From: a virus
Lineage: Duplodnaviria > Heunggongvirae > Uroviricota > Caudoviricetes
Length of the DNA stretch: 16,991 nt
Strand: one strand, 5' to 3'
Virus record (IMG/VR): IMGVR_UViG_2778261391_000006
Coordinates: 1 to 16,991 of that record
Shown: positions 1-16,991 of the stretch, in pieces
How the letters are laid out: every line of letters begins with the position of its first letter
Position numbering within the stretch: position 1 is the first letter of the stretch
Position numbers and translations under genes: made by a program
Notes under the pieces: generated by a model
What the model saw: the letters and a program-made list of their open reading frames with translations, nothing else
Databases searched by the model: none
What the model was told of the DNA's origin: nothing

Positions 1-378
1 ATGATTTTTAGGGATAGCTTGAGAGTATTACCTTATGGTCGAGTAGATAATGATTTCTTCCAGATAGAAGAAAGACGTTCATGGAATGCAGGGCGATATT
101 ATTGGTCTAATAGAAGGATTTTTGGTTATATTGGAATTACTCAATCCAGTAATAAAGAGCTGAAAGATAAGTCGGGGAGAGAGGGATTCATAAGAAACCA
201 GGCTGCAAGAGAACTGAAAACTATTATATCTAATTTGTTAACTGAACTTGCTGATAGATTTTTTGGTTCACGTTCTGATGACCGTAAAGAGCTTTTAGAA
301 CAAGTTAAGCGTGAAAAAGAGTTAAGAAAATCTGCTCAACAACAAGCTCGAAAATCAACACAAAAAAGTTTTTCATAA
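1..378 (+). CDS. Hypothetical protein, 3' end of an ORF that continues upstream of the window; possibly the N-terminal (sensor) part of the downstream kinase-like gene
   Basis: Open frame from the window edge to TAA at 376-378, in the same frame as ORF 382-1719. The downstream ORF has no convincing start or RBS until ATG ~565. No recognisable motif in these 125 aa. Confidence 0.4.
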   Translation: MIFRDSLRVLPYGRVDNDFFQIEERRSWNAGRYYWSNRRIFGYIGITQSSNKELKDKSGREGFIRNQAARELKTIISNLLTELADRFFGSRSDDRKELLEQVKREKELRKSAQQQARKSTQKSFS

Positions 379-381
379 GCT

Positions 382-1719
382 TTGAAGAATCAGACACCAG
401 TTCTTGATGCTTCCTTGGAGGCTGTTAAAAGGCTGAAAACTAAGCTTGATAAAACTGATGGTTCGTTAGATTTAAACTATCTTAAAATTATAGACAGTGA
501 TCTTACAAACTTAGATGCGTTGCGCAGTGAAATTAAAACGCCTATCAAACCTCCAAAACTTGGAATGTATGAAGAGAAATATAGAGACTACAGAGATAAA
601 TTTAATGAGTTCTCTGCGTATATTCTACAAATGAAGTTAGCAATTAATAAACTTGATTCTGAATTAAATAAACTTGAGCCTTCATTGTCAGCGAAAAATC
701 ACCTTGAAAAAAATCAAGGTATTATTAATTCTAAACTAACTAAGTTTAATAACACGATAGAGGAGAAGATACATTCTCTTTTAAAAAAATGGGCCGATGA
801 AATAAAGGTTGATCGAAGTGATTATTATGCTAAAACTATATCAGTTGTTGATTCAATAGATAATGATTCACAAATTGAAAATGTGTTTAATTTGCTCGAT
901 AGTTTATATGTTGAGTCAGTTGATACCCTAACTTTCAAATATCAATCAATAATAAAAGGTCTCGATAGATTATTTGAAGGTATAAACTTAGATTCAGCAT
1001 TCTCATTATCTGAAGAAGAACGCTCATATTTTGAAGAAAAAGCTAAAAGTTTAAACGCGCTTGCACAGTTAGGTATTAGTGTTGAGATAATATCTCATGA
1101 ACTTGAAGAAATGGATTCTATGGTAACCAGAGGACTAAACTCTCTTCCTACTTTTGTAAAAGAACACCCTGGTTTTTCATTGGCGTTAAATGCTCACAGA
1201 TCGCTTACTCAACAAATACGTTTCTTATCACCTTTGAAAATATCAGGTTATCAATCCAGGCAGAGAATAACTGGAAAAAATATCATGGATTATGTCCTGA
1301 AGTTCTTTGGGGAGCGTTTCGAACGGCAACGAATAACTATTGAATTTAGTGAAGAGTTTAAGCAAATCGCAATAACAGATATACCATCAAGGATCTATCC
1401 TGTTTTTACTAATATTATCAACAATGCAATGTATTGGGTCAGTCTGTCAAATAATAGGCTCATAAAGATTGGTTTTGTGAATTCTTTGGTTATCATAGCA
1501 AATTCTGGTCCGGCAATTGATACCGATGATATCCCGCGACTATTTGAACTATTTTATAGCAAAAGAGCAAATGGACATGGGGTAGGTCTGTATCTATGTC
1601 GAGAAAACCTTGCTGTTGCACATCATAAAATATGGTATTCAGAACCTGATGAAGGCGATAACTATTTAATAAAAGATGGCGCTAATTTTGTGATCCAGTT
1701 CAATGGAGTGGAGTTCTAA
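382..1719 (+). CDS. Histidine-kinase-like protein: coiled-coil-like N-region, DHp H-box and GHKL/HATPase_c catalytic domain; no obvious TM helices
   Basis: H-box-like IISHELEEMDSM; N-box-like FTNIINNAMYW; G1-like ANSGPAIDTDD; G2-like GHGVGLYLCRE in the C-terminal third. Start uncertain (TTG 382 directly after the upstream stop; first ATG at ~565). Stop TAA 1717-1719 lies 1 nt before the next gene's ATG. Confidence 0.7.
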   Translation: MKNQTPVLDASLEAVKRLKTKLDKTDGSLDLNYLKIIDSDLTNLDALRSEIKTPIKPPKLGMYEEKYRDYRDKFNEFSAYILQMKLAINKLDSELNKLEPSLSAKNHLEKNQGIINSKLTKFNNTIEEKIHSLLKKWADEIKVDRSDYYAKTISVVDSIDNDSQIENVFNLLDSLYVESVDTLTFKYQSIIKGLDRLFEGINLDSAFSLSEEERSYFEEKAKSLNALAQLGISVEIISHELEEMDSMVTRGLNSLPTFVKEHPGFSLALNAHRSLTQQIRFLSPLKISGYQSRQRITGKNIMDYVLKFFGERFERQRITIEFSEEFKQIAITDIPSRIYPVFTNIINNAMYWVSLSNNRLIKIGFVNSLVIIANSGPAIDTDDIPRLFELFYSKRANGHGVGLYLCRENLAVAHHKIWYSEPDEGDNYLIKDGANFVIQFNGVEF

Positions 1720-1720
1720 T

Positions 1721-3469
1721 ATGACAGTGGCAAATTATAATTCTCTTGTCCAGAAAACTTTCTGCGAAAATGCAATTCGTTCCGTTGTCATGATTGATGA
1801 CGATTTTCTGACGTATTCTGAATCAATCAGGGCGTTGAATAACGAAGTTGATTTAGACTACAACAAAATTGACTCATCTAAACGAGCCGCTACTCTTGAG
1901 AGCTTTTTTCAATCTAAAAATATGATTTGTGATGTTGACAATGGTTCTGTTAATTTCGATGTGGATCGGATTAGAAAATCAGATCTTATTATTGTAGATT
2001 ATCATCTTGATAATAATGCACCTGATAAAACACTTAAACTATTACAAGATTTGAAAGACTCCGATCATTTAAATATGATTGTAATATATACTAGAGAGAA
2101 TTTAGAAACGGTTTGGATGCAGATATCATCGACTCTCAAAGGTGCTCTGGATATCAACAGCTTGATCATTGACTACGATAATGAAGATGTCCAAAGTTAT
2201 TGGGAAGACGTTGTATTACCGAACTTAAATGATAATGGTAATAAAGCTCTCACAAGAGATGAAACAATAGCCTATATTAAAGACAGTAAGCCTTGTAGAA
2301 GAATTAAAAGATTAATACATGATGATGCTGTGTTGGAGGATCAAAAGGATAAAAACTTCATTGCAAAAATGATTGCAGAATATGCTGTGTCTAGAAATGC
2401 AATTATTTCTAGCAACACATCTGGCAATGTCATTCGGGGTGATGAAAGCGGAGTAAAATGGATTCAATGTGGTAATATCTTTGTCTCCCTATTTCATAAG
2501 GTTCAAGATGATCATGAAAACGATGGAGATAGGATTTGGCAAACTCTCAATGATTCTCTCATTGAATGGAAACCATCTTATTATCAGTTAATAAAATCTG
2601 AAATTCAGAATGCAATCGAAGCTGAGGCTTTATCTTTTGTAAATCATTTGGCTAACGATCATTACGGTCAAGCTGCGTGGTTAAATGAGATATTAAAATC
2701 AGACTCGCCTGATATTAGATGTAGAAATATTGACTTTGTATTTGGTAATTTATCAGAAGAGCTTTATCAAAGACTTAAAAATAATAATACGCTGGATGAA
2801 TTTATCAAAAGTGTTTTTGATAGCTATTCAAATGAATACGCTAACAGCGGAGTTGCTGCATTGCTCCAATATTGCTCTTCAAAAATGGATCTGCCATCAA
2901 ATAATGATACTTATCACGAAATGTATCATGCTTTAAATATGAATTTGTCTTCAAAGAATTTTGAAGATGGTCATATTTCTACTGGCACTATTTTCTTTGA
3001 TACAGAGTCGAACAAATGGTATTTATGTGTATCTGCGGCATGTGATTTGGTTCCTACTCAGGGTAACGACCCTCACCATGTAAGATTAAGTCCGCACAGG
3101 CTCATTAAAGTTCTGGAGCTTTTTAACGCCAGTCAGAGTAAAGCATTGCCATTTGCTGAACATTCGAAATATATATATGTAATGCATAAAAATCAAAGAA
3201 AATATCTCTCTATTTTCGAAGGGGATAAAACGCTTCCTGTTGTTGATTATATGGTGGTGTTGAATCATGGAACAACAGTTGATGGCGAAGAAAAAAATAT
3301 TATTTCTGCCGTGTTTTTAAGTAATATGGATGGCAACGTGCAAAATGTTCCTGTCCGACTCAAACTTAAATCTCAACTGAGAACTGGTTATGCAGAAAGA
3401 TATCAGGCTATAGCGTCTCAGTATAGCTCAAGGATTGGTGTGGATTATGTATCAATGATGCTACCATAA
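1721..3469 (+). CDS. Response-regulator-like protein: N-terminal receiver (REC)-like domain fused to a ~430-aa uncharacterised C-terminal domain
   Basis: ATG 1721 preceded by GGAG (1710-1713) at 7-nt spacing; alternative ATG at 1703 has no RBS. REC-like pattern: acidic VVMIDDD strand, candidate phospho-acceptor Asp in DLIIVDYHLDNNAPDKTLKLLQDL, then NMIVIYTRE (Thr position). I recognise no motif in the C-terminal domain. Stop TAA 3467-3469. Confidence 0.65.
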   Translation: MTVANYNSLVQKTFCENAIRSVVMIDDDFLTYSESIRALNNEVDLDYNKIDSSKRAATLESFFQSKNMICDVDNGSVNFDVDRIRKSDLIIVDYHLDNNAPDKTLKLLQDLKDSDHLNMIVIYTRENLETVWMQISSTLKGALDINSLIIDYDNEDVQSYWEDVVLPNLNDNGNKALTRDETIAYIKDSKPCRRIKRLIHDDAVLEDQKDKNFIAKMIAEYAVSRNAIISSNTSGNVIRGDESGVKWIQCGNIFVSLFHKVQDDHENDGDRIWQTLNDSLIEWKPSYYQLIKSEIQNAIEAEALSFVNHLANDHYGQAAWLNEILKSDSPDIRCRNIDFVFGNLSEELYQRLKNNNTLDEFIKSVFDSYSNEYANSGVAALLQYCSSKMDLPSNNDTYHEMYHALNMNLSSKNFEDGHISTGTIFFDTESNKWYLCVSAACDLVPTQGNDPHHVRLSPHRLIKVLELFNASQSKALPFAEHSKYIYVMHKNQRKYLSIFEGDKTLPVVDYMVVLNHGTTVDGEEKNIISAVFLSNMDGNVQNVPVRLKLKSQLRTGYAERYQAIASQYSSRIGVDYVSMMLP

Positions 3470-3482
3470 TTATTATATTTTA

Positions 3483-3523
3483 GGCGTGGTGATTTTTTTT
3501 CGCCATGCCTATTTTATATTTAT
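3483..3523. terminator. Putative bidirectional terminator between convergent genes
   Basis: Imperfect inverted repeat AGGCGTGG (3483-3490) / CCATGCCT (3504-3511) with a T-rich loop, followed by a T/A-rich tract; lies between the convergent stops at 3469 (+) and 3541 (-). Confidence 0.3.
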
Positions 3524-3540
3524 CATCACAATGATGTTGT

Positions 3541-3957
3541 TTATTTTTGTTTAAGTCTTCTAAGCTTCATGCATTCTAATGAGAATAATAATAGAGTTGT
3601 GCTGTATATAAAGCCAGAGTTAGTTAATAACTTTAAATTTAATGCTTCAGGATTTTCACTGAGAAAGTGAAAGGCATAAACTAAGTATACAGCTAAAGTA
3701 GCCGTTCCAATTGTTGGTCCAATATCGCCTTGATCATGAGGTTCAAGGTTTACATTGAACTTGAAGATTAGCCATTCAAATCCCCAAGTAAAAAAAACAA
3801 CTAATATCATGGCTGCGAATAATTTCGCGATGTTATCTGCTGATGGATTCATCAGAACAGATTGTTTCTGAAAAAATTCACAAAGTGAGAGTCCGAAAAA
3901 AATAAAAAAAAGTGGTCTGGAACTAAATTTTTCAAAAACTTTGAATAGGGTTTCCAT
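3541..3957 (-). CDS. Small multi-pass membrane protein (138 aa), function unknown
   Basis: ATG at 3955-3957 with GAAGG-type RBS ~9 nt upstream; three to four hydrophobic helix-length segments (LFFIFFGLSL, AAMILVVFFTWGFEWLIF, TATLAVYLVYAFHFL, FIYSTTLLLFSL). Starts 38 bp downstream of the integrase stop on the same strand. Confidence 0.5.
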   Translation of the reverse strand: METLFKVFEKFSSRPLFFIFFGLSLCEFFQKQSVLMNPSADNIAKLFAAMILVVFFTWGFEWLIFKFNVNLEPHDQGDIGPTIGTATLAVYLVYAFHFLSENPEALNLKLLTNSGFIYSTTLLLFSLECMKLRRLKQK

Positions 3958-3995
3958 TTTCTTTACCTTCAGGATTATATTAGCTATTCTGATAC

Positions 3996-5225
3996 TTAGG
4001 CTACCAGAGCATTTGATCTTTGAGCTTGAACGTAATCACTCCACCATTGCATCAAACTCTGTCGCTCTATCAGATATTCTGCACGATTGTATGCTGCGAT
4101 AATTTCATCTTTTTTCGAGTGGGCAAGCGCTGCCTCAAGAACTTCAGCTCTGAATTTACCAGACTCCTCTGCCGCTGTTCGTGCAATAGAACGCATACCG
4201 TGAGCTACAAGCTCGCCTCCGAACCCCATTCGGATGATAGCTGCGTTGGCTGTTTGTTCATGCATATGATTAAGAGGCGCTTTTATGCTGGGGAAAACCC
4301 ATTCTCTATGCCCACTTATTGATTTCATTAATTCAAGGATGCGCAAAGCTTCTTTACTCAAAGGAACTTTGTGAAGCTTTTTCATTTTCATGAAATCAGC
4401 AGGAATGTTCCAAATGCTGTTGGTTGTATCAATATCAGACCACCTTGCGCGAACGGCTTCACCCGGACGAACCCATGTCAACAATTGCCATTCAATTAGC
4501 ATACGTGTTTCCAACCGGATTGACGCATTCGTCAAAGATTCCATAAACCTTGGCAATTCGCTTGGGGGAAGGGCAGGCATATTTTGCTTTTTTGGTTTAC
4601 TGAATCTTTGACCAAGGTTGTCAGCCGGGTTGAACTCAATAAGTTCTTCAGTAGCTGCCCACCGGAAGATTTCATTCAGACGTGAAATGATACGGCGTAG
4701 AGTTTCCAATACGCCTCGTTGCTCAATAGGATCAAGGTGTTGTTTTAAGAGCTTAGGTCGGATCTCATTGATAGGGACATTACCCAGACCGGGAAAGACA
4801 TTTCTCTCTAAGCTGCGCCAGATGTCTGCTGCATGGTCTTGTGAGATACCTGATGTCTTTACCTTCTCATCTAACCATTTCCGCGCTACGGCTTGGAGAG
4901 TGTGCTCAGTAGCACTCTTTAATGCCTTCGCCTTATCGTTGTTATGGATTTGGGGATCAACACCATTTGCCAGAAAGGAGAGATATTCATCACGTAAGGC
5001 TCTGGCTCTTGCAAGGGTAAGGTGAGGATATGTCCCAAGGCTCATTTTGGTTCTTTTCTTGCTCACTGGTACTGCATACCTGAAATACCAATTTTTCTTG
5101 CCTCCTTTCGCCAAAGGAGCGATTCGTAGAATCAGACCATCACCGTCAAACAAGTTGATTTCTTTATCGGCTGGCTTGGTGCTTTTGATTTCAGTGTCAG
5201 TGAGCTTCTTAGCGATTTTTGCCAT
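3996..5225 (-). CDS. int: P4-family tyrosine integrase (site-specific recombinase)
   Basis: N-terminal arm-binding-type region (KLTDTEIKSTKPADK...DGDGLILRI...WYFRY); C-terminal catalytic region with HxxR (LVAHGMRSIA) and Tyr motif (AAYNRAEYL). ATG 5225 has a GAGGG RBS; the ORF could also start at ATG 5267 (no RBS). Confidence 0.9.
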   Translation of the reverse strand: MAKIAKKLTDTEIKSTKPADKEINLFDGDGLILRIAPLAKGGKKNWYFRYAVPVSKKRTKMSLGTYPHLTLARARALRDEYLSFLANGVDPQIHNNDKAKALKSATEHTLQAVARKWLDEKVKTSGISQDHAADIWRSLERNVFPGLGNVPINEIRPKLLKQHLDPIEQRGVLETLRRIISRLNEIFRWAATEELIEFNPADNLGQRFSKPKKQNMPALPPSELPRFMESLTNASIRLETRMLIEWQLLTWVRPGEAVRARWSDIDTTNSIWNIPADFMKMKKLHKVPLSKEALRILELMKSISGHREWVFPSIKAPLNHMHEQTANAAIIRMGFGGELVAHGMRSIARTAAEESGKFRAEVLEAALAHSKKDEIIAAYNRAEYLIERQSLMQWWSDYVQAQRSNALVA

Positions 5226-5390
5226 TTTGGGACCCTCGGTTTTTGGACCCTTCTTAGTGGGTCCCATTCAGGGTGCCATAACTCGTAGTTCTCAGCAATT
5301 CTCACTGGACGACAATAGACGTAAAAAAGCCCGCAGAGCTTGTGCTGTGTGGGCTTAGTAGACTTCATTGAACTTCAAACAACTAAAAAG

Positions 5391-5412
5391 TGGTGGGCTG
5401 GCGGAGTTTGAA
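5391..5412 (-). other. tRNA/tmRNA 3'-end-like motif (candidate att core) between the integrase 5' end and crr
   Basis: Minus-strand reading TTCAAACTCCGCCAGCCCACCA ends in CCA and resembles, with a few indels, the T-arm/acceptor 3' end of tmRNA as I remember it. It lies ~165 bp upstream of the int start, where P4-type att sites sit. Not a complete tRNA. Confidence 0.3.
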
Positions 5413-5559
5413 TAAATATTGTATTGCTTTGATTTTTAATGATTTTGTTTAATTCATTTTTTGTGCGTATACCTAATCGTATACCAATGGTTGTAAGTTA
5501 ATGTGAAATGAAAGCGCATTTTTACTTGGATTGATGCTATATCGTACAGGAAAAAAATT

Positions 5560-5860
5560 TTTTTTCGAAAGAACTGTTCACACTGTTCACCTTTCTGTTT
5601 TCTCCTTTTATTTCAGAGTGATAGGTGGTGAATAATGGGTGAAGGGTGAACATTCGATTCTTCACCTCCGGCATTCTGCCGGTGTGACTTGTGCAGGGGA
5701 TTAATTTCCCGTGCTGAAATCATACCGGAAGAAAAAAAGTTTTTTTTGATTTGATTGTTCACACTGTTCACCTTTCATTTTTCTCTTTTGATTTCAGTGT
5801 GATAACGGGGGAATATACGGTGAAGGGTGAACACTGGATTGTTCACCTTCGGGGGATGTC
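5560..5860. repeat. P4-type cis replication region (crr): two imperfect direct repeats, each carrying TGTTCACC-type iterons
   Basis: Repeat 1 iterons at 5576-5583, 5585-5592 and inverted GGTGAACA at 5645-5652; repeat 2 at 5756-5763, 5765-5772, 5826-5833 and 5840-5847. Units are ~180 bp apart with the same internal order. TGTTCACC is the octamer bound by P4 alpha protein. Confidence 0.8.
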
Positions 5861-5863
5861 GGG

Positions 5864-5891
5864 ATAAAAAAAAGACCGGCAGATGCCGGTC
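5864..5891 (-). terminator. Rho-independent terminator of the leftward operon, just downstream of the alpha stop
   Basis: Minus-strand hairpin GACCGGC-ATCT-GCCGGTC (5874-5891) followed by a U8 tract (plus-strand A-run 5866-5873), 7 nt after the alpha stop codon at 5899-5901. Confidence 0.55.
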
Positions 5892-5898
5892 AGGTGGG

Positions 5899-8232
5899 TC
5901 AGGTTGTTGCAGGGGCGTCACATTTTGGCAGCCAGTCGCCGTAGCTTTCCTCTTTCAGCGTCAGGTTGGTCTGTATCCCCTGTTTGGTATGGCGCTTCTC
6001 GTAATTCAGTCCGTATTCCTTCAGCATCACCGGCAGCCCCAGCCCGAACATTTTCAGACTGAGTACATTCCGGTAGCCGTTTGCCTCCATGTAGGCCAGA
6101 TAGGCGTGATAGAGGTATTTACGGTAATTGCGCGGGATGATACTGGCGTTCCCCATATACATGCCGCTGGTCTGCGGCAGGGTTTCCAGATAGCCGATAA
6201 AATCAAACGTCGGGTCGGCATCCCGTTTGATGTTCAGTGCCTCGTCTGAGTTCTGCTGGGACTGAAGCAGTGACCGGGCGAGCATCGGGTCGCTGAACTT
6301 CTGCATCAGGTGACGCACGATGACCGCCAGCTCGCGGGTGATTTTGTCCTTAAGCTGCGGGTCGCGCTCCTGCGGGGCTATCTGTTCCGGGAAGTGAATA
6401 ATCACCCGCCGGCGTGACACGCCGCCGCTGCGGTCGGTGAAGCGCATCGGGTTATTGTTCACGGCCAGAATCACCGCCGGGATATGCGTGGAGTACGCAT
6501 CCCGGTATTTCGGGTCCACGGACACCGCATCGCCGCCGGTGATGGCCTTGAGTCCGGCACCGTCGCCGCTCCATTTTTCCTGGTCCGGCAGGCGTATCAG
6601 TGAGAAGCCAGTTAACGCGGCACGTTCACGCGGGGATTCCAGCGTCTCGATGGTGGCCGACGTGGCGTTATCCTCCCCGGCCAGCAGGGTGGCTATTTCG
6701 GCCATGATACTTTTGCCGCTGCCGCCAGGACCGGTCACCTCCAGAAAGAGCTGCCAGTCGTAGCGGTTTGCCAGCACCATAAACAGTGCGGCCAGAATCA
6801 CGTCGCGTTTTTCCGCACGGCCACCGGCGGCACGGTCAAGCCAGCGCCAGAACGCGGGGGCGTGGGTCTCCAGCGTTTCACCGTCCACCGGCGGGGTGAA
6901 ATCCACATCGCACAGGGTGCGCATCCAGTGTGACGGACTGTGCGGGTGGAACGTGCCGTTCTGCGTGTCGAGCACGCCGTTACGAAAGCCAATCAGGCGG
7001 CGGGAGGGGGCTTCCTGCTGCGGAATAATCAGCTTCAGGGTGTCCACCACGGAGGCCACCTTCCCGGAGGAGAACGGCGCGCGCAGACGCTGAAACAGCC
7101 CGGCCACATCCCGGGCAAAGTCCTGTGGCGGCAGCACCTTCCAGACACCATTTTCATAACGGGACAGAAGCTGGCCGTTGGCATCGACCGCGAGCGCCTC
7201 GCCGTAATGCTCATAGATACGCATGGCCTTTTCGCTGGTACTCATGGCGGAAAACTCTGCTTCGCTCATGGTGTCGAACGGGCTTTCAGCCGGTGGCCGG
7301 ATGGCATCATAAATGGCCTTACGGGTGGCCTCCCCGCCGTACTGCGTGAAGGCATCATTCCAGTCACCGAAGACCGGCGGCAGGGCAACAACACCTTCAC
7401 ACGCATCTGCGGCTGCGGCGGCTTTTTTCTGGCCGTCACCGCTGAGGTCACGGTCTGCGGCAAGGACAATCTGACAGGCCGGATGCTTCTGCCGGGCAAG
7501 GCTGGCCAGAGAAAGGAGGTTCACGGAAGAAAGCGCCACCATCACCGTTTCCCCGGTCAGGTGATGCACGGTAAGTGCGGTCGCGTATCCCTCCGCTATC
7601 CACAGACGTTTTCCGGCCTGATTCTGTCCTTCAAGGGTGTGACAGGTGCCCCTGACCTGTCCGCCTTTCAGGGTGCGCTTACGGCCGTCAGCACTGATTA
7701 ACTGAAGGTTAACCAGTTCGCCGCTGTCGTCATACAGTGGCACCACAAGGTCACCGGCGCGCCAGCTCACGCCACCGGCTCTGTGTGTGCCGGTCAGCAT
7801 CCGGCATTCCCGGTCGGGAAAGCCCTTGCGGGTCAGGTAGGCGTTACCGGTTCCGGGCCGGGTTTTTGCCATCAGGGTTTGTGCCAGTGCGGCGGCGTTC
7901 TTCCGGGCAGCGTCTGTTTCAGCACCGGCGGCGGCCGTCACTGCCGGGTCAGCCGGGGGCAGGCTGCCGGTCACGGCAGCCACCTTTGCGGCCGCGTCGG
8001 ACGGGGAAACACCAAACACCTTTTCAACCAGTTTCAGGCCGTCACCGGCACCACACTGATTGCAGTACCAGGTGCCGCGCCCCTCCCTGTCATCAAAACG
8101 GAAGCGGTCACTCCCGCCACAGACCGGACAGGGCTGATGACGGTTCTTCAGCACCTGAATCCCCAGCGCCGGGAGAATACGCGGCCAGTGGCCGAGCGCA
8201 TGGCTGACGGTGGCGGTTACGTTCATTTTCAT
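5899..8232 (-). CDS. alpha: P4 alpha-type replication protein (primase-helicase with origin-binding domain), 777 aa
   Basis: Zinc-binding motif CPVCGG...CNQCG near the N-terminus; primase EGYATA motif (WIAEGYATALT); Walker A GPGGSGKS; AAGGAGA RBS before ATG 8232. Length equals P4 alpha; iterons of the type it binds are present at crr and ori. Confidence 0.95.
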   Translation of the reverse strand: MKMNVTATVSHALGHWPRILPALGIQVLKNRHQPCPVCGGSDRFRFDDREGRGTWYCNQCGAGDGLKLVEKVFGVSPSDAAAKVAAVTGSLPPADPAVTAAAGAETDAARKNAAALAQTLMAKTRPGTGNAYLTRKGFPDRECRMLTGTHRAGGVSWRAGDLVVPLYDDSGELVNLQLISADGRKRTLKGGQVRGTCHTLEGQNQAGKRLWIAEGYATALTVHHLTGETVMVALSSVNLLSLASLARQKHPACQIVLAADRDLSGDGQKKAAAAADACEGVVALPPVFGDWNDAFTQYGGEATRKAIYDAIRPPAESPFDTMSEAEFSAMSTSEKAMRIYEHYGEALAVDANGQLLSRYENGVWKVLPPQDFARDVAGLFQRLRAPFSSGKVASVVDTLKLIIPQQEAPSRRLIGFRNGVLDTQNGTFHPHSPSHWMRTLCDVDFTPPVDGETLETHAPAFWRWLDRAAGGRAEKRDVILAALFMVLANRYDWQLFLEVTGPGGSGKSIMAEIATLLAGEDNATSATIETLESPRERAALTGFSLIRLPDQEKWSGDGAGLKAITGGDAVSVDPKYRDAYSTHIPAVILAVNNNPMRFTDRSGGVSRRRVIIHFPEQIAPQERDPQLKDKITRELAVIVRHLMQKFSDPMLARSLLQSQQNSDEALNIKRDADPTFDFIGYLETLPQTSGMYMGNASIIPRNYRKYLYHAYLAYMEANGYRNVLSLKMFGLGLPVMLKEYGLNYEKRHTKQGIQTNLTLKEESYGDWLPKCDAPATT

Positions 8233-8246
8233 GGTGTTGTTCTCCT

Positions 8247-8567
8247 TCAGTGCAGTACCGGCGCTTTTATGTGACGGGCACAGAGTTCATCCATCACAAC
8301 CAGCCCGAGAAAGGACAGCGACGGCGCTGCCTTCAGGGGGCCGGATTCCATTAAATCTTCCAGCAGGGCACAGGCTATCTGACGCCCTTTTTCCTCACCG
8401 TGCTGGCGCAGATAAAAGCCTTCCAGCTCAGCGGCGATGGCCGCCTCCAGTGATTCAAGGGTGAGATGCGGGTAGCGGTGCTGACGTTCGCACACGGTCA
8501 GCCAGGCACAGGCGACAGCGCGACGGTAAAGGGCTGCGCGTAAGACGGGCGGTAAGGGTGTTTTCAT
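8247..8567 (-). CDS. Hypothetical protein, 106 aa, in the position and size of P4 orf106
   Basis: ATG 8565-8567 with strong GGGAGGAAA RBS; ends 14 bp before the alpha start on the same strand. Confidence 0.6.
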
Positions 8568-8702
8568 TTGCTTTCCTCCCTGTGACAGATGACTGCATTC
8601 CGTGCCGGTTGCATTAACTGATAAGGCATATCTGCGTCTCCTGAAGACGTGCGTATCCCTGCGCGAATACGCACATTTAATTTTTCGGGTGTCGTTTTTT
8701 AA

Positions 8703-9158
8703 TTACAGATAATTGCGGTAACTGTTATCCGGGGTGATTTCCGGGTCAGGCTCCGTGCGGGGAATTTCCCGCCATTCCCGCGCCACCGGTGCCGCCCGGC
8801 TGACCGGAACAGTGTCCTGCGGGTAAATATCCAGATATTTCTCCCGCCATTTCTGTAATTCCGGGTCTCCGGCCATTTCTTTCAGTACCGCATGCCGGTT
8901 TACGGGGCTGCGTTTAAACAGGTCAGGACGGTCACAGGTAAATTCCCGCAGAAAACGCCCCAGCGGGATGTCTGTGGTGCGCCCGTCAGCGAGGATACGC
9001 ACAAGGATACTGAATTTACGGCGGTACGGGTTCCAGACAATGTCCGGGCAGCGGTACGGCATTTCCCACGGAATACCGTCTTCCAGAATGCCGACCACGG
9101 CCACATCGGGAAAACCGGCAGAACGGTAAATCTCACCGGGCTGGGGAAAATCAAACAT
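8703..9158 (-). CDS. Hypothetical protein, 151 aa, in the position and size of P4 orf151
   Basis: ATG 9156-9158 with GGAGA RBS; overlaps the epsilon stop by 8 nt, consistent with translational coupling in the left operon. Confidence 0.6.
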   Translation of the reverse strand: MFDFPQPGEIYRSAGFPDVAVVGILEDGIPWEMPYRCPDIVWNPYRRKFSILVRILADGRTTDIPLGRFLREFTCDRPDLFKRSPVNRHAVLKEMAGDPELQKWREKYLDIYPQDTVPVSRAAPVAREWREIPRTEPDPEITPDNSYRNYL

Positions 9159-9438
9159 GCGTCCTGTCTCCCCGGTCTTTCTGCTGGGCGAGAAAATCGC
9201 GGCACAGGCCTTTGGCTTTCAGCTCATTCAGCACAAAATCAATATCTTCATTCAGGTAGCTGAAAATATGCGGAATGTAGAGCTGATGCAGGCCGGAGAG
9301 TTCACGGTGAATCAAATCACCCCCAACAAACTGGGATACGGCGCTGGCGCGGTTGAGCTTATGGTAAGCCTCAATGCTGAGGTGTTCACGGGCGTCATGA
9401 CGCGCTGAGACGGTCTGAGGGGCTTTTTTATTACGCAC
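9151..9438 (-). CDS. epsilon: Probable epsilon-like protein (P2-repressor antagonist / derepression protein position), 95 aa
   Basis: ORF with GTG start and no internal Met, in the expected place between the immunity region and orf151. Assigned by synteny only. Confidence 0.45.
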
Positions 9439-10021
9439 GGGACACCCCCATCACCGGCAGACGGGCAGCAAGGGAGAGCACATAGTCACGGACAAGGGAA
9501 CGGCGGGCGCTGCGTTCATCACCGGCGACGGTGCGAAGCATACAGATACGGGGATGACGGTCTGCGCGACGGACAGCCGCAAACACAAAGACAAATTCAG
9601 GGTGTGAGGGGGTAAGGGTCGTAGCCATAAGGCAACCTCCGATAACAGCGTAAATGACGCTATCGCCGGAGTTCTCACGCTCGATGGCGATAGCCCAGAC
9701 GGGGGTGAGAATACCGGCGTTATCGGATACCGGCCAGCCCGAAGGCTGCCCCGCCTGAGCTACCATTGACTCAGTGGCATAACATGCGATTGCGAACAGG
9801 ATCATACCTGCACGGCAAACCACACGCCACACCATAATCTGGCGCTCTGTGGCGTTGATTGCGACACAAAAAAAGACGCATGGCGCGTCATATGTCGCCG
9901 ATAACATACTCGGGTTCTCACGCCCGGCTGCCGATTTTGCGGCAGCGGAAAAACTATATCCGCAAATGCCGGAAAAAGGCAAGCCAGAAAAAGGGAGTTT
10001 TTGCAGAGCGGGCATCATCAT
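9431..10021 (-). CDS. ORF in the left-operon leader/immunity region (kil/eta-equivalent position); boundaries uncertain
   Basis: Start ATG 10019-10021 overlaps the vis stop in an ATGA arrangement, but a good promoter candidate lies inside this ORF, so the real product may start further downstream or the frame may be a GC-rich artefact. Confidence 0.25.
9439..9945 (-). other. Leader/immunity region of the left operon, where a P4-type CI RNA and its complementary seq elements are expected
   Basis: Region between the candidate early promoter and the epsilon start. By P4 architecture the processed immunity RNA lies here; I could not place it by sequence. Confidence 0.3.
9953..9982 (-). promoter_or_regulatory. 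Candidate early leftward promoter (PLE-like), sigma70-type
   Basis: Minus-strand TTGCCT (-35, plus 9977-9982), 18-bp spacer, TATAGT (-10, plus 9953-9958); lies ~395 bp downstream of the candidate late promoter, matching the P4 PLL-PLE spacing. Confidence 0.4.
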
Positions 10022-10284
10022 GCGTCGTACCCCCGTTTGCGTCCGGCAATGCGCCCGGCCATCCATGCGGTGATTTCAGAGTGCAGCCAGGCCACATTTT
10101 TACCGCCAAGGCTCACCTGCGGTGGAAATTCCCCCTTACGGATAAGTTCATAGATGGTCGAGCGTGACAGGCCGCACAGGTGCATCACTTCCGGCAGACG
10201 TAAAAAACGCTCCTGTGTGATATCCGGCAGCGGAATCAGTGGCGTCACAGGGGCGGGAGACGGGGAAGAAAAAACAGCTTGCAT
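10018..10284 (-). CDS. vis: Vis / AlpA-family small DNA-binding regulator-excisionase, 88 aa
   Basis: AlpA-type HTH core [50 protein letters not shown]; ATG 10282-10284 with GAGGT RBS; first gene after the leftward late promoter, as in P4. Confidence 0.85.
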
Positions 10285-10386
10285 CGGGCTACCTCGTTAA
10301 TGTCCATACAGCACCGGATAAGTCCGTCCGGCTTCGGGTAGCGCTTTATTTTGTGAATATTTTTGGCAGACGCAACAGGGGGGATT

Positions 10387-10404
10387 TGTTCAGGCAGCCT
10401 TACA
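10387..10404 (-). promoter_or_regulatory. Late leftward promoter activator site (PLL-like), TGT-N12-ACA dyad
   Basis: TGT(10387-10389)-N12-ACA(10402-10404), about 100 bp upstream of the vis start; this dyad is the Ogr/Delta site of P2/P4 late promoters. Confidence 0.5.
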
Positions 10405-10563
10405 ATGGCTGTGTGTTTTTTATCCATCCGGACTGGAAGGGTCTCAAAGGGTTCTGAAGGACCTGGAATTTTTTATAGTGAAATACAAATTGTTTTTTCT
10501 TATTCATTCCCGGCGAATTAATAAAAACAAACAGTAGTAAACAGCACAAAAAGTCCATGAGCG

Positions 10564-10668
10564 GGTGAACAGTGGTGAACAGACGGTGAACAGTCATTAC
10601 TGCGATTGTTCACCCTTTAACTTACTGTATTACTTATCTTTTTTATTAAGGTGAACAGAGGTGAACAG
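10564..10668. repeat. P4-type origin of replication: six type I iterons around an AT-rich spacer
   Basis: GGTGAACAG at 10564-10572, 10574-10582, 10585-10593, 10650-10658, 10660-10668 and inverted TGTTCACC at 10607-10614; AT-rich stretch 10616-10649. Same octamer as in crr, ~4.9 kb away. Confidence 0.75.
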
Positions 10669-10746
10669 TAAAATATAAAAAAACAAACAGTAAGCCGGTT
10701 TTTCCTGCGACCTTTTCCTGGCTTGCCGGTGTGAGGATGAGTCTCC

Positions 10747-10764
10747 TGTGTCAGGGCTGGCACA
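10747..10764 (+). promoter_or_regulatory. Late rightward promoter activator site (Psid-like), TGT-N12-ACA dyad
   Basis: TGT(10747-10749)-N12-ACA(10762-10764), ~80 bp upstream of the sid ATG, the expected position for a -55-centred activator site. Confidence 0.55.
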
Positions 10765-10836
10765 TCTGCAATGCGTCGTGTTGTTGTCCGGTGTACGTCA
10801 CAATTTTCTTAACCTGAAGTGACGAGGAGCCGGAAA

Positions 10837-11571
10837 ATGTCTGACAACACCATCCCTGAATATCTGCAACCCGCACTGGCACAACTGGAAAAGGCCAGAG
10901 CCGCCCATCTTGAGAACGCCCGCCTGATGGATGAGACCGTCACGGCCATTGAACGGGCAGAGCAGGAAAAAAATGCGCTGGCGCAGGCCGACGGAAACGA
11001 CGCTGACGACTGGCGCACGGCCTTTCGTGCAGCCGGTGGTGTCCTGAGCGACGAGCTGAAACAGCGCCACATTGAGCGCGTGGCACGCCGGGAACTGGTA
11101 CAGGAATATGACAATCTGGCCGTGGTGCTGAATTTTGAACGCGAACGCCTGAAAGGGGCGTGTGACAGCACGGCCACCGCCTACCGGAAGGCACATCATC
11201 ACCTTCTGAGTCTGTATGCAGAGCATGAGCTGGAACACGCCCTGAATGAAACCTGTGAGGCGCTTGTCCGGGCAATGCATCTGAGCATTCTGGTACAGGA
11301 AAATCCGCTCGCCAACACCACCGGCCATCAGGGCTACGTCGCACCGGAAAAGGCTGTCATGCAGCAGGTGAAATCATCGCTGGAACAGAAAATTAAACAG
11401 ATGCAAATCAGCCTCACCGGCGAGCCGGTTCTCCGGCTGACCGGACTGTCAGCGGCAACACTTCCTCACATGGATTATGAGGTGGCAGGCACACCGGCAC
11501 AGCGCAAGGTGTGGCAGGACAAAATAGACCAGCAGGGAGCAGTGCTTAAGGCCAGAGGACTGCTGTCATGA
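10837..11571 (+). CDS. sid: Sid-type external capsid-size-determination scaffold protein, 244 aa
   Basis: ATG 10837 with GAGGAG RBS at 7-nt spacing (the track's 10819 start has no RBS); coiled-coil-rich; length and position match P4 Sid; stop overlaps the delta start (ATGA). Confidence 0.85.
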   Translation: MSDNTIPEYLQPALAQLEKARAAHLENARLMDETVTAIERAEQEKNALAQADGNDADDWRTAFRAAGGVLSDELKQRHIERVARRELVQEYDNLAVVLNFERERLKGACDSTATAYRKAHHHLLSLYAEHELEHALNETCEALVRAMHLSILVQENPLANTTGHQGYVAPEKAVMQQVKSSLEQKIKQMQISLTGEPVLRLTGLSAATLPHMDYEVAGTPAQRKVWQDKIDQQGAVLKARGLLS

Positions 11572-12068
11572 TTTACTGCCCGTCGTGTGGTCATGTTGCT
11601 CACACCCGCCGCGCACATTTCATGGACGATGGCACCAAGATAATGATTGCACAGTGCCGGAATATTTATTGCTCTGCGACATTTGAAGCGAGTGAAAGCT
11701 TTTTCTCTGACTGTAAAGATTCAGGAATGGAATACATTTCAGGCAAACAGAGATACCGCGATTCACTGACGTCAGCCTCCGGCAGTATGAAACGGCCGAA
11801 AAGAATGCTTGTTACCGGATATTGTTGTCGGAGATGTAAAGGCCTTGCACTGTCAAGAACATCGCGGCGTCTGTCTCAGGAAGTCACCGAGCGTTTTTAT
11901 GTGTGCACGGATCCGGGCTGTGGTCTGGTGTTTAAAACGCTTCAGACCATTAACCGTTTCATTGTCCGCCCGGTCACGCCGGACGAACTGGCAGAAAGCC
12001 TGCATGAAAAACAGGAACTGCCGCCAGTACGCTTAAAAACACAATCATATTCGCTGCGTCTGGAATGA
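11568..12068 (+). CDS. delta: Delta-type late transcriptional activator (tandem Ogr-like zinc-finger protein), 166 aa
   Basis: Two Ogr-like zinc-finger halves: CPSCGH...C...YC and CCRRCKG...C...C; translationally coupled to sid; length equals P4 Delta. Confidence 0.9.
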   Translation: MIYCPSCGHVAHTRRAHFMDDGTKIMIAQCRNIYCSATFEASESFFSDCKDSGMEYISGKQRYRDSLTSASGSMKRPKRMLVTGYCCRRCKGLALSRTSRRLSQEVTERFYVCTDPGCGLVFKTLQTINRFIVRPVTPDELAESLHEKQELPPVRLKTQSYSLRLE

Positions 12069-12141
12069 GGGCTGCCGGTTAACACCGGCCGTCGCCGCAC
12101 ACCGTATTTTTATTCTTCAGCATGATGAGAAAGAGATAACG

Positions 12142-12714
12142 ATGGAAAGCACAGCCTTACAGCAGGCCTTTGACACCTGTCAGAATAACAAAGCAGCATG
12201 GCTGCAACGCAAAAATGAGCTGGCAGCGGCCGAACAGGAATACCTGCGGCTTCTGTCAGGAGAAGGCAGAAACGTCAGTCGCCTGGACGAATTACGCAAT
12301 ATTATCGAAGTCAGAAAATGGCAGGTGAATCAGGCCGCTGGTCGTTATATTCGTTCGCATGAAGCCGTTCAGCACATCAGCATCCGCGACCGGCTGAATG
12401 ATTTTATGCAGCAGCACGGCACAGCACTGGCGGCGGCACTGGCACCGGAGCTGATGGGCTACAGTGAGCTGACGGCCATTGCCCGAAACTGTGCCATACA
12501 GCGTGCCACAGATGCCCTGCGTGAAGCCCTTCTGTCCTGGCTTGCGAAGGGGGAAAAAATTAATTATTCCGCACAGGATAGCGACATTTTAACGACCATC
12601 GGATTCAGGCCTGACGCGGCTTCGGTGGACGACAGCCGTGAAAAATTTACCCCTGCGCAGAACATGATTTTTTCGCGTAAAAGTGCGCAACTGGCATCAC
12701 GTCAGTCTGTGTAA
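12142..12714 (+). CDS. psu: Psu-type polarity suppression / capsid decoration protein, 190 aa
   Basis: Third gene of the sid-delta-psu late operon; length and position match P4 Psu; followed by cos. Confidence 0.8.
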   Translation: MESTALQQAFDTCQNNKAAWLQRKNELAAAEQEYLRLLSGEGRNVSRLDELRNIIEVRKWQVNQAAGRYIRSHEAVQHISIRDRLNDFMQQHGTALAAALAPELMGYSELTAIARNCAIQRATDALREALLSWLAKGEKINYSAQDSDILTTIGFRPDAASVDDSREKFTPAQNMIFSRKSAQLASRQSV

Positions 12715-12740
12715 AATTTCCCGAAAATCCGCCTGTTTTT

Positions 12741-12777
12741 ACTGAAAAAAGCCATGCATCGATAAGGTGCATGGCTT
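12741..12777 (-). terminator. Putative terminator (hairpin plus T-tract on the minus strand) between psu and cos
   Basis: Perfect 10-bp stem AAGCCATGCA / TGCATGGCTT (12749-12758 / 12768-12777) with a 9-nt loop; on the minus strand it is followed by TTTTTT (plus-strand A-run 12745-12750). Could stop the integrase-cargo transcript and possibly psu read-through. Confidence 0.4.
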
Positions 12778-12878
12778 TGCATGCGTTTCCCTGCCTCATT
12801 TTCTGCAGACCGCGCCATTCCCGGCGCGGTCTGAGCGTGTCAGTGCAACTGCATTAAAACCGCCCCGCAAAGCGTGCG

Positions 12879-12897
12879 GGCGAGGCGGGGAAAGCAC
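12879..12897. other. cos site: P2/P4-type 19-nt cohesive end sequence
   Basis: Exact GGCGAGGCGGGGAAAGCAC, which I recall as the P2/P4 cohesive end, at the position expected from P4 (just after psu). Confidence 0.8.
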
Positions 12898-12911
12898 TGC
12901 GCGTAGCGATA

Positions 12912-14684
12912 TTAAATATCCCACAATTTTTCTAAATCAAGAGTATCGCTGTTAGGAGCATTTTCCTCAGCTAATCTGTCGATTTGAACAAGTAATGGGG
13001 TGTGGAAAGCTGTTCCTGAAACTATACACCCACCAGGAGGAAGTGTTGGAATTAGTGATCTTGATGCCGCATCAAGGGTGCTTAAAGTATTTTTTAACAA
13101 AAACAAATCATTTTCGTTCACTAATCGATGAATAAAATAATTATGAAGTTGGGAAACAATTGTGGGAGAGATGTCAAAAGGTCGTTGACTCGAAATTGTA
13201 ACGAAGAACCCAAACTTCCTTCCCTCTTTTATTATTTCCTCAAATAACTCAAGCCTATAATCTTTCCATGTTTCCGCCTCTCTGACAGATGTTTCAGACA
13301 ATATGTTGTGTGCTTCATCTATAATTAGGTGGAAGCTTTCCTTTGTATTTTTAGATGACTTGTGCTCTAAGAATGAACATTTTGCAAGCATCATTGGAAT
13401 GGTTTTTTTGATTAATTGATTGCACTCTTTTAATGACACTATATATATAGGTTTTTTATTTTTTGTTTCGTTTCTGATATTAATTACTTTGGATAGGGCA
13501 GGAGTCATTGCCGTTATTTTATTAATTAGCGGATATATATGATCATATTGTACATAATTACGTGATACTGAATTAATTAGTTGTAGAATAGATCGGATTG
13601 CAACTTCATCAAAAACGCTGTTTAACTTAAACTTGGATTTATATGTTGCATCTAAAGCCTGTAAAGCATCTTCCATTTTATCAATGAAGTTGTATTTTGA
13701 GTGCAAATACTTATTTTGCCCAGAATGCCATGAGAATTGTGATAACTCTTCAAGTATTTTACCCTGTGCTCTCTCTGAAAAGTAAGGGGCAAGGCTTTTT
13801 AATAAATTTATTGTTTCCCTGTGTGGATTAGGAGAAAACATACTGTGGATAGTTGTTTGTAAGTAATCCTCCAATTTACCATTATATTTTTCTCTATTTT
13901 TAATTAAATGACTAAGAAATGGCTTTTGAGTTTTTTCAGTTGCAGAAAACAATACCGATAATAATTCATCATCCCAAAATTCATCATCAGTGAAAGTTAG
14001 TTTATCACCGGAATTCTTTGTGTTGAGATTGACTTGTTCGCACAAATCTGGAAATGACGTAGCAAATGTGCTGTATTCACCATTAAAATCAATCAAAACA
14101 AAACTTGATTTTGATATAACTCTTTCTTTTGTTGTTATAAGGTTTATTAGAGAGTGATAAAGTTTTGCAAGAGTGTTGGACTTGCCACTTCCAGTGTTTC
14201 CAAATATGCCTATGTGTGAATTAAAAATACCATTTATTGGTATGTTAATTGGCAACTCCTCTAACATAGATTTCCCTATGTTTATTAAAGGTGCTTTAGT
14301 GTTTTTGCTAAACTTATATATTTCTGATATCTTCTCGTCTGAAATTAAGTGTAAGCTGTCATTTATCATTGGTAAAAATTTTATACCGGAATAAAATGAA
14401 CTCTCAAAAAAATACCCTAAAATATTCAGTTCTACAAAACGGTCATATTTTTTTTGTTCAATTTCATCGCTTCTAATATTGATGTTTTCAACAATTTCTT
14501 CACCAATAATCTTTCCGACGATATCGTGATAACCTTTTTTAATCAAAACAAATTCATTTATAGAGATACCTCGTAGTATTTTACCTTTATGAAAGTATGT
14601 TGACTGAAAAAAGTCATGATTGATTTTGGCCCTTACTGTTGTGCCCTTTATTTGGGTAACATTACCAACAATTAGTTCTTCCAT
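12912..14684 (-). CDS. herA: HerA-like ATPase (HerA/FtsK-type), partner of the SIR2 protein in the SIR2-HerA (Nezha) defence system
   Basis: Walker A GIFGNTGSGKSNT; Walker B/DEAH LIIDEAHN; C-terminal RKFGFFVTISSQRPFDI-type segment typical of HerA; ATG 14684 with GGAGA RBS; overlaps the upstream SIR2 gene by 13 nt. Confidence 0.85.
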   Translation of the reverse strand: MEELIVGNVTQIKGTTVRAKINHDFFQSTYFHKGKILRGISINEFVLIKKGYHDIVGKIIGEEIVENINIRSDEIEQKKYDRFVELNILGYFFESSFYSGIKFLPMINDSLHLISDEKISEIYKFSKNTKAPLINIGKSMLEELPINIPINGIFNSHIGIFGNTGSGKSNTLAKLYHSLINLITTKERVISKSSFVLIDFNGEYSTFATSFPDLCEQVNLNTKNSGDKLTFTDDEFWDDELLSVLFSATEKTQKPFLSHLIKNREKYNGKLEDYLQTTIHSMFSPNPHRETINLLKSLAPYFSERAQGKILEELSQFSWHSGQNKYLHSKYNFIDKMEDALQALDATYKSKFKLNSVFDEVAIRSILQLINSVSRNYVQYDHIYPLINKITAMTPALSKVINIRNETKNKKPIYIVSLKECNQLIKKTIPMMLAKCSFLEHKSSKNTKESFHLIIDEAHNILSETSVREAETWKDYRLELFEEIIKEGRKFGFFVTISSQRPFDISPTIVSQLHNYFIHRLVNENDLFLLKNTLSTLDAASRSLIPTLPPGGCIVSGTAFHTPLLVQIDRLAEENAPNSDTLDLEKLWDI

Positions 14685-15787
14685 GTAATCCAATCTCCGT
14701 GTTCAGATCTAAATACTCTATCTATAAACGGTTTAAATGAAATTGTATGATCATCTTCTATAGGAAGAATATAGGTTATTCGTTGGTCATTGATAATGTG
14801 CTGTATACTTTCCATGCTGGATTTTGAGTAGCAAAAAACAAAGACCTTAAGAGTAGGGTTACTTAATGATCTTTTTATAATCTCACGTATGTGTTCATCT
14901 TGAAAAGAAAAACCAAAACAAATTAATACAGTTTGTGGTTTCTCTAATTCATAACTTAGCAATCGTAAACATTGGTAATAATGTTGTTGAAAAACAGTTT
15001 CAGAAAATTTTTCTTTAGTTGGGCTAACTATAGCTAAGTTGTTGTAATAAGATTTAAATTCTTGAAGTGTTTCTTGATCGCTTGTAGATAAATTTAAATA
15101 ACTAACGAGATTATCGCTTGTTTCGTTTAAGGTGGTGACTAAATCATTAATGTCTTTTTTTGTATCTAGTCTAAACTTTGGTGGTTCTTCTTGAGTGTAA
15201 TTAATACTAATCGTTTCATTAATATCTCTACACCAAGAAACAGAACCATGCATTTTTATTAAGTTTACTGTTGGAATTTCATGTTTGTACATATCATGCG
15301 TACCTTGATGCCAAGCAGTAATATGAAAATTACTAATGTTCAATTTCCGGCTTTTGAAACCTAGACCACCGTCATTGAAATGAAATGTTTTATTATTTAA
15401 AATATCATCAGCCGCAGTTTCGAAAAAAAGATCATAATTTGTTGTAAAAATATTCGCTCGCCTTATTTGATTTGCCCCTTTTTTCTCTAATAATTTGATT
15501 AGTTCATCAATAAAGTAGCTATAGTTTGCTAAAGTAGAATTATATTTTTTGTCTTCACTATTAGGTTTAACACAAAATGTTTTTCTAATGATATTATTGA
15601 AATAAGAACATAATATGAAGTCCTTGACACCCTCACAATCCTCATGTGTAAGTAATGTTTCATAAGTAGTGTTTTTATCTAGATAGAGAGTAGGAATATA
15701 TGAAGCAGAGGAGCCTGAGCCAAATAAAAAATTTATATTTTTATCATAGATATTTGAGGCTTTGCATGGAAAATCTTTATTATTCAT
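14672..15787 (-). CDS. SIR2-family (sirtuin-like NAD+-binding) protein, first gene of the SIR2-HerA defence operon
   Basis: Rossmann glycine loop FLFGSGSSASYIP; TTNYD motif (sirtuin TQNID-like); catalytic-His-type MHGS; ATG 15785-15787 with AAGGA RBS; starts 7 bp after the integrase stop. Confidence 0.85.
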   Translation of the reverse strand: MNNKDFPCKASNIYDKNINFLFGSGSSASYIPTLYLDKNTTYETLLTHEDCEGVKDFILCSYFNNIIRKTFCVKPNSEDKKYNSTLANYSYFIDELIKLLEKKGANQIRRANIFTTNYDLFFETAADDILNNKTFHFNDGGLGFKSRKLNISNFHITAWHQGTHDMYKHEIPTVNLIKMHGSVSWCRDINETISINYTQEEPPKFRLDTKKDINDLVTTLNETSDNLVSYLNLSTSDQETLQEFKSYYNNLAIVSPTKEKFSETVFQQHYYQCLRLLSYELEKPQTVLICFGFSFQDEHIREIIKRSLSNPTLKVFVFCYSKSSMESIQHIINDQRITYILPIEDDHTISFKPFIDRVFRSEHGDWITWKN

Positions 15788-15797
15788 CACTATATCC

Positions 15798-16991
15798 TTA
15801 TTTGTTTTTTGAAATGAAACTACCCCACCAATTCATAAGCTCTTTTCTTTGTTCCAAGTAGGTTGTTCGATTATATGCTCTTCTAACCTCATTTTTATCA
15901 CAATGGGAAAGTGCTGCTTCGATAATATCTGGATTTATACCAGCTTCATTCATTGCTGTACTTGCTATCGAACGCAGTCCGTGTGCAACCAACTTACCAC
16001 CATAACCGATGCGCTTTAAGGCTGCATTTGCCGTCTGACTGTTCATTGGTTGATTGGGGTTATTCCTGCTAGGAAAAATATATTCTCGATGTGAACTGAT
16101 TGGCTTCATAATTTCAAGAATATCTAATGTCTGAAGTGATAATGGAACAATATGTTCCCGCTTTGCCTTCATTCTATTGGCTGGTATTATCCATAGTTTA
16201 GCTTCGAAATCGATCTCTATCCACTTTGCATTGGAAGCTTCTGCAGGGCGTACAAGTGTTAAGAGTTGCCATTCAATCAAACAACGAGTTGGAATAGATA
16301 AATTAGACATTGTTATTGAACGCATGAGTTTCGGTAATTCTTCAGGTCTAAGCGTTGGCATGTGCTGTTTTTTAGGTTTTTCAAATGCCATACCAATGCC
16401 TGAAGCAGGGTTAGCATCTATCAGACCAGTATTAACAGCATAAATCATAATTTCATTAATACGTTGTACTAAACGACGAACAGTCTCAAGTGCCCCACGA
16501 GCTTTAATTGGCTCTAGGGCTTCAATTAATGTGCGGGCTTTTATTTCCTGAACAGGAATCTCACCGATAGCAGGGAAAATGTCCCTCTCTAAGGATCGCC
16601 ATATATCCTTTGCATAATCAGGTGTGACGTTATTGCTTTTTATGGCAAACCAATTTGTGGCAACTTTTGAAAAAATACTATCAATCGCAATCTGTTGATG
16701 TTCTGAGACTTGCTTACTGTATGTTTGTGGATCAATACCCCGGGCTAATAAGGAAAGATACTCAGCACGCACGTTTCTGGCCTCAGCCAGAGATAGGGCG
16801 GGGAACGTTCCTAAACTAATCATGGTTCTCTGTTTTGATACAGGCTTCTGGTATCGGAAACGCCACAACTTCCTTCCGTTCGTTTTTATGAGTAGAAAAA
16901 GCCCATCACCATCATGTAGCGTTAGATCCTTTTCAGTTGCTTTAGCACGTGATAGTTCAGTGTTAGTAAGAGGGCGTGTTGTACGTGCCAC
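15798..16991 (-). CDS. int: P4-family tyrosine integrase (second copy, distinct sequence); 5' end at or just beyond the window edge
   Basis: Same architecture as the first integrase (LTNTELSRAKATEKD...DGDGLFLLI...WRFRY; HxxR LVAHGLRSIA; Tyr motif RRAYNRTTYL) but clearly diverged. The frame is open to the window end, so the true start may lie outside. Confidence 0.9.
   Translation of the reverse strand: MARTTRPLTNTELSRAKATEKDLTLHDGDGLFLLIKTNGRKLWRFRYQKPVSKQRTMISLGTFPALSLAEARNVRAEYLSLLARGIDPQTYSKQVSEHQQIAIDSIFSKVATNWFAIKSNNVTPDYAKDIWRSLERDIFPAIGEIPVQEIKARTLIEALEPIKARGALETVRRLVQRINEIMIYAVNTGLIDANPASGIGMAFEKPKKQHMPTLRPEELPKLMRSITMSNLSIPTRCLIEWQLLTLVRPAEASNAKWIEIDFEAKLWIIPANRMKAKREHIVPLSLQTLDILEIMKPISSHREYIFPSRNNPNQPMNSQTANAALKRIGYGGKLVAHGLRSIASTAMNEAGINPDIIEAALSHCDKNEVRRAYNRTTYLEQRKELMNWWGSFISKNK

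Follow-up and report, generated by a model that had tools for sequence, protein, structure and literature searches.

A kinase-receiver gene pair beside a P4-like satellite is very probably a decayed relic of a three-gene module

Introduction

Does a histidine-kinase-like gene followed directly by a receiver gene, on AT-rich DNA close to an integrase, constitute a working and novel phage defence system? The question was raised by an initial annotation of a 16,991-nt stretch of DNA (the window), which took the pair at positions 1-3469 for a candidate phosphorelay system of an undescribed, Detocs-like family. We compared the pair with its relatives in sequenced genomes, with protein family and structure databases and with the literature. 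The comparisons indicate that positions 1-3469 are very probably a decayed relic of a three-gene module and not a working or new defence system.

Results

The kinase gene is truncated and interrupted

The two genes are tightly coupled, as had been proposed: on the + strand, the upstream open reading frame ends at 1719 and the RefSeq start of the downstream gene is at 1721, 1 nt apart, with an alternative ATG at 1703. The H-box and ATPase motifs assigned to the upstream product were confirmed by Pfam matches above the cut-offs for HEF_HK (the DHp domain; 1066-1242, 31.1 bits, cut-off 24.1) and HATPase_c (1384-1659, 44.6 bits, cut-off 26.4). The H-box reads SHELEE around His366 of the remnant, the predicted phospho-acceptor (1096-1098, His782 of the full-length protein), and N (1411-1437) and G2 (1573-1599) boxes could be read as motifs. 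The remnant resembles solved kinase cores in sequence, for example 3a0r, and the kinase product of the window contains no transmembrane sensor, again as annotated.

The gene had been taken as complete, but it runs past the 5' edge of the window and lacks its first 416 codons, position 1 being the start of Met417 of a 988-aa protein. From residue 417 on, the product is 99% identical to the full-length homologue P0036. Full-length homologues at this identity, from Serratia, Klebsiella and Salmonella, have 988 residues (988-994 among full-length homologues) and contain HATPase_c_3 (residues 28-137), HEF_HK (772-830) and HATPase_c (878-969). A GHKL domain and the kinase core share one open reading frame in 52 of 53 loci. 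The N-terminal GHKL ATPase domain (HATPase_c_3), present in P0036, is missing from the window and from every E. coli copy of the allele. The missing "sensor" is this domain, deleted in E. coli along with the upstream methylase gene.

The remnant is also interrupted by an in-frame TAA at 376-378 (+) that had been overlooked (GAA to TAA, Glu126* of the remnant). It separates a first piece (1-375, +, codons 417-541 of the GHKL-ATPase/histidine-kinase protein) from a second (379-1719, +) that encodes a coiled-coil region, the DHp domain and the catalytic ATP-binding domain. The open reading frame downstream of the stop, 382-1719, opens only at a TTG. Strain R1 and the intact Serratia allele both have G at position 376, and the T allele occurred in none of 561 complete E. 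coli genomes, so the stop is private to the strain of the window. We considered whether a natural short kinase isoform exists, as products of 572 aa are annotated in Salmonella, Pectobacterium, Klebsiella and others. This was rejected: the short form reflects a choice of start site in annotation, and at one such Salmonella locus a 994-codon kinase frame is intact despite the short annotation.

The receiver is fused to a C-terminal region found only in this architecture

The downstream gene (1721-3469, +; 582 aa) is intact. Its receiver domain, which has a helical insert, matches Pfam Response_reg_2 over 1775-2245 (+; 109.1 bits, cut-off 27, E = 3.7e-31) and is fused to about 320 C-terminal residues that have no Pfam assignment, in agreement with the earlier description of a receiver joined to a large unassigned part. 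D26, D27, D93 (1997-1999, +), T124 and K260, the DD...D...T...K set of two-component receivers, do not vary among 34 homologues. With the acidic residue after the kinase histidine and the N and G boxes, the pair has the motifs of a canonical two-component phosphorelay. Further along the receiver protein are a helical middle region (about 2520-2950, +) and a beta-rich C-terminal domain (about 2951-3415, +). Conserved residues in the C-terminal part are H403, N406, C436, C441, D442, R554, R571 and D575; to our knowledge, they are not those of MazF or CcdB.

A profile of the C-terminal region gave no match to any PDB sequence at E values up to 10, and Pfam searches with 15 members gave nothing recurrent and no PemK or CcdB match. 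Foldseek against the PDB yielded nothing significant (best E = 0.066), with MazF-mt3 at rank 26 (TM 0.49), a weak likeness. No nuclease or toxin family was detected by sequence in the receiver-effector, no DNA-binding domain by Pfam, PDB sequence or fold search, and neither protein showed a recognisable nuclease fold or motif. When 1.84 billion representative proteins were searched with a profile, the C-terminal region turned up in 679 clusters. Because essentially all of them share the receiver-fusion architecture, no alternative context gives a clue to function.

Intact relatives form a three-gene module with a C5 methylase

[quoted passage not shown] We surveyed 62 loci across many phyla, with each species represented by one genome: the kinase gene abutted the receiver gene in 53 of 53, and a C5 DNA methylase gene was present in 44 of 45 related loci. 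The start of the kinase gene often overlaps the end of the methylase gene. The strict adjacency and the near-constant methylase mean that the true unit has three genes, not two as first supposed, and the window has no methylase gene. In the contexts read (ssrA island, ICE and Tn7-like element), the trio had no restriction endonuclease gene as a conserved neighbour. The module is a compact three-gene cargo carried by unrelated mobile elements. We are highly confident of its parts: a C5 methyltransferase, a soluble 988-aa paraMORC-type GHKL ATPase-histidine kinase and a 582-aa receiver-effector.

The pair lies in the remnant of an older island

The pair has a GC content of 0.34 (1-3469), compared to 0.56 for the P4-like core, and it lies near a P4-type tyrosine integrase (3996-5267, -; Pfam Arm-DNA-bind_3, Phage_int_M and Phage_integrase; RefSeq start 5225), both in line with the initial annotation. 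Its placement had been thought to mirror that of the SIR2-HerA operon, a P4 cargo. This did not hold, since the pair lies beyond an ssrA scar, in an older island. The scar is a fragment of the ssrA 3' end at 5390-5412, a former attachment site. When the window was aligned to the integrase-to-ssrA region of an intact Serratia island, the two were near-identical up to 5390-5412 and divergent beyond. The P4-like satellite extends from about 5413 to its own integrase at 15798-16991, and the pair is not between that integrase and psu. A tRNA scan of the whole window found none.

The Serratia island, beside smpB/ssrA, has the gene order integrase, 138-aa gene, receiver, kinase, methylase; it contains a relaxase and no P4 genes. 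The comparison indicates that the scar is the border between an island remnant on the left and the satellite on the right, and that integrase 3996-5267 comes from the older island, which integrated at ssrA and had the module on board. In all likelihood, positions 1-5412 are what is left of one end of an old mobilisable island integrated at ssrA. The P4-like satellite inserted later, between ssrA and the island remnant. The scar and the Serratia comparison led us to reject the view of the pair as hotspot cargo of the P4 satellite.

The gene between the pair and the integrase (3541-3957, -) encodes a hydrophobic protein of 138 aa with no family match in profile searches. On the Serratia and on the Salmonella island it is the neighbour of the integrase, and the ICE and Tn7-like contexts lack it; it travels with the island type, outside the conserved module.

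The locus is decaying in E. coli

About 560 of 5426 complete E. coli genomes (about 10%) carry the locus, with all copies at least 99.8% identical. An IS3 element lies upstream and the C5 methylase gene is gone. In strain R1, the kinase frame is open upstream up to residue 377, where the IS3 element ends. When the intact locus was compared with E. coli, all 558 matches started at the identical base, and none covered the methylase or the kinase N-terminus. This pattern indicates that a single IS3-associated deletion took the methylase gene and the first 376 kinase codons in E. coli, and that the remainder was inherited vertically and is now drifting.

Compared to the intact Serratia allele, the kinase remnant has five shared non-synonymous and three synonymous changes, and the receiver gene 12 synonymous and one non-synonymous. 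Among 10 E. coli copies, a small sample partly picked from lower-identity matches, we counted 11 non-synonymous (including two independent nonsense) versus one synonymous change in the kinase and seven versus three in the receiver, about 17 versus four over both genes. One receiver change, Y557D, affects an invariant residue. Annotated frameshifts, an internal stop and IS insertions were also seen among E. coli copies, with an undisrupted receiver frame in most sampled genomes as well as in the window. Both genes show relaxed selection, with independent disruptions in other strains. The sensor domain, the methylase and the full-length kinase are all missing and the receiver gene is an orphan; the pair in the window therefore most likely does nothing.

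The family is described and has been assayed for defence

The family is already known, contrary to the suggestion that it was undescribed. Bellieny-Rabelo, Pretorius and Moleleki published the kinase/receiver pair in 2021, with Pfam families PF19191 and PF19192, and proposed a regulatory role (PMC8011034). They reported gene linkage of 91.6%, a HATPase_c_3 domain at the N-terminus of 83% of the kinases, solubility of the proteins and a C5 methylase nearby (PMC8011034). Both proteins of the window exceed the curated Pfam thresholds and their genes are adjacent, and the intact relatives we examined fit all four of these features; the paper also describes enrichment of restriction-modification (R-M) genes around the pair. 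Unlike the intact relatives, the window copy has no HATPase_c_3 and no methylase, and has a stop codon. Where the 2021 paper saw a regulatory role, the present data point to three genes that form one fixed cargo unit and include an effector domain of their own.

These E. coli proteins appear in DefensePredictor (2026) among the predicted defence genes, with log-odds of 12.0 and 6.6 (PMC13092281). The module scored among its highest yet failed validation: when a full-length kinase and receiver were cloned into MG1655 with the methylase left out, they did not protect against a panel of 24 phages (PMC13092281). The protection expected of the cloned operon was thus not seen, but as the clone had no methylase, the result is not decisive for the intact family. 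Apart from the DefensePredictor tables, literature searches yielded the 2021 description and two papers that cite it in passing, and no other experimental characterisation. No defence-database model matched the pair: PADLOC gave chance-level matches only for the window proteins and the full-length homologues, and NCBIfam gave sub-threshold matches to the kinase core and none for the receiver protein.

Discussion

Comparison with described systems

The likeness to Detocs (DtcA/DtcB/DtcC; Rousset et al. 2023, bioRxiv 10.1101/2023.01.24.525353) stands in part. Both have a cytoplasmic kinase and a receiver with a non-DNA-binding C-terminal region, both occur on mobile DNA, and the logic of kinase followed by receiver-effector is shared. 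The defining features of Detocs are absent, however. DtcA has an N-terminal TPR sensor, whereas the intact homologue here has HATPase_c_3 and no TPR; the receiver-only "buffer" DtcB has no counterpart among the genes of the window or those listed for four intact contexts; and the 320 C-terminal residues match none of the Detocs effectors (PNP ATP-nucleosidase, REase, TOPRIM or transmembrane hydrolase) by Pfam or PDB sequence search. The methylase is a core partner here, and Detocs has none.

A HATPase_c_3 GHKL domain at the start of the protein and a neighbouring cytosine methylase are shared with the paraMORC operons (Iyer, Abhiman and Aravind 2008, PMC2292703). In the GHKL-nuclease Shedu protein VcSduA, a GHKL ATPase can gate a defence effector (PMC12137116). 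Unlike in either of these, the GHKL domain here is fused to a histidine-kinase core that would signal to a separate receiver-effector, and no PD-(D/E)xK, HNH or TIR domain is present. The resemblance of the effector domain to the CcdB/MazF/Kid toxin fold, an SH3-like barrel, is weak, with no significant Foldseek hit and no Pfam PemK or CcdB match.

Alternative readings of the pair

It is highly improbable that the two genes of the window make up a complete and functional phosphorelay defence system, resembling Detocs but of a new family. The kinase-core and receiver motifs, the 1-nt spacing, the AT-rich cargo position adjoining an integrase and the DefensePredictor scores would fit such a system, but the truncation and the nonsense codon already largely refute it. 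The first 416 kinase codons are gone and a stop follows at codon 126 of what remains; the methylase of nearly all relatives is missing, selection is relaxed, with other strains independently disrupted, the family has been in print since 2021, the hallmarks of Detocs are absent, and a full-length relative did not protect. Somewhat less improbable, though still quite doubtful, is that the receiver-effector, now an orphan, has been retained in another function. It might be a toxin-like module that receives its phosphoryl group from acetyl phosphate or a different kinase or, where the stop is absent, the partner of a 572-aa kinase core expressed from the IS3 end. The intact receiver frame here and in most sampled genomes, the 12:1 excess of synonymous changes against the Serratia allele and the persistence of the locus in E. 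coli speak for this. Yet the copies are so nearly identical that persistence may reflect recent common descent alone, the 12:1 ratio can predate the deletion, and the changes within E. coli are mostly non-synonymous, Y557D included, with frameshifts in addition.

A further reading concerns the intact family, which could be an ordinary regulatory two-component system controlling neighbouring R-M genes, as the 2021 authors surmised, rather than an effector system. The reported enrichment of R-M genes (PMC8011034) and the finding that cloned kinase and receiver alone were neither toxic nor protective are consistent with it. We nevertheless think it unlikely, given that the searches detected no DNA-binding domain in the receiver protein, the trio lacks a conserved restriction endonuclease neighbour in the contexts read, the C-terminal region is confined to the receiver fusion, and the compact three-gene cargo moves on unrelated mobile elements. 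For the window, we favour a decayed relic: a pseudogenised leftover that pipelines and predictors still label as a healthy "ATP-binding protein" and "response regulator receiver domain". Such labelling can mislead censuses of E. coli defence systems.

A possible working of the intact module

The wider family matters more, as a cargo of methylase, GHKL ATPase-kinase and receiver-effector that is carried on islands, ICEs and Tn7-like elements in many phyla. In an intact module, the methylase would mark host DNA, and the GHKL ATPase part would sense foreign or unmodified DNA or an infection cue and then switch on autophosphorylation at His782. The phosphoryl group would pass to receiver Asp93, and the C-terminal domain, with its weakly CcdB/MazF-like toxin fold, would be released and stop the cell or the invader. 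Against this mechanism, the sequence searches detected no nuclease or toxin family and Foldseek nothing significant, and the clone of full-length kinase and receiver was viable and non-protective in E. coli MG1655, which fits poorly with killing triggered by unmethylated DNA, unless the clone was unexpressed.

We tentatively regard it as possible, although we would not bet on it, that the intact trio is a methylation-guarded phosphorelay system for immunity or addiction, of a type not yet demonstrated. Its paraMORC-type ATPase would read DNA status and its His-to-Asp relay would lead to a toxin-like effector; the published negative would then result only from the omission of the methylase and probably the promoter. 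The methylase, as the near-universal third component, and the gene overlap suggest how the family could be tested properly. By itself, the methylase fits the type II and DruM-like models of PADLOC.

The kinase/receiver gene pair in the window is a damaged relic

Two plus-strand frames lie 1 base apart in the first 3.5 kb of the window (stop 1717–1719, start 1721), in agreement with the tight coupling proposed in the initial annotation. The H-box and ATPase motifs it had ascribed to the first protein were recovered by Pfam as HEF_HK, a DHp/H-box family (nt 1066–1242, +; 31.1 bits, cut-off 24.1), and HATPase_c (nt 1384–1659, +; 44.6 bits, cut-off 26.4). The phospho-acceptor His is at nt 1096–1098 within the motif SHELEE, N and G2 boxes follow downstream, and the C-terminal 210 residues match solved histidine-kinase cores, e.g. 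3a0r. The pair is AT-rich, as described, with a GC content of 0.34 versus 0.56 in the adjoining P4-like genes, and a P4-type integrase (Pfam) is nearby at 3996–5267 (–). The second protein is indeed a receiver fused to a large unassigned domain: neither Pfam families nor PDB sequences gave a match to its last 320 residues. A profile of this effector region retrieved 679 clusters from 1.84 billion representative proteins, nearly all with the receiver-fusion layout, to which the effector domain is therefore specific.

So far the initial annotation holds: a kinase-like gene and a receiver-effector gene are paired on mobile DNA. The kinase gene, however, is incomplete. The frame from window position 1 stops at an in-frame TAA (376–378) and reopens unshifted, so the apparent gene at 382–1719 is a mere tail of a longer one. 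In a protein search the remnant corresponded, at 99% identity, to the C-terminal 572 residues of 988-aa Serratia, Klebsiella and Salmonella proteins, with Met417 at window position 1. At its N-terminus the full-length protein carries a GHKL ATPase domain, HATPase_c_3 (residues 28–137), followed by HEF_HK (772–830) and HATPase_c (878–969). Kinases of "572 aa" in other species could be taken for natural short forms; we rejected this reading because they are start-site choices, the 994-codon frame being intact in the Salmonella locus L020.

Strain R1 of E. coli has an IS3 element directly upstream of the remnant, and the kinase frame is open to the IS3 end, the upstream stretch encoding residues 377–416 of the full protein. 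A search with the intact Serratia locus hit 558 complete E. coli genomes; in every one the match started at the identical base, and the upstream part of the locus was found in none of them. This single common start indicates that one ancestral IS3-linked deletion cut the kinase gene. The TAA at 376–378 is an additional G-to-T change, seen in 0 of 561 complete E. coli genomes with the locus. We conclude that the window copy of the pair is a doubly damaged relic, in which the receiver gene is intact.

Compared with the intact Serratia allele, the kinase remnant has 5 shared non-synonymous and 3 synonymous changes, and the receiver 1 and 12, respectively. Among ten E. coli copies, a small sample picked in part from less identical matches, the kinase remnant shows 11 non-synonymous changes versus 1 synonymous, two of the 11 being independent nonsense codons (E126* in the window and Q67* in strain 03_3013), and the receiver shows 7 versus 3, a pattern such as neutral drift gives. 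Y557D in the R1 receiver hits a family-invariant residue. RefSeq flags frameshifts in the receiver of strain CRE1540 and in both genes of isolate ecoli019, and IS insertions are found in some other E. coli copies of the locus. A receiver gene 100% identical to that of the window, with a truncated kinase ORF, also appeared on a 5.6-kb contig of a "Bacteroidales" metagenome-assembled genome (DAIPZW010000118.1); this copy of the E. coli relic is probably a binning contaminant.

The intact unit comprises three genes

In Serratia and Klebsiella, the 99%-identical genes adjoin smpB/ssrA in the order integrase, 138-aa gene, receiver, kinase and C5 cytosine methylase. The methylase matches Pfam DNA_methylase, and its gene runs ~20 nt into the start of the kinase gene. 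Past it lie a relaxase and further recombinases, indicating that this locus is a mobilisable island. More distant relatives reside on an ICE (E. coli, Salmonella) and in a Tn7-like transposon (Acinetobacter), and a C5 methylase adjoins the pair in each of these contexts.

We surveyed 62 loci from many phyla, one genome per species, scoring neighbours with profiles built for this analysis. All 53 loci with sufficient flanking sequence have a kinase core immediately beside the receiver gene. A single ~3-kb frame encodes both the GHKL part and the kinase core in 52 of 53, and a C5 methylase was found in 44 of 45. The methylase gene mostly lies immediately upstream in the same orientation, and at times immediately downstream in convergent orientation. 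The conserved unit thus has three genes rather than the two initially proposed, and includes the methylase and the GHKL sensor domain, both of which are missing from the window copy. Restriction genes occur near intact modules, encoding a ScoMcrA-like HNH protein in Salmonella (L020 9775–10650) and a type I HsdR in Acinetobacter (locus L013, 21456–22949), consistent with a defence-island setting.

Relation to known systems and published tests

Contrary to the initial suggestion, the family is already described: Bellieny-Rabelo et al. 2021 (PMC8011034) reported 91.6% linkage of the kinase and receiver genes, HATPase_c_3 at the N-terminus of 83% of the kinases, soluble proteins, nearby C5 methylases, a connection to paraMORC ATPases, and an E. 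coli member among their examples. The hallmarks of Detocs are a kinase with TPRs, a receiver encoded by a gene of its own and a receiver-PNP effector (Rousset et al. 2023, bioRxiv 10.1101/2023.01.24.525353). Neither the window pair nor its intact relative has any of these three features, and we rejected Detocs as the identity of the pair. No PADLOC model matched the pair's proteins or their full-length homologues.

The DefensePredictor study (Science 2026; PMC13092281) predicts both window proteins as novel defence genes, the receiver (WP_000214990.1) with log-odds 12.0 and the truncated kinase (WP_000577254.1) with 6.6. It also cloned a full-length E. coli relative (989-aa ATP-binding and 607-aa receiver proteins; top log-odds 14.8) as units 2CM2 and 2CMP in MG1655, keeping the predicted native promoter regions on a low-copy vector, and recorded no defence against 24 phages. 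The cloning and phage challenge once proposed for the pair thus has a published, non-protective counterpart, with an insert covering only the kinase and receiver genes. Because overlap between the methylase end and the kinase start is common, these clones may lack the true promoter.

Overall, the initial observation is partly confirmed and its interpretation partly supported. A conflict role is plausible for this kinase-like/receiver-effector pair on mobile DNA, but a working Detocs-like pair is at odds with the truncated kinase, its TAA and the lost methylase.

The pair belongs to an older island beside a P4-like satellite

Upstream of the integrase at 3996–5267, the window is near-identical to the Serratia integrase-to-ssrA region as far as an ssrA 3' end fragment (5390–5412), beyond which the alignment diverges. 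With the alignment ending there and the satellite to its right, the pair is integrase-proximal cargo of an older island. It could instead be cargo of the P4-like satellite; we rejected this, as the pair lies beyond the ssrA fragment, on the older island side. The proposed placement beside a P4-type integrase stands, but that integrase is the older island's. The satellite was inserted later, between ssrA and the island remnant, and the two are now in tandem at ssrA. A gene for a 138-aa hydrophobic protein (3541–3957, –; no family match) is kept beside the integrase in the Serratia and Salmonella islands and is missing from other module contexts.

The satellite spans 5413–12714 plus its own integrase (15798–16991), which is cut by the window end and abuts ssrA in other strains. 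It encodes a primase/helicase (5899–8232), DUF5375, derepression protein, Ash, AlpA, Delta and Psu, and, in the Sid position, a 250-aa gene that matched no family. Immediately past the primase gene are two 122-nt direct repeats (5550–5671 and 5731–5852; 81% alike, 181 nt start to start), an arrangement that resembles the cis replication region (crr) of P4 with its two repeats of 120 bp. The satellite's immunity RNA region is at 9683–9959 (–), where C4 antisense RNA, isrK and the a1/b1 target element all scored above the Rfam gathering threshold. Its variable slot is occupied by a SIR2-HerA defence operon (12912–15790, –; PADLOC HerA E 1e-192, SIR2 E 4e-65); in other E. coli strains the slot is filled instead by a gene for a NACHT protein, by one for an AAA ATPase with DUF4435, or by two hypothetical genes.

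Follow-up and report, generated by a model that had tools for sequence, protein, structure and literature searches.

The window, by which we mean the whole stretch of DNA analysed here (16,991 nt), begins with two open reading frames which share one frame and are separated by a single TAA codon. Does this stop break a single kinase-like gene, is it an error of sequencing or assembly, or is it the genuine boundary between two genes? We consider it very probable that region 1–1719 is a heritable nonsense allele in a kinase-like pseudogene of the paraMORC type, previously decapitated by an IS3 element. It would be a case of ordinary gene decay.

The ORF list contains ORF 1–378 (125 amino acids, ATG start) and ORF 382–1719 (445 amino acids, TTG start), both in the same frame. 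Frame 1 of positions 1–1722 has exactly two stops, codon 126 (TAA, 376–378) and the terminal codon 573 (TAA, 1717–1719), and is otherwise open after 376–378. The first-pass annotation, which saw an in-frame TAA splitting the kinase frame, was right on this point: it is the sole interruption between 1 and 1719. The only spacer between the 125 and the 445 amino acid ORFs is this TAA followed by GCT. In-frame TTG codons are found past the stop at 382, 415 and 520. An in-frame ATG comes only at 565, 187 nt past the stop, which agrees with the previously noted lack of an ATG for about 185 nt; the ATGs at 407, 458 and 515 lie in other frames. Site 376 is preceded by an A/T-rich run, AAAAAAGTTTTTCA. 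The residues around the stop, ARKSTQKSFS*ALKNQTPVLD, align without gaps with a conserved stretch of full-length homologues, as expected from the earlier impression that both flanks read as continuous. Gene callers report the 445 amino acid ORF from TTG 382 as the downstream form; the identical downstream sequence is called with 445 amino acids in some assemblies and 278 in others. The features of this region and of the next gene are the following:

1–375, + strand: upstream pseudogene fragment, equivalent to residues 417–541 of the 988 amino acid intact protein
376–378, + strand: TAA nonsense codon, from GAA (Glu) by a G to T change at 376, as seen by comparison with loci which have G376
379–1719, + strand: downstream pseudogene fragment with the kinase core, in the same frame as 1–375 and with Pfam matches
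1066–1242, + strand: HEF_HK (DHp-like) domain, PF19191, E 3.3e-07, 31.1 bits (cutoff 24.1)
1154, + strand: second lineage-specific change, C to T, Ser to Phe at residue 385 (numbering of the 572 amino acid form), from the locus alignment
1384–1659, + strand: HATPase_c ATP-binding catalytic domain, PF02518, E 2.3e-11, 44.6 bits (cutoff 26.4)
1721–3469, + strand: intact Response_reg_2 gene (RR), 582 amino acids, PF19192, E 3.7e-31

Position 1 of the window is not the start of a gene. It is an internal Met, residue 417 of a 988 amino acid protein, which annotators take as the start. Fragment 1–375 aligns residue by residue with the middle of homologues with 982–998 amino acids, and a Pfam search finds no domain in it. 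Homologues 99% identical over the 572 amino acid query are found in Klebsiella aerogenes, K. oxytoca, Serratia liquefaciens and Salmonella enterica. These intact orthologues have 988–991 amino acids, with PF13589 (HATPase_c_3) at the N-terminus, then a long helical linker, HEF_HK and a C-terminal HATPase_c. The five intact loci compared have the same gene order: a DNA_methylase gene (395–402 amino acids, with a 20 nt overlap with the kinase start), the kinase (988 amino acids), RR (582 amino acids), a hypothetical protein of 138 amino acids and an integrase. The first three genes make up an operon, carried by an integrase-bearing island.

The locus is also present, with a 572 amino acid ORF, in 561 of 5,426 complete E. 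coli genomes, but it is not intact in them. In E. coli 2014C-3307, STEC2017-197 and CP057882.1, position 1 is preceded, at a distance of about 121 nt, by the right end of an IS3 element. The approximately 120 nt between IS3 and position 1 are in frame and have a single mismatch in 120 to the intact codons ~377–416; the IS3 end is exactly where homology to the intact gene sets in. On the far side of IS3 the E. coli loci have a truncated amylase-like chromosomal pseudogene. DNA corresponding to the methylase and to the N-terminal part of the kinase was found in no complete E. coli genome at megablast sensitivity. On these alignments, the 561 E. coli copies are without native promoter region, native start, GHKL module and methylase, and the E. 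coli "572 amino acid protein" is the longest ATG-initiated ORF left, corresponding to the C-terminal 58% of the 988 amino acid protein. Since IS3 has removed the first ~376 codons and the native start, ORF 1–378 is a mid-protein segment and not an N-terminus. We read ORF 1–378 and ORF 382–1719 as two pieces of one pseudogene.

Both Pfam families, HEF_HK (PF19191) and Response_reg_2 (PF19192), were defined by Bellieny-Rabelo, Pretorius & Moleleki (Genome Biol Evol 2021, PMC8011034). Their description, which is purely computational, is that of a two-component-like pair, cytoplasmic and in tight linkage with C5 DNA methylases. An N-terminal HATPase_c_3 module (paraMORC-type GHKL) is present in 83% of the HEF_HK family members, and these authors suggest that it acts as the sensor (PMC8011034). 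The window fragment resembles this system (PMC8011034): it has HEF_HK, with the core His followed by an acidic residue, and a C-terminal HATPase_c, and the next gene is Response_reg_2. The His-Glu pair is found in the motif SHELEE (His codon at 1096–1098), and H366/E367 are invariant across ten aligned sequences. The 99% identical homologues go further, they also have HATPase_c_3 and an upstream DNA_methylase gene. In contrast, the HATPase_c_3 module is missing from the window and from every E. coli copy, IS3 stands upstream in E. coli where a C5 cytosine DNA methylase would be expected, and the window copy has a nonsense codon in addition: It is a remnant. By its domains and neighbours the window copy descends from a HEF_HK/paraMORC member, it is not an intact member itself. 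The first-pass annotation had proposed a single sensor-kinase gene with a premature stop. The single gene and the premature stop hold, homologues read through this position with a conserved Glu or Asp. The word sensor does not, because the lost part includes HATPase_c_3, the suggested sensor; moreover, the gene had already been broken by IS3 before the stop appeared.

A match with the DHp+CA region of a Thermotoga sensor kinase (3a0r, E 9.6e-07) covers the last 210 residues of the intact orthologue, and a PDB sequence search with the kinase gives generic CA/DHp domain matches only. The gene is thus like canonical histidine kinases (Thermotoga ThkA, PDB 3a0r) in its DHp+CA match and in the conserved His-Glu of the first helix. 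It differs from them in having an N-terminal GHKL ATPase instead of a classical sensor and in the lack of a HisKA Pfam match. The partner also departs from canonical systems, since the receiver of RR is divergent and its output domain matches no PDB fold. Neither the two kinase fragments nor RR have a significant match among the PADLOC-DB v2.0.0 models, so the pair is not a defence system catalogued there. We considered membership in MADS and rejected it: The MADS preprint names a histidine kinase as a flanking marker gene only. A literature search for "paraMORC" led only to GHKL-Shedu (VcSduA) of V. cholerae, whose architecture is different and includes a DUF4263 nuclease.

The intact RR consists of the Response_reg_2 receiver and an uncharacterised C-terminal domain of about 390 amino acids. 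Its output domain (residues ~190–582) is confidently modelled, and no Pfam, PDB-sequence or PDB-fold match was found for it; a PDB sequence search with the whole RR did not give any match either. Invariant residues in this domain are C436, C441 and P445 (in CVSAACDxVP, where D442 is nearly invariant), Q552/R554/Y557 and R571/G573/D575. The ORF list places the start of RR at ATG 1703 (588 amino acids, overlapping the kinase end). RefSeq and most homologues (581–583 amino acids) support ATG 1721, 1 nt past the kinase stop; the 588 amino acid form is used in one metagenome gene call.

When did the stop appear? Over positions 1–3469 only two sites distinguish the window from E. coli 2014C-3307, 376 (T in the window, G in 2014C-3307) and 1154 (T and C). 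A 61 nt query centred on the stop finds matches in the 561 complete RefSeq E. coli genomes with the locus, all with 95–99% identity, and none of them carries the TAA allele. The 40 of these copies which were listed have one mismatch each and are annotated as an uninterrupted "ATP-binding protein". G376 (GAA) was read directly in the two aligned loci, E. coli 2014C-3307 and STEC2017-197, and codon 126 of the intact Salmonella orthologue is the same as in the GAA form. At the protein level we have used the best 120 homologues, a set which reaches 62% identity and includes Aeromonas, Acinetobacter, Yersinia and Klebsiella at 62–65%. All of them (120/120) have a residue at the stop column: E in 107, D in 9, L in 2, N in 1 and G in 1. 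This column is part of the motif QKxFxEALK, where Q, F (–2) and A (+1) are invariant, and no homologue of this set starts or ends within 15 columns of the stop. Alignment to homologues had been recommended in the first-pass annotation, which would have abandoned the idea of a premature stop if homologous loci had two genes, with an equivalent stop and a conserved kinase start. No such arrangement appears among the best 120 homologues, since none of them has a stop or a start at this position. GAA and TAA are one mutational step apart. In this comparison, the stop is a derived GAA to TAA nonsense mutation of one E. coli sublineage.

The TAA allele is not limited to the window. The exact 125 amino acid product is found in at least 124 contigs (203 index blocks of the assembly collection); their sources are NCBI isolates, one metagenome each from ENA and JGI, and a Logan SRA assembly. 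The count of TAA carriers refers to the 124 contigs with this exact product; a 144 amino acid form is a frameshift and has been counted apart. The other cluster members with 134–180 amino acids were tried as further TAA alleles and rejected, since their sequences show GAA alleles cut off by the ends of contigs. Over the 6,378 nt compared, the E. coli genome CP057882.1 (GCA_013899585.1) has 100% identity with the window and is probably its source. CP057882.1 is a complete GenBank chromosome with TAA, seemingly outside the RefSeq set searched. The presence of TAA in draft and metagenome assemblies, and in 0/561 complete RefSeq genomes, is consistent with a rare lineage.

The second change, at 1154, falls in LPTSVKEHPG. 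Four of the eight TAA loci compared have C1154 and four have T1154, while both aligned G376 loci have C1154. Only three of the four possible 376/1154 combinations exist, which fits a single origin of T376, followed by C1154T; the latter change would then have arisen after the nonsense mutation. Some of the eight loci carry further private changes, none shows additional disruption of the downstream ORF. Past the integrase they fall into three types, with smpB immediately next to it, with a P4-like satellite or with some other element. As they differ at other sites and in their flanks, the TAA loci are not copies of one faulty assembly. In fact, this nested variation and the different flanking layouts indicate that the allele has been inherited and has diversified.

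Other lesions are found in the same gene. In K. pneumoniae CP141543.1, a frameshift at codon ~309 splits the 994 amino acid kinase-like gene (4734–7719 of the locus compared). Its annotation consists of a 314 amino acid HATPase_c_3 protein plus a 572 amino acid protein, and the start of the latter is the internal Met also used in E. coli. The recurrent "572 amino acid ATP-binding protein" is an annotation by-product of broken genes. The 144 amino acid E. coli product mentioned above (P0123 / WP_204361534.1, 26 contigs) ends in ...DASLGLLKG. This ending implies a 1 nt deletion (the A of GAG 418–420, at ~419), which would shift the frame to a TGA. The inferred site is 13 codons downstream of the TAA site, and the deletion is presumably a second, independent lesion of the kinase remnant.

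There is no Shine-Dalgarno sequence in the 20 nt before TTG 382 (AAAAAAGTTTTTCATAAGCT) except a trivial TAAG, as had already been observed, and none precedes the other candidate starts (TTG 415, TTG 520 and ATG 565). No promoter-like sites are found in 1–680, their number in 1–1800 is below shuffle expectation, and promoter and terminator scans near the stop and at the IS3 junction give nothing above shuffle expectation. The IS3 transposase gene and the kinase fragment share the same strand, with no terminator-like or promoter-like site between them. Any transcription of the fragment would have to be read-through out of IS3, and translation from the internal ATG would terminate at TAA-G. For the kinase core to be made, ribosomes would have to re-initiate at TTG 382 without the help of a Shine-Dalgarno sequence, an incidental event if it takes place at all. 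Such re-initiation is mechanistically possible in bacteria at a spacing like that of TTG 382, about 3–4 nt past the stop. Some downstream product is therefore possible, as TTG 382 adjoins the stop at this spacing, but re-initiation lacks evolutionary support, because the stop is young. We infer that the stop is without function. In this strain the kinase-like gene that goes with the intact RR gene is probably non-functional, given that start, promoter, N-terminal domain and operon partner have been lost and that the stop has been added. Before the TAA mutation the kinase core may have kept some residual function, since the 572 amino acid ORF is open in 561 genomes and RR is intact. The substitutions between E. 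coli and Salmonella (5 nonsynonymous and 3 synonymous in the kinase fragment, 2 and 7 in RR) point toward relaxed constraint on the kinase fragment, with counts too small for significance.

Other explanations should be weighed against this evidence. A sequencing or assembly error would mean that the true codon is GAA and that the fragment is uninterrupted in this strain. The window does differ by a single base from the complete RefSeq E. coli copies (561), and the site follows an A/T-rich run. Nevertheless, the difference is a substitution and not a change in homopolymer length, at least 124 contigs from independent NCBI, ENA, JGI and Logan projects have the 125 amino acid product, and the TAA loci vary among themselves elsewhere and in their flanks, with later mutations nested on the same background. 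We have rejected an error, which the first-pass annotation had left as an option, as highly improbable. The other option that it gave, a genuine boundary between a small upstream gene and a separate kinase gene, translated from TTG 382 by coupling or re-initiation, is very improbable too. The stop and TTG 382 are in the same frame, 3 nt apart, and both gene callers and GenBank give two CDSs in CP057882.1. But no homologue among the best 120 breaks here, all of them read through the conserved motif. TTG 382 has no Shine-Dalgarno, the supposed upstream gene is a mid-protein piece of an ORF truncated by IS3, and the stop is a recent derived allele.

It is unlikely that the gene is split and works all the same, with low levels of the kinase core (made by IS3 read-through from TTG 382 or ATG 565) phosphorylating RR. 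The intact RR gene, with its 2 nonsynonymous and 7 synonymous substitutions, would agree with this, as would the intact DHp and CA motifs past the stop, the lack of a terminator after the IS3 transposase gene on the same strand and the undisrupted downstream ORF of the eight TAA loci. An open downstream frame says nothing about selection, however, because the TAA allele is young; the start signals are absent, the N-terminal GHKL module and the methylase partner of the intact loci are gone, and independent frameshift alleles of the same remnant exist. Quite unlikely is also that the decapitated kinase core and Response_reg_2 still work as a pair in about 10% of E. coli, where TAA would be either tolerated or positively selected. 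If this were true, in the tolerated case re-initiation at TTG 382 would release an unregulated DHp+CA kinase core; in the selected case, TAA would silence a kinase made harmful by the loss of the methylase and the GHKL sensor. The independent disruptions fit positive selection loosely, and they fit neutral decay equally well. Programmed read-through or recoding at the TAA is extremely improbable, its sole point in favour is that the frame continues past the stop. It would need a conserved in-frame stop, but this one is private to one E. coli sublineage, missing from the best 120 homologues and from the 561 complete RefSeq E. coli copies. Termination at UAA is efficient when a G follows, and read-through of UAA is not known to serve as a recoding mechanism in E. 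coli.

We therefore keep the heritable nonsense allele in an IS3-truncated pseudogene as our explanation, which involves three steps, each of them documented in the loci compared. In E. coli, IS3 took the place of the methylase gene and of roughly the first 376 codons of the kinase, leaving a fragment with neither promoter nor start. A G to T transversion changed the conserved Glu codon GAA to TAA in the sublineage which includes CP057882.1, giving the 125 and 445 amino acid ORFs. The TAA allele was then inherited, gaining the Ser to Phe change, while its carriers acquired varied insertions beside ssrA.

The rest of the window corresponds to two mobile elements:

3541–5267, – strand: remainder of the old ssrA-type island; its two genes also come after RR in intact Salmonella-type loci
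3541–3957, – strand: conserved hypothetical gene, 138 amino acids, hydrophobic, without Pfam or PADLOC match
3996–5267, – strand: tyrosine integrase of the island, with Pfam integrase domains
5899–8232, – strand: satellite primase-helicase
11568–12068: satellite ogr/Delta
12142–12714: satellite Psu
12912–14693: HerA, satellite cargo (PADLOC HerA, E 1e-192)
14672–15790: SIR2, satellite cargo (E 4e-65)
15798–16991, – strand: satellite integrase

The 138 amino acid gene is found between RR and the integrase in every locus examined, including the intact Salmonella-type islands; it may be part either of the island or of the two-component-like system. A P4-like satellite (5300–16991) is inserted between the old island integrase and ssrA, so that two integrase-bearing elements are found in tandem at ssrA. 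This satellite also has Icd-like and HTH genes, and it carries HerA and SIR2 as a defence pair.

In its history the window copy is like ordinary bacterial pseudogenes made by IS elements: a 5' truncation by the IS, a nonsense substitution and a further nonsynonymous change. As is usual for pseudogenes, independent frameshifts of this kinase-like gene occur in other lineages and species. It differs from them in one respect, RefSeq annotates the truncated 572 amino acid form as a normal protein in hundreds of genomes.

The kinase-like family has already been described, and the TAA is biologically nothing distinctive. Its weight is small: It is a second blow to a gene already dead or crippled. 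The value of this result lies in annotation. The 125 amino acid "hypothetical protein" and the 445 amino acid "molecular chaperone Hsp90 / ATP-binding protein" of CP057882.1 and of assemblies like it are one pseudogene, and the 572 amino acid "ATP-binding protein" of hundreds of E. coli genomes is not a full-length member of the family. E. coli is not suited for tests of the system formed by the methylase, the paraMORC kinase and Response_reg_2, the intact Salmonella, Klebsiella and Serratia loci are.

What the first reader, a model, noticed from the sequence alone, without database searches (positions are those of the whole stretch)
1721..3469. Receiver-like domain fused to a ~430-aa domain with no recognisable motifs: possible novel effector
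In signalling-based defence systems the C-terminal domain of the receiver protein is the effector. Here it is large and shows none of the nuclease, TIR, SIR2, PNP or TM motifs I can recognise by eye. If the module is defensive, this domain would be a new effector type.
Basis: inference. Interest (0 to 1): 0.65.

Follow-up and report, generated by a model that had tools for sequence, protein, structure and literature searches.

The report
Receiver protein with uncharacterised effector domain
This E. coli gene encodes the receiver half of a little-studied, methylase-linked signalling cassette; its last 300 residues match no known domain and may be a new effector, but here the partner kinase is truncated and the methylase is missing, so this copy is probably an inert relic.

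Summary

In 61 of 63 species-level loci the gene sits in a fixed cassette: C5 cytosine methylase, a ~990-aa MORC-type ATPase fused to a histidine kinase, this protein, and often Vsr. No other nuclease recurs. The most likely reading is a methylation-coupled, phosphorelay-gated defence effector. This is inferred, not shown.

The family was described in 2021 (N-terminal domain only). This exact protein was flagged by machine learning as a predicted defence gene in 2026 and appears untested.

In this window the cassette is decayed. There is no methylase, the kinase lacks its first 417 residues, and it carries a nonsense codon.

The parts
1..378 (+). 5' piece of the kinase-like gene. It corresponds to residues 418-542 of intact ~990-aa homologues (remnant of the S5-like region) and ends in a TAA nonsense codon at 376-378.
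   Evidence: The codon is GAA in all 561 complete E. coli genomes that carry the locus. The TAA allele also occurs in one IMG/VR metagenome contig, L095.
382..1719 (+). Remainder of the kinase-like gene: coiled coil, HEF_HK phospho-acceptor domain (H-box His at 1096-1098) and HATPase_c catalytic domain. It is readable only from an internal TTG because of the nonsense codon.
   Evidence: Pfam PF19191 (31 bits, cut-off 24) and PF02518 (E 2.3e-11). It is 73% identical to residues 418-988 of the Citrobacter homologue. The H-box and N/G boxes are 100% conserved in 67 homologues.
1721..3469 (+). Response_reg_2 protein, 582 aa, intact. This is the gene of the finding.
1721..2566 (+). Receiver (CheY-like) domain, residues 1-282. 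Key residues are the acidic pair D26/D27 (1796-1801), the predicted phospho-acceptor D93 (1997-1999), T124 (2090-2092) and K260 (2498-2500). Residues 128-237 (2102-2431) form a poorly conserved helical insertion.
2567..2902 (+). All-helical middle region, residues 283-394. It starts with the invariant W283-x-P285 motif and has no detectable relatives.
2903..3466 (+). Beta-rich C-terminal core, residues 395-582, the candidate effector. Invariant residues are N406 (2936-2938), G422, C441 (3041-3043), R571, G573 and D575 (3431-3445). D442, C436, Q552 and R554 are conserved at 85-89%.
3541..3957 (-). 138-aa predicted membrane protein, convergent with the receiver gene. It is a neighbour only in enterobacterial copies and is probably not part of the core cassette.
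   Evidence: It is conserved in 5 loci only. It matches phrog_6556, function unknown.
3996..5267 (-). Tyrosine integrase of the island that carries the remnant.
   Evidence: Pfam Arm-DNA-bind_3, Phage_int_M and Phage_integrase. The island lies next to ssrA in E. coli 2014C-3307.
5390..5412 (-). Last 23 nt of ssrA (the attachment-site copy). This is the end of colinearity with other E. coli strains.
   Evidence: Window 1-5412 equals L001 9001-14412, where the tmRNA is annotated at 14390-14752. ARAGORN finds no tmRNA in the window.

Best explanation
The gene encodes the response-regulator component of the HEF_HK/Response_reg_2 cassette.

The intact cassette is a self-contained mobile unit of three or four genes:
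- a C5-cytosine DNA methylase;
- a ~990-aa soluble kinase whose N-terminal 'sensor' is a MORC-type GHKL ATPase plus S5 module, followed by a coiled coil, a HisKA-like phospho-acceptor and an HATPase_c domain;
- this receiver-X protein;
- in about half of the loci, Vsr.

The most likely working is as follows; every step is inferred. The methylase marks host DNA, and Vsr repairs the resulting 5mC deamination damage. The MORC head of the kinase engages DNA. When it meets unmodified foreign DNA it drives autophosphorylation of the H-box His. The phosphoryl group passes to D93 of the receiver. This releases the C-terminal module (helical linker plus beta-barrel-like core with N406, C441, R571 and D575). 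That module then acts as the cassette's only effector. It would either cut the invader's DNA, supplying the otherwise missing restriction activity, or act as a CcdB/MazF-style toxin that arrests the cell.

In this window only the receiver-X gene is intact. The methylase and the first 417 codons of the kinase are gone, with IS3 at the breakpoint in sister strains, and the kinase remnant has a nonsense codon. The locus is therefore most likely an inert relic of such a cassette.
For: Shown:
- The fold is a receiver fold and all five receiver catalytic residues are invariant.
- The kinase partner abuts the gene and has invariant H-box and ATP-binding boxes. In full-length homologues the MORC-type GHKL motifs are also invariant.
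- The order methylase, kinase, receiver-X, with abutting or overlapping genes, holds in 61 of 63 species-level loci with enough flank. These span Proteobacteria, Acidobacteriota, Planctomycetota, Verrucomicrobiota and others.
- Vsr lies a median 16 nt downstream in 38 loci.
- No other conserved neighbour and no recurrent nuclease was found.
- The X module has a fixed architecture, always behind this receiver, in the best 150 of 671 clusters. The apparent stand-alone copies that were checked are contig-edge fragments.
- X has invariant polar residues, partly in low-confidence loops.
- The cassette rides on ICEs and integrase islands.
- DefensePredictor lists WP_000214990.1 as a 'Predicted novel defense gene' with mean log-odds 12.05 (PMC13092281 Table S5).
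- The 2021 family paper found R-M enrichment (PMC8011034).

Relic status:
- The kinase matches only residues 418-988 of the intact homologue.
- IS3 sits directly upstream.
- A nonsense codon lies at 376-378.
- The receiver gene carries IS insertions or length changes in about one fifth of a spread sample of E. coli genomes.
- The only other methylase-less locus, L043, also has a decapitated kinase next to an IS-like ORF.
Against: - No biochemical activity is demonstrated for X, and no experiment on the cassette was found in the literature searched.
- Intact kinase and receiver proteins hit no PADLOC model.
- Sampled neighbourhoods are heterogeneous and only lightly sprinkled with defence genes.
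- The receiver gene persists intact without a methylase in about 10% of E. coli genomes. It is therefore not toxic by itself when unphosphorylated, and it may have some other role.
Confidence: 0.45

Rival explanations
1. X is a novel DNA-binding output domain. The pair would then be an ordinary, if unusual, two-component regulator that controls expression or activity of the adjacent methylase/Vsr genes, for example an epigenetic switch, and not an immune effector.
Against: No HTH, wHTH, LytTR or other output fold was detected. Strictly invariant Asn, Cys, Arg and Asp across phyla look catalytic rather than like a DNA-reading surface. The kinase's input is a DNA-acting MORC ATPase and not an environmental sensor. 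The cassette is mobile and self-contained.
Confidence: 0.15
2. X is specifically a CcdB/MazF-superfamily toxin, either an endoribonuclease or a gyrase poison. Phosphorylation would unleash it to abort infection, in the way the PrrC/RloC or paraMORC-HEPN RNases guard R-M systems.
Confidence: 0.2
3. In this genome the gene is simply a decaying pseudogene-in-waiting with no current function, whatever the ancestral cassette did.
For: The partner genes are lost or truncated and the kinase has a nonsense codon. IS3/IS4 insertions and +2/-2 nt length variants of the receiver gene occur in roughly 11 of 58 sampled E. coli genomes. Identity of at least 99% among 559 genomes reflects recent shared ancestry and not tested selection.
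Against: The 582-codon ORF is intact here and in most carriers. This reading is compatible with the best explanation and is not exclusive of it.
Confidence: 0.6

Closest known systems
HEF_HK / Response_reg_2 two-component-like module (Pfam PF19191/PF19192; Bellieny-Rabelo et al. 2021, PMC8011034)
   Same: The window protein is a bona fide member, with PF19192 at 109 bits and an adjacent HEF_HK+HATPase_c gene. E. coli copies were part of that study's data set. The linkage to C5 methylases and Vsr is reproduced here.
   Different: That work defined only the receiver and phospho-acceptor domains and did not address the C-terminal ~300 aa. The window copy lacks the HATPase_c_3 head and the methylase.
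Detocs (defensive two-component system: sensor kinase, buffer receiver, receiver-effector)
   Same: The logic is the same: a His-Asp phosphorelay ends on a receiver fused to a toxic effector, carried on mobile defence loci. This comparison rests on my own knowledge of Detocs and works as an analogy.
   Different: No stand-alone buffer receiver gene is conserved. The receiver and phospho-acceptor domains belong to divergent families. The effector is not PNP or any known domain. A methylase and Vsr are integral, and the sensor is a MORC ATPase. There are no PADLOC hits.
MORC/paraMORC-associated restriction-modification systems (Iyer, Abhiman & Aravind 2008, PMC2292703) and the Mza-type Dcm-MORC systems
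   Same: Both combine a GHKL+S5 ATPase with C5 methylase and Vsr on mobile elements. DefensePredictor's HHblits links the kinase remnant remotely to MzaB.
CcdB/MazF/Kid toxin fold
   Different: The core is twice as long. There is no sequence or profile similarity, no Foldseek support and no antitoxin gene. Membership is not established.
Canonical response regulators (CheY, OmpR/PhoB, NarL families)
   Same: The receiver fold and all five catalytic residues are shared.
   Different: This protein has a ~110-aa helical insertion between beta4 and beta5. It has no known output domain, and its partner kinase is soluble with a DNA-acting ATPase as input.

Membership tests
Response_reg_2 / HEF_HK module | PF19192 match above Pfam's gathering score | tested here: met
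   109.1 bits against a cut-off of 27, E 3.7e-31
Response_reg_2 / HEF_HK module | Adjacent gene with the HEF_HK phospho-acceptor domain plus HATPase_c | tested here: met
   PF19191 at 31.1 bits (cut-off 24.1) and PF02518 in ORF 382-1719, whose stop lies one base before the receiver start
Response_reg_2 / HEF_HK module | Predominant kinase architecture HATPase_c_3 + HEF_HK + HATPase_c (~990 aa) | tested here: not met
   The window and E. coli copy equals residues 418-988 only and here also carries a nonsense codon. In the census, 59 of 63 loci have a full-length kinase
Response_reg_2 / HEF_HK module | C5 cytosine methylase adjacent to the pair | tested here: not met
   No methylase is present in the window or in the E. 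coli locus, where IS3 lies upstream. It is met in 61 of 63 other loci
Receiver (CheY-like) domain | (beta-alpha)5 fold | tested here: met
Receiver (CheY-like) domain | Acidic pair, phospho-acceptor Asp, Thr and Lys at the canonical strand ends | tested here: met
   D26, D27, D93, T124 and K260 are 100% conserved in 74 sequences
Receiver (CheY-like) domain | Actual phosphorylation by the partner kinase | not testable with these tools
   Needs an in vitro phosphotransfer assay
Detocs | Separate buffer receiver protein and an effector of a known class (for example PNP) | tested here: not met
   No third conserved receiver gene in 78 loci. X has no PNP or other Pfam domain. There are no PADLOC hits
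CcdB/MazF toxin superfamily | Fold match | tested here: inconclusive
CcdB/MazF toxin superfamily | Sequence or profile similarity (PemK_toxin/CcdB) | tested here: not met
   None of 29 members hits Pfam at E up to 10. hhalign against a 24-sequence MazF profile gives probability 0.05%
CcdB/MazF toxin superfamily | Cognate antitoxin gene alongside | tested here: not met
   No conserved small neighbouring gene
Type II restriction-modification system | Endonuclease of a recognised fold (PD-(D/E)xK, HNH, GIY-YIG, PLD) | tested here: not met
   None was detected in X or in conserved neighbours. Nuclease activity of X by a new fold is not excluded
DNA-binding response regulators | HTH, winged-helix or LytTR output domain | tested here: not met
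   No such Pfam or NCBIfam hit. Full-length regulators in PDB align only through the receiver

The most novel reading that the evidence does not exclude
The C-terminal 300 residues are a previously unseen, phosphorylation-activated nuclease or toxin fold. The cassette (C5 methylase, MORC-histidine kinase, receiver-X, with or without Vsr) is then a new class of restriction-modification-like immunity. In it, a MORC ATPase reads the methylation state of DNA and licenses the effector through a His-Asp phosphorelay.
Probability: 0.3. Interest if true: 0.8.

Novelty: new variant of a known kind. Interest (0 to 1): 0.5.

Why it matters
If the intact cassette is an immune system, self/non-self marking by cytosine methylation would be coupled to a classical two-component phosphorelay and to an effector domain with no known relatives. 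It would also give a bacterial function to MORC-type ATPases, whose eukaryotic descendants silence foreign DNA.

The family is widespread: 671 clusters at 50% identity across many phyla. It is compact at three or four genes, so it is directly testable.

For E. coli genomics the practical message is smaller. The 'response regulator receiver domain' gene found next to ssrA in about 10% of complete genomes is the surviving piece of a broken cassette. It should not be read as a working regulator or defence system.

Tried and rejected
- **Sequence searches of the full protein and of the core.** Pfam, NCBIfam, PADLOC, PHROGs and PDB found nothing beyond the receiver and two PHROG families of unknown function that hold the same E. 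coli sequences.
- **Foldseek against PDB with the core model.** No match was usable.
- **AFDB libraries.** These were not available, so structural relatives outside PDB could not be sought.
- **MazF homology.** I built a MazF profile and ran hhalign, which was negative. By eye I saw G422, P458-H-R460, V-P-T-Q447 and Q552-L-R554 as reminiscent of MazF motifs. Their order is not colinear with MazF, so I do not use them as evidence.
- **Zn-dependent deaminase-like H/C-x-C site (H403, C436, C441).** Rejected because H403 and C436 are not invariant.
- **PD-(D/E)xK reading of D442...K483.** Rejected because the basic residue lacks an acidic partner and no restriction-enzyme fold is seen.
- **Other N-terminal partners for X.** None appeared among the best 150 representatives. 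Short hits are contig-edge fragments. Weaker hits beyond the top 150 could not be inspected.
- **Defence-island enrichment.** A sample of 146 neighbouring ORFs gave only a scatter of defence genes and was not decisive.
- **Literature.** No experimental work on the cassette was found. The paraMORC mention in the V. cholerae paper concerns Shedu-type paraMORC3. The NLP paper concerns Mza-like systems.

Full report
**What is in the window.** The window is E. coli chromosome next to ssrA. Positions 1-3600 recur at 99% identity or more in 562 of 5,426 complete E. coli genomes, always on the chromosome. RefSeq annotates 1-1719 there as an 'ATP-binding protein' and 1721-3469 as a 'response regulator receiver domain' protein, WP_000214990, 582 aa. 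The finding's coordinates are exactly that CDS. The region is AT-rich (32-35% GC) compared with 55-63% in the middle of the window.

In a 74-sequence alignment drawn from many phyla, D26, D27, D93, T124 and K260 are 100% conserved. These are the acidic pair, the phospho-acceptor, and the Thr and Lys of the receiver switch. Strand beta5 and K260 follow a ~110-aa helical insertion (residues 128-237), so the receiver ends near residue 282. The unexplained part is therefore about 300 aa and not about 430. It consists of a helical region (283-394, opening with an invariant W-x-P) and a beta-rich core (395-582).

**The C-terminal module.** It is conserved over its full length in all 111 word-index homologues. 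A profile of residues 270-582 finds 671 clusters at 50% identity, 324 of them below 1e-30. The best 150 are almost all 560-680 aa with the module at the C-terminus.
- Longer members still start with Response_reg_2.
- Two shorter ones that I checked begin at or within 75 nt of a contig end, so they are fragments.
- I found no other N-terminal partner. Hits beyond the top 150 could not be seen.

Invariant residues in the module are N406, G422, C441, R571 and G573, with D575 at 97%. D442, C436, Q552 and R554 are at 85-89%. Several of these sit in loops that the model predicts with low confidence: 442-448 and the R-I-G-V-D tail. That pattern fits an active site or docking surface that orders on binding; this is an inference.

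A core-only model (pLDDT 82) was searched against PDB.
- Foldseek finds nothing (best E 0.23).
- No core sequence hits Pfam PemK or CcdB even at E 10.
- hhalign against a MazF profile gives probability 0.05%.
- No restriction-enzyme, HNH, TIR, SIR2, PNP or HTH fold appears.

I therefore treat 'CcdB/MazF-like barrel' as a lead and not as a classification.

**Genomic context elsewhere.** In a Citrobacter ICE the order is C5 DNA methylase, then a 988-aa protein with HATPase_c_3, HEF_HK and HATPase_c, then the receiver protein, with abutting or overlapping genes. A metagenomic island and Acinetobacter show the same trio; in Acinetobacter the methylase is convergent downstream.

I fetched 78 species-level loci and located the three genes with HMMs built from the seeds. 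Of 63 loci with enough flank on both sides:
- 59 have a full-length kinase plus an adjacent methylase;
- 61 have a methylase next to the pair or its fragments;
- one has the methylase 6 kb away;
- one (L043) has none.

Clustering the remaining ORFs gives one further recurrent gene, Vsr, in 38 loci at a median 16 nt downstream of the receiver gene. No other family reaches 10 loci. A random sample of 146 neighbouring ORFs is heterogeneous. It includes a few defence genes (SoFic ×4, HEC-06, JukB, Cas1) and no recurrent nuclease.

In 67 full-length kinases both the MORC-type GHKL motifs and the kinase H, N and G boxes are 100% conserved. The GHKL motifs are E32/N36/D39, D61-x-G-x-G and G104-x-K-G-I-G. 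Both ATP-using modules are therefore under selection.

**Literature.**
- Bellieny-Rabelo et al. [quoted passage not shown] They reported 91.6% linkage of the two genes and enrichment of C5 methylases, Vsr and HNH_2 nearby, and they related the kinase to paraMORC ATPases. They did not analyse the C-terminal region of the receiver protein.
- Iyer et al. 2008 placed MORC/paraMORC ATPases in restriction-modification contexts.
- Anantharaman et al. 2013 noted paraMORC-HEPN RNase fusions in such contexts as analogues of PrrC/RloC.
- DefensePredictor (Science 2026, PMC13092281) lists WP_000214990.1 in Table S5 as a 'Predicted novel defense gene', mean log-odds 12.05. The kinase remnant WP_000577254.1 scores 6.64, with a remote HHblits link to MzaB. 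The only HH-suite Pfam domain recorded for the receiver protein is Response_reg_2, residues 18-141. Neither accession appears in the other supplementary tables held, so I see no sign that it was tested.
- Further searches found no experimental study.

**Most likely mechanism.** Architecture, conservation and linkage are shown. The function is inferred.
- The cassette looks like a restriction-modification-type module whose 'restriction' arm is a phosphorelay.
- The methylase marks self DNA, and Vsr deals with 5mC deamination.
- The MORC head of the soluble kinase is the input and presumably engages DNA.
- The signal passes from the H-box His to D93.
- The receiver's C-terminal module is the only candidate output.
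- It could be a DNase of a new fold, or a CcdB/MazF-like toxin acting by abortive infection. I cannot tell which. I put about 0.45 on the general model and about 0.2 on the specific toxin-fold reading.
- The main rival is that X is a new DNA-binding output regulating the methylase (about 0.15).

**State of this copy.**
- The E. coli kinase gene equals residues 418-988 of the Citrobacter protein at 73% identity, so the whole MORC ATPase head is missing.
- IS3 lies directly upstream in sister strains and in an IMG/VR contig.
- There is no methylase.
- The window also has GAA→TAA at 376-378. This is absent from all 561 complete genomes carrying the locus and present in one metagenomic contig.
- In a spread sample of 58 full-coverage E. 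coli hits, 4 receiver genes are split by IS3 or IS4. Eight have changed length: seven by ±2 nt (frameshifts) and one by +3.
- The only other methylase-less locus, L043, also has a kinase lacking its first ~75 residues beside an IS-like ORF. This fits methylase loss being tolerated together with loss of the sensor. A single deletion would also explain it.

I conclude that the window holds an intact receiver-X gene inside a broken cassette.

**Verdict.** The domain is unassigned and a plausible new effector within a widespread, bioinformatically described but experimentally untouched cassette. This particular locus is a relic.

Noticed in passing
window 376-378: An in-frame TAA (GAA in other strains) splits the kinase-like gene into 1-378 and 382-1719. 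None of 561 complete E. coli genomes with the locus has it. One IMG/VR metagenome contig (L095) does.
   Followed up: yes
window 1-1719; L001 7687-8849: Even the 'intact' E. coli kinase-like gene is a 5' truncation, equal to residues 418-988 of ~990-aa homologues. An IS3 element ends about 150 nt upstream in sister strains. The methylase that precedes the kinase in other enterobacteria is absent.
   Followed up: yes
window 12912-15790 (-): A SIR2 (14672-15790) plus HerA (12912-14693) pair has strong PADLOC hits (HerA E 1e-192, SIR2 E 4e-65). This is a known SIR2-HerA defence system in a 30% GC block beside an integrase (15798-16991).
   Followed up: partly
window 5413-16991: A P4-like satellite follows the older island in tandem at the ssrA attachment site. 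It has a 777-aa primase-like ORF at 5899-8232, small regulatory ORFs and an integrase at the far end. Colinearity with other E. coli strains stops at 5412, and only the last 23 nt of ssrA are present.
   Followed up: partly
window 3541-3957 (-): A 138-aa predicted membrane protein of unknown function is conserved downstream of the receiver gene in five enterobacterial loci only (phrog_6556, unknown).
   Followed up: partly
window 3996-5267 (-): The island integrase is intact here (423 aa) but annotated as frameshifted in E. coli 2014C-3307.
   Followed up: no
E. coli genomes H21, H36, H71, H78, H69-H77: In some strains the receiver gene is interrupted by IS3 or IS4 (ISVsa5), or differs in length by +2, -2 or +3 nt. 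This suggests ongoing decay.
   Followed up: partly
L007 (DAIPZW010000118.1): A 5.6-kb contig labelled as a Bacteroidales MAG carries the E. coli-type locus at 100% identity. Contamination or mis-binning is likely.
   Followed up: no
L089, L091, L101, L105, L108, L120, L123 (IMG/VR): Many IMG/VR 'viral' contigs begin exactly at window position 1. The window start therefore looks like the edge of a prophage call and not a biological boundary.
   Followed up: no
P0168 residues 542-571: One homologue has a faint Vsr match appended after the C-terminal module. It is probably a read-through or fusion with the downstream vsr gene.
   Followed up: no
L043 2869-4170 and 4462-6990: In a Gemmatimonadetes MAG an IS-like 433-aa ORF replaces the methylase and the first ~75 codons of the kinase. 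This parallels the E. coli truncation.
   Followed up: partly

Follow-up and report, generated by a model that had tools for sequence, protein, structure and literature searches.

The window examined here (the whole 16,991-nt stretch, positions 1 to 16,991 of IMG/VR record IMGVR_UViG_2778261391_000006) very probably covers part of a tandem array in which two integrative elements follow the 3′ end of the tmRNA gene ssrA of Escherichia coli. The right element, a complete P4 satellite with a predicted ssrA-specific integrase of its own, fills the window from position 5391 onwards. The left element, positions 1-5390, is, judged from its gene content and from relatives, a truncated island that carries an integrase; it is no second P4-type satellite.

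Two integrases and three states of occupancy

The minus strand carries two complete P4/CP4-57-type tyrosine integrase genes, with the P4 core between them, as the initial annotation had recognized:

3996-5225, minus strand: left integrase, 409 aa, P4/CP4-57-type tyrosine recombinase of the older island
15798-16991, minus strand: right integrase, 397 aa, complete, predicted ssrA-specific integrase of the satellite itself

The left open reading frame extends over 3996-5267, and its likely start is the ATG at 5225, following the annotation of RefSeq relatives; the right gene starts with a GTG that forms the final three bases of the window. Both proteins carry the Pfam domains Arm-DNA-bind_3, Phage_int_M and Phage_integrase (E-values 1e-19 to 1e-32), and both pass the 434-bit cut-off of NCBIfam PRK09692 (IntA/CP4-57 type), the left with 440.6 bits and the right with 599.5 bits. 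Alignments with each other and with P4 Int suggest that the catalytic residues (Arg, His-x-x-Arg, His and Tyr) are kept in both, the motifs VRP, HGMRS/HGLRS, AH/SH and AYNR aligning with VRS, HGFRT, SH and AYIH of P4 Int. The two proteins share 49% identity with each other and 34% each with P4 Int, and IntA of the K-12 element CP4-57 shares 62% with the right integrase and 48% with the left. Beyond the bare presence of two same-family genes, nothing favors an origin by assembly artefact or recent duplication, a reading of vanishingly small probability that is refuted by the 49% identity and by dozens of independently finished genomes that show the same arrangement.

Across its full length (100%), the window aligns with E. 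coli chromosomes at 98.7% identity, and its chromosomal context, ssrA and everything left of position 1 included, was read from these relatives, since both lie outside the window. In the closest complete genome, ssrA starts 185 nt past the window's right end, in keeping with the earlier expectation of a tRNA or tmRNA gene on that side. Complete E. coli genomes display three states: the island alone at ssrA, the satellite alone, and both in tandem. Genomes lacking one element, a comparison that the initial annotation had suggested, therefore exist for each of the two. A synthetic satellite-free junction was matched at 100% identity over 1404 nt (100% coverage), and was found in 958 genomes at 80% coverage or more. 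The satellite stands alone in strains Ec1120 and MCJCHV-1; Ec1120 reads ssrA, int, cargo, psu...alpha, pseudo-ssrA, ypjA and lacks the left integrase. The tandem junction occurs in 67 genomes when window 4900-6100 serves as query, and in 56 with an 81-nt junction query. The left integrase directly adjoins ssrA in satellite-free genomes, and the right one does so in four relatives (L001, L002, L006 and L011). The proposal that the right integrase fits the satellite is thus borne out by Ec1120, and the proposal that the left one is the int-proximal end of another element by the many genomes in which the island abuts ssrA without a satellite.

Short repeats next to the integrases follow the same division:

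5229-5264, unstranded: three copies of GGACCC/GGGTCCC shortly before the start of the left integrase gene, candidate arm-type sites
5466-5488, unstranded: two GGTATAC motifs, arm-type repeat of the satellite integrase by motif match, on the alpha side (P arm)

GGTATAC occurs in the window only at these two places; in L001 a matching cluster adjoins the right integrase (32029-32064), and an IMG/VR contig (L009) has such clusters to either side of its free attP, where the neighboring integrase is 81% identical to the right one. The GGACCC/GGGTCCC cluster, which may provide the arm-type sites of the left integrase, also adjoins that gene in L003 and L007. These patterns bear on a different assignment, in which the left integrase would be the true integrase of the satellite and the right one hotspot cargo or the property of some other island. 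Such an assignment has the order left integrase, att-like site, crr, alpha in its favor, which copies the P4 map. Yet satellite-only genomes lack the left integrase and have the right one beside ssrA, island-only genomes hold the left integrase and no P4 gene, GGTATAC motifs are found by the right integrase and on the alpha side while the left integrase has GGACCC, and in the free attP alpha is connected with a right-integrase homologue. Comparative genome data thus rule the left integrase out as the satellite's own, leaving that assignment practically no probability.

The P4 satellite and its predicted defence cassette

With the assignment of the right integrase to the satellite, this element occupies the window from 5391 to the end and about 185 nt beyond, an att-to-att distance of 11,800 bp (11.8 kb), compared with 11,624 bp for P4. 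Its features are as follows:

5552-5852, unstranded: crr, the P4 cis replication region, with two 120-bp direct repeats (repeat family D1)
5899-8232, minus strand: alpha primase-helicase, 777 aa, with Pfam primase, Toprim and D5 domains, 97% nucleotide identity to P4
8247-10284, minus strand: P4 left operon and immunity region, from Pfam, Rfam and the P4 annotation
9683-9770, minus strand: C4 (CI) immunity RNA, Rfam C4, 76 bits
9869-9946, minus strand: isrK, Rfam isrK, 71 bits
10018-10284, minus strand: ORF88/AlpA, Pfam Phage_AlpA
10819-12714, plus strand: sid, delta, psu operon for helper-phage exploitation, 97% identity to P4
12879-12897, plus strand: cos cohesive-end sequence GGCGAGGCGGGGAAAGCAC, exact match to P4 bases 1-19
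12912-15790, minus strand: SIR2-HerA cassette, predicted defence, in the psu-int hotspot of the satellite, GC about 30%
12912-14693, minus strand: HerA, PADLOC 1.1e-192
14672-15790, minus strand: SIR2, PADLOC 4.1e-65

The gene order from crr to cos is that of phage P4 (X51522 / NC_001609; 11.6 kb), and window 5552-12903 (crr, alpha, sid, delta, psu, cos) has 97.3% nucleotide identity to P4 4291-11624 plus 1-25. The left operon and immunity region contains ORF106, ORF151, epsilon, an Ash/Icd-like ORF, the C4 (CI) RNA, isrK and ORF88/AlpA, with Pfam matches to DUF5375, Derepression (epsilon), Phage_ASH and Phage_AlpA and a further Rfam match to c4-a1b1. Sid matches phrog_6165, and Ogr_Delta and Psu (1.3e-88) were found by Pfam. 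The core set of P4-like satellites is present in full (integrase, psu, delta, sid, alpA, epsilon/ash and alpha primase), as are the crr/ori repeats and the C4/CI immunity RNA. The element carries a P2/P4-type cos, and its att-to-att length would fit a small capsid.

The homology to P4 has sharp limits. It begins at P4 4291, precisely where the annotated crr starts, passes through cos, and ends at window position 12903, which is P4 base 25. The annotation of X51522 gives the order cos, gop/beta/cII, int, attP, crr, alpha, in agreement with the order cos, cargo, int, att, crr, alpha of the initial annotation. Where P4 has bases 26-4290 (gop, beta, cII, int and a leuX-type attP), the satellite has HerA, SIR2, the 34%-identical integrase and an ssrA-type att. 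The psu-to-att arm has been swapped for a SIR2-HerA cassette together with a CP4-57-type integrase.

The SIR2 and HerA genes lie on the same strand with a 22-nt overlap and would, by gene content, constitute a SIR2-HerA defence system. The combination is among the systems listed for the P4 hotspot (PMC9122126). Among genomes the cargo between cos and int varies and everything else is conserved: the same hotspot holds AAA+DUF4435 in L002 and a DEAD/DEAH helicase in L011. The psu-int defence hotspot of P4-like satellites (Rousset et al. 2022, PMC9122126) is the same variable, low-GC cassette between cos/psu and the integrase, and PARIS-like AAA+DUF4435 fills that slot in sister genomes of this window; the SIR2-HerA cassette shows no substantive difference from it and is one more instance.

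The left, probably older island

Besides the left integrase, the island contains a 138-aa ORF and a HEF_HK/Response_reg_2 gene pair that has decayed, so that each integrase has cargo downstream of it, as had been noticed at the outset. The features of the island, apart from the integrase and its candidate arm-type sites, are:

1-1719, plus strand: left-island cargo gene 1, GHKL-type ATPase, a pseudogene here, HATPase_c 2.3e-11 and HEF_HK 3.3e-07 (Pfam)
1703-3469, plus strand: left-island cargo gene 2, Response_reg_2 receiver-like domain, Pfam PF19192 3.7e-31
3541-3957, minus strand: 138-aa ORF immediately downstream of the left integrase, phrog_6556, 1e-70, class "function unknown"
5322-5356, minus strand: terminator-like hairpin, 82% similar to the region beside the real ssrA (repeat family D2)

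Cargo gene 1 is interrupted at 376-378 by a GAA to TAA change relative to L001 and L003. In relatives its frame is open upstream to the inverted repeat of an IS3 element, and the gene is therefore also truncated at its 5′ end. The start of cargo gene 2 is annotated at 1721 in RefSeq relatives, and a PADLOC search with this gene gave no match. HEF_HK/Response_reg_2 pairs have been described as two-component-like and as linked to R-M systems and paraMORC ATPases (PMC8011034). The 138-aa ORF is kept beside the same left integrase, with different cargo, in O157:H7 strain 493/89, and is absent from ECC-1470.

In four relatives (L001, L002, L003 and L004), the island consists of the integrase, the 138-aa ORF and the two cargo genes, beyond which lie IS3 and a truncated, ygaQ-like gene of the chromosome; psu, delta, sid, alpha or cos of the island's own were found in none of the four. 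The second cos/psu that the initial annotation had proposed looking for to the left thus did not materialize, IS3 and the truncated ygaQ-like gene occupying that place in the relatives. Longer versions of the island likewise lack P4 genes; they contain Hxs, ABC-three-component genes and a relaxase pseudogene. The hairpin at 5322-5356 is contiguous with ssrA in L003 and L004; it is the ssrA terminator where the island abuts ssrA, displaced here by the satellite.

The junction, the order of arrival and known ssrA arrays

The meeting point had been placed at about 5.3-5.5 kb, and the boundary was indeed found at 5391, where the BLAST breakpoints fall:

5391-5413, unstranded: junction att site TGGTGG-GCTGGCGG-AGTTTGAA, a degenerate copy of the ssrA 3′ end, from the junction alignment

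Aligning the junction with att sites, as had been proposed, locates this core between island-only and satellite-only flanks. The left flank is identical in island-only genomes up to CTAAAAAG followed by TGGTGG, and the right flank is identical to the satellite's distal end in satellite-only genomes. By this alignment, the core is where the satellite ends distally and where the island adjoins it. The free attP of L009 reads AAGAGCAAG, TGGTGGAGCTGGCGG, AGTCTGAATAA in succession, and the right integrase would recombine within the last 15 nt of ssrA (TGGTGGAGCTGGCGG, window plus strand). The pristine attP × ssrA junction, TGGTGGAGCTGGCGGAGTTTGAA, is present in MCJCHV-1 and in six tandem genomes, ECC-1470 among them. 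The signature of ssrA-specific elements, an integrase beside ssrA or pseudo-ssrA with the ssrA 3′ end repeated at the opposite boundary, is seen here with the far boundary of the island missing; a search for a third att copy at that distal end found none.

In the most parsimonious history, the island, whose distal part IS3 has removed, would have arrived at ssrA first, bringing an ssrA 3′ end and terminator. The satellite would then have entered that ssrA 3′ end, shifting the island and the terminator copy 11.8 kb away. The stretch 5268-5560 would accordingly be a hybrid, in which the island's int-proximal arm and terminator are followed by the pseudo-ssrA core, the satellite's distal arm, crr and alpha, and it therefore mimics the int-attP-crr-alpha layout of free P4. 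Conceivably, the satellite was resident first and the island later entered the pseudo-ssrA at its distal end. The pristine junction sequence is identical under either order, so that the junction alone cannot tell them apart, and in pristine genomes the distal copy has the full 15-nt identity block. Against this reverse order, one flank of the core in the distal copy is devoid of ssrA body sequence. Moreover, the island is found at 99% identity or more in 560-586 genomes, always with the same IS3/ygaQ truncation, whereas satellites occur in only 56-67 of these and with differing cargo. A satellite-first history would need island gain and an identical IS3 deletion to be repeated behind each satellite variant, which makes it improbable.

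One detail of the junction calls for a further step. Its core is short by one base, equivalent to T357 of tmRNA, compared with both reconstructed partner sites: the base is present in the free attP (L009) and in island-linked ssrA. The core is therefore not a direct recombination product, and would have lost the base after formation. The Ec1120 satellite and K-12 CP4-57 (psaA) show this one-base loss as well, each at its far end, and the pseudo-ssrA of CP4-57 is the same sequence as that of the junction.

CP4-57, the cryptic P4-like prophage of E. coli K-12 (intA ... psaA), occupies the same site, the ssrA 3′ end, and its distal end has the same degenerate pseudo-ssrA, TGGTGG-GCTGGCGG-AGTYTGAA. 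In contrast to the complete P4 satellite described here, it is 22 kb long, cryptic and without psu, sid, delta, alpha or cos. Known ssrA arrays stack several integrase-bearing elements downstream of the gene. Copies of the ssrA 3′ end delimit each element, and the composition of the array varies between strains; the present array shares these features. In O157:H7 strain 493/89, a lambdoid prophage lies between ssrA and the same left island. The present array differs in having just two recognizable att copies, since the older island lost its far end to IS3. The ssrA islands of Dehalococcoides use serine recombinases, unlike the tyrosine integrases here. Tandem elements, and mobile elements with their own integrase, have been reported beside P4-like satellites (de Sousa & Rocha, PMC8628076). 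Tandem ssrA islands, P4-like satellites with swapped integrases and psu-int defence cargo are all already documented; the arrangement is well known and ordinary, and bears on no long-standing question.

What the window offers is a worked example of how serial integration at ssrA yields a hybrid junction resembling a free attP. It also illustrates a pitfall of element delimitation, in which the integrase and cargo of a neighboring island are assigned to a P4-like satellite, or the wrong integrase is picked. The satellite itself adds one more case in which the P4 int/att/hotspot arm was swapped in one piece, its breakpoints falling sharply at crr and cos+25. The recurrent T357 loss is possibly integrase-associated or selected. 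For CP4-57, excision is reported to yield an ssrA that carries the deletion dT357 (PMC10107115), which implies strand exchange within GCTGGCGG; if so, excision of the satellite would inactivate tmRNA. One might speculate, tentatively and with more doubt than conviction, that the recurrent loss of T357 couples satellite induction to a ribosome-rescue switch, or locks the element against loss.

Two integrases and the layout of the window

The two integrases of the window differ from each other as the initial annotation proposed, and that observation is confirmed: both carry Arm-DNA-bind_3, Phage_int_M and catalytic domains (Pfam) and exceed the 434-bit cut-off of the NCBIfam model PRK09692 (IntA/CP4-57-type), yet they share 49% identity. 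Each is 34% identical to P4 Int, and the catalytic Arg, His-x-x-Arg, His and Tyr, read from alignments, are present in both. The right integrase gene is complete, its GTG start being the final codon of the window. Identity to the IntA of K-12 (MG1655) is 62% for the right integrase and 48% for the left; an identification of the left integrase as K-12 IntA by way of a 'DH5alpha' record was rejected on the latter figure, and because that record lacks the K-12 locus. The gene layout was compiled from a six-frame ORF listing together with Pfam, PADLOC, PHROGs and NCBIfam scans, with RNAs assigned by Rfam.

Features of the window
1-1719: GHKL-type ATPase, HEF_HK and HATPase_c domains
1703-3469: Response_reg_2 protein
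3541-3957 (-): 138-aa ORF of unknown function, phrog_6556
3996-5225 (-): left tyrosine integrase
5226-5898: non-coding stretch, ~670 nt
5899-8232 (-): P4 alpha primase
8247-9438 (-): ORF106, ORF151 and epsilon
9431-10066 (-): Ash-like ORF, overlapping C4 immunity RNA and isrK
10018-10284 (-): ORF88/AlpA
10819-12714: sid, delta and psu
12912-14693 (-): HerA
14672-15790 (-): SIR2
15798-16991 (-): right tyrosine integrase

Base composition falls into three blocks, with GC at ~30-36% in 1-4000, 52-64% in the P4 core and ~30% in 13000-16000. A search for tRNA or tmRNA genes within the window found none.

A satellite and an integrase island at ssrA

The window is matched over its full length by two complete E. 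coli genomes (98.7% and 98.6% identity, 100% coverage), and a third covers 83% of it. In the closest, STEC2017-197 (NZ_CP075663), 184 nt separate the right integrase from ssrA, beyond which lies smpB; this supplies the tRNA or tmRNA gene anticipated to the right. To the left of window position 1 are IS3, a ygaQ-like amylase gene truncated at its 5' end, and glaH. The same locus is occupied in K-12 by the cryptic P4-like prophage CP4-57.

Comparison with genomes missing one element, also proposed at the outset, found both kinds. A satellite-free junction query of 1404 nt, in which the left integrase's 5' region up to and including ...CTAAAAAG was joined straight to ssrA, has full-length matches of 100% identity in many complete genomes, and 958 genomes match it at 80% coverage or more; the order at such island-only loci is IS3, ATPase, Response_reg_2, 138-aa ORF, integrase, ssrA. 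Conversely, only the satellite is present in strain Ec1120, where the order is ssrA, int, cargo, psu...alpha, pseudo-ssrA, ypjA, and MCJCHV-1 is similar. The tandem junction itself occurs in 67 genomes with a query of window 4900-6100 and in 56 with an 81-nt junction probe, and BLAST breakpoints place the satellite end at window 5391 and the end of similarity to real ssrA at 5412. The two elements are independent, since the island alone, the satellite alone and both together all occur in genomes. As Ec1120 has the satellite with its int next to ssrA by itself, the right integrase is indeed part of the satellite whose core lies in the window. The reading of the left integrase and its cargo as the end of a second element is supported by genomes in which that island alone adjoins ssrA. 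Left of the left element, psu, sid, delta, alpha and cos are all lacking in every relative examined, and the second cos/psu looked for there is absent. The left element is an integrase island that has been truncated, rather than another satellite.

Between the left integrase and alpha, the junction of the two elements reads from left to right as follows.

Anatomy of the junction
Directly upstream of the left integrase: three GGACCC-type motifs
Right of these: terminator hairpin, the ssrA terminator in island-only genomes
5391-5413: junction core TGGTGG-GCTGGCGG-AGTTTGAA (real ssrA end: TGGTGGAGCTGGCGGGAGTTGAA)
5466-5488: two GGTATAC motifs
Right of these: two 120-bp crr repeats, then the alpha terminator

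GGTATAC has no other occurrence in the window; in STEC2017-197 a further cluster of it lies in the stretch separating ssrA from the right integrase. A free attP is found on an IMG/VR contig, L009 (IMGVR_UViG_2600255186_000010), which encodes an integrase with 81% identity to the right one; the attP reads AAGAGCAAG, TGGTGGAGCTGGCGG, AGTCTGAATAA in succession, with GGTATAC motifs on each side. From this attP sequence, the last 15 nt of ssrA form the shared identity block. The contig is 10.2 kb of a related satellite with the intact attP at 7400-7760 and both ends within alpha, and presumably stems from a satellite that was circular or excised and was assembled separately. The junction is a hybrid of the int-proximal arm of the island and the distal arm of the satellite, a make-up that accounts for its imitation of the int-attP-crr-alpha order of free P4.

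Decay of the junction and order of arrival

Recombination of an L009-type attP with intact ssrA is predicted to yield TGGTGGAGCTGGCGGAGTTTGAA. Exactly this sequence is found with a chromosomal flank in MCJCHV-1, roughly 69 genomes having a pristine junction with the satellite on another left flank, and with the island flank in six tandem genomes, including ECC-1470, which has the same type of left integrase and other cargo. The junction of the window lacks the A of TGGTGGAGCTGGCGGAGTTTGAA, and L002, a sister genome with the satellite and other cargo, lacks five further bases, so the junction has been decaying since integration. Across genomes (window 5391-5413; L002 17380-17400; comparison loci L011 14001-14046 and L010 1501-1523) there are at least three junction alleles, namely pristine, -1 nt (the window and K-12 psaA) and -6 nt. 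The -1 nt deletion turns up beside more than one kind of left flank, and the base lost is the one lost in K-12 psaA. That the -1 nt core was a direct recombination product was considered and rejected, as it fits neither crossover model; since the pristine junction is found in other genomes, the form in the window is a secondary deletion. The loss is equivalent to the dT357 deletion of ssrA, which is reported to appear after CP4-57 excision (PMC10107115). A search for island-only genomes with ssrA dT357, the expected footprint of satellite excision from an array of the window type, yielded no full-length exact match. The dT357 probe also drew partial matches at 99% identity or more in four E. 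coli records, which may represent loss of an ssrA-linked element in strains bearing the inactivating deletion.

The junction sequence is identical whichever element arrived first. The island with the identical IS3/ygaQ truncation is present in ~560 genomes at 99% identity or more, and only about one in ten island-bearing genomes also has a satellite, with cargo that differs among them. Because the island and its truncation are widespread and the satellites are rare among carriers and variable in cargo, the parsimonious reading is that the island came first and the satellite later. Newcomers as a rule insert at the functional ssrA end, which this order fits. Stacking goes further in O157:H7 strain 493/89, where the left integrase (99% identical) is separated from ssrA by a lambdoid prophage that used a deeper site in ssrA and left behind a displaced fragment of 35 nt. 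A DUF4760 gene, another integrase and this prophage (L007, the 493/89 locus, 14628-18748) are inserted between island and ssrA, and the array therefore has at least three elements.

Cargo of the two elements and standing of the arrangement

The right element is a P4 satellite with an exchanged arm. Bases 4291-11624 and then 1-25 of P4 (X51522) correspond to window 5552-12903 at 97.3% identity; the homology opens exactly where the annotated crr begins (5552), spans the 19-nt cos sequence at 12879-12897 and ends at 12903, 25 nt beyond the cos end. The gop, beta, cII, int and attP of P4 are missing, and HerA, SIR2 and the right integrase occupy their place. With breakpoints this sharp at the crr start and at cos+25, the hotspot, integrase and att arm appear to have been swapped as a single block. 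Sister genomes vary in the cargo slot and keep the rest, carrying an AAA ATPase with DUF4435, a DEAD/DEAH helicase or two hypothetical genes. The slot is the same psu-int defence hotspot of P4-like satellites described by Rousset et al., whose listed contents include SIR2 with HerA (PMC9122126). As a side observation, sid is annotated as frameshifted in STEC2017-197 (L001 25853-26586, a 'glycoprotein 3' pseudogene), but the window has it as an unbroken ORF (10819-11571). For P4-like elements, a 2026 survey describes a 'defence hotspot between the primase and an att site', a minor one (PMC13586616); it is speculation that, in arrays with a decayed junction att (window 5391-5898), cargo of the neighbouring island could be counted as such a hotspot.

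A search in STEC2017-197 and in L003, an island-only relative, for a third ssrA 3'-end copy at the far boundary of the left island found none; the far att copy appears to have been removed by IS3. In relatives the ATPase reading frame is open up to the IS3 inverted repeat (L001 14879-15001), and the gene is therefore 5'-truncated. A nonsense codon (GAA to TAA at 376-378) interrupts the ATPase in the window only, and strain 89-3156 has an internal stop in the Response_reg_2 gene; the left cargo is decaying. One paper describes HEF_HK/Response_reg_2 pairs as modules resembling two-component systems and associates them with R-M systems and paraMORC ATPases (PMC8011034). A PADLOC (2.0) scan of the left cargo, in a database from which this pair is absent, gave no match, and NCBIfam gave weak histidine-kinase similarities only. 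The low-GC pair (1-3469), truncated here, may be an uncharacterised defence module. The 138-aa ORF accompanies the left integrase with different cargo in O157:H7 strain 493/89 and is missing in ECC-1470.

Stacking of islands at ssrA is reportedly the subject of Williams 2003. Island stacking at ssrA is on record in Dehalococcoides (PMC3146451). So too are elements in tandem, and mobile elements that carry an integrase of their own, beside P4-like satellites (PMC8628076). The interpretation of adjacent elements is supported, with the second being a truncated integrase island. Since tandem elements, ssrA stacking and the psu-int hotspot with SIR2-HerA are all already known, the window holds an ordinary, already understood arrangement that was correctly read.

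Follow-up and report, generated by a model that had tools for sequence, protein, structure and literature searches.

Background

The closest described counterparts of the locus analysed here are the cos sites of the satellite P4 and of the P2-like phages (Peduoviridae), and the defence hotspot of the P4-like satellites. A 55-bp core common to the cos sites of the P2 family is described, with reference to Ziermann & Calendar (1990), in three later papers (PMC5694545, PMC9594776, PMC2231350), and the helper terminase is known to act on circular monomers (PMC2231350). The P4-like family has been defined by Moura de Sousa & Rocha (2021, PMC8628076), according to whom tandem arrays, and neighbours with an integrase of their own, occur. 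The defence hotspot of these satellites lies between psu and int, directly beside cos, and SIR2+HerA are among its occupants (Rousset et al. 2022, PMC9122126). The capacity of the small capsid is about 12 kb (PMC9122126). Swaps of cargo are rapid, and exchange between P2 and P4 is almost nil (NAR 2026, PMC13586616).

The DNA analysed is the full 16,991-nt stretch of IMGVR_UViG_2778261391_000006, hereafter called the window, to which the coordinates refer unless another record is named. Judged from its sequence, the window very probably harbours an intact satellite prophage of the P4 family, inserted at ssrA, together with the cos site of that satellite; cleavage, excision and packaging would proceed in the manner of P4. 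The order psu - cos - defence cassette - int is the same as in the published hotspot (PMC9122126, PMC8628076, PMC13586616), and there is no difference in kind; the window is distinct only in the combination of alleles in the cos core and in the tandem context at ssrA. The architecture is already published, and the finding is correct but ordinary. Scientifically, it is one further example of a published pattern, mildly new only in the double-variant cos core and in the haplotype evidence for a crossover in the core.

Compared with P4 (NC_001609 / X51522; Ziermann & Calendar 1990), the window has the same 19-mer and 34 of the 35 upstream core bases, its cos likewise follows psu and the psu terminators, and the backbone from crr to the right end is 97.3% identical. 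The differences are T instead of G at -4, T (as in P2) instead of C at +1, and T instead of C at +7; an unrelated sequence past +7, where SIR2-HerA occupies the slot of gop/beta/cII; an integrase that is only 34% identical; and integration at ssrA instead of leuX. The cos sites of P2 and the P2-like phages have in common with the window the 19-mer and a core of about 60 bp (95% over 12844-12903), and in them, too, a variable cargo locus adjoins cos. In contrast to P4, the homology to P2 is confined to the core, and the window is without structural or terminase genes. From the CP4-57-type P4-like cryptic prophage at ssrA of E. coli K-12, which has a P4-family integrase next to ssrA and an AlpA-type regulator, the element in the window differs in that it retains cos and all the late and replication genes of P4, and it does not look cryptic.

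Identity and position of the 19-mer

The sequence GGCGAGGCGGGGAAAGCAC occurs once in the window, and it is the sole match even when up to three mismatches are permitted. It is identical at 19 of 19 positions to bases 1-19 of P4 (NC_001609, a linear record of 11,624 bp that opens at the cohesive end). The same sequence is found in P2 (OU784750), and it is the annotated cosR in the P2-like phage fiAA91-ss. The last 179 bases of P4 (11446-11624) align to 12700-12878 with 96.6% identity, and this alignment stops one base before the 19-mer, which starts 164 nt past the psu stop codon, as in P4. The 19-mer therefore sits at the junction of the psu-side right end and the cargo/int-side left end of the satellite map. 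The nicks are placed at these coordinates because the P4 record ends there: the top strand would be nicked between 12878 and 12879 and the bottom strand between 12897 and 12898, leaving 5' overhangs.

The original prediction held that the 19-mer is the P2/P4 cohesive end and that it lies where P4 has cos. Both statements are borne out, the former by the exact identity to P4, P2 and fiAA91-ss, and the latter by the collinearity of the P4 right end up to 12878, after psu. The alignment to the P2 and P4 cos regions that had been proposed as a check finds both the 19-mer and the shared core in the window, and the flanking recognition sequence, the absence of which had been named as the point that would tell against the prediction, is represented by the core at 12844-12904.

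Bare exact matches to the 19-mer, without any cos context, are found in unrelated G+C-rich genomes (L011, L012, L028, L031, L041), and it may be asked whether the 19-mer in the window is likewise a chance occurrence in G+C-rich DNA. This explanation is refuted and is given no weight: the naive expectation for the sequence in the window is 1.2e-7, none of 200 dinucleotide-preserving shuffles of the window gave it, and here the 19-mer stands in the full conserved context with synteny to P4. The P2-like phages have the same 19-mer and core, and for this reason the site could be thought to be the cos of a helper and not of a satellite, belonging to a P2-like prophage or its remnant. Such an origin is extremely improbable, being refuted by the flanks: on its upstream side the site is flanked by psu and the right end of P4 (96.6%), and P2 structural and terminase genes were not found in the window.

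Table 1. Coordinates of the features of the satellite and its cos region in the window.
Feature	Coordinates	Strand	Evidence
Degenerate copy of the ssrA 3' end (att core); distal border of the satellite and junction with the neighbouring island	5388..5404	+	Matches to the ssrA-proximal region of NZ_CP075663 (L004)
crr-like cis replication region	5552..5852	+	Start of P4 alignment (P4 4291 = window 5552); 120-bp crr repeats matched
alpha primase-helicase	5899..8232	-	Pfam primase, Toprim, D5; 99.1% to P4 alpha, full length
epsilon (helper derepression)	9151..9438	-	Pfam Derepression 7.7e-51; 98.9% to P4, full length
C4/CI immunity RNA	9683..9770	-	Rfam RF01695, 76 bits
vis/AlpA-type excisionase-regulator (P4 ORF88)	10018..10284	-	Pfam Phage_AlpA; 96.6%, full length
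sid (external scaffold for small capsid)	10837..11571	+	99.2% to P4 Sid, all 244 aa
delta (helper late-gene activator)	11568..12068	+	Pfam Ogr_Delta; 97.6% to P4 Delta over 166 aa
psu (capsid decoration, Rho antagonist)	12142..12714	+	Pfam Psu 1.3e-88; 99.5% to P4 Psu, all 190 aa
Inverted repeat CCGCGCC-ATTCCC-GGCGCGG, upstream of core	12810..12829	+	High information content at about -69 to -50 in P4-like contexts
Conserved core shared by P2 and P4, about -35 to +7	12844..12904	+	Information content of natural cos contexts
Rare substitution at -4, T (G in P4, P2 and closest genome)	12875	+	G in 146/150, T in 3/150 among the matches listed
cos cohesive end, 19 nt, GGCGAGGCGGGGAAAGCAC	12879..12897	+	Identity to P4 nt 1-19 and to the cos of P2 and fiAA91-ss
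Rare substitution at +7, T (C in nearly all others); start of variable cargo region	12904	+	C in 146/150, T in 3/150 among the matches listed
HerA ATPase of cassette	12912..14693	-	PADLOC HerA 1.1e-192; Pfam DUF87
SIR2 effector of cassette	14672..15790	-	PADLOC SIR2 4.1e-65; Pfam SIR2_2
Integrase of the satellite	15798..16991	-	Pfam integrase domains; annotation of NZ_CP075663

Satellite backbone

P4 4291-11624 aligns to window 5552-12878 with 97.3% identity, and the core components of a P4-like element (int, alpha, epsilon, alpA/vis, sid, delta and psu) are all present, intact and in P4 order. When the P4 proteins are used as tblastn queries, all are recovered at full length with amino acid identities of 96.6-100%, including ORF106 (100%) and ORF151 (99.3%), with the exception of the integrase (34%). 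The presence of sid, delta and psu had been taken as the mark of a satellite that uses the capsid of a P2-like helper, and this stands, the three genes being full length and 97.6-99.5% identical to those of P4. The RNA features isrK and c4-a1b1 are found by Rfam at 9869-9959.

The closest complete genome is NZ_CP075663 (L004, E. coli STEC2017-197), which matches at 98.7% across the whole window. In its annotation, sid (16853-17586) is frameshifted and mislabelled 'glycoprotein 3'; sid in the window is intact.

Integrases and borders of the element

The window ends at the start codon of the satellite's own integrase, and in NZ_CP075663 ssrA lies about 185 nt beyond this point. The distal att core, on the attR side, carries an indel relative to the ssrA end, and the attL side falls beyond the window. 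Arm-type repeats at 5466-5488 resemble those upstream of the ssrA-proximal integrase, and the backbone homology to another satellite (L052) starts at 5396. From these borders the satellite is predicted to span from about 5388 to about 185-200 nt beyond the end of the window. The excised circle, measured from att core to ssrA core in L004 and extrapolated to the window, comes to about 11.8 kb, close to the 11.6 kb of P4, and an element of this size fits the small capsid of about 12 kb.

A second integrase gene, at 3996-5267, belongs to another island in tandem and not to the satellite; both integrases of the window are about 34% identical to P4 Int. With this assignment to the neighbouring island, the boundaries of the element are corrected. 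The position of the gene beside alpha was first read as an unintegrated or circular form, by comparison with the order int-attP-alpha in P4. This reading was ruled out by the other integrase beside ssrA and by the degenerate ssrA core between int1 and alpha, which together indicate a tandem array. The efficiency of excision is uncertain, because the distal att core is degenerate with an indel and the neighbouring island stands in tandem.

The second island (window 1-5404) contains, besides its integrase (3996-5267, - strand), a gene for a 138-aa hypothetical protein (3541-3957, - strand) and a two-gene pair consisting of a HEF_HK histidine-kinase-like ATPase (1-1719, + strand) and Response_reg_2 (1703-3469, + strand). 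PADLOC gave no match for the pair, which belongs to a class that has been termed an NTP-dependent conflict system. An in-frame stop at 376-378 splits the ATPase gene into 1-378 and 382-1719; the corresponding region of L004 (6001-7719) is one CDS of 572 aa. The split gene is probably a pseudogene in the source strain or a sequencing error.

A similar terminator-like hairpin (AAAAAAGCCCGCA...GCGGGCTT) precedes both integrases (window 5323-5356; L004 23123-23157). In the integrated state it lies directly downstream of ssrA, and therefore the island supplies the terminator of the tmRNA gene.

Conservation of the cos core

The minimal requirements for cos according to Ziermann & Calendar (1990) were available through secondary citations only, and the core was therefore defined empirically from natural sites. 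Exact matches to the 19-mer were collected at 38 loci in species-representative genomes and at least 120 loci in viral contigs. Among the matches listed, an unbiased set of 150 sites has a genuine cos context, 29 with psu upstream (P4-like) and 115 without psu (P2-like). Among these matches, both kinds of context show high information content between about -35 and +7 and a collapse past +7, and the 29 P4-like sites listed have 22 distinct sequences beyond +7.

The window carries the whole core from -35 to +7, with the majority base among the matches listed at all highly conserved positions except -4 and +7. Each of the two rare alleles is present in about 2% of the 150 natural cos sites, and among the matches listed the two are found together only in the window. 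In targeted scans, -4T was also found in P4-like elements of the Raoultella/Klebsiella type, in L043/L047, where the context is P2-like, and in L048, a P4-like element of E. coli, and +7T was found at eight viral-contig loci with differing cargo as well as in L004. The nick sites are two-fold symmetric (GCGGGCR^G on the left and, reverse-complemented, GCGCGCA^G on the right), and -4 is the one position at which the half-sites already differ (G left, C right). The latter suggests that T may be tolerated there, which is an argument and not a proof.

These two substitutions raise the question of whether the site, inherited by descent, might be impaired, either through weaker nicking by the terminase, caused by -4T/+7T, or through a defect in excision from the tandem array at ssrA, so that it would be a relic in a domesticated defence island. 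Positions -4 and +7 are each about 97% invariant over the 150 sites, the double variant is unique among the matches listed, and both positions are within the two symmetric half-sites beside the nicks (GCGSGCR^G). In addition, sister elements with the same cargo carry G at -4, the att core is degenerate, and tandem P4-like arrays are said to decay (PMC8628076). However, the eight core genes of P4 are all intact, as is the immunity RNA (96.6-100%), which is unexpected in a long-decaying element, and each variant is met again in several independent elements, among them P2-like phages, which rely on their own cos. The difference between the half-sites at -4 also speaks for tolerance, and +7 is the exact start of the cargo junctions. 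Impairment is considered unlikely on this evidence, and the site is taken to be the cos of an intact satellite, with the effect that -4T/+7T may have on cleavage as a caveat on its predicted function.

A hairpin across -15 to -3 (CCCGC-AAA-GCGGG) was considered and rejected. It gave no covariation signal (1 context has A/T, whereas 5 have A/G and 6 have C/T), and the pair A(-14)/T(-4) was found in one lineage only (L043/L047). Simple promoter and terminator scans near cos gave nothing beyond chance.

Upstream of the core, the inverted repeat at 12810-12829 may be a terminator and/or a piece of the packaging recognition region. An inverted repeat containing CYGGCGCGG, located at about -69 to -50, shows strong conservation in P4-like elements of several genera (Escherichia, Kosakonia, Raoultella, Klebsiella, Dickeya; homologous positions in L005-L042), and some P2-like sites have a weaker CTGGCGCGG-like motif at a comparable distance. 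The packaging signal may thus extend past the 55-bp core. An ORF of 62 aa (12767-12955, + strand) crosses the cos core. In RefSeq relatives it is called a 'hypothetical protein' (WP_072038093.1) and cos itself is unannotated; the ORF is most likely a spurious gene call.

Haplotypes across cos

Over the 230 nt upstream of cos the window is identical to L048, which has a different cargo and C at +7. L004, which has the same cargo as the window, differs at 7 positions across those 230 nt. Since -4T is within the 230-nt haplotype common to the window and L048, it is inherited and not a sequencing error. The window is a mosaic over 12648-12904, with the upstream haplotype as in L048 and the cargo side as in L004, and therefore a crossover is placed between -4 and +7, inside the cos core.

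The junction of cos and HerA is present in 12 of 5426 complete E. coli genomes, none of which is identical to the window across the junction; in L004, one of the 12, the two differences are at -4 and -65. For most of the E. coli relatives, homology to the window runs out at 12903-12916, as a cargo hotspot would predict. It is tentatively suggested that the cos core is a recombination joint for the exchange of cargo, and that the -4T/+7T core could also alter nicking efficiency or helper preference, although we consider this unlikely. If true, with terminase-cut or homologous cos cores driving the exchange, it would provide a mechanism for the rapid turnover of the hotspot, which recent papers call unexplained.

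SIR2-HerA cargo

The SIR2 and HerA genes are adjacent on the - strand and form one operon, their ORFs overlapping at 14672-14693. They are predicted to constitute an anti-phage defence cassette, which would protect via NAD+ depletion. A gap of 14 nt separates the 19-mer from the stop codon of HerA; this would place the cargo at the left end of the virion DNA and upholds the expectation that the cargo would lie next to a genome end in virions.

The SIR2-HerA cargo was sought in the phage collection, as a test of exchange of cargo between P2 and P4, and no match was found there. Its absence from the collection is consistent with the near-lack of P2-P4 exchange (PMC13586616).

Predicted excision and packaging

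The analysis shows directly how far the sequences agree, where the site lies, that the core is conserved, that the genes are intact and how large the element is. For cleavage, excision and packaging, established P2/P4 biology suggests the following course. On activity of a P2-like helper, the satellite would be excised by its integrase (15798-16991) together with Vis/AlpA, and the circle of about 11.8 kb would replicate from ori/crr using alpha. Sid would divert the assembly of the helper capsid to the small shell. The helper terminase would recognise the core (12844-12904) and introduce staggered nicks at 12878/12879 and 12897/12898, and the linear genome so formed, whose 5' cohesive ends would be 19 nt long, would be packaged in Sid-directed small capsids.

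The map of the virion DNA would accordingly be cosL - HerA - SIR2 - int - attP - crr - alpha ... sid - delta - psu - cosR, with SIR2-HerA and the integrase at the left end and psu at the right end. P2-type packaging takes excised circular monomers, and therefore packaging would hinge on excision from ssrA, too. No helper phage is visible in the window.

For annotation, the value of the site is that cos flags the ssrA island as a probably mobile P4-family satellite, and that it settles the layout of the virion DNA by assigning the cargo to its left end. Such a satellite can carry SIR2-HerA between strains in P2-type capsids.

Other natural cos sites

Two further observations were made on the natural sites. 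In one IMG/VR contig (L046), a distance of 334 bp separates two complete cos cores (at 6399 and 6733 of the reverse complement), one with -4G and a P4-like upstream flank and the other with -4T and a different flank; this double cos may represent tandem or nested P2/P4-family elements. Full P2/P4 cos contexts are also found in assemblies that bear the labels Bacillota, Clostridiales, Lachnospiraceae and Vagococcus (L010, L026, L035, L016, L033), and these are probably mis-binned or contaminating enterobacterial DNA.

Follow-up and report, generated by a model that had tools for sequence, protein, structure and literature searches.

The window, by which we mean the whole stretch of 16,991 nucleotides analysed here, very probably carries a SIR2-HerA abortive-infection operon as the sole cargo in the defence hotspot next to cos in an E. 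coli prophage that is a complete P4 satellite. In both genomes matching the window throughout, this prophage lies beside ssrA. Both the system and its position in the P4 hotspot are already known, and the finding is correct but ordinary. It nonetheless offers a clean textbook case of the hotspot principle, a 97%-P4 satellite whose gop/beta/cII/int arm has been swapped for a predicted NAD+-depleting abortive-infection system and a different integrase.

An overlapping gene pair of foreign composition

Two long open reading frames on the minus strand together fill positions 12912-15787:

12912-14684, minus strand: HerA gene, 590 aa from its ATG, predicted hexameric ATPase partner
14672-15787, minus strand: SIR2 gene, 371 aa from its ATG, predicted NADase effector
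14672-14684, minus strand: overlap of the SIR2 stop and the HerA start, exactly 13 nt as read from the sequence, with the same boundaries in RefSeq

Mechanical calling starts the HerA frame at a TTG at 14693, where we prefer the ATG, and the SIR2 frame at a GTG at 15790, one codon upstream of its ATG; the ATG-based boundaries of both genes are those of the RefSeq annotation in near-identical genomes. Within the overlap the SIR2 frame reads ...TGG ATT ACA TGG AAG AAC TAA and the HerA frame ATG GAA GAA CTA, and a GGAGA is present 9 nt upstream of the HerA ATG. The GC content of the cargo is 0.309, compared with 0.562 for the P4 backbone and 0.405 for the integrase gene, and open reading frames of 590 and 371 codons in DNA of 31% GC are not attributable to chance. 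Direct reading of the sequence thus bears out the 13-nt overlap described in the original prediction, and the AT-rich character that it gave to the operon is equally clear (31% GC, against 56% in the neighbouring backbone). The order SIR2 then HerA is kept in all homologous loci that were examined.

Protein families, motifs and fold

Both proteins are members of the SIR2-HerA defence families and retain every catalytic and ATPase motif. Profile searching with PADLOC assigned the two to the SIR2-HerA system rather than to unrelated families, the SIR2 protein matching profile PDLC04089 (E=4.1e-65) together with Pfam SIR2_2, and the HerA protein matching profile PDLC04097 (E=1.1e-192, spanning profile positions 5-612 of 618) together with Pfam DUF87. 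The SIR2 and HerA motifs had been called clear from the letters alone, and so they proved. Numbered from the ATG, SIR2 contains GSGSS at 23-27, TTNYD at 115-119 and HGS at 180-182, and G23-S24-G25-x-S27, TTN117YD and H180GS do not vary among 20 homologues reaching as far as Listeria and Mycoplasmatales; N117 and H180 align with N226 and H287 of the S. aureus Sir2, which are experimentally defined catalytic residues. HerA has a Walker A motif GNTGSGKS (with Lys168) and a Walker B motif LIIDEAH, and both line up with the same motifs of solved defence HerAs (9c1m, 8yho, 8wiv, 8j4u). The PGAP labels of the two proteins are only 'SIR2 family protein' and 'ATP-binding protein'; judging by these labels, annotation pipelines under-call this SIR2-HerA subtype.

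An AF2 model of SIR2 (pLDDT 83.8, pTM 0.86) was compared with the PDB by Foldseek, and ranks 1-39 are taken up entirely by SIR2 chains from SIR2-HerA entries (E 3.5e-15 to 6.9e-10), ordinary sirtuins (Hst2/SIRT2) appearing only from E=8.5e-5 or weaker. The modelled fold is therefore of the HerA-associated type, closest to the SIR2 subunits of three solved SIR2-HerA complexes. By sequence, the nearest solved HerA comes from a HerA-DUF4297 system and not from a SIR2-HerA system.

A complete P4 satellite

The full P4 complement of alpha, epsilon, CI RNA, vis, sid, delta, psu, cos and int is present and intact in the element that carries the operon. The element matches P4 (NC_001609) at 97.4% nucleotide identity over window positions 5552-12878, which run from crr to the right cos end, and homology to linear P4 stops at 12878, corresponding to the P4 right end at 11624. 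Pfam matches were obtained for the core genes int, alpha, epsilon, alpA/vis, delta and psu, with sid identified by collinearity instead:

5899-8232, minus strand: alpha primase-helicase (Pfam Zn_Ribbon_Prim, Toprim_3, D5_N, DUF5906 and Pox_D5; P4 homology)
9151-9438, minus strand: epsilon, helper derepression protein (Pfam Derepression family, E=7.7e-51)
9683-9770, minus strand: C4 / CI immunity RNA (Rfam, above gathering score)
9869-9946, near the C4 RNA: isrK RNA (Rfam, above gathering score)
9907-9959, near the C4 RNA: a1/b1 target (Rfam, above gathering score)
10018-10284, minus strand: AlpA/Vis-type excisionase-regulator (Pfam Phage_AlpA, E=3.9e-21), equivalent to P4 ORF88
10837-11571, plus strand: sid, capsid size determination, intact, collinear with P4 sid (9583-10317) and with the same boundaries in locus L001
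11568-12068, plus strand: delta, Ogr/Delta transactivator (Pfam Ogr_Delta; P4 homology)
12142-12714, plus strand: psu, polarity suppression / capsid decoration (Pfam Psu, E=1.3e-88; 97.4% nucleotide identity to P4), the last backbone gene before cos
12861-12874, minus strand: weak candidate terminator, a hairpin followed by a T-run, downstream of HerA and just beyond cos, from a consensus scan whose site count was not above that of shuffles
12879-12897, plus strand: cohesive-end 19-mer of P2/P4 cos, GGCGAGGCGGGGAAAGCAC, an exact match and the left boundary of the cargo

The Rfam scores were 76 bits for RF01695, 71 bits for RF01394 and 51 bits for RF03163, all above their gathering scores. A distance of 14 nt separates the cos 19-mer from the HerA stop codon, and the 19-mer was absent from every one of 200 shuffles of the window (200/200).

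The cargo position and its other occupants

HerA-SIR2 replaces the P4 genes gop/beta/cII exactly, between cos and int, and is the only cargo there, so that the original placement of the operon in the variable cargo position of P4 stands. Homology to backbones that are ∼98.5-99% identical and carry other cargos breaks at 12905-12916; in NZ_CP025856, for example, the same backbone at the same locus holds an AAA ATPase and DUF4435 pair instead of SIR2-HerA. A hotspot directly adjoining cos in P4 has been described by Rousset et al. 2022 (Cell Host Microbe, PMC9122126), who name SIR2+HerA among its known systems and list in a supplementary table the row 'SIR2_2 + DUF87, WP_072834289 + WP_094122396'. 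These two proteins are annotated in NZ_CP075663, a genome 98.7% identical to the whole window, and the window proteins differ from them by 4 residues in SIR2 and 2 in HerA. It had been suggested that the system was already described and that the interest lay in its location on a satellite; the system is indeed published, but the location is not new either, since it is in the same study.

The integrase and the ssrA locus

The remaining features of the satellite are found at its two ends:

5389-5412, plus strand: degenerate copy of the ssrA 3' end, AGTGGTGGGCTGGCGGAGTTTGAA, aligning with the true ssrA 3'-end region of locus L002, at the far end (attL side) of the satellite
15798-16991, minus strand: tyrosine integrase, 397 aa (Pfam Arm-DNA-bind_3, Phage_int_M and Phage_integrase)

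From the ssrA remnant to the integrase the element measures ∼11.6-11.7 kb, the size of P4. The integrase adjoins ssrA in both of the genomes that match the whole window, and in L002 ssrA lies ∼185 nt beyond int. Strain GDAR2-2, which is without the neighbouring island, is homologous to the window from 5394 onwards. We looked for a perfect att direct repeat and found none, the ends showing instead the degenerate ssrA 3'-end copy and, at 82% identity, a copy of the stretch that immediately follows ssrA; such imperfect repeats fit a tandem array of islands at ssrA and not a fresh integration. A tRNA scan of the whole window found none, consistent with the ssrA locus and not with the leuX site used by P4.

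The integrase allele (at least 99% identity) is present in 12 of 5426 complete E. coli genomes, and these are the same 12 that carry the SIR2-HerA cassette. In this set the allele occurs only with SIR2-HerA cargo, a strict linkage that suggests turnover of the hotspot by whole-arm swap. The linkage is visible at the allele level within E. coli only: integrase identity is otherwise 75-80% whatever the cargo, a strain with AAA ATPase and DUF4435 included, so that co-divergence of int and SIR2 is not demonstrable at that depth.

The junction between int and SIR2

A gap of 10 nt separates the end of the integrase gene, at 15798, from the SIR2 ATG that follows it, and the two genes are joined by a compact element:

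15788-15800, minus strand: int-SIR2 junction, TAAGGATATAGTG, in which the int stop TAA overlaps the SIR2 ribosome-binding site AAGGA

This TAAGGA junction is kept across genera, in homologous loci whose SIR2 shares only 53-75% identity. A crude consensus scan found no terminator-like element between int and SIR2; for minus-strand promoters upstream of SIR2 in the 3' end of int the scan gave no site, an uninformative result since its total sites were not above those of shuffles. Given the 10-nt gap, the overlap of the SIR2 ribosome-binding site with the int stop and the lack of an intervening terminator in that scan, int and the operon probably share a transcript, a reading based on anatomy (the spacing and the crude scan). 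Co-transcription with int would keep the operon constitutively expressed at a low level in the lysogen.

At three loci (L005-L007) a homologous int-SIR2-HerA module is found with the rest of the satellite missing, and a search for exact matches to the cos 19-mer in homologous loci L004, L008, L009 and L012 found none. We tentatively propose, as a possibility on which we would place less than even weight, that the unit exchanged and maintained is the whole cos-to-att left arm, int-SIR2-HerA, as one transcription unit in which the integrase promoter drives a NADase defence; such a module would be cohesive over deep divergence, would persist next to smpB (the ssrA locus) as a minimal island once the remainder of the satellite is lost, and would have a trigger and gating unlike those of Nezha and of type III.

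Proposed mechanism

By analogy with characterised relatives (PMC11472057, PMC11514289, PMC13434337), a HerA hexamer would dock onto a two-layered SIR2 ring, and phage infection would release the complex from inhibition. SIR2 would then hydrolyse NAD+ to ADP-ribose and nicotinamide, while HerA would hydrolyse ATP and may nick DNA. The infected cell would presumably stop growing before the phage cycle ends, and both the clonal population and the resident satellite would be protected.

Alternative readings

The original prediction had named the operon Nezha, a name that holds in the loose sense of any SIR2-HerA system and fails in the strict one. As Nezha proper (E. coli cluster 1; PDB 8J4U/8SU9) the pair would form a pre-primed complex held by high ATP and fired passively by the fall of ATP during phage replication. 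It has the same domain pair and gene order, SIR2 chains from E. coli Nezha head its list of structural matches, and alignment to this characterised E. coli system, which had been put forward as a check, matched the catalytic Asn and His and the Walker motifs. However, that alignment gives SIR2 only 28% identity to 8J4U over only 228 aligned residues (E=2e-13), identity falls to 17-19% in structural alignments, and HerA matches the Nezha HerA in two partial stretches (E=1.6e-22); the NCBIfam equivalogs SIR2_antiphage and HerA_antiphage reach 80 and 119 bits, with cut-offs of 500 and 800 respectively. Nezha is restricted to one of eight E. coli Sir2-HerA clusters by Zhang et al. 2026 (PMC13434337), who clustered E. 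coli Sir2 at 70% identity such that distant pairs are separate subtypes, and who find that a type III HerA is unable to replace the HerA of other subtypes. Membership of the 70%-identity cluster of WP_021577683 / 8J4U is rejected at this degree of identity and with the NCBIfam cut-offs missed; by the same clustering rule the pair would, from its sequence, fall in a different cluster, and we regard Nezha proper as improbable.

The pair might also be a decaying or inactive passenger, a hotspot remnant without current function. Carriage by only 12 of the 5426 E. coli genomes, the int-SIR2-HerA modules found apart from the rest of the satellite and a split HerA in one Pantoea copy (L010) would all suit such a remnant. 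Against it, both frames are full length and equal to the RefSeq lengths, every catalytic and ATPase motif is intact, the window proteins differ from other E. coli copies by only 2-4 amino acids, and dN/dS does not exceed 0.16 over deep divergence (homologues of 53-75% identity, for which synonymous sites are saturated), all of which makes a passenger very improbable. Barely credible, to our minds, is a function outside defence, for instance in housekeeping as a DNA-repair helicase of HerA type paired with a sirtuin deacetylase: the weak NCBIfam matches to archaeal double-strand-break repair HerA and the ordinary sirtuins in the tail of the fold search are far outscored by defence-specific profiles and structures, no NurA, Mre11 or Rad50 partner is present, and the genes lie on AT-rich foreign DNA in a hotspot whose other occupants are defence systems. 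A role directed more to the satellite than to the host, in excluding rival phages and satellites or in sparing or manipulating the P2 helper, with expression tied to the integrase circuit, is doubtful though far from negligible. The strict linkage of int allele and cargo and the conserved overlap of the SIR2 ribosome-binding site with the int stop both accord with it, as does the framing of hotspot cargos as weapons of phages and their satellites by Rousset et al. 2022 (PMC9122126); this role, however, can hold alongside the main explanation and does not compete with it. We retain the reading of a SIR2-HerA abortive-infection operon as sole hotspot cargo of a complete P4 satellite, and, within the same strong overall confidence that we give to that reading as a whole, SIR2 and HerA would be an intact operon maintained by selection.

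Subtype assignment

Recent work shows that trigger and gating vary between SIR2-HerA subtypes. In the study of Zhang et al. 2026 (PMC13434337), robust anti-phage activity was seen in only four of the eight E. coli clusters, namely Nezha and types I-III, with gating that differs by subtype, and type III has a Sir2 catalytic N238, a HerA Walker Lys188 and a nickase Asp218. Type III was considered as a candidate for the present pair and rejected on a comparison of residue numbering only, Sir2 N238 and HerA Lys188/Asp218 being set against N117 and K168 here. Type I, type II and the four clusters without robust activity are all possible assignments for the pair.

Comparison with known systems

The satellite has the gene order and the RNAs of P4 (NC_001609), from which it differs in that the whole left arm, P4 1-4290 (gop, beta, cII, a 440-aa int and attP), is replaced by HerA, SIR2 and the 397-aa integrase. 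Its cargo is the same thing as the SIR2+HerA hotspot cargo of Rousset et al. 2022 (PMC9122126), with no substantive difference. Identity to characterised SIR2-HerA systems in structural alignments is 14-19%. E. coli Nezha (PDB 8J4U, 8SU9; Sir2 WP_021577683) is alike in its two-gene architecture, catalytic Asn/His and Walker motifs, whereas the SIR2 described here is shorter at the N-terminus, its residue 35 aligning to residue 84 of the 415-residue chain. Types I-III of Zhang et al. 2026 (PMC13434337) are divergent E. coli subtypes with anti-phage activity and an abortive-infection-like collapse of growth. In the S. aureus and Paenibacillus sp. 453MF SIR2-HerA systems (PDB 8YHX; 8W9L/8WLD) the SIR2 fold and catalytic residues align with those of the window protein, and HerA aligns over its full length; identity in structural alignments is 14-17%, and those systems, unlike the operon reported here, are not on a P4 satellite.

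Genomic location of the SIR2-HerA gene pair

A scan of the window for open reading frames shows that 12912-15787 is occupied by two long minus-strand genes, with start codons corresponding to those of the RefSeq annotation in near-identical genomes. The features at and around this location are as follows.

5389-5412: degenerate copy of the ssrA 3' end
12879-12897: cos, an exact 19-nt P2/P4 cohesive end, directly past the end of linear-P4 homology
12912-14684, minus strand: HerA, 590 aa, ATG start
14672-15787, minus strand: SIR2, 371 aa, ATG start
15798-16991, minus strand: int, a 397-aa tyrosine integrase

The HerA and SIR2 genes overlap by exactly 13 nt, and have a GC content of 30.9% as compared with 56.2% in the adjacent backbone and 40.5% in the integrase gene. 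The SIR2 protein contains the motifs GSGSS, TTNYD and HGS, and HerA contains Walker A (GNTGSGKS) and Walker B (LIIDEAH) motifs, such that the original prediction, made from the sequence alone, was accurate in describing an AT-rich operon with clear SIR2 and HerA motifs and a 13-nt overlap. We note that PGAP also reports a 62-aa 'hypothetical protein' (WP_072038093; 12767-12955, plus strand) that spans cos and overlaps the 3' end of HerA in antisense orientation; Pfam gives no match for it, and this call across cos is probably spurious.

The carrier is closely related to canonical P4, with 97.4% identity between 5552-12878 and the segment of P4 from the crr region (P4 4291) to the right end (P4 11624). 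It encodes the P4 proteins alpha, ORF106/DUF5375, ORF151, epsilon, the Ash/cI reading frame, AlpA/Vis, sid, delta and psu, together with the C4/CI immunity RNA, isrK and the a1/b1 target. The HerA stop codon lies 14 nt from cos. In P4, the next 4.3 kb after cos hold gop, beta, cII, a 440-aa integrase and attP, whereas here this arm is swapped for HerA, SIR2 and the 397-aa integrase; the cargo therefore sits exactly where it had been proposed to be, between cos and the integrase in the variable position that P4 fills with gop, beta and cII. In the two complete genomes matching the whole window (98.6-98.7% identity) int is ∼185 nt from ssrA, and the ssrA 3'-end copy at 5389-5412, together with the start at 5394 of homology to a strain without the neighbouring island, indicates an element of ∼11.6-11.7 kb, which is P4-sized.

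The sid gene is intact in the window (10837-11571) but is annotated as frameshifted in strain STEC2017-197 (locus L002, 18853-19586), and these otherwise near-identical satellites may thus differ in redirecting capsid size. In E. coli GDAR2-2 a P2-like prophage with genes for an integrase, CI, a gpA-type replication endonuclease, portal and terminase lies directly beside the integrase of the satellite (locus L001, 19577-33101), so that a potential helper and its satellite are in tandem at one locus.

Exchange and persistence of the cargo

Many E. coli genomes match the window at ∼98.5-99% up to 12905-12916 and then diverge. E. coli 504838 (NZ_CP025856) shares both the backbone and its ssrA locus, with an AAA ATPase and a DUF4435 protein, the domain pair of PARIS, encoded on the opposite strand (locus L003, 22065-24382) in the place of SIR2-HerA. 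Of 5426 complete genomes, 12 carry the SIR2-HerA cassette, in every case with psu on one side and int on the other, and three more contain a variant with 76% identity. The int allele (at ≥99% identity) occurs in all 12 cassette-bearing genomes and in no others, with the next-best allele at 82%; int and cargo therefore travel together within E. coli. The integrase beside the AAA ATPase and DUF4435 genes shares only 74% DNA and 80% protein identity with int. Sequence comparison suggests that the unit swapped at this hotspot is the whole cos-to-att arm, including int.

The int stop codon and the SIR2 start codon are separated by 10 nt, and the SIR2 ribosome-binding site overlaps the int stop (TAAGGA), a junction also seen in three other homologous loci in which SIR2 is only 53-75% identical; in a Pantoea locus the int and SIR2 genes share 8 nt. 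No terminator-like site was identified between the genes in a consensus scan, which would make co-transcription with int likely. Three loci (L005-L007; 8001-10873 plus flanks) contain int-SIR2-HerA only, with SIR2 75% identical, downstream of smpB where ssrA lies; no P4 backbone genes follow in any of the three, and these modules look like minimal islands left by satellite decay. HerA is split in a Pantoea copy (locus L010).

The P4 hotspot directly beside cos was described by Rousset et al. 2022 (PMC9122126), who name SIR2+HerA among the known systems there and include the supplementary table entry 'SIR2_2 + DUF87, WP_072834289 + WP_094122396'. NZ_CP075663 is annotated with these two accessions, from which the window proteins differ by four and two residues, respectively, so that the satellite location of this same pair of proteins was already on record. 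The original prediction rightly regarded the system as already described, and saw its interest in a satellite location that is real but has also been published (PMC9122126); it is correct in both observation and interpretation, and the finding is already known.

A second island and a tandem array at ssrA

A second AT-rich island (33.6% GC), in tandem with the satellite, comprises positions 1-3957 and an integrase gene.

1-1719, plus strand: histidine-kinase-like ATPase, Pfam HEF_HK and HATPase_c
1703/1721-3469, plus strand: 588-aa protein with a Response_reg_2 receiver domain; ∼400 C-terminal residues without assignment
3541-3957, minus strand: small gene, 138-aa protein, no family assigned
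3996-5267, minus strand: second integrase, only 46% identical to int at 15798-16991

None of the island genes matches a PADLOC model, and the island resembles a conflict or defence module, so far uncatalogued, in the ssrA array. The ATPase gene is split in this strain (1-378 and 382-1719) by a TAA nonsense codon at 376-378; the codon is GAA (Glu126) in two other genomes, which encode an intact 572-aa protein. Upstream of the second integrase, at 5307-5412 (L002 25107-25213), are a copy (82% identical) of the sequence just 3' of ssrA, a segment that looks like a terminator hairpin, and the degenerate ssrA 3' end. These ssrA-derived copies fit with successive integrations at ssrA having built the tandem array.

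Family assignment and proposed mechanism

Both proteins match the PADLOC SIR2-HerA models, HerA nearly end to end (E=1.1e-192) and SIR2 with E=4.1e-65, and Pfam assigns them to DUF87 (the HerA central domain) and SIR2_2, respectively; they are thus not members of unrelated families. A search of a large protein collection yielded 1610 relatives at E≤1e-5, and 20 of these, ranging from 75% down to 38% identity and from Enterobacterales to Listeria, Planomicrobium and Mycoplasmatales, were aligned. SIR2 residues G23-S24-G25-x-S27, T115-T116-N117-Y118-D119 and H180-G181-S182 and a C-terminal FGFSFxDxH are invariant. In a HMMER alignment N117 and H180 correspond to N226 and H287 of S. aureus Sir2 (chain 8yhx_G), which the authors of that structure report as catalytic and contacting the ADP-ribose product (PMC11514289); the catalytic residues are therefore present.

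An AlphaFold2 model of SIR2 built on this alignment is confident (pLDDT 83.8, pTM 0.86), and in a Foldseek search of the PDB its best 39 matches are exclusively SIR2 subunits from the three solved SIR2-HerA systems, those of E. coli (Nezha), S. aureus and Paenibacillus (E=3.5e-15 to 6.9e-10), with ordinary sirtuins entering only from E=8.5e-5. Alignments of HerA to solved defence HerAs run along the protein and bring the Walker motifs into line. In comparisons with homologues of 53-75% identity, saturation is seen at synonymous sites and dN/dS does not exceed 0.16 where computable; purifying selection thus acts on both genes.

The identities, motifs, fold, operon structure and genomic position of the pair are thus directly documented, and its mode of action is proposed from characterised relatives (PMC11472057, PMC11514289, PMC13434337). 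By analogy, a HerA hexamer would dock on a double-layered SIR2 ring, and phage infection would lift inhibition of the complex; SIR2 would then hydrolyze NAD+ to ADP-ribose and nicotinamide, with HerA consuming ATP and perhaps nicking DNA, and the infected cell would arrest, aborting the phage cycle.

Relationship to characterised SIR2-HerA systems

No characterised SIR2-HerA system is a close relative of the pair. Nezha (PDB 8J4U/8SU9) SIR2 matches with E=2e-13 and 28% identity across 228 aligned residues (17-19% in structural alignments with the model), and Nezha HerA with E=1.6e-22 in two partial stretches. Scores against the NCBIfam anti-phage equivalogs are 80 bits for SIR2 (cut-off 500) and 119 for HerA (cut-off 800), which may be why PGAP gives the products no more specific names than 'SIR2 family protein' and 'ATP-binding protein'. 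E. coli Sir2-HerA systems form eight clusters at 70% identity, with the name Nezha reserved for cluster 1 (Zhang et al. 2026, PMC13434337); the predicted label of Nezha thus holds in the broad SIR2-HerA sense but not in the strict one. The active types I-III share 13-22% mutual identity, and four of the eight clusters had no robust activity (PMC13434337). Type III differs from Nezha in gating, and its HerA fails to substitute for that of other subtypes (PMC13434337). We considered and rejected type III, since its residues are Sir2 N238 and HerA K188/D218 (PMC13434337) and comparison of residue numbering gives N117 and K168 as the equivalents here of N238 and K188. The pair may belong to type I, type II or one of the four clusters lacking robust activity. 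Among solved HerAs, the one from the HerA-DUF4297 system (9c1m, E=3e-29; 8xau) is the nearest by sequence and outranks those of SIR2-HerA systems, a hint of modular recombination between defence HerAs and their effectors.
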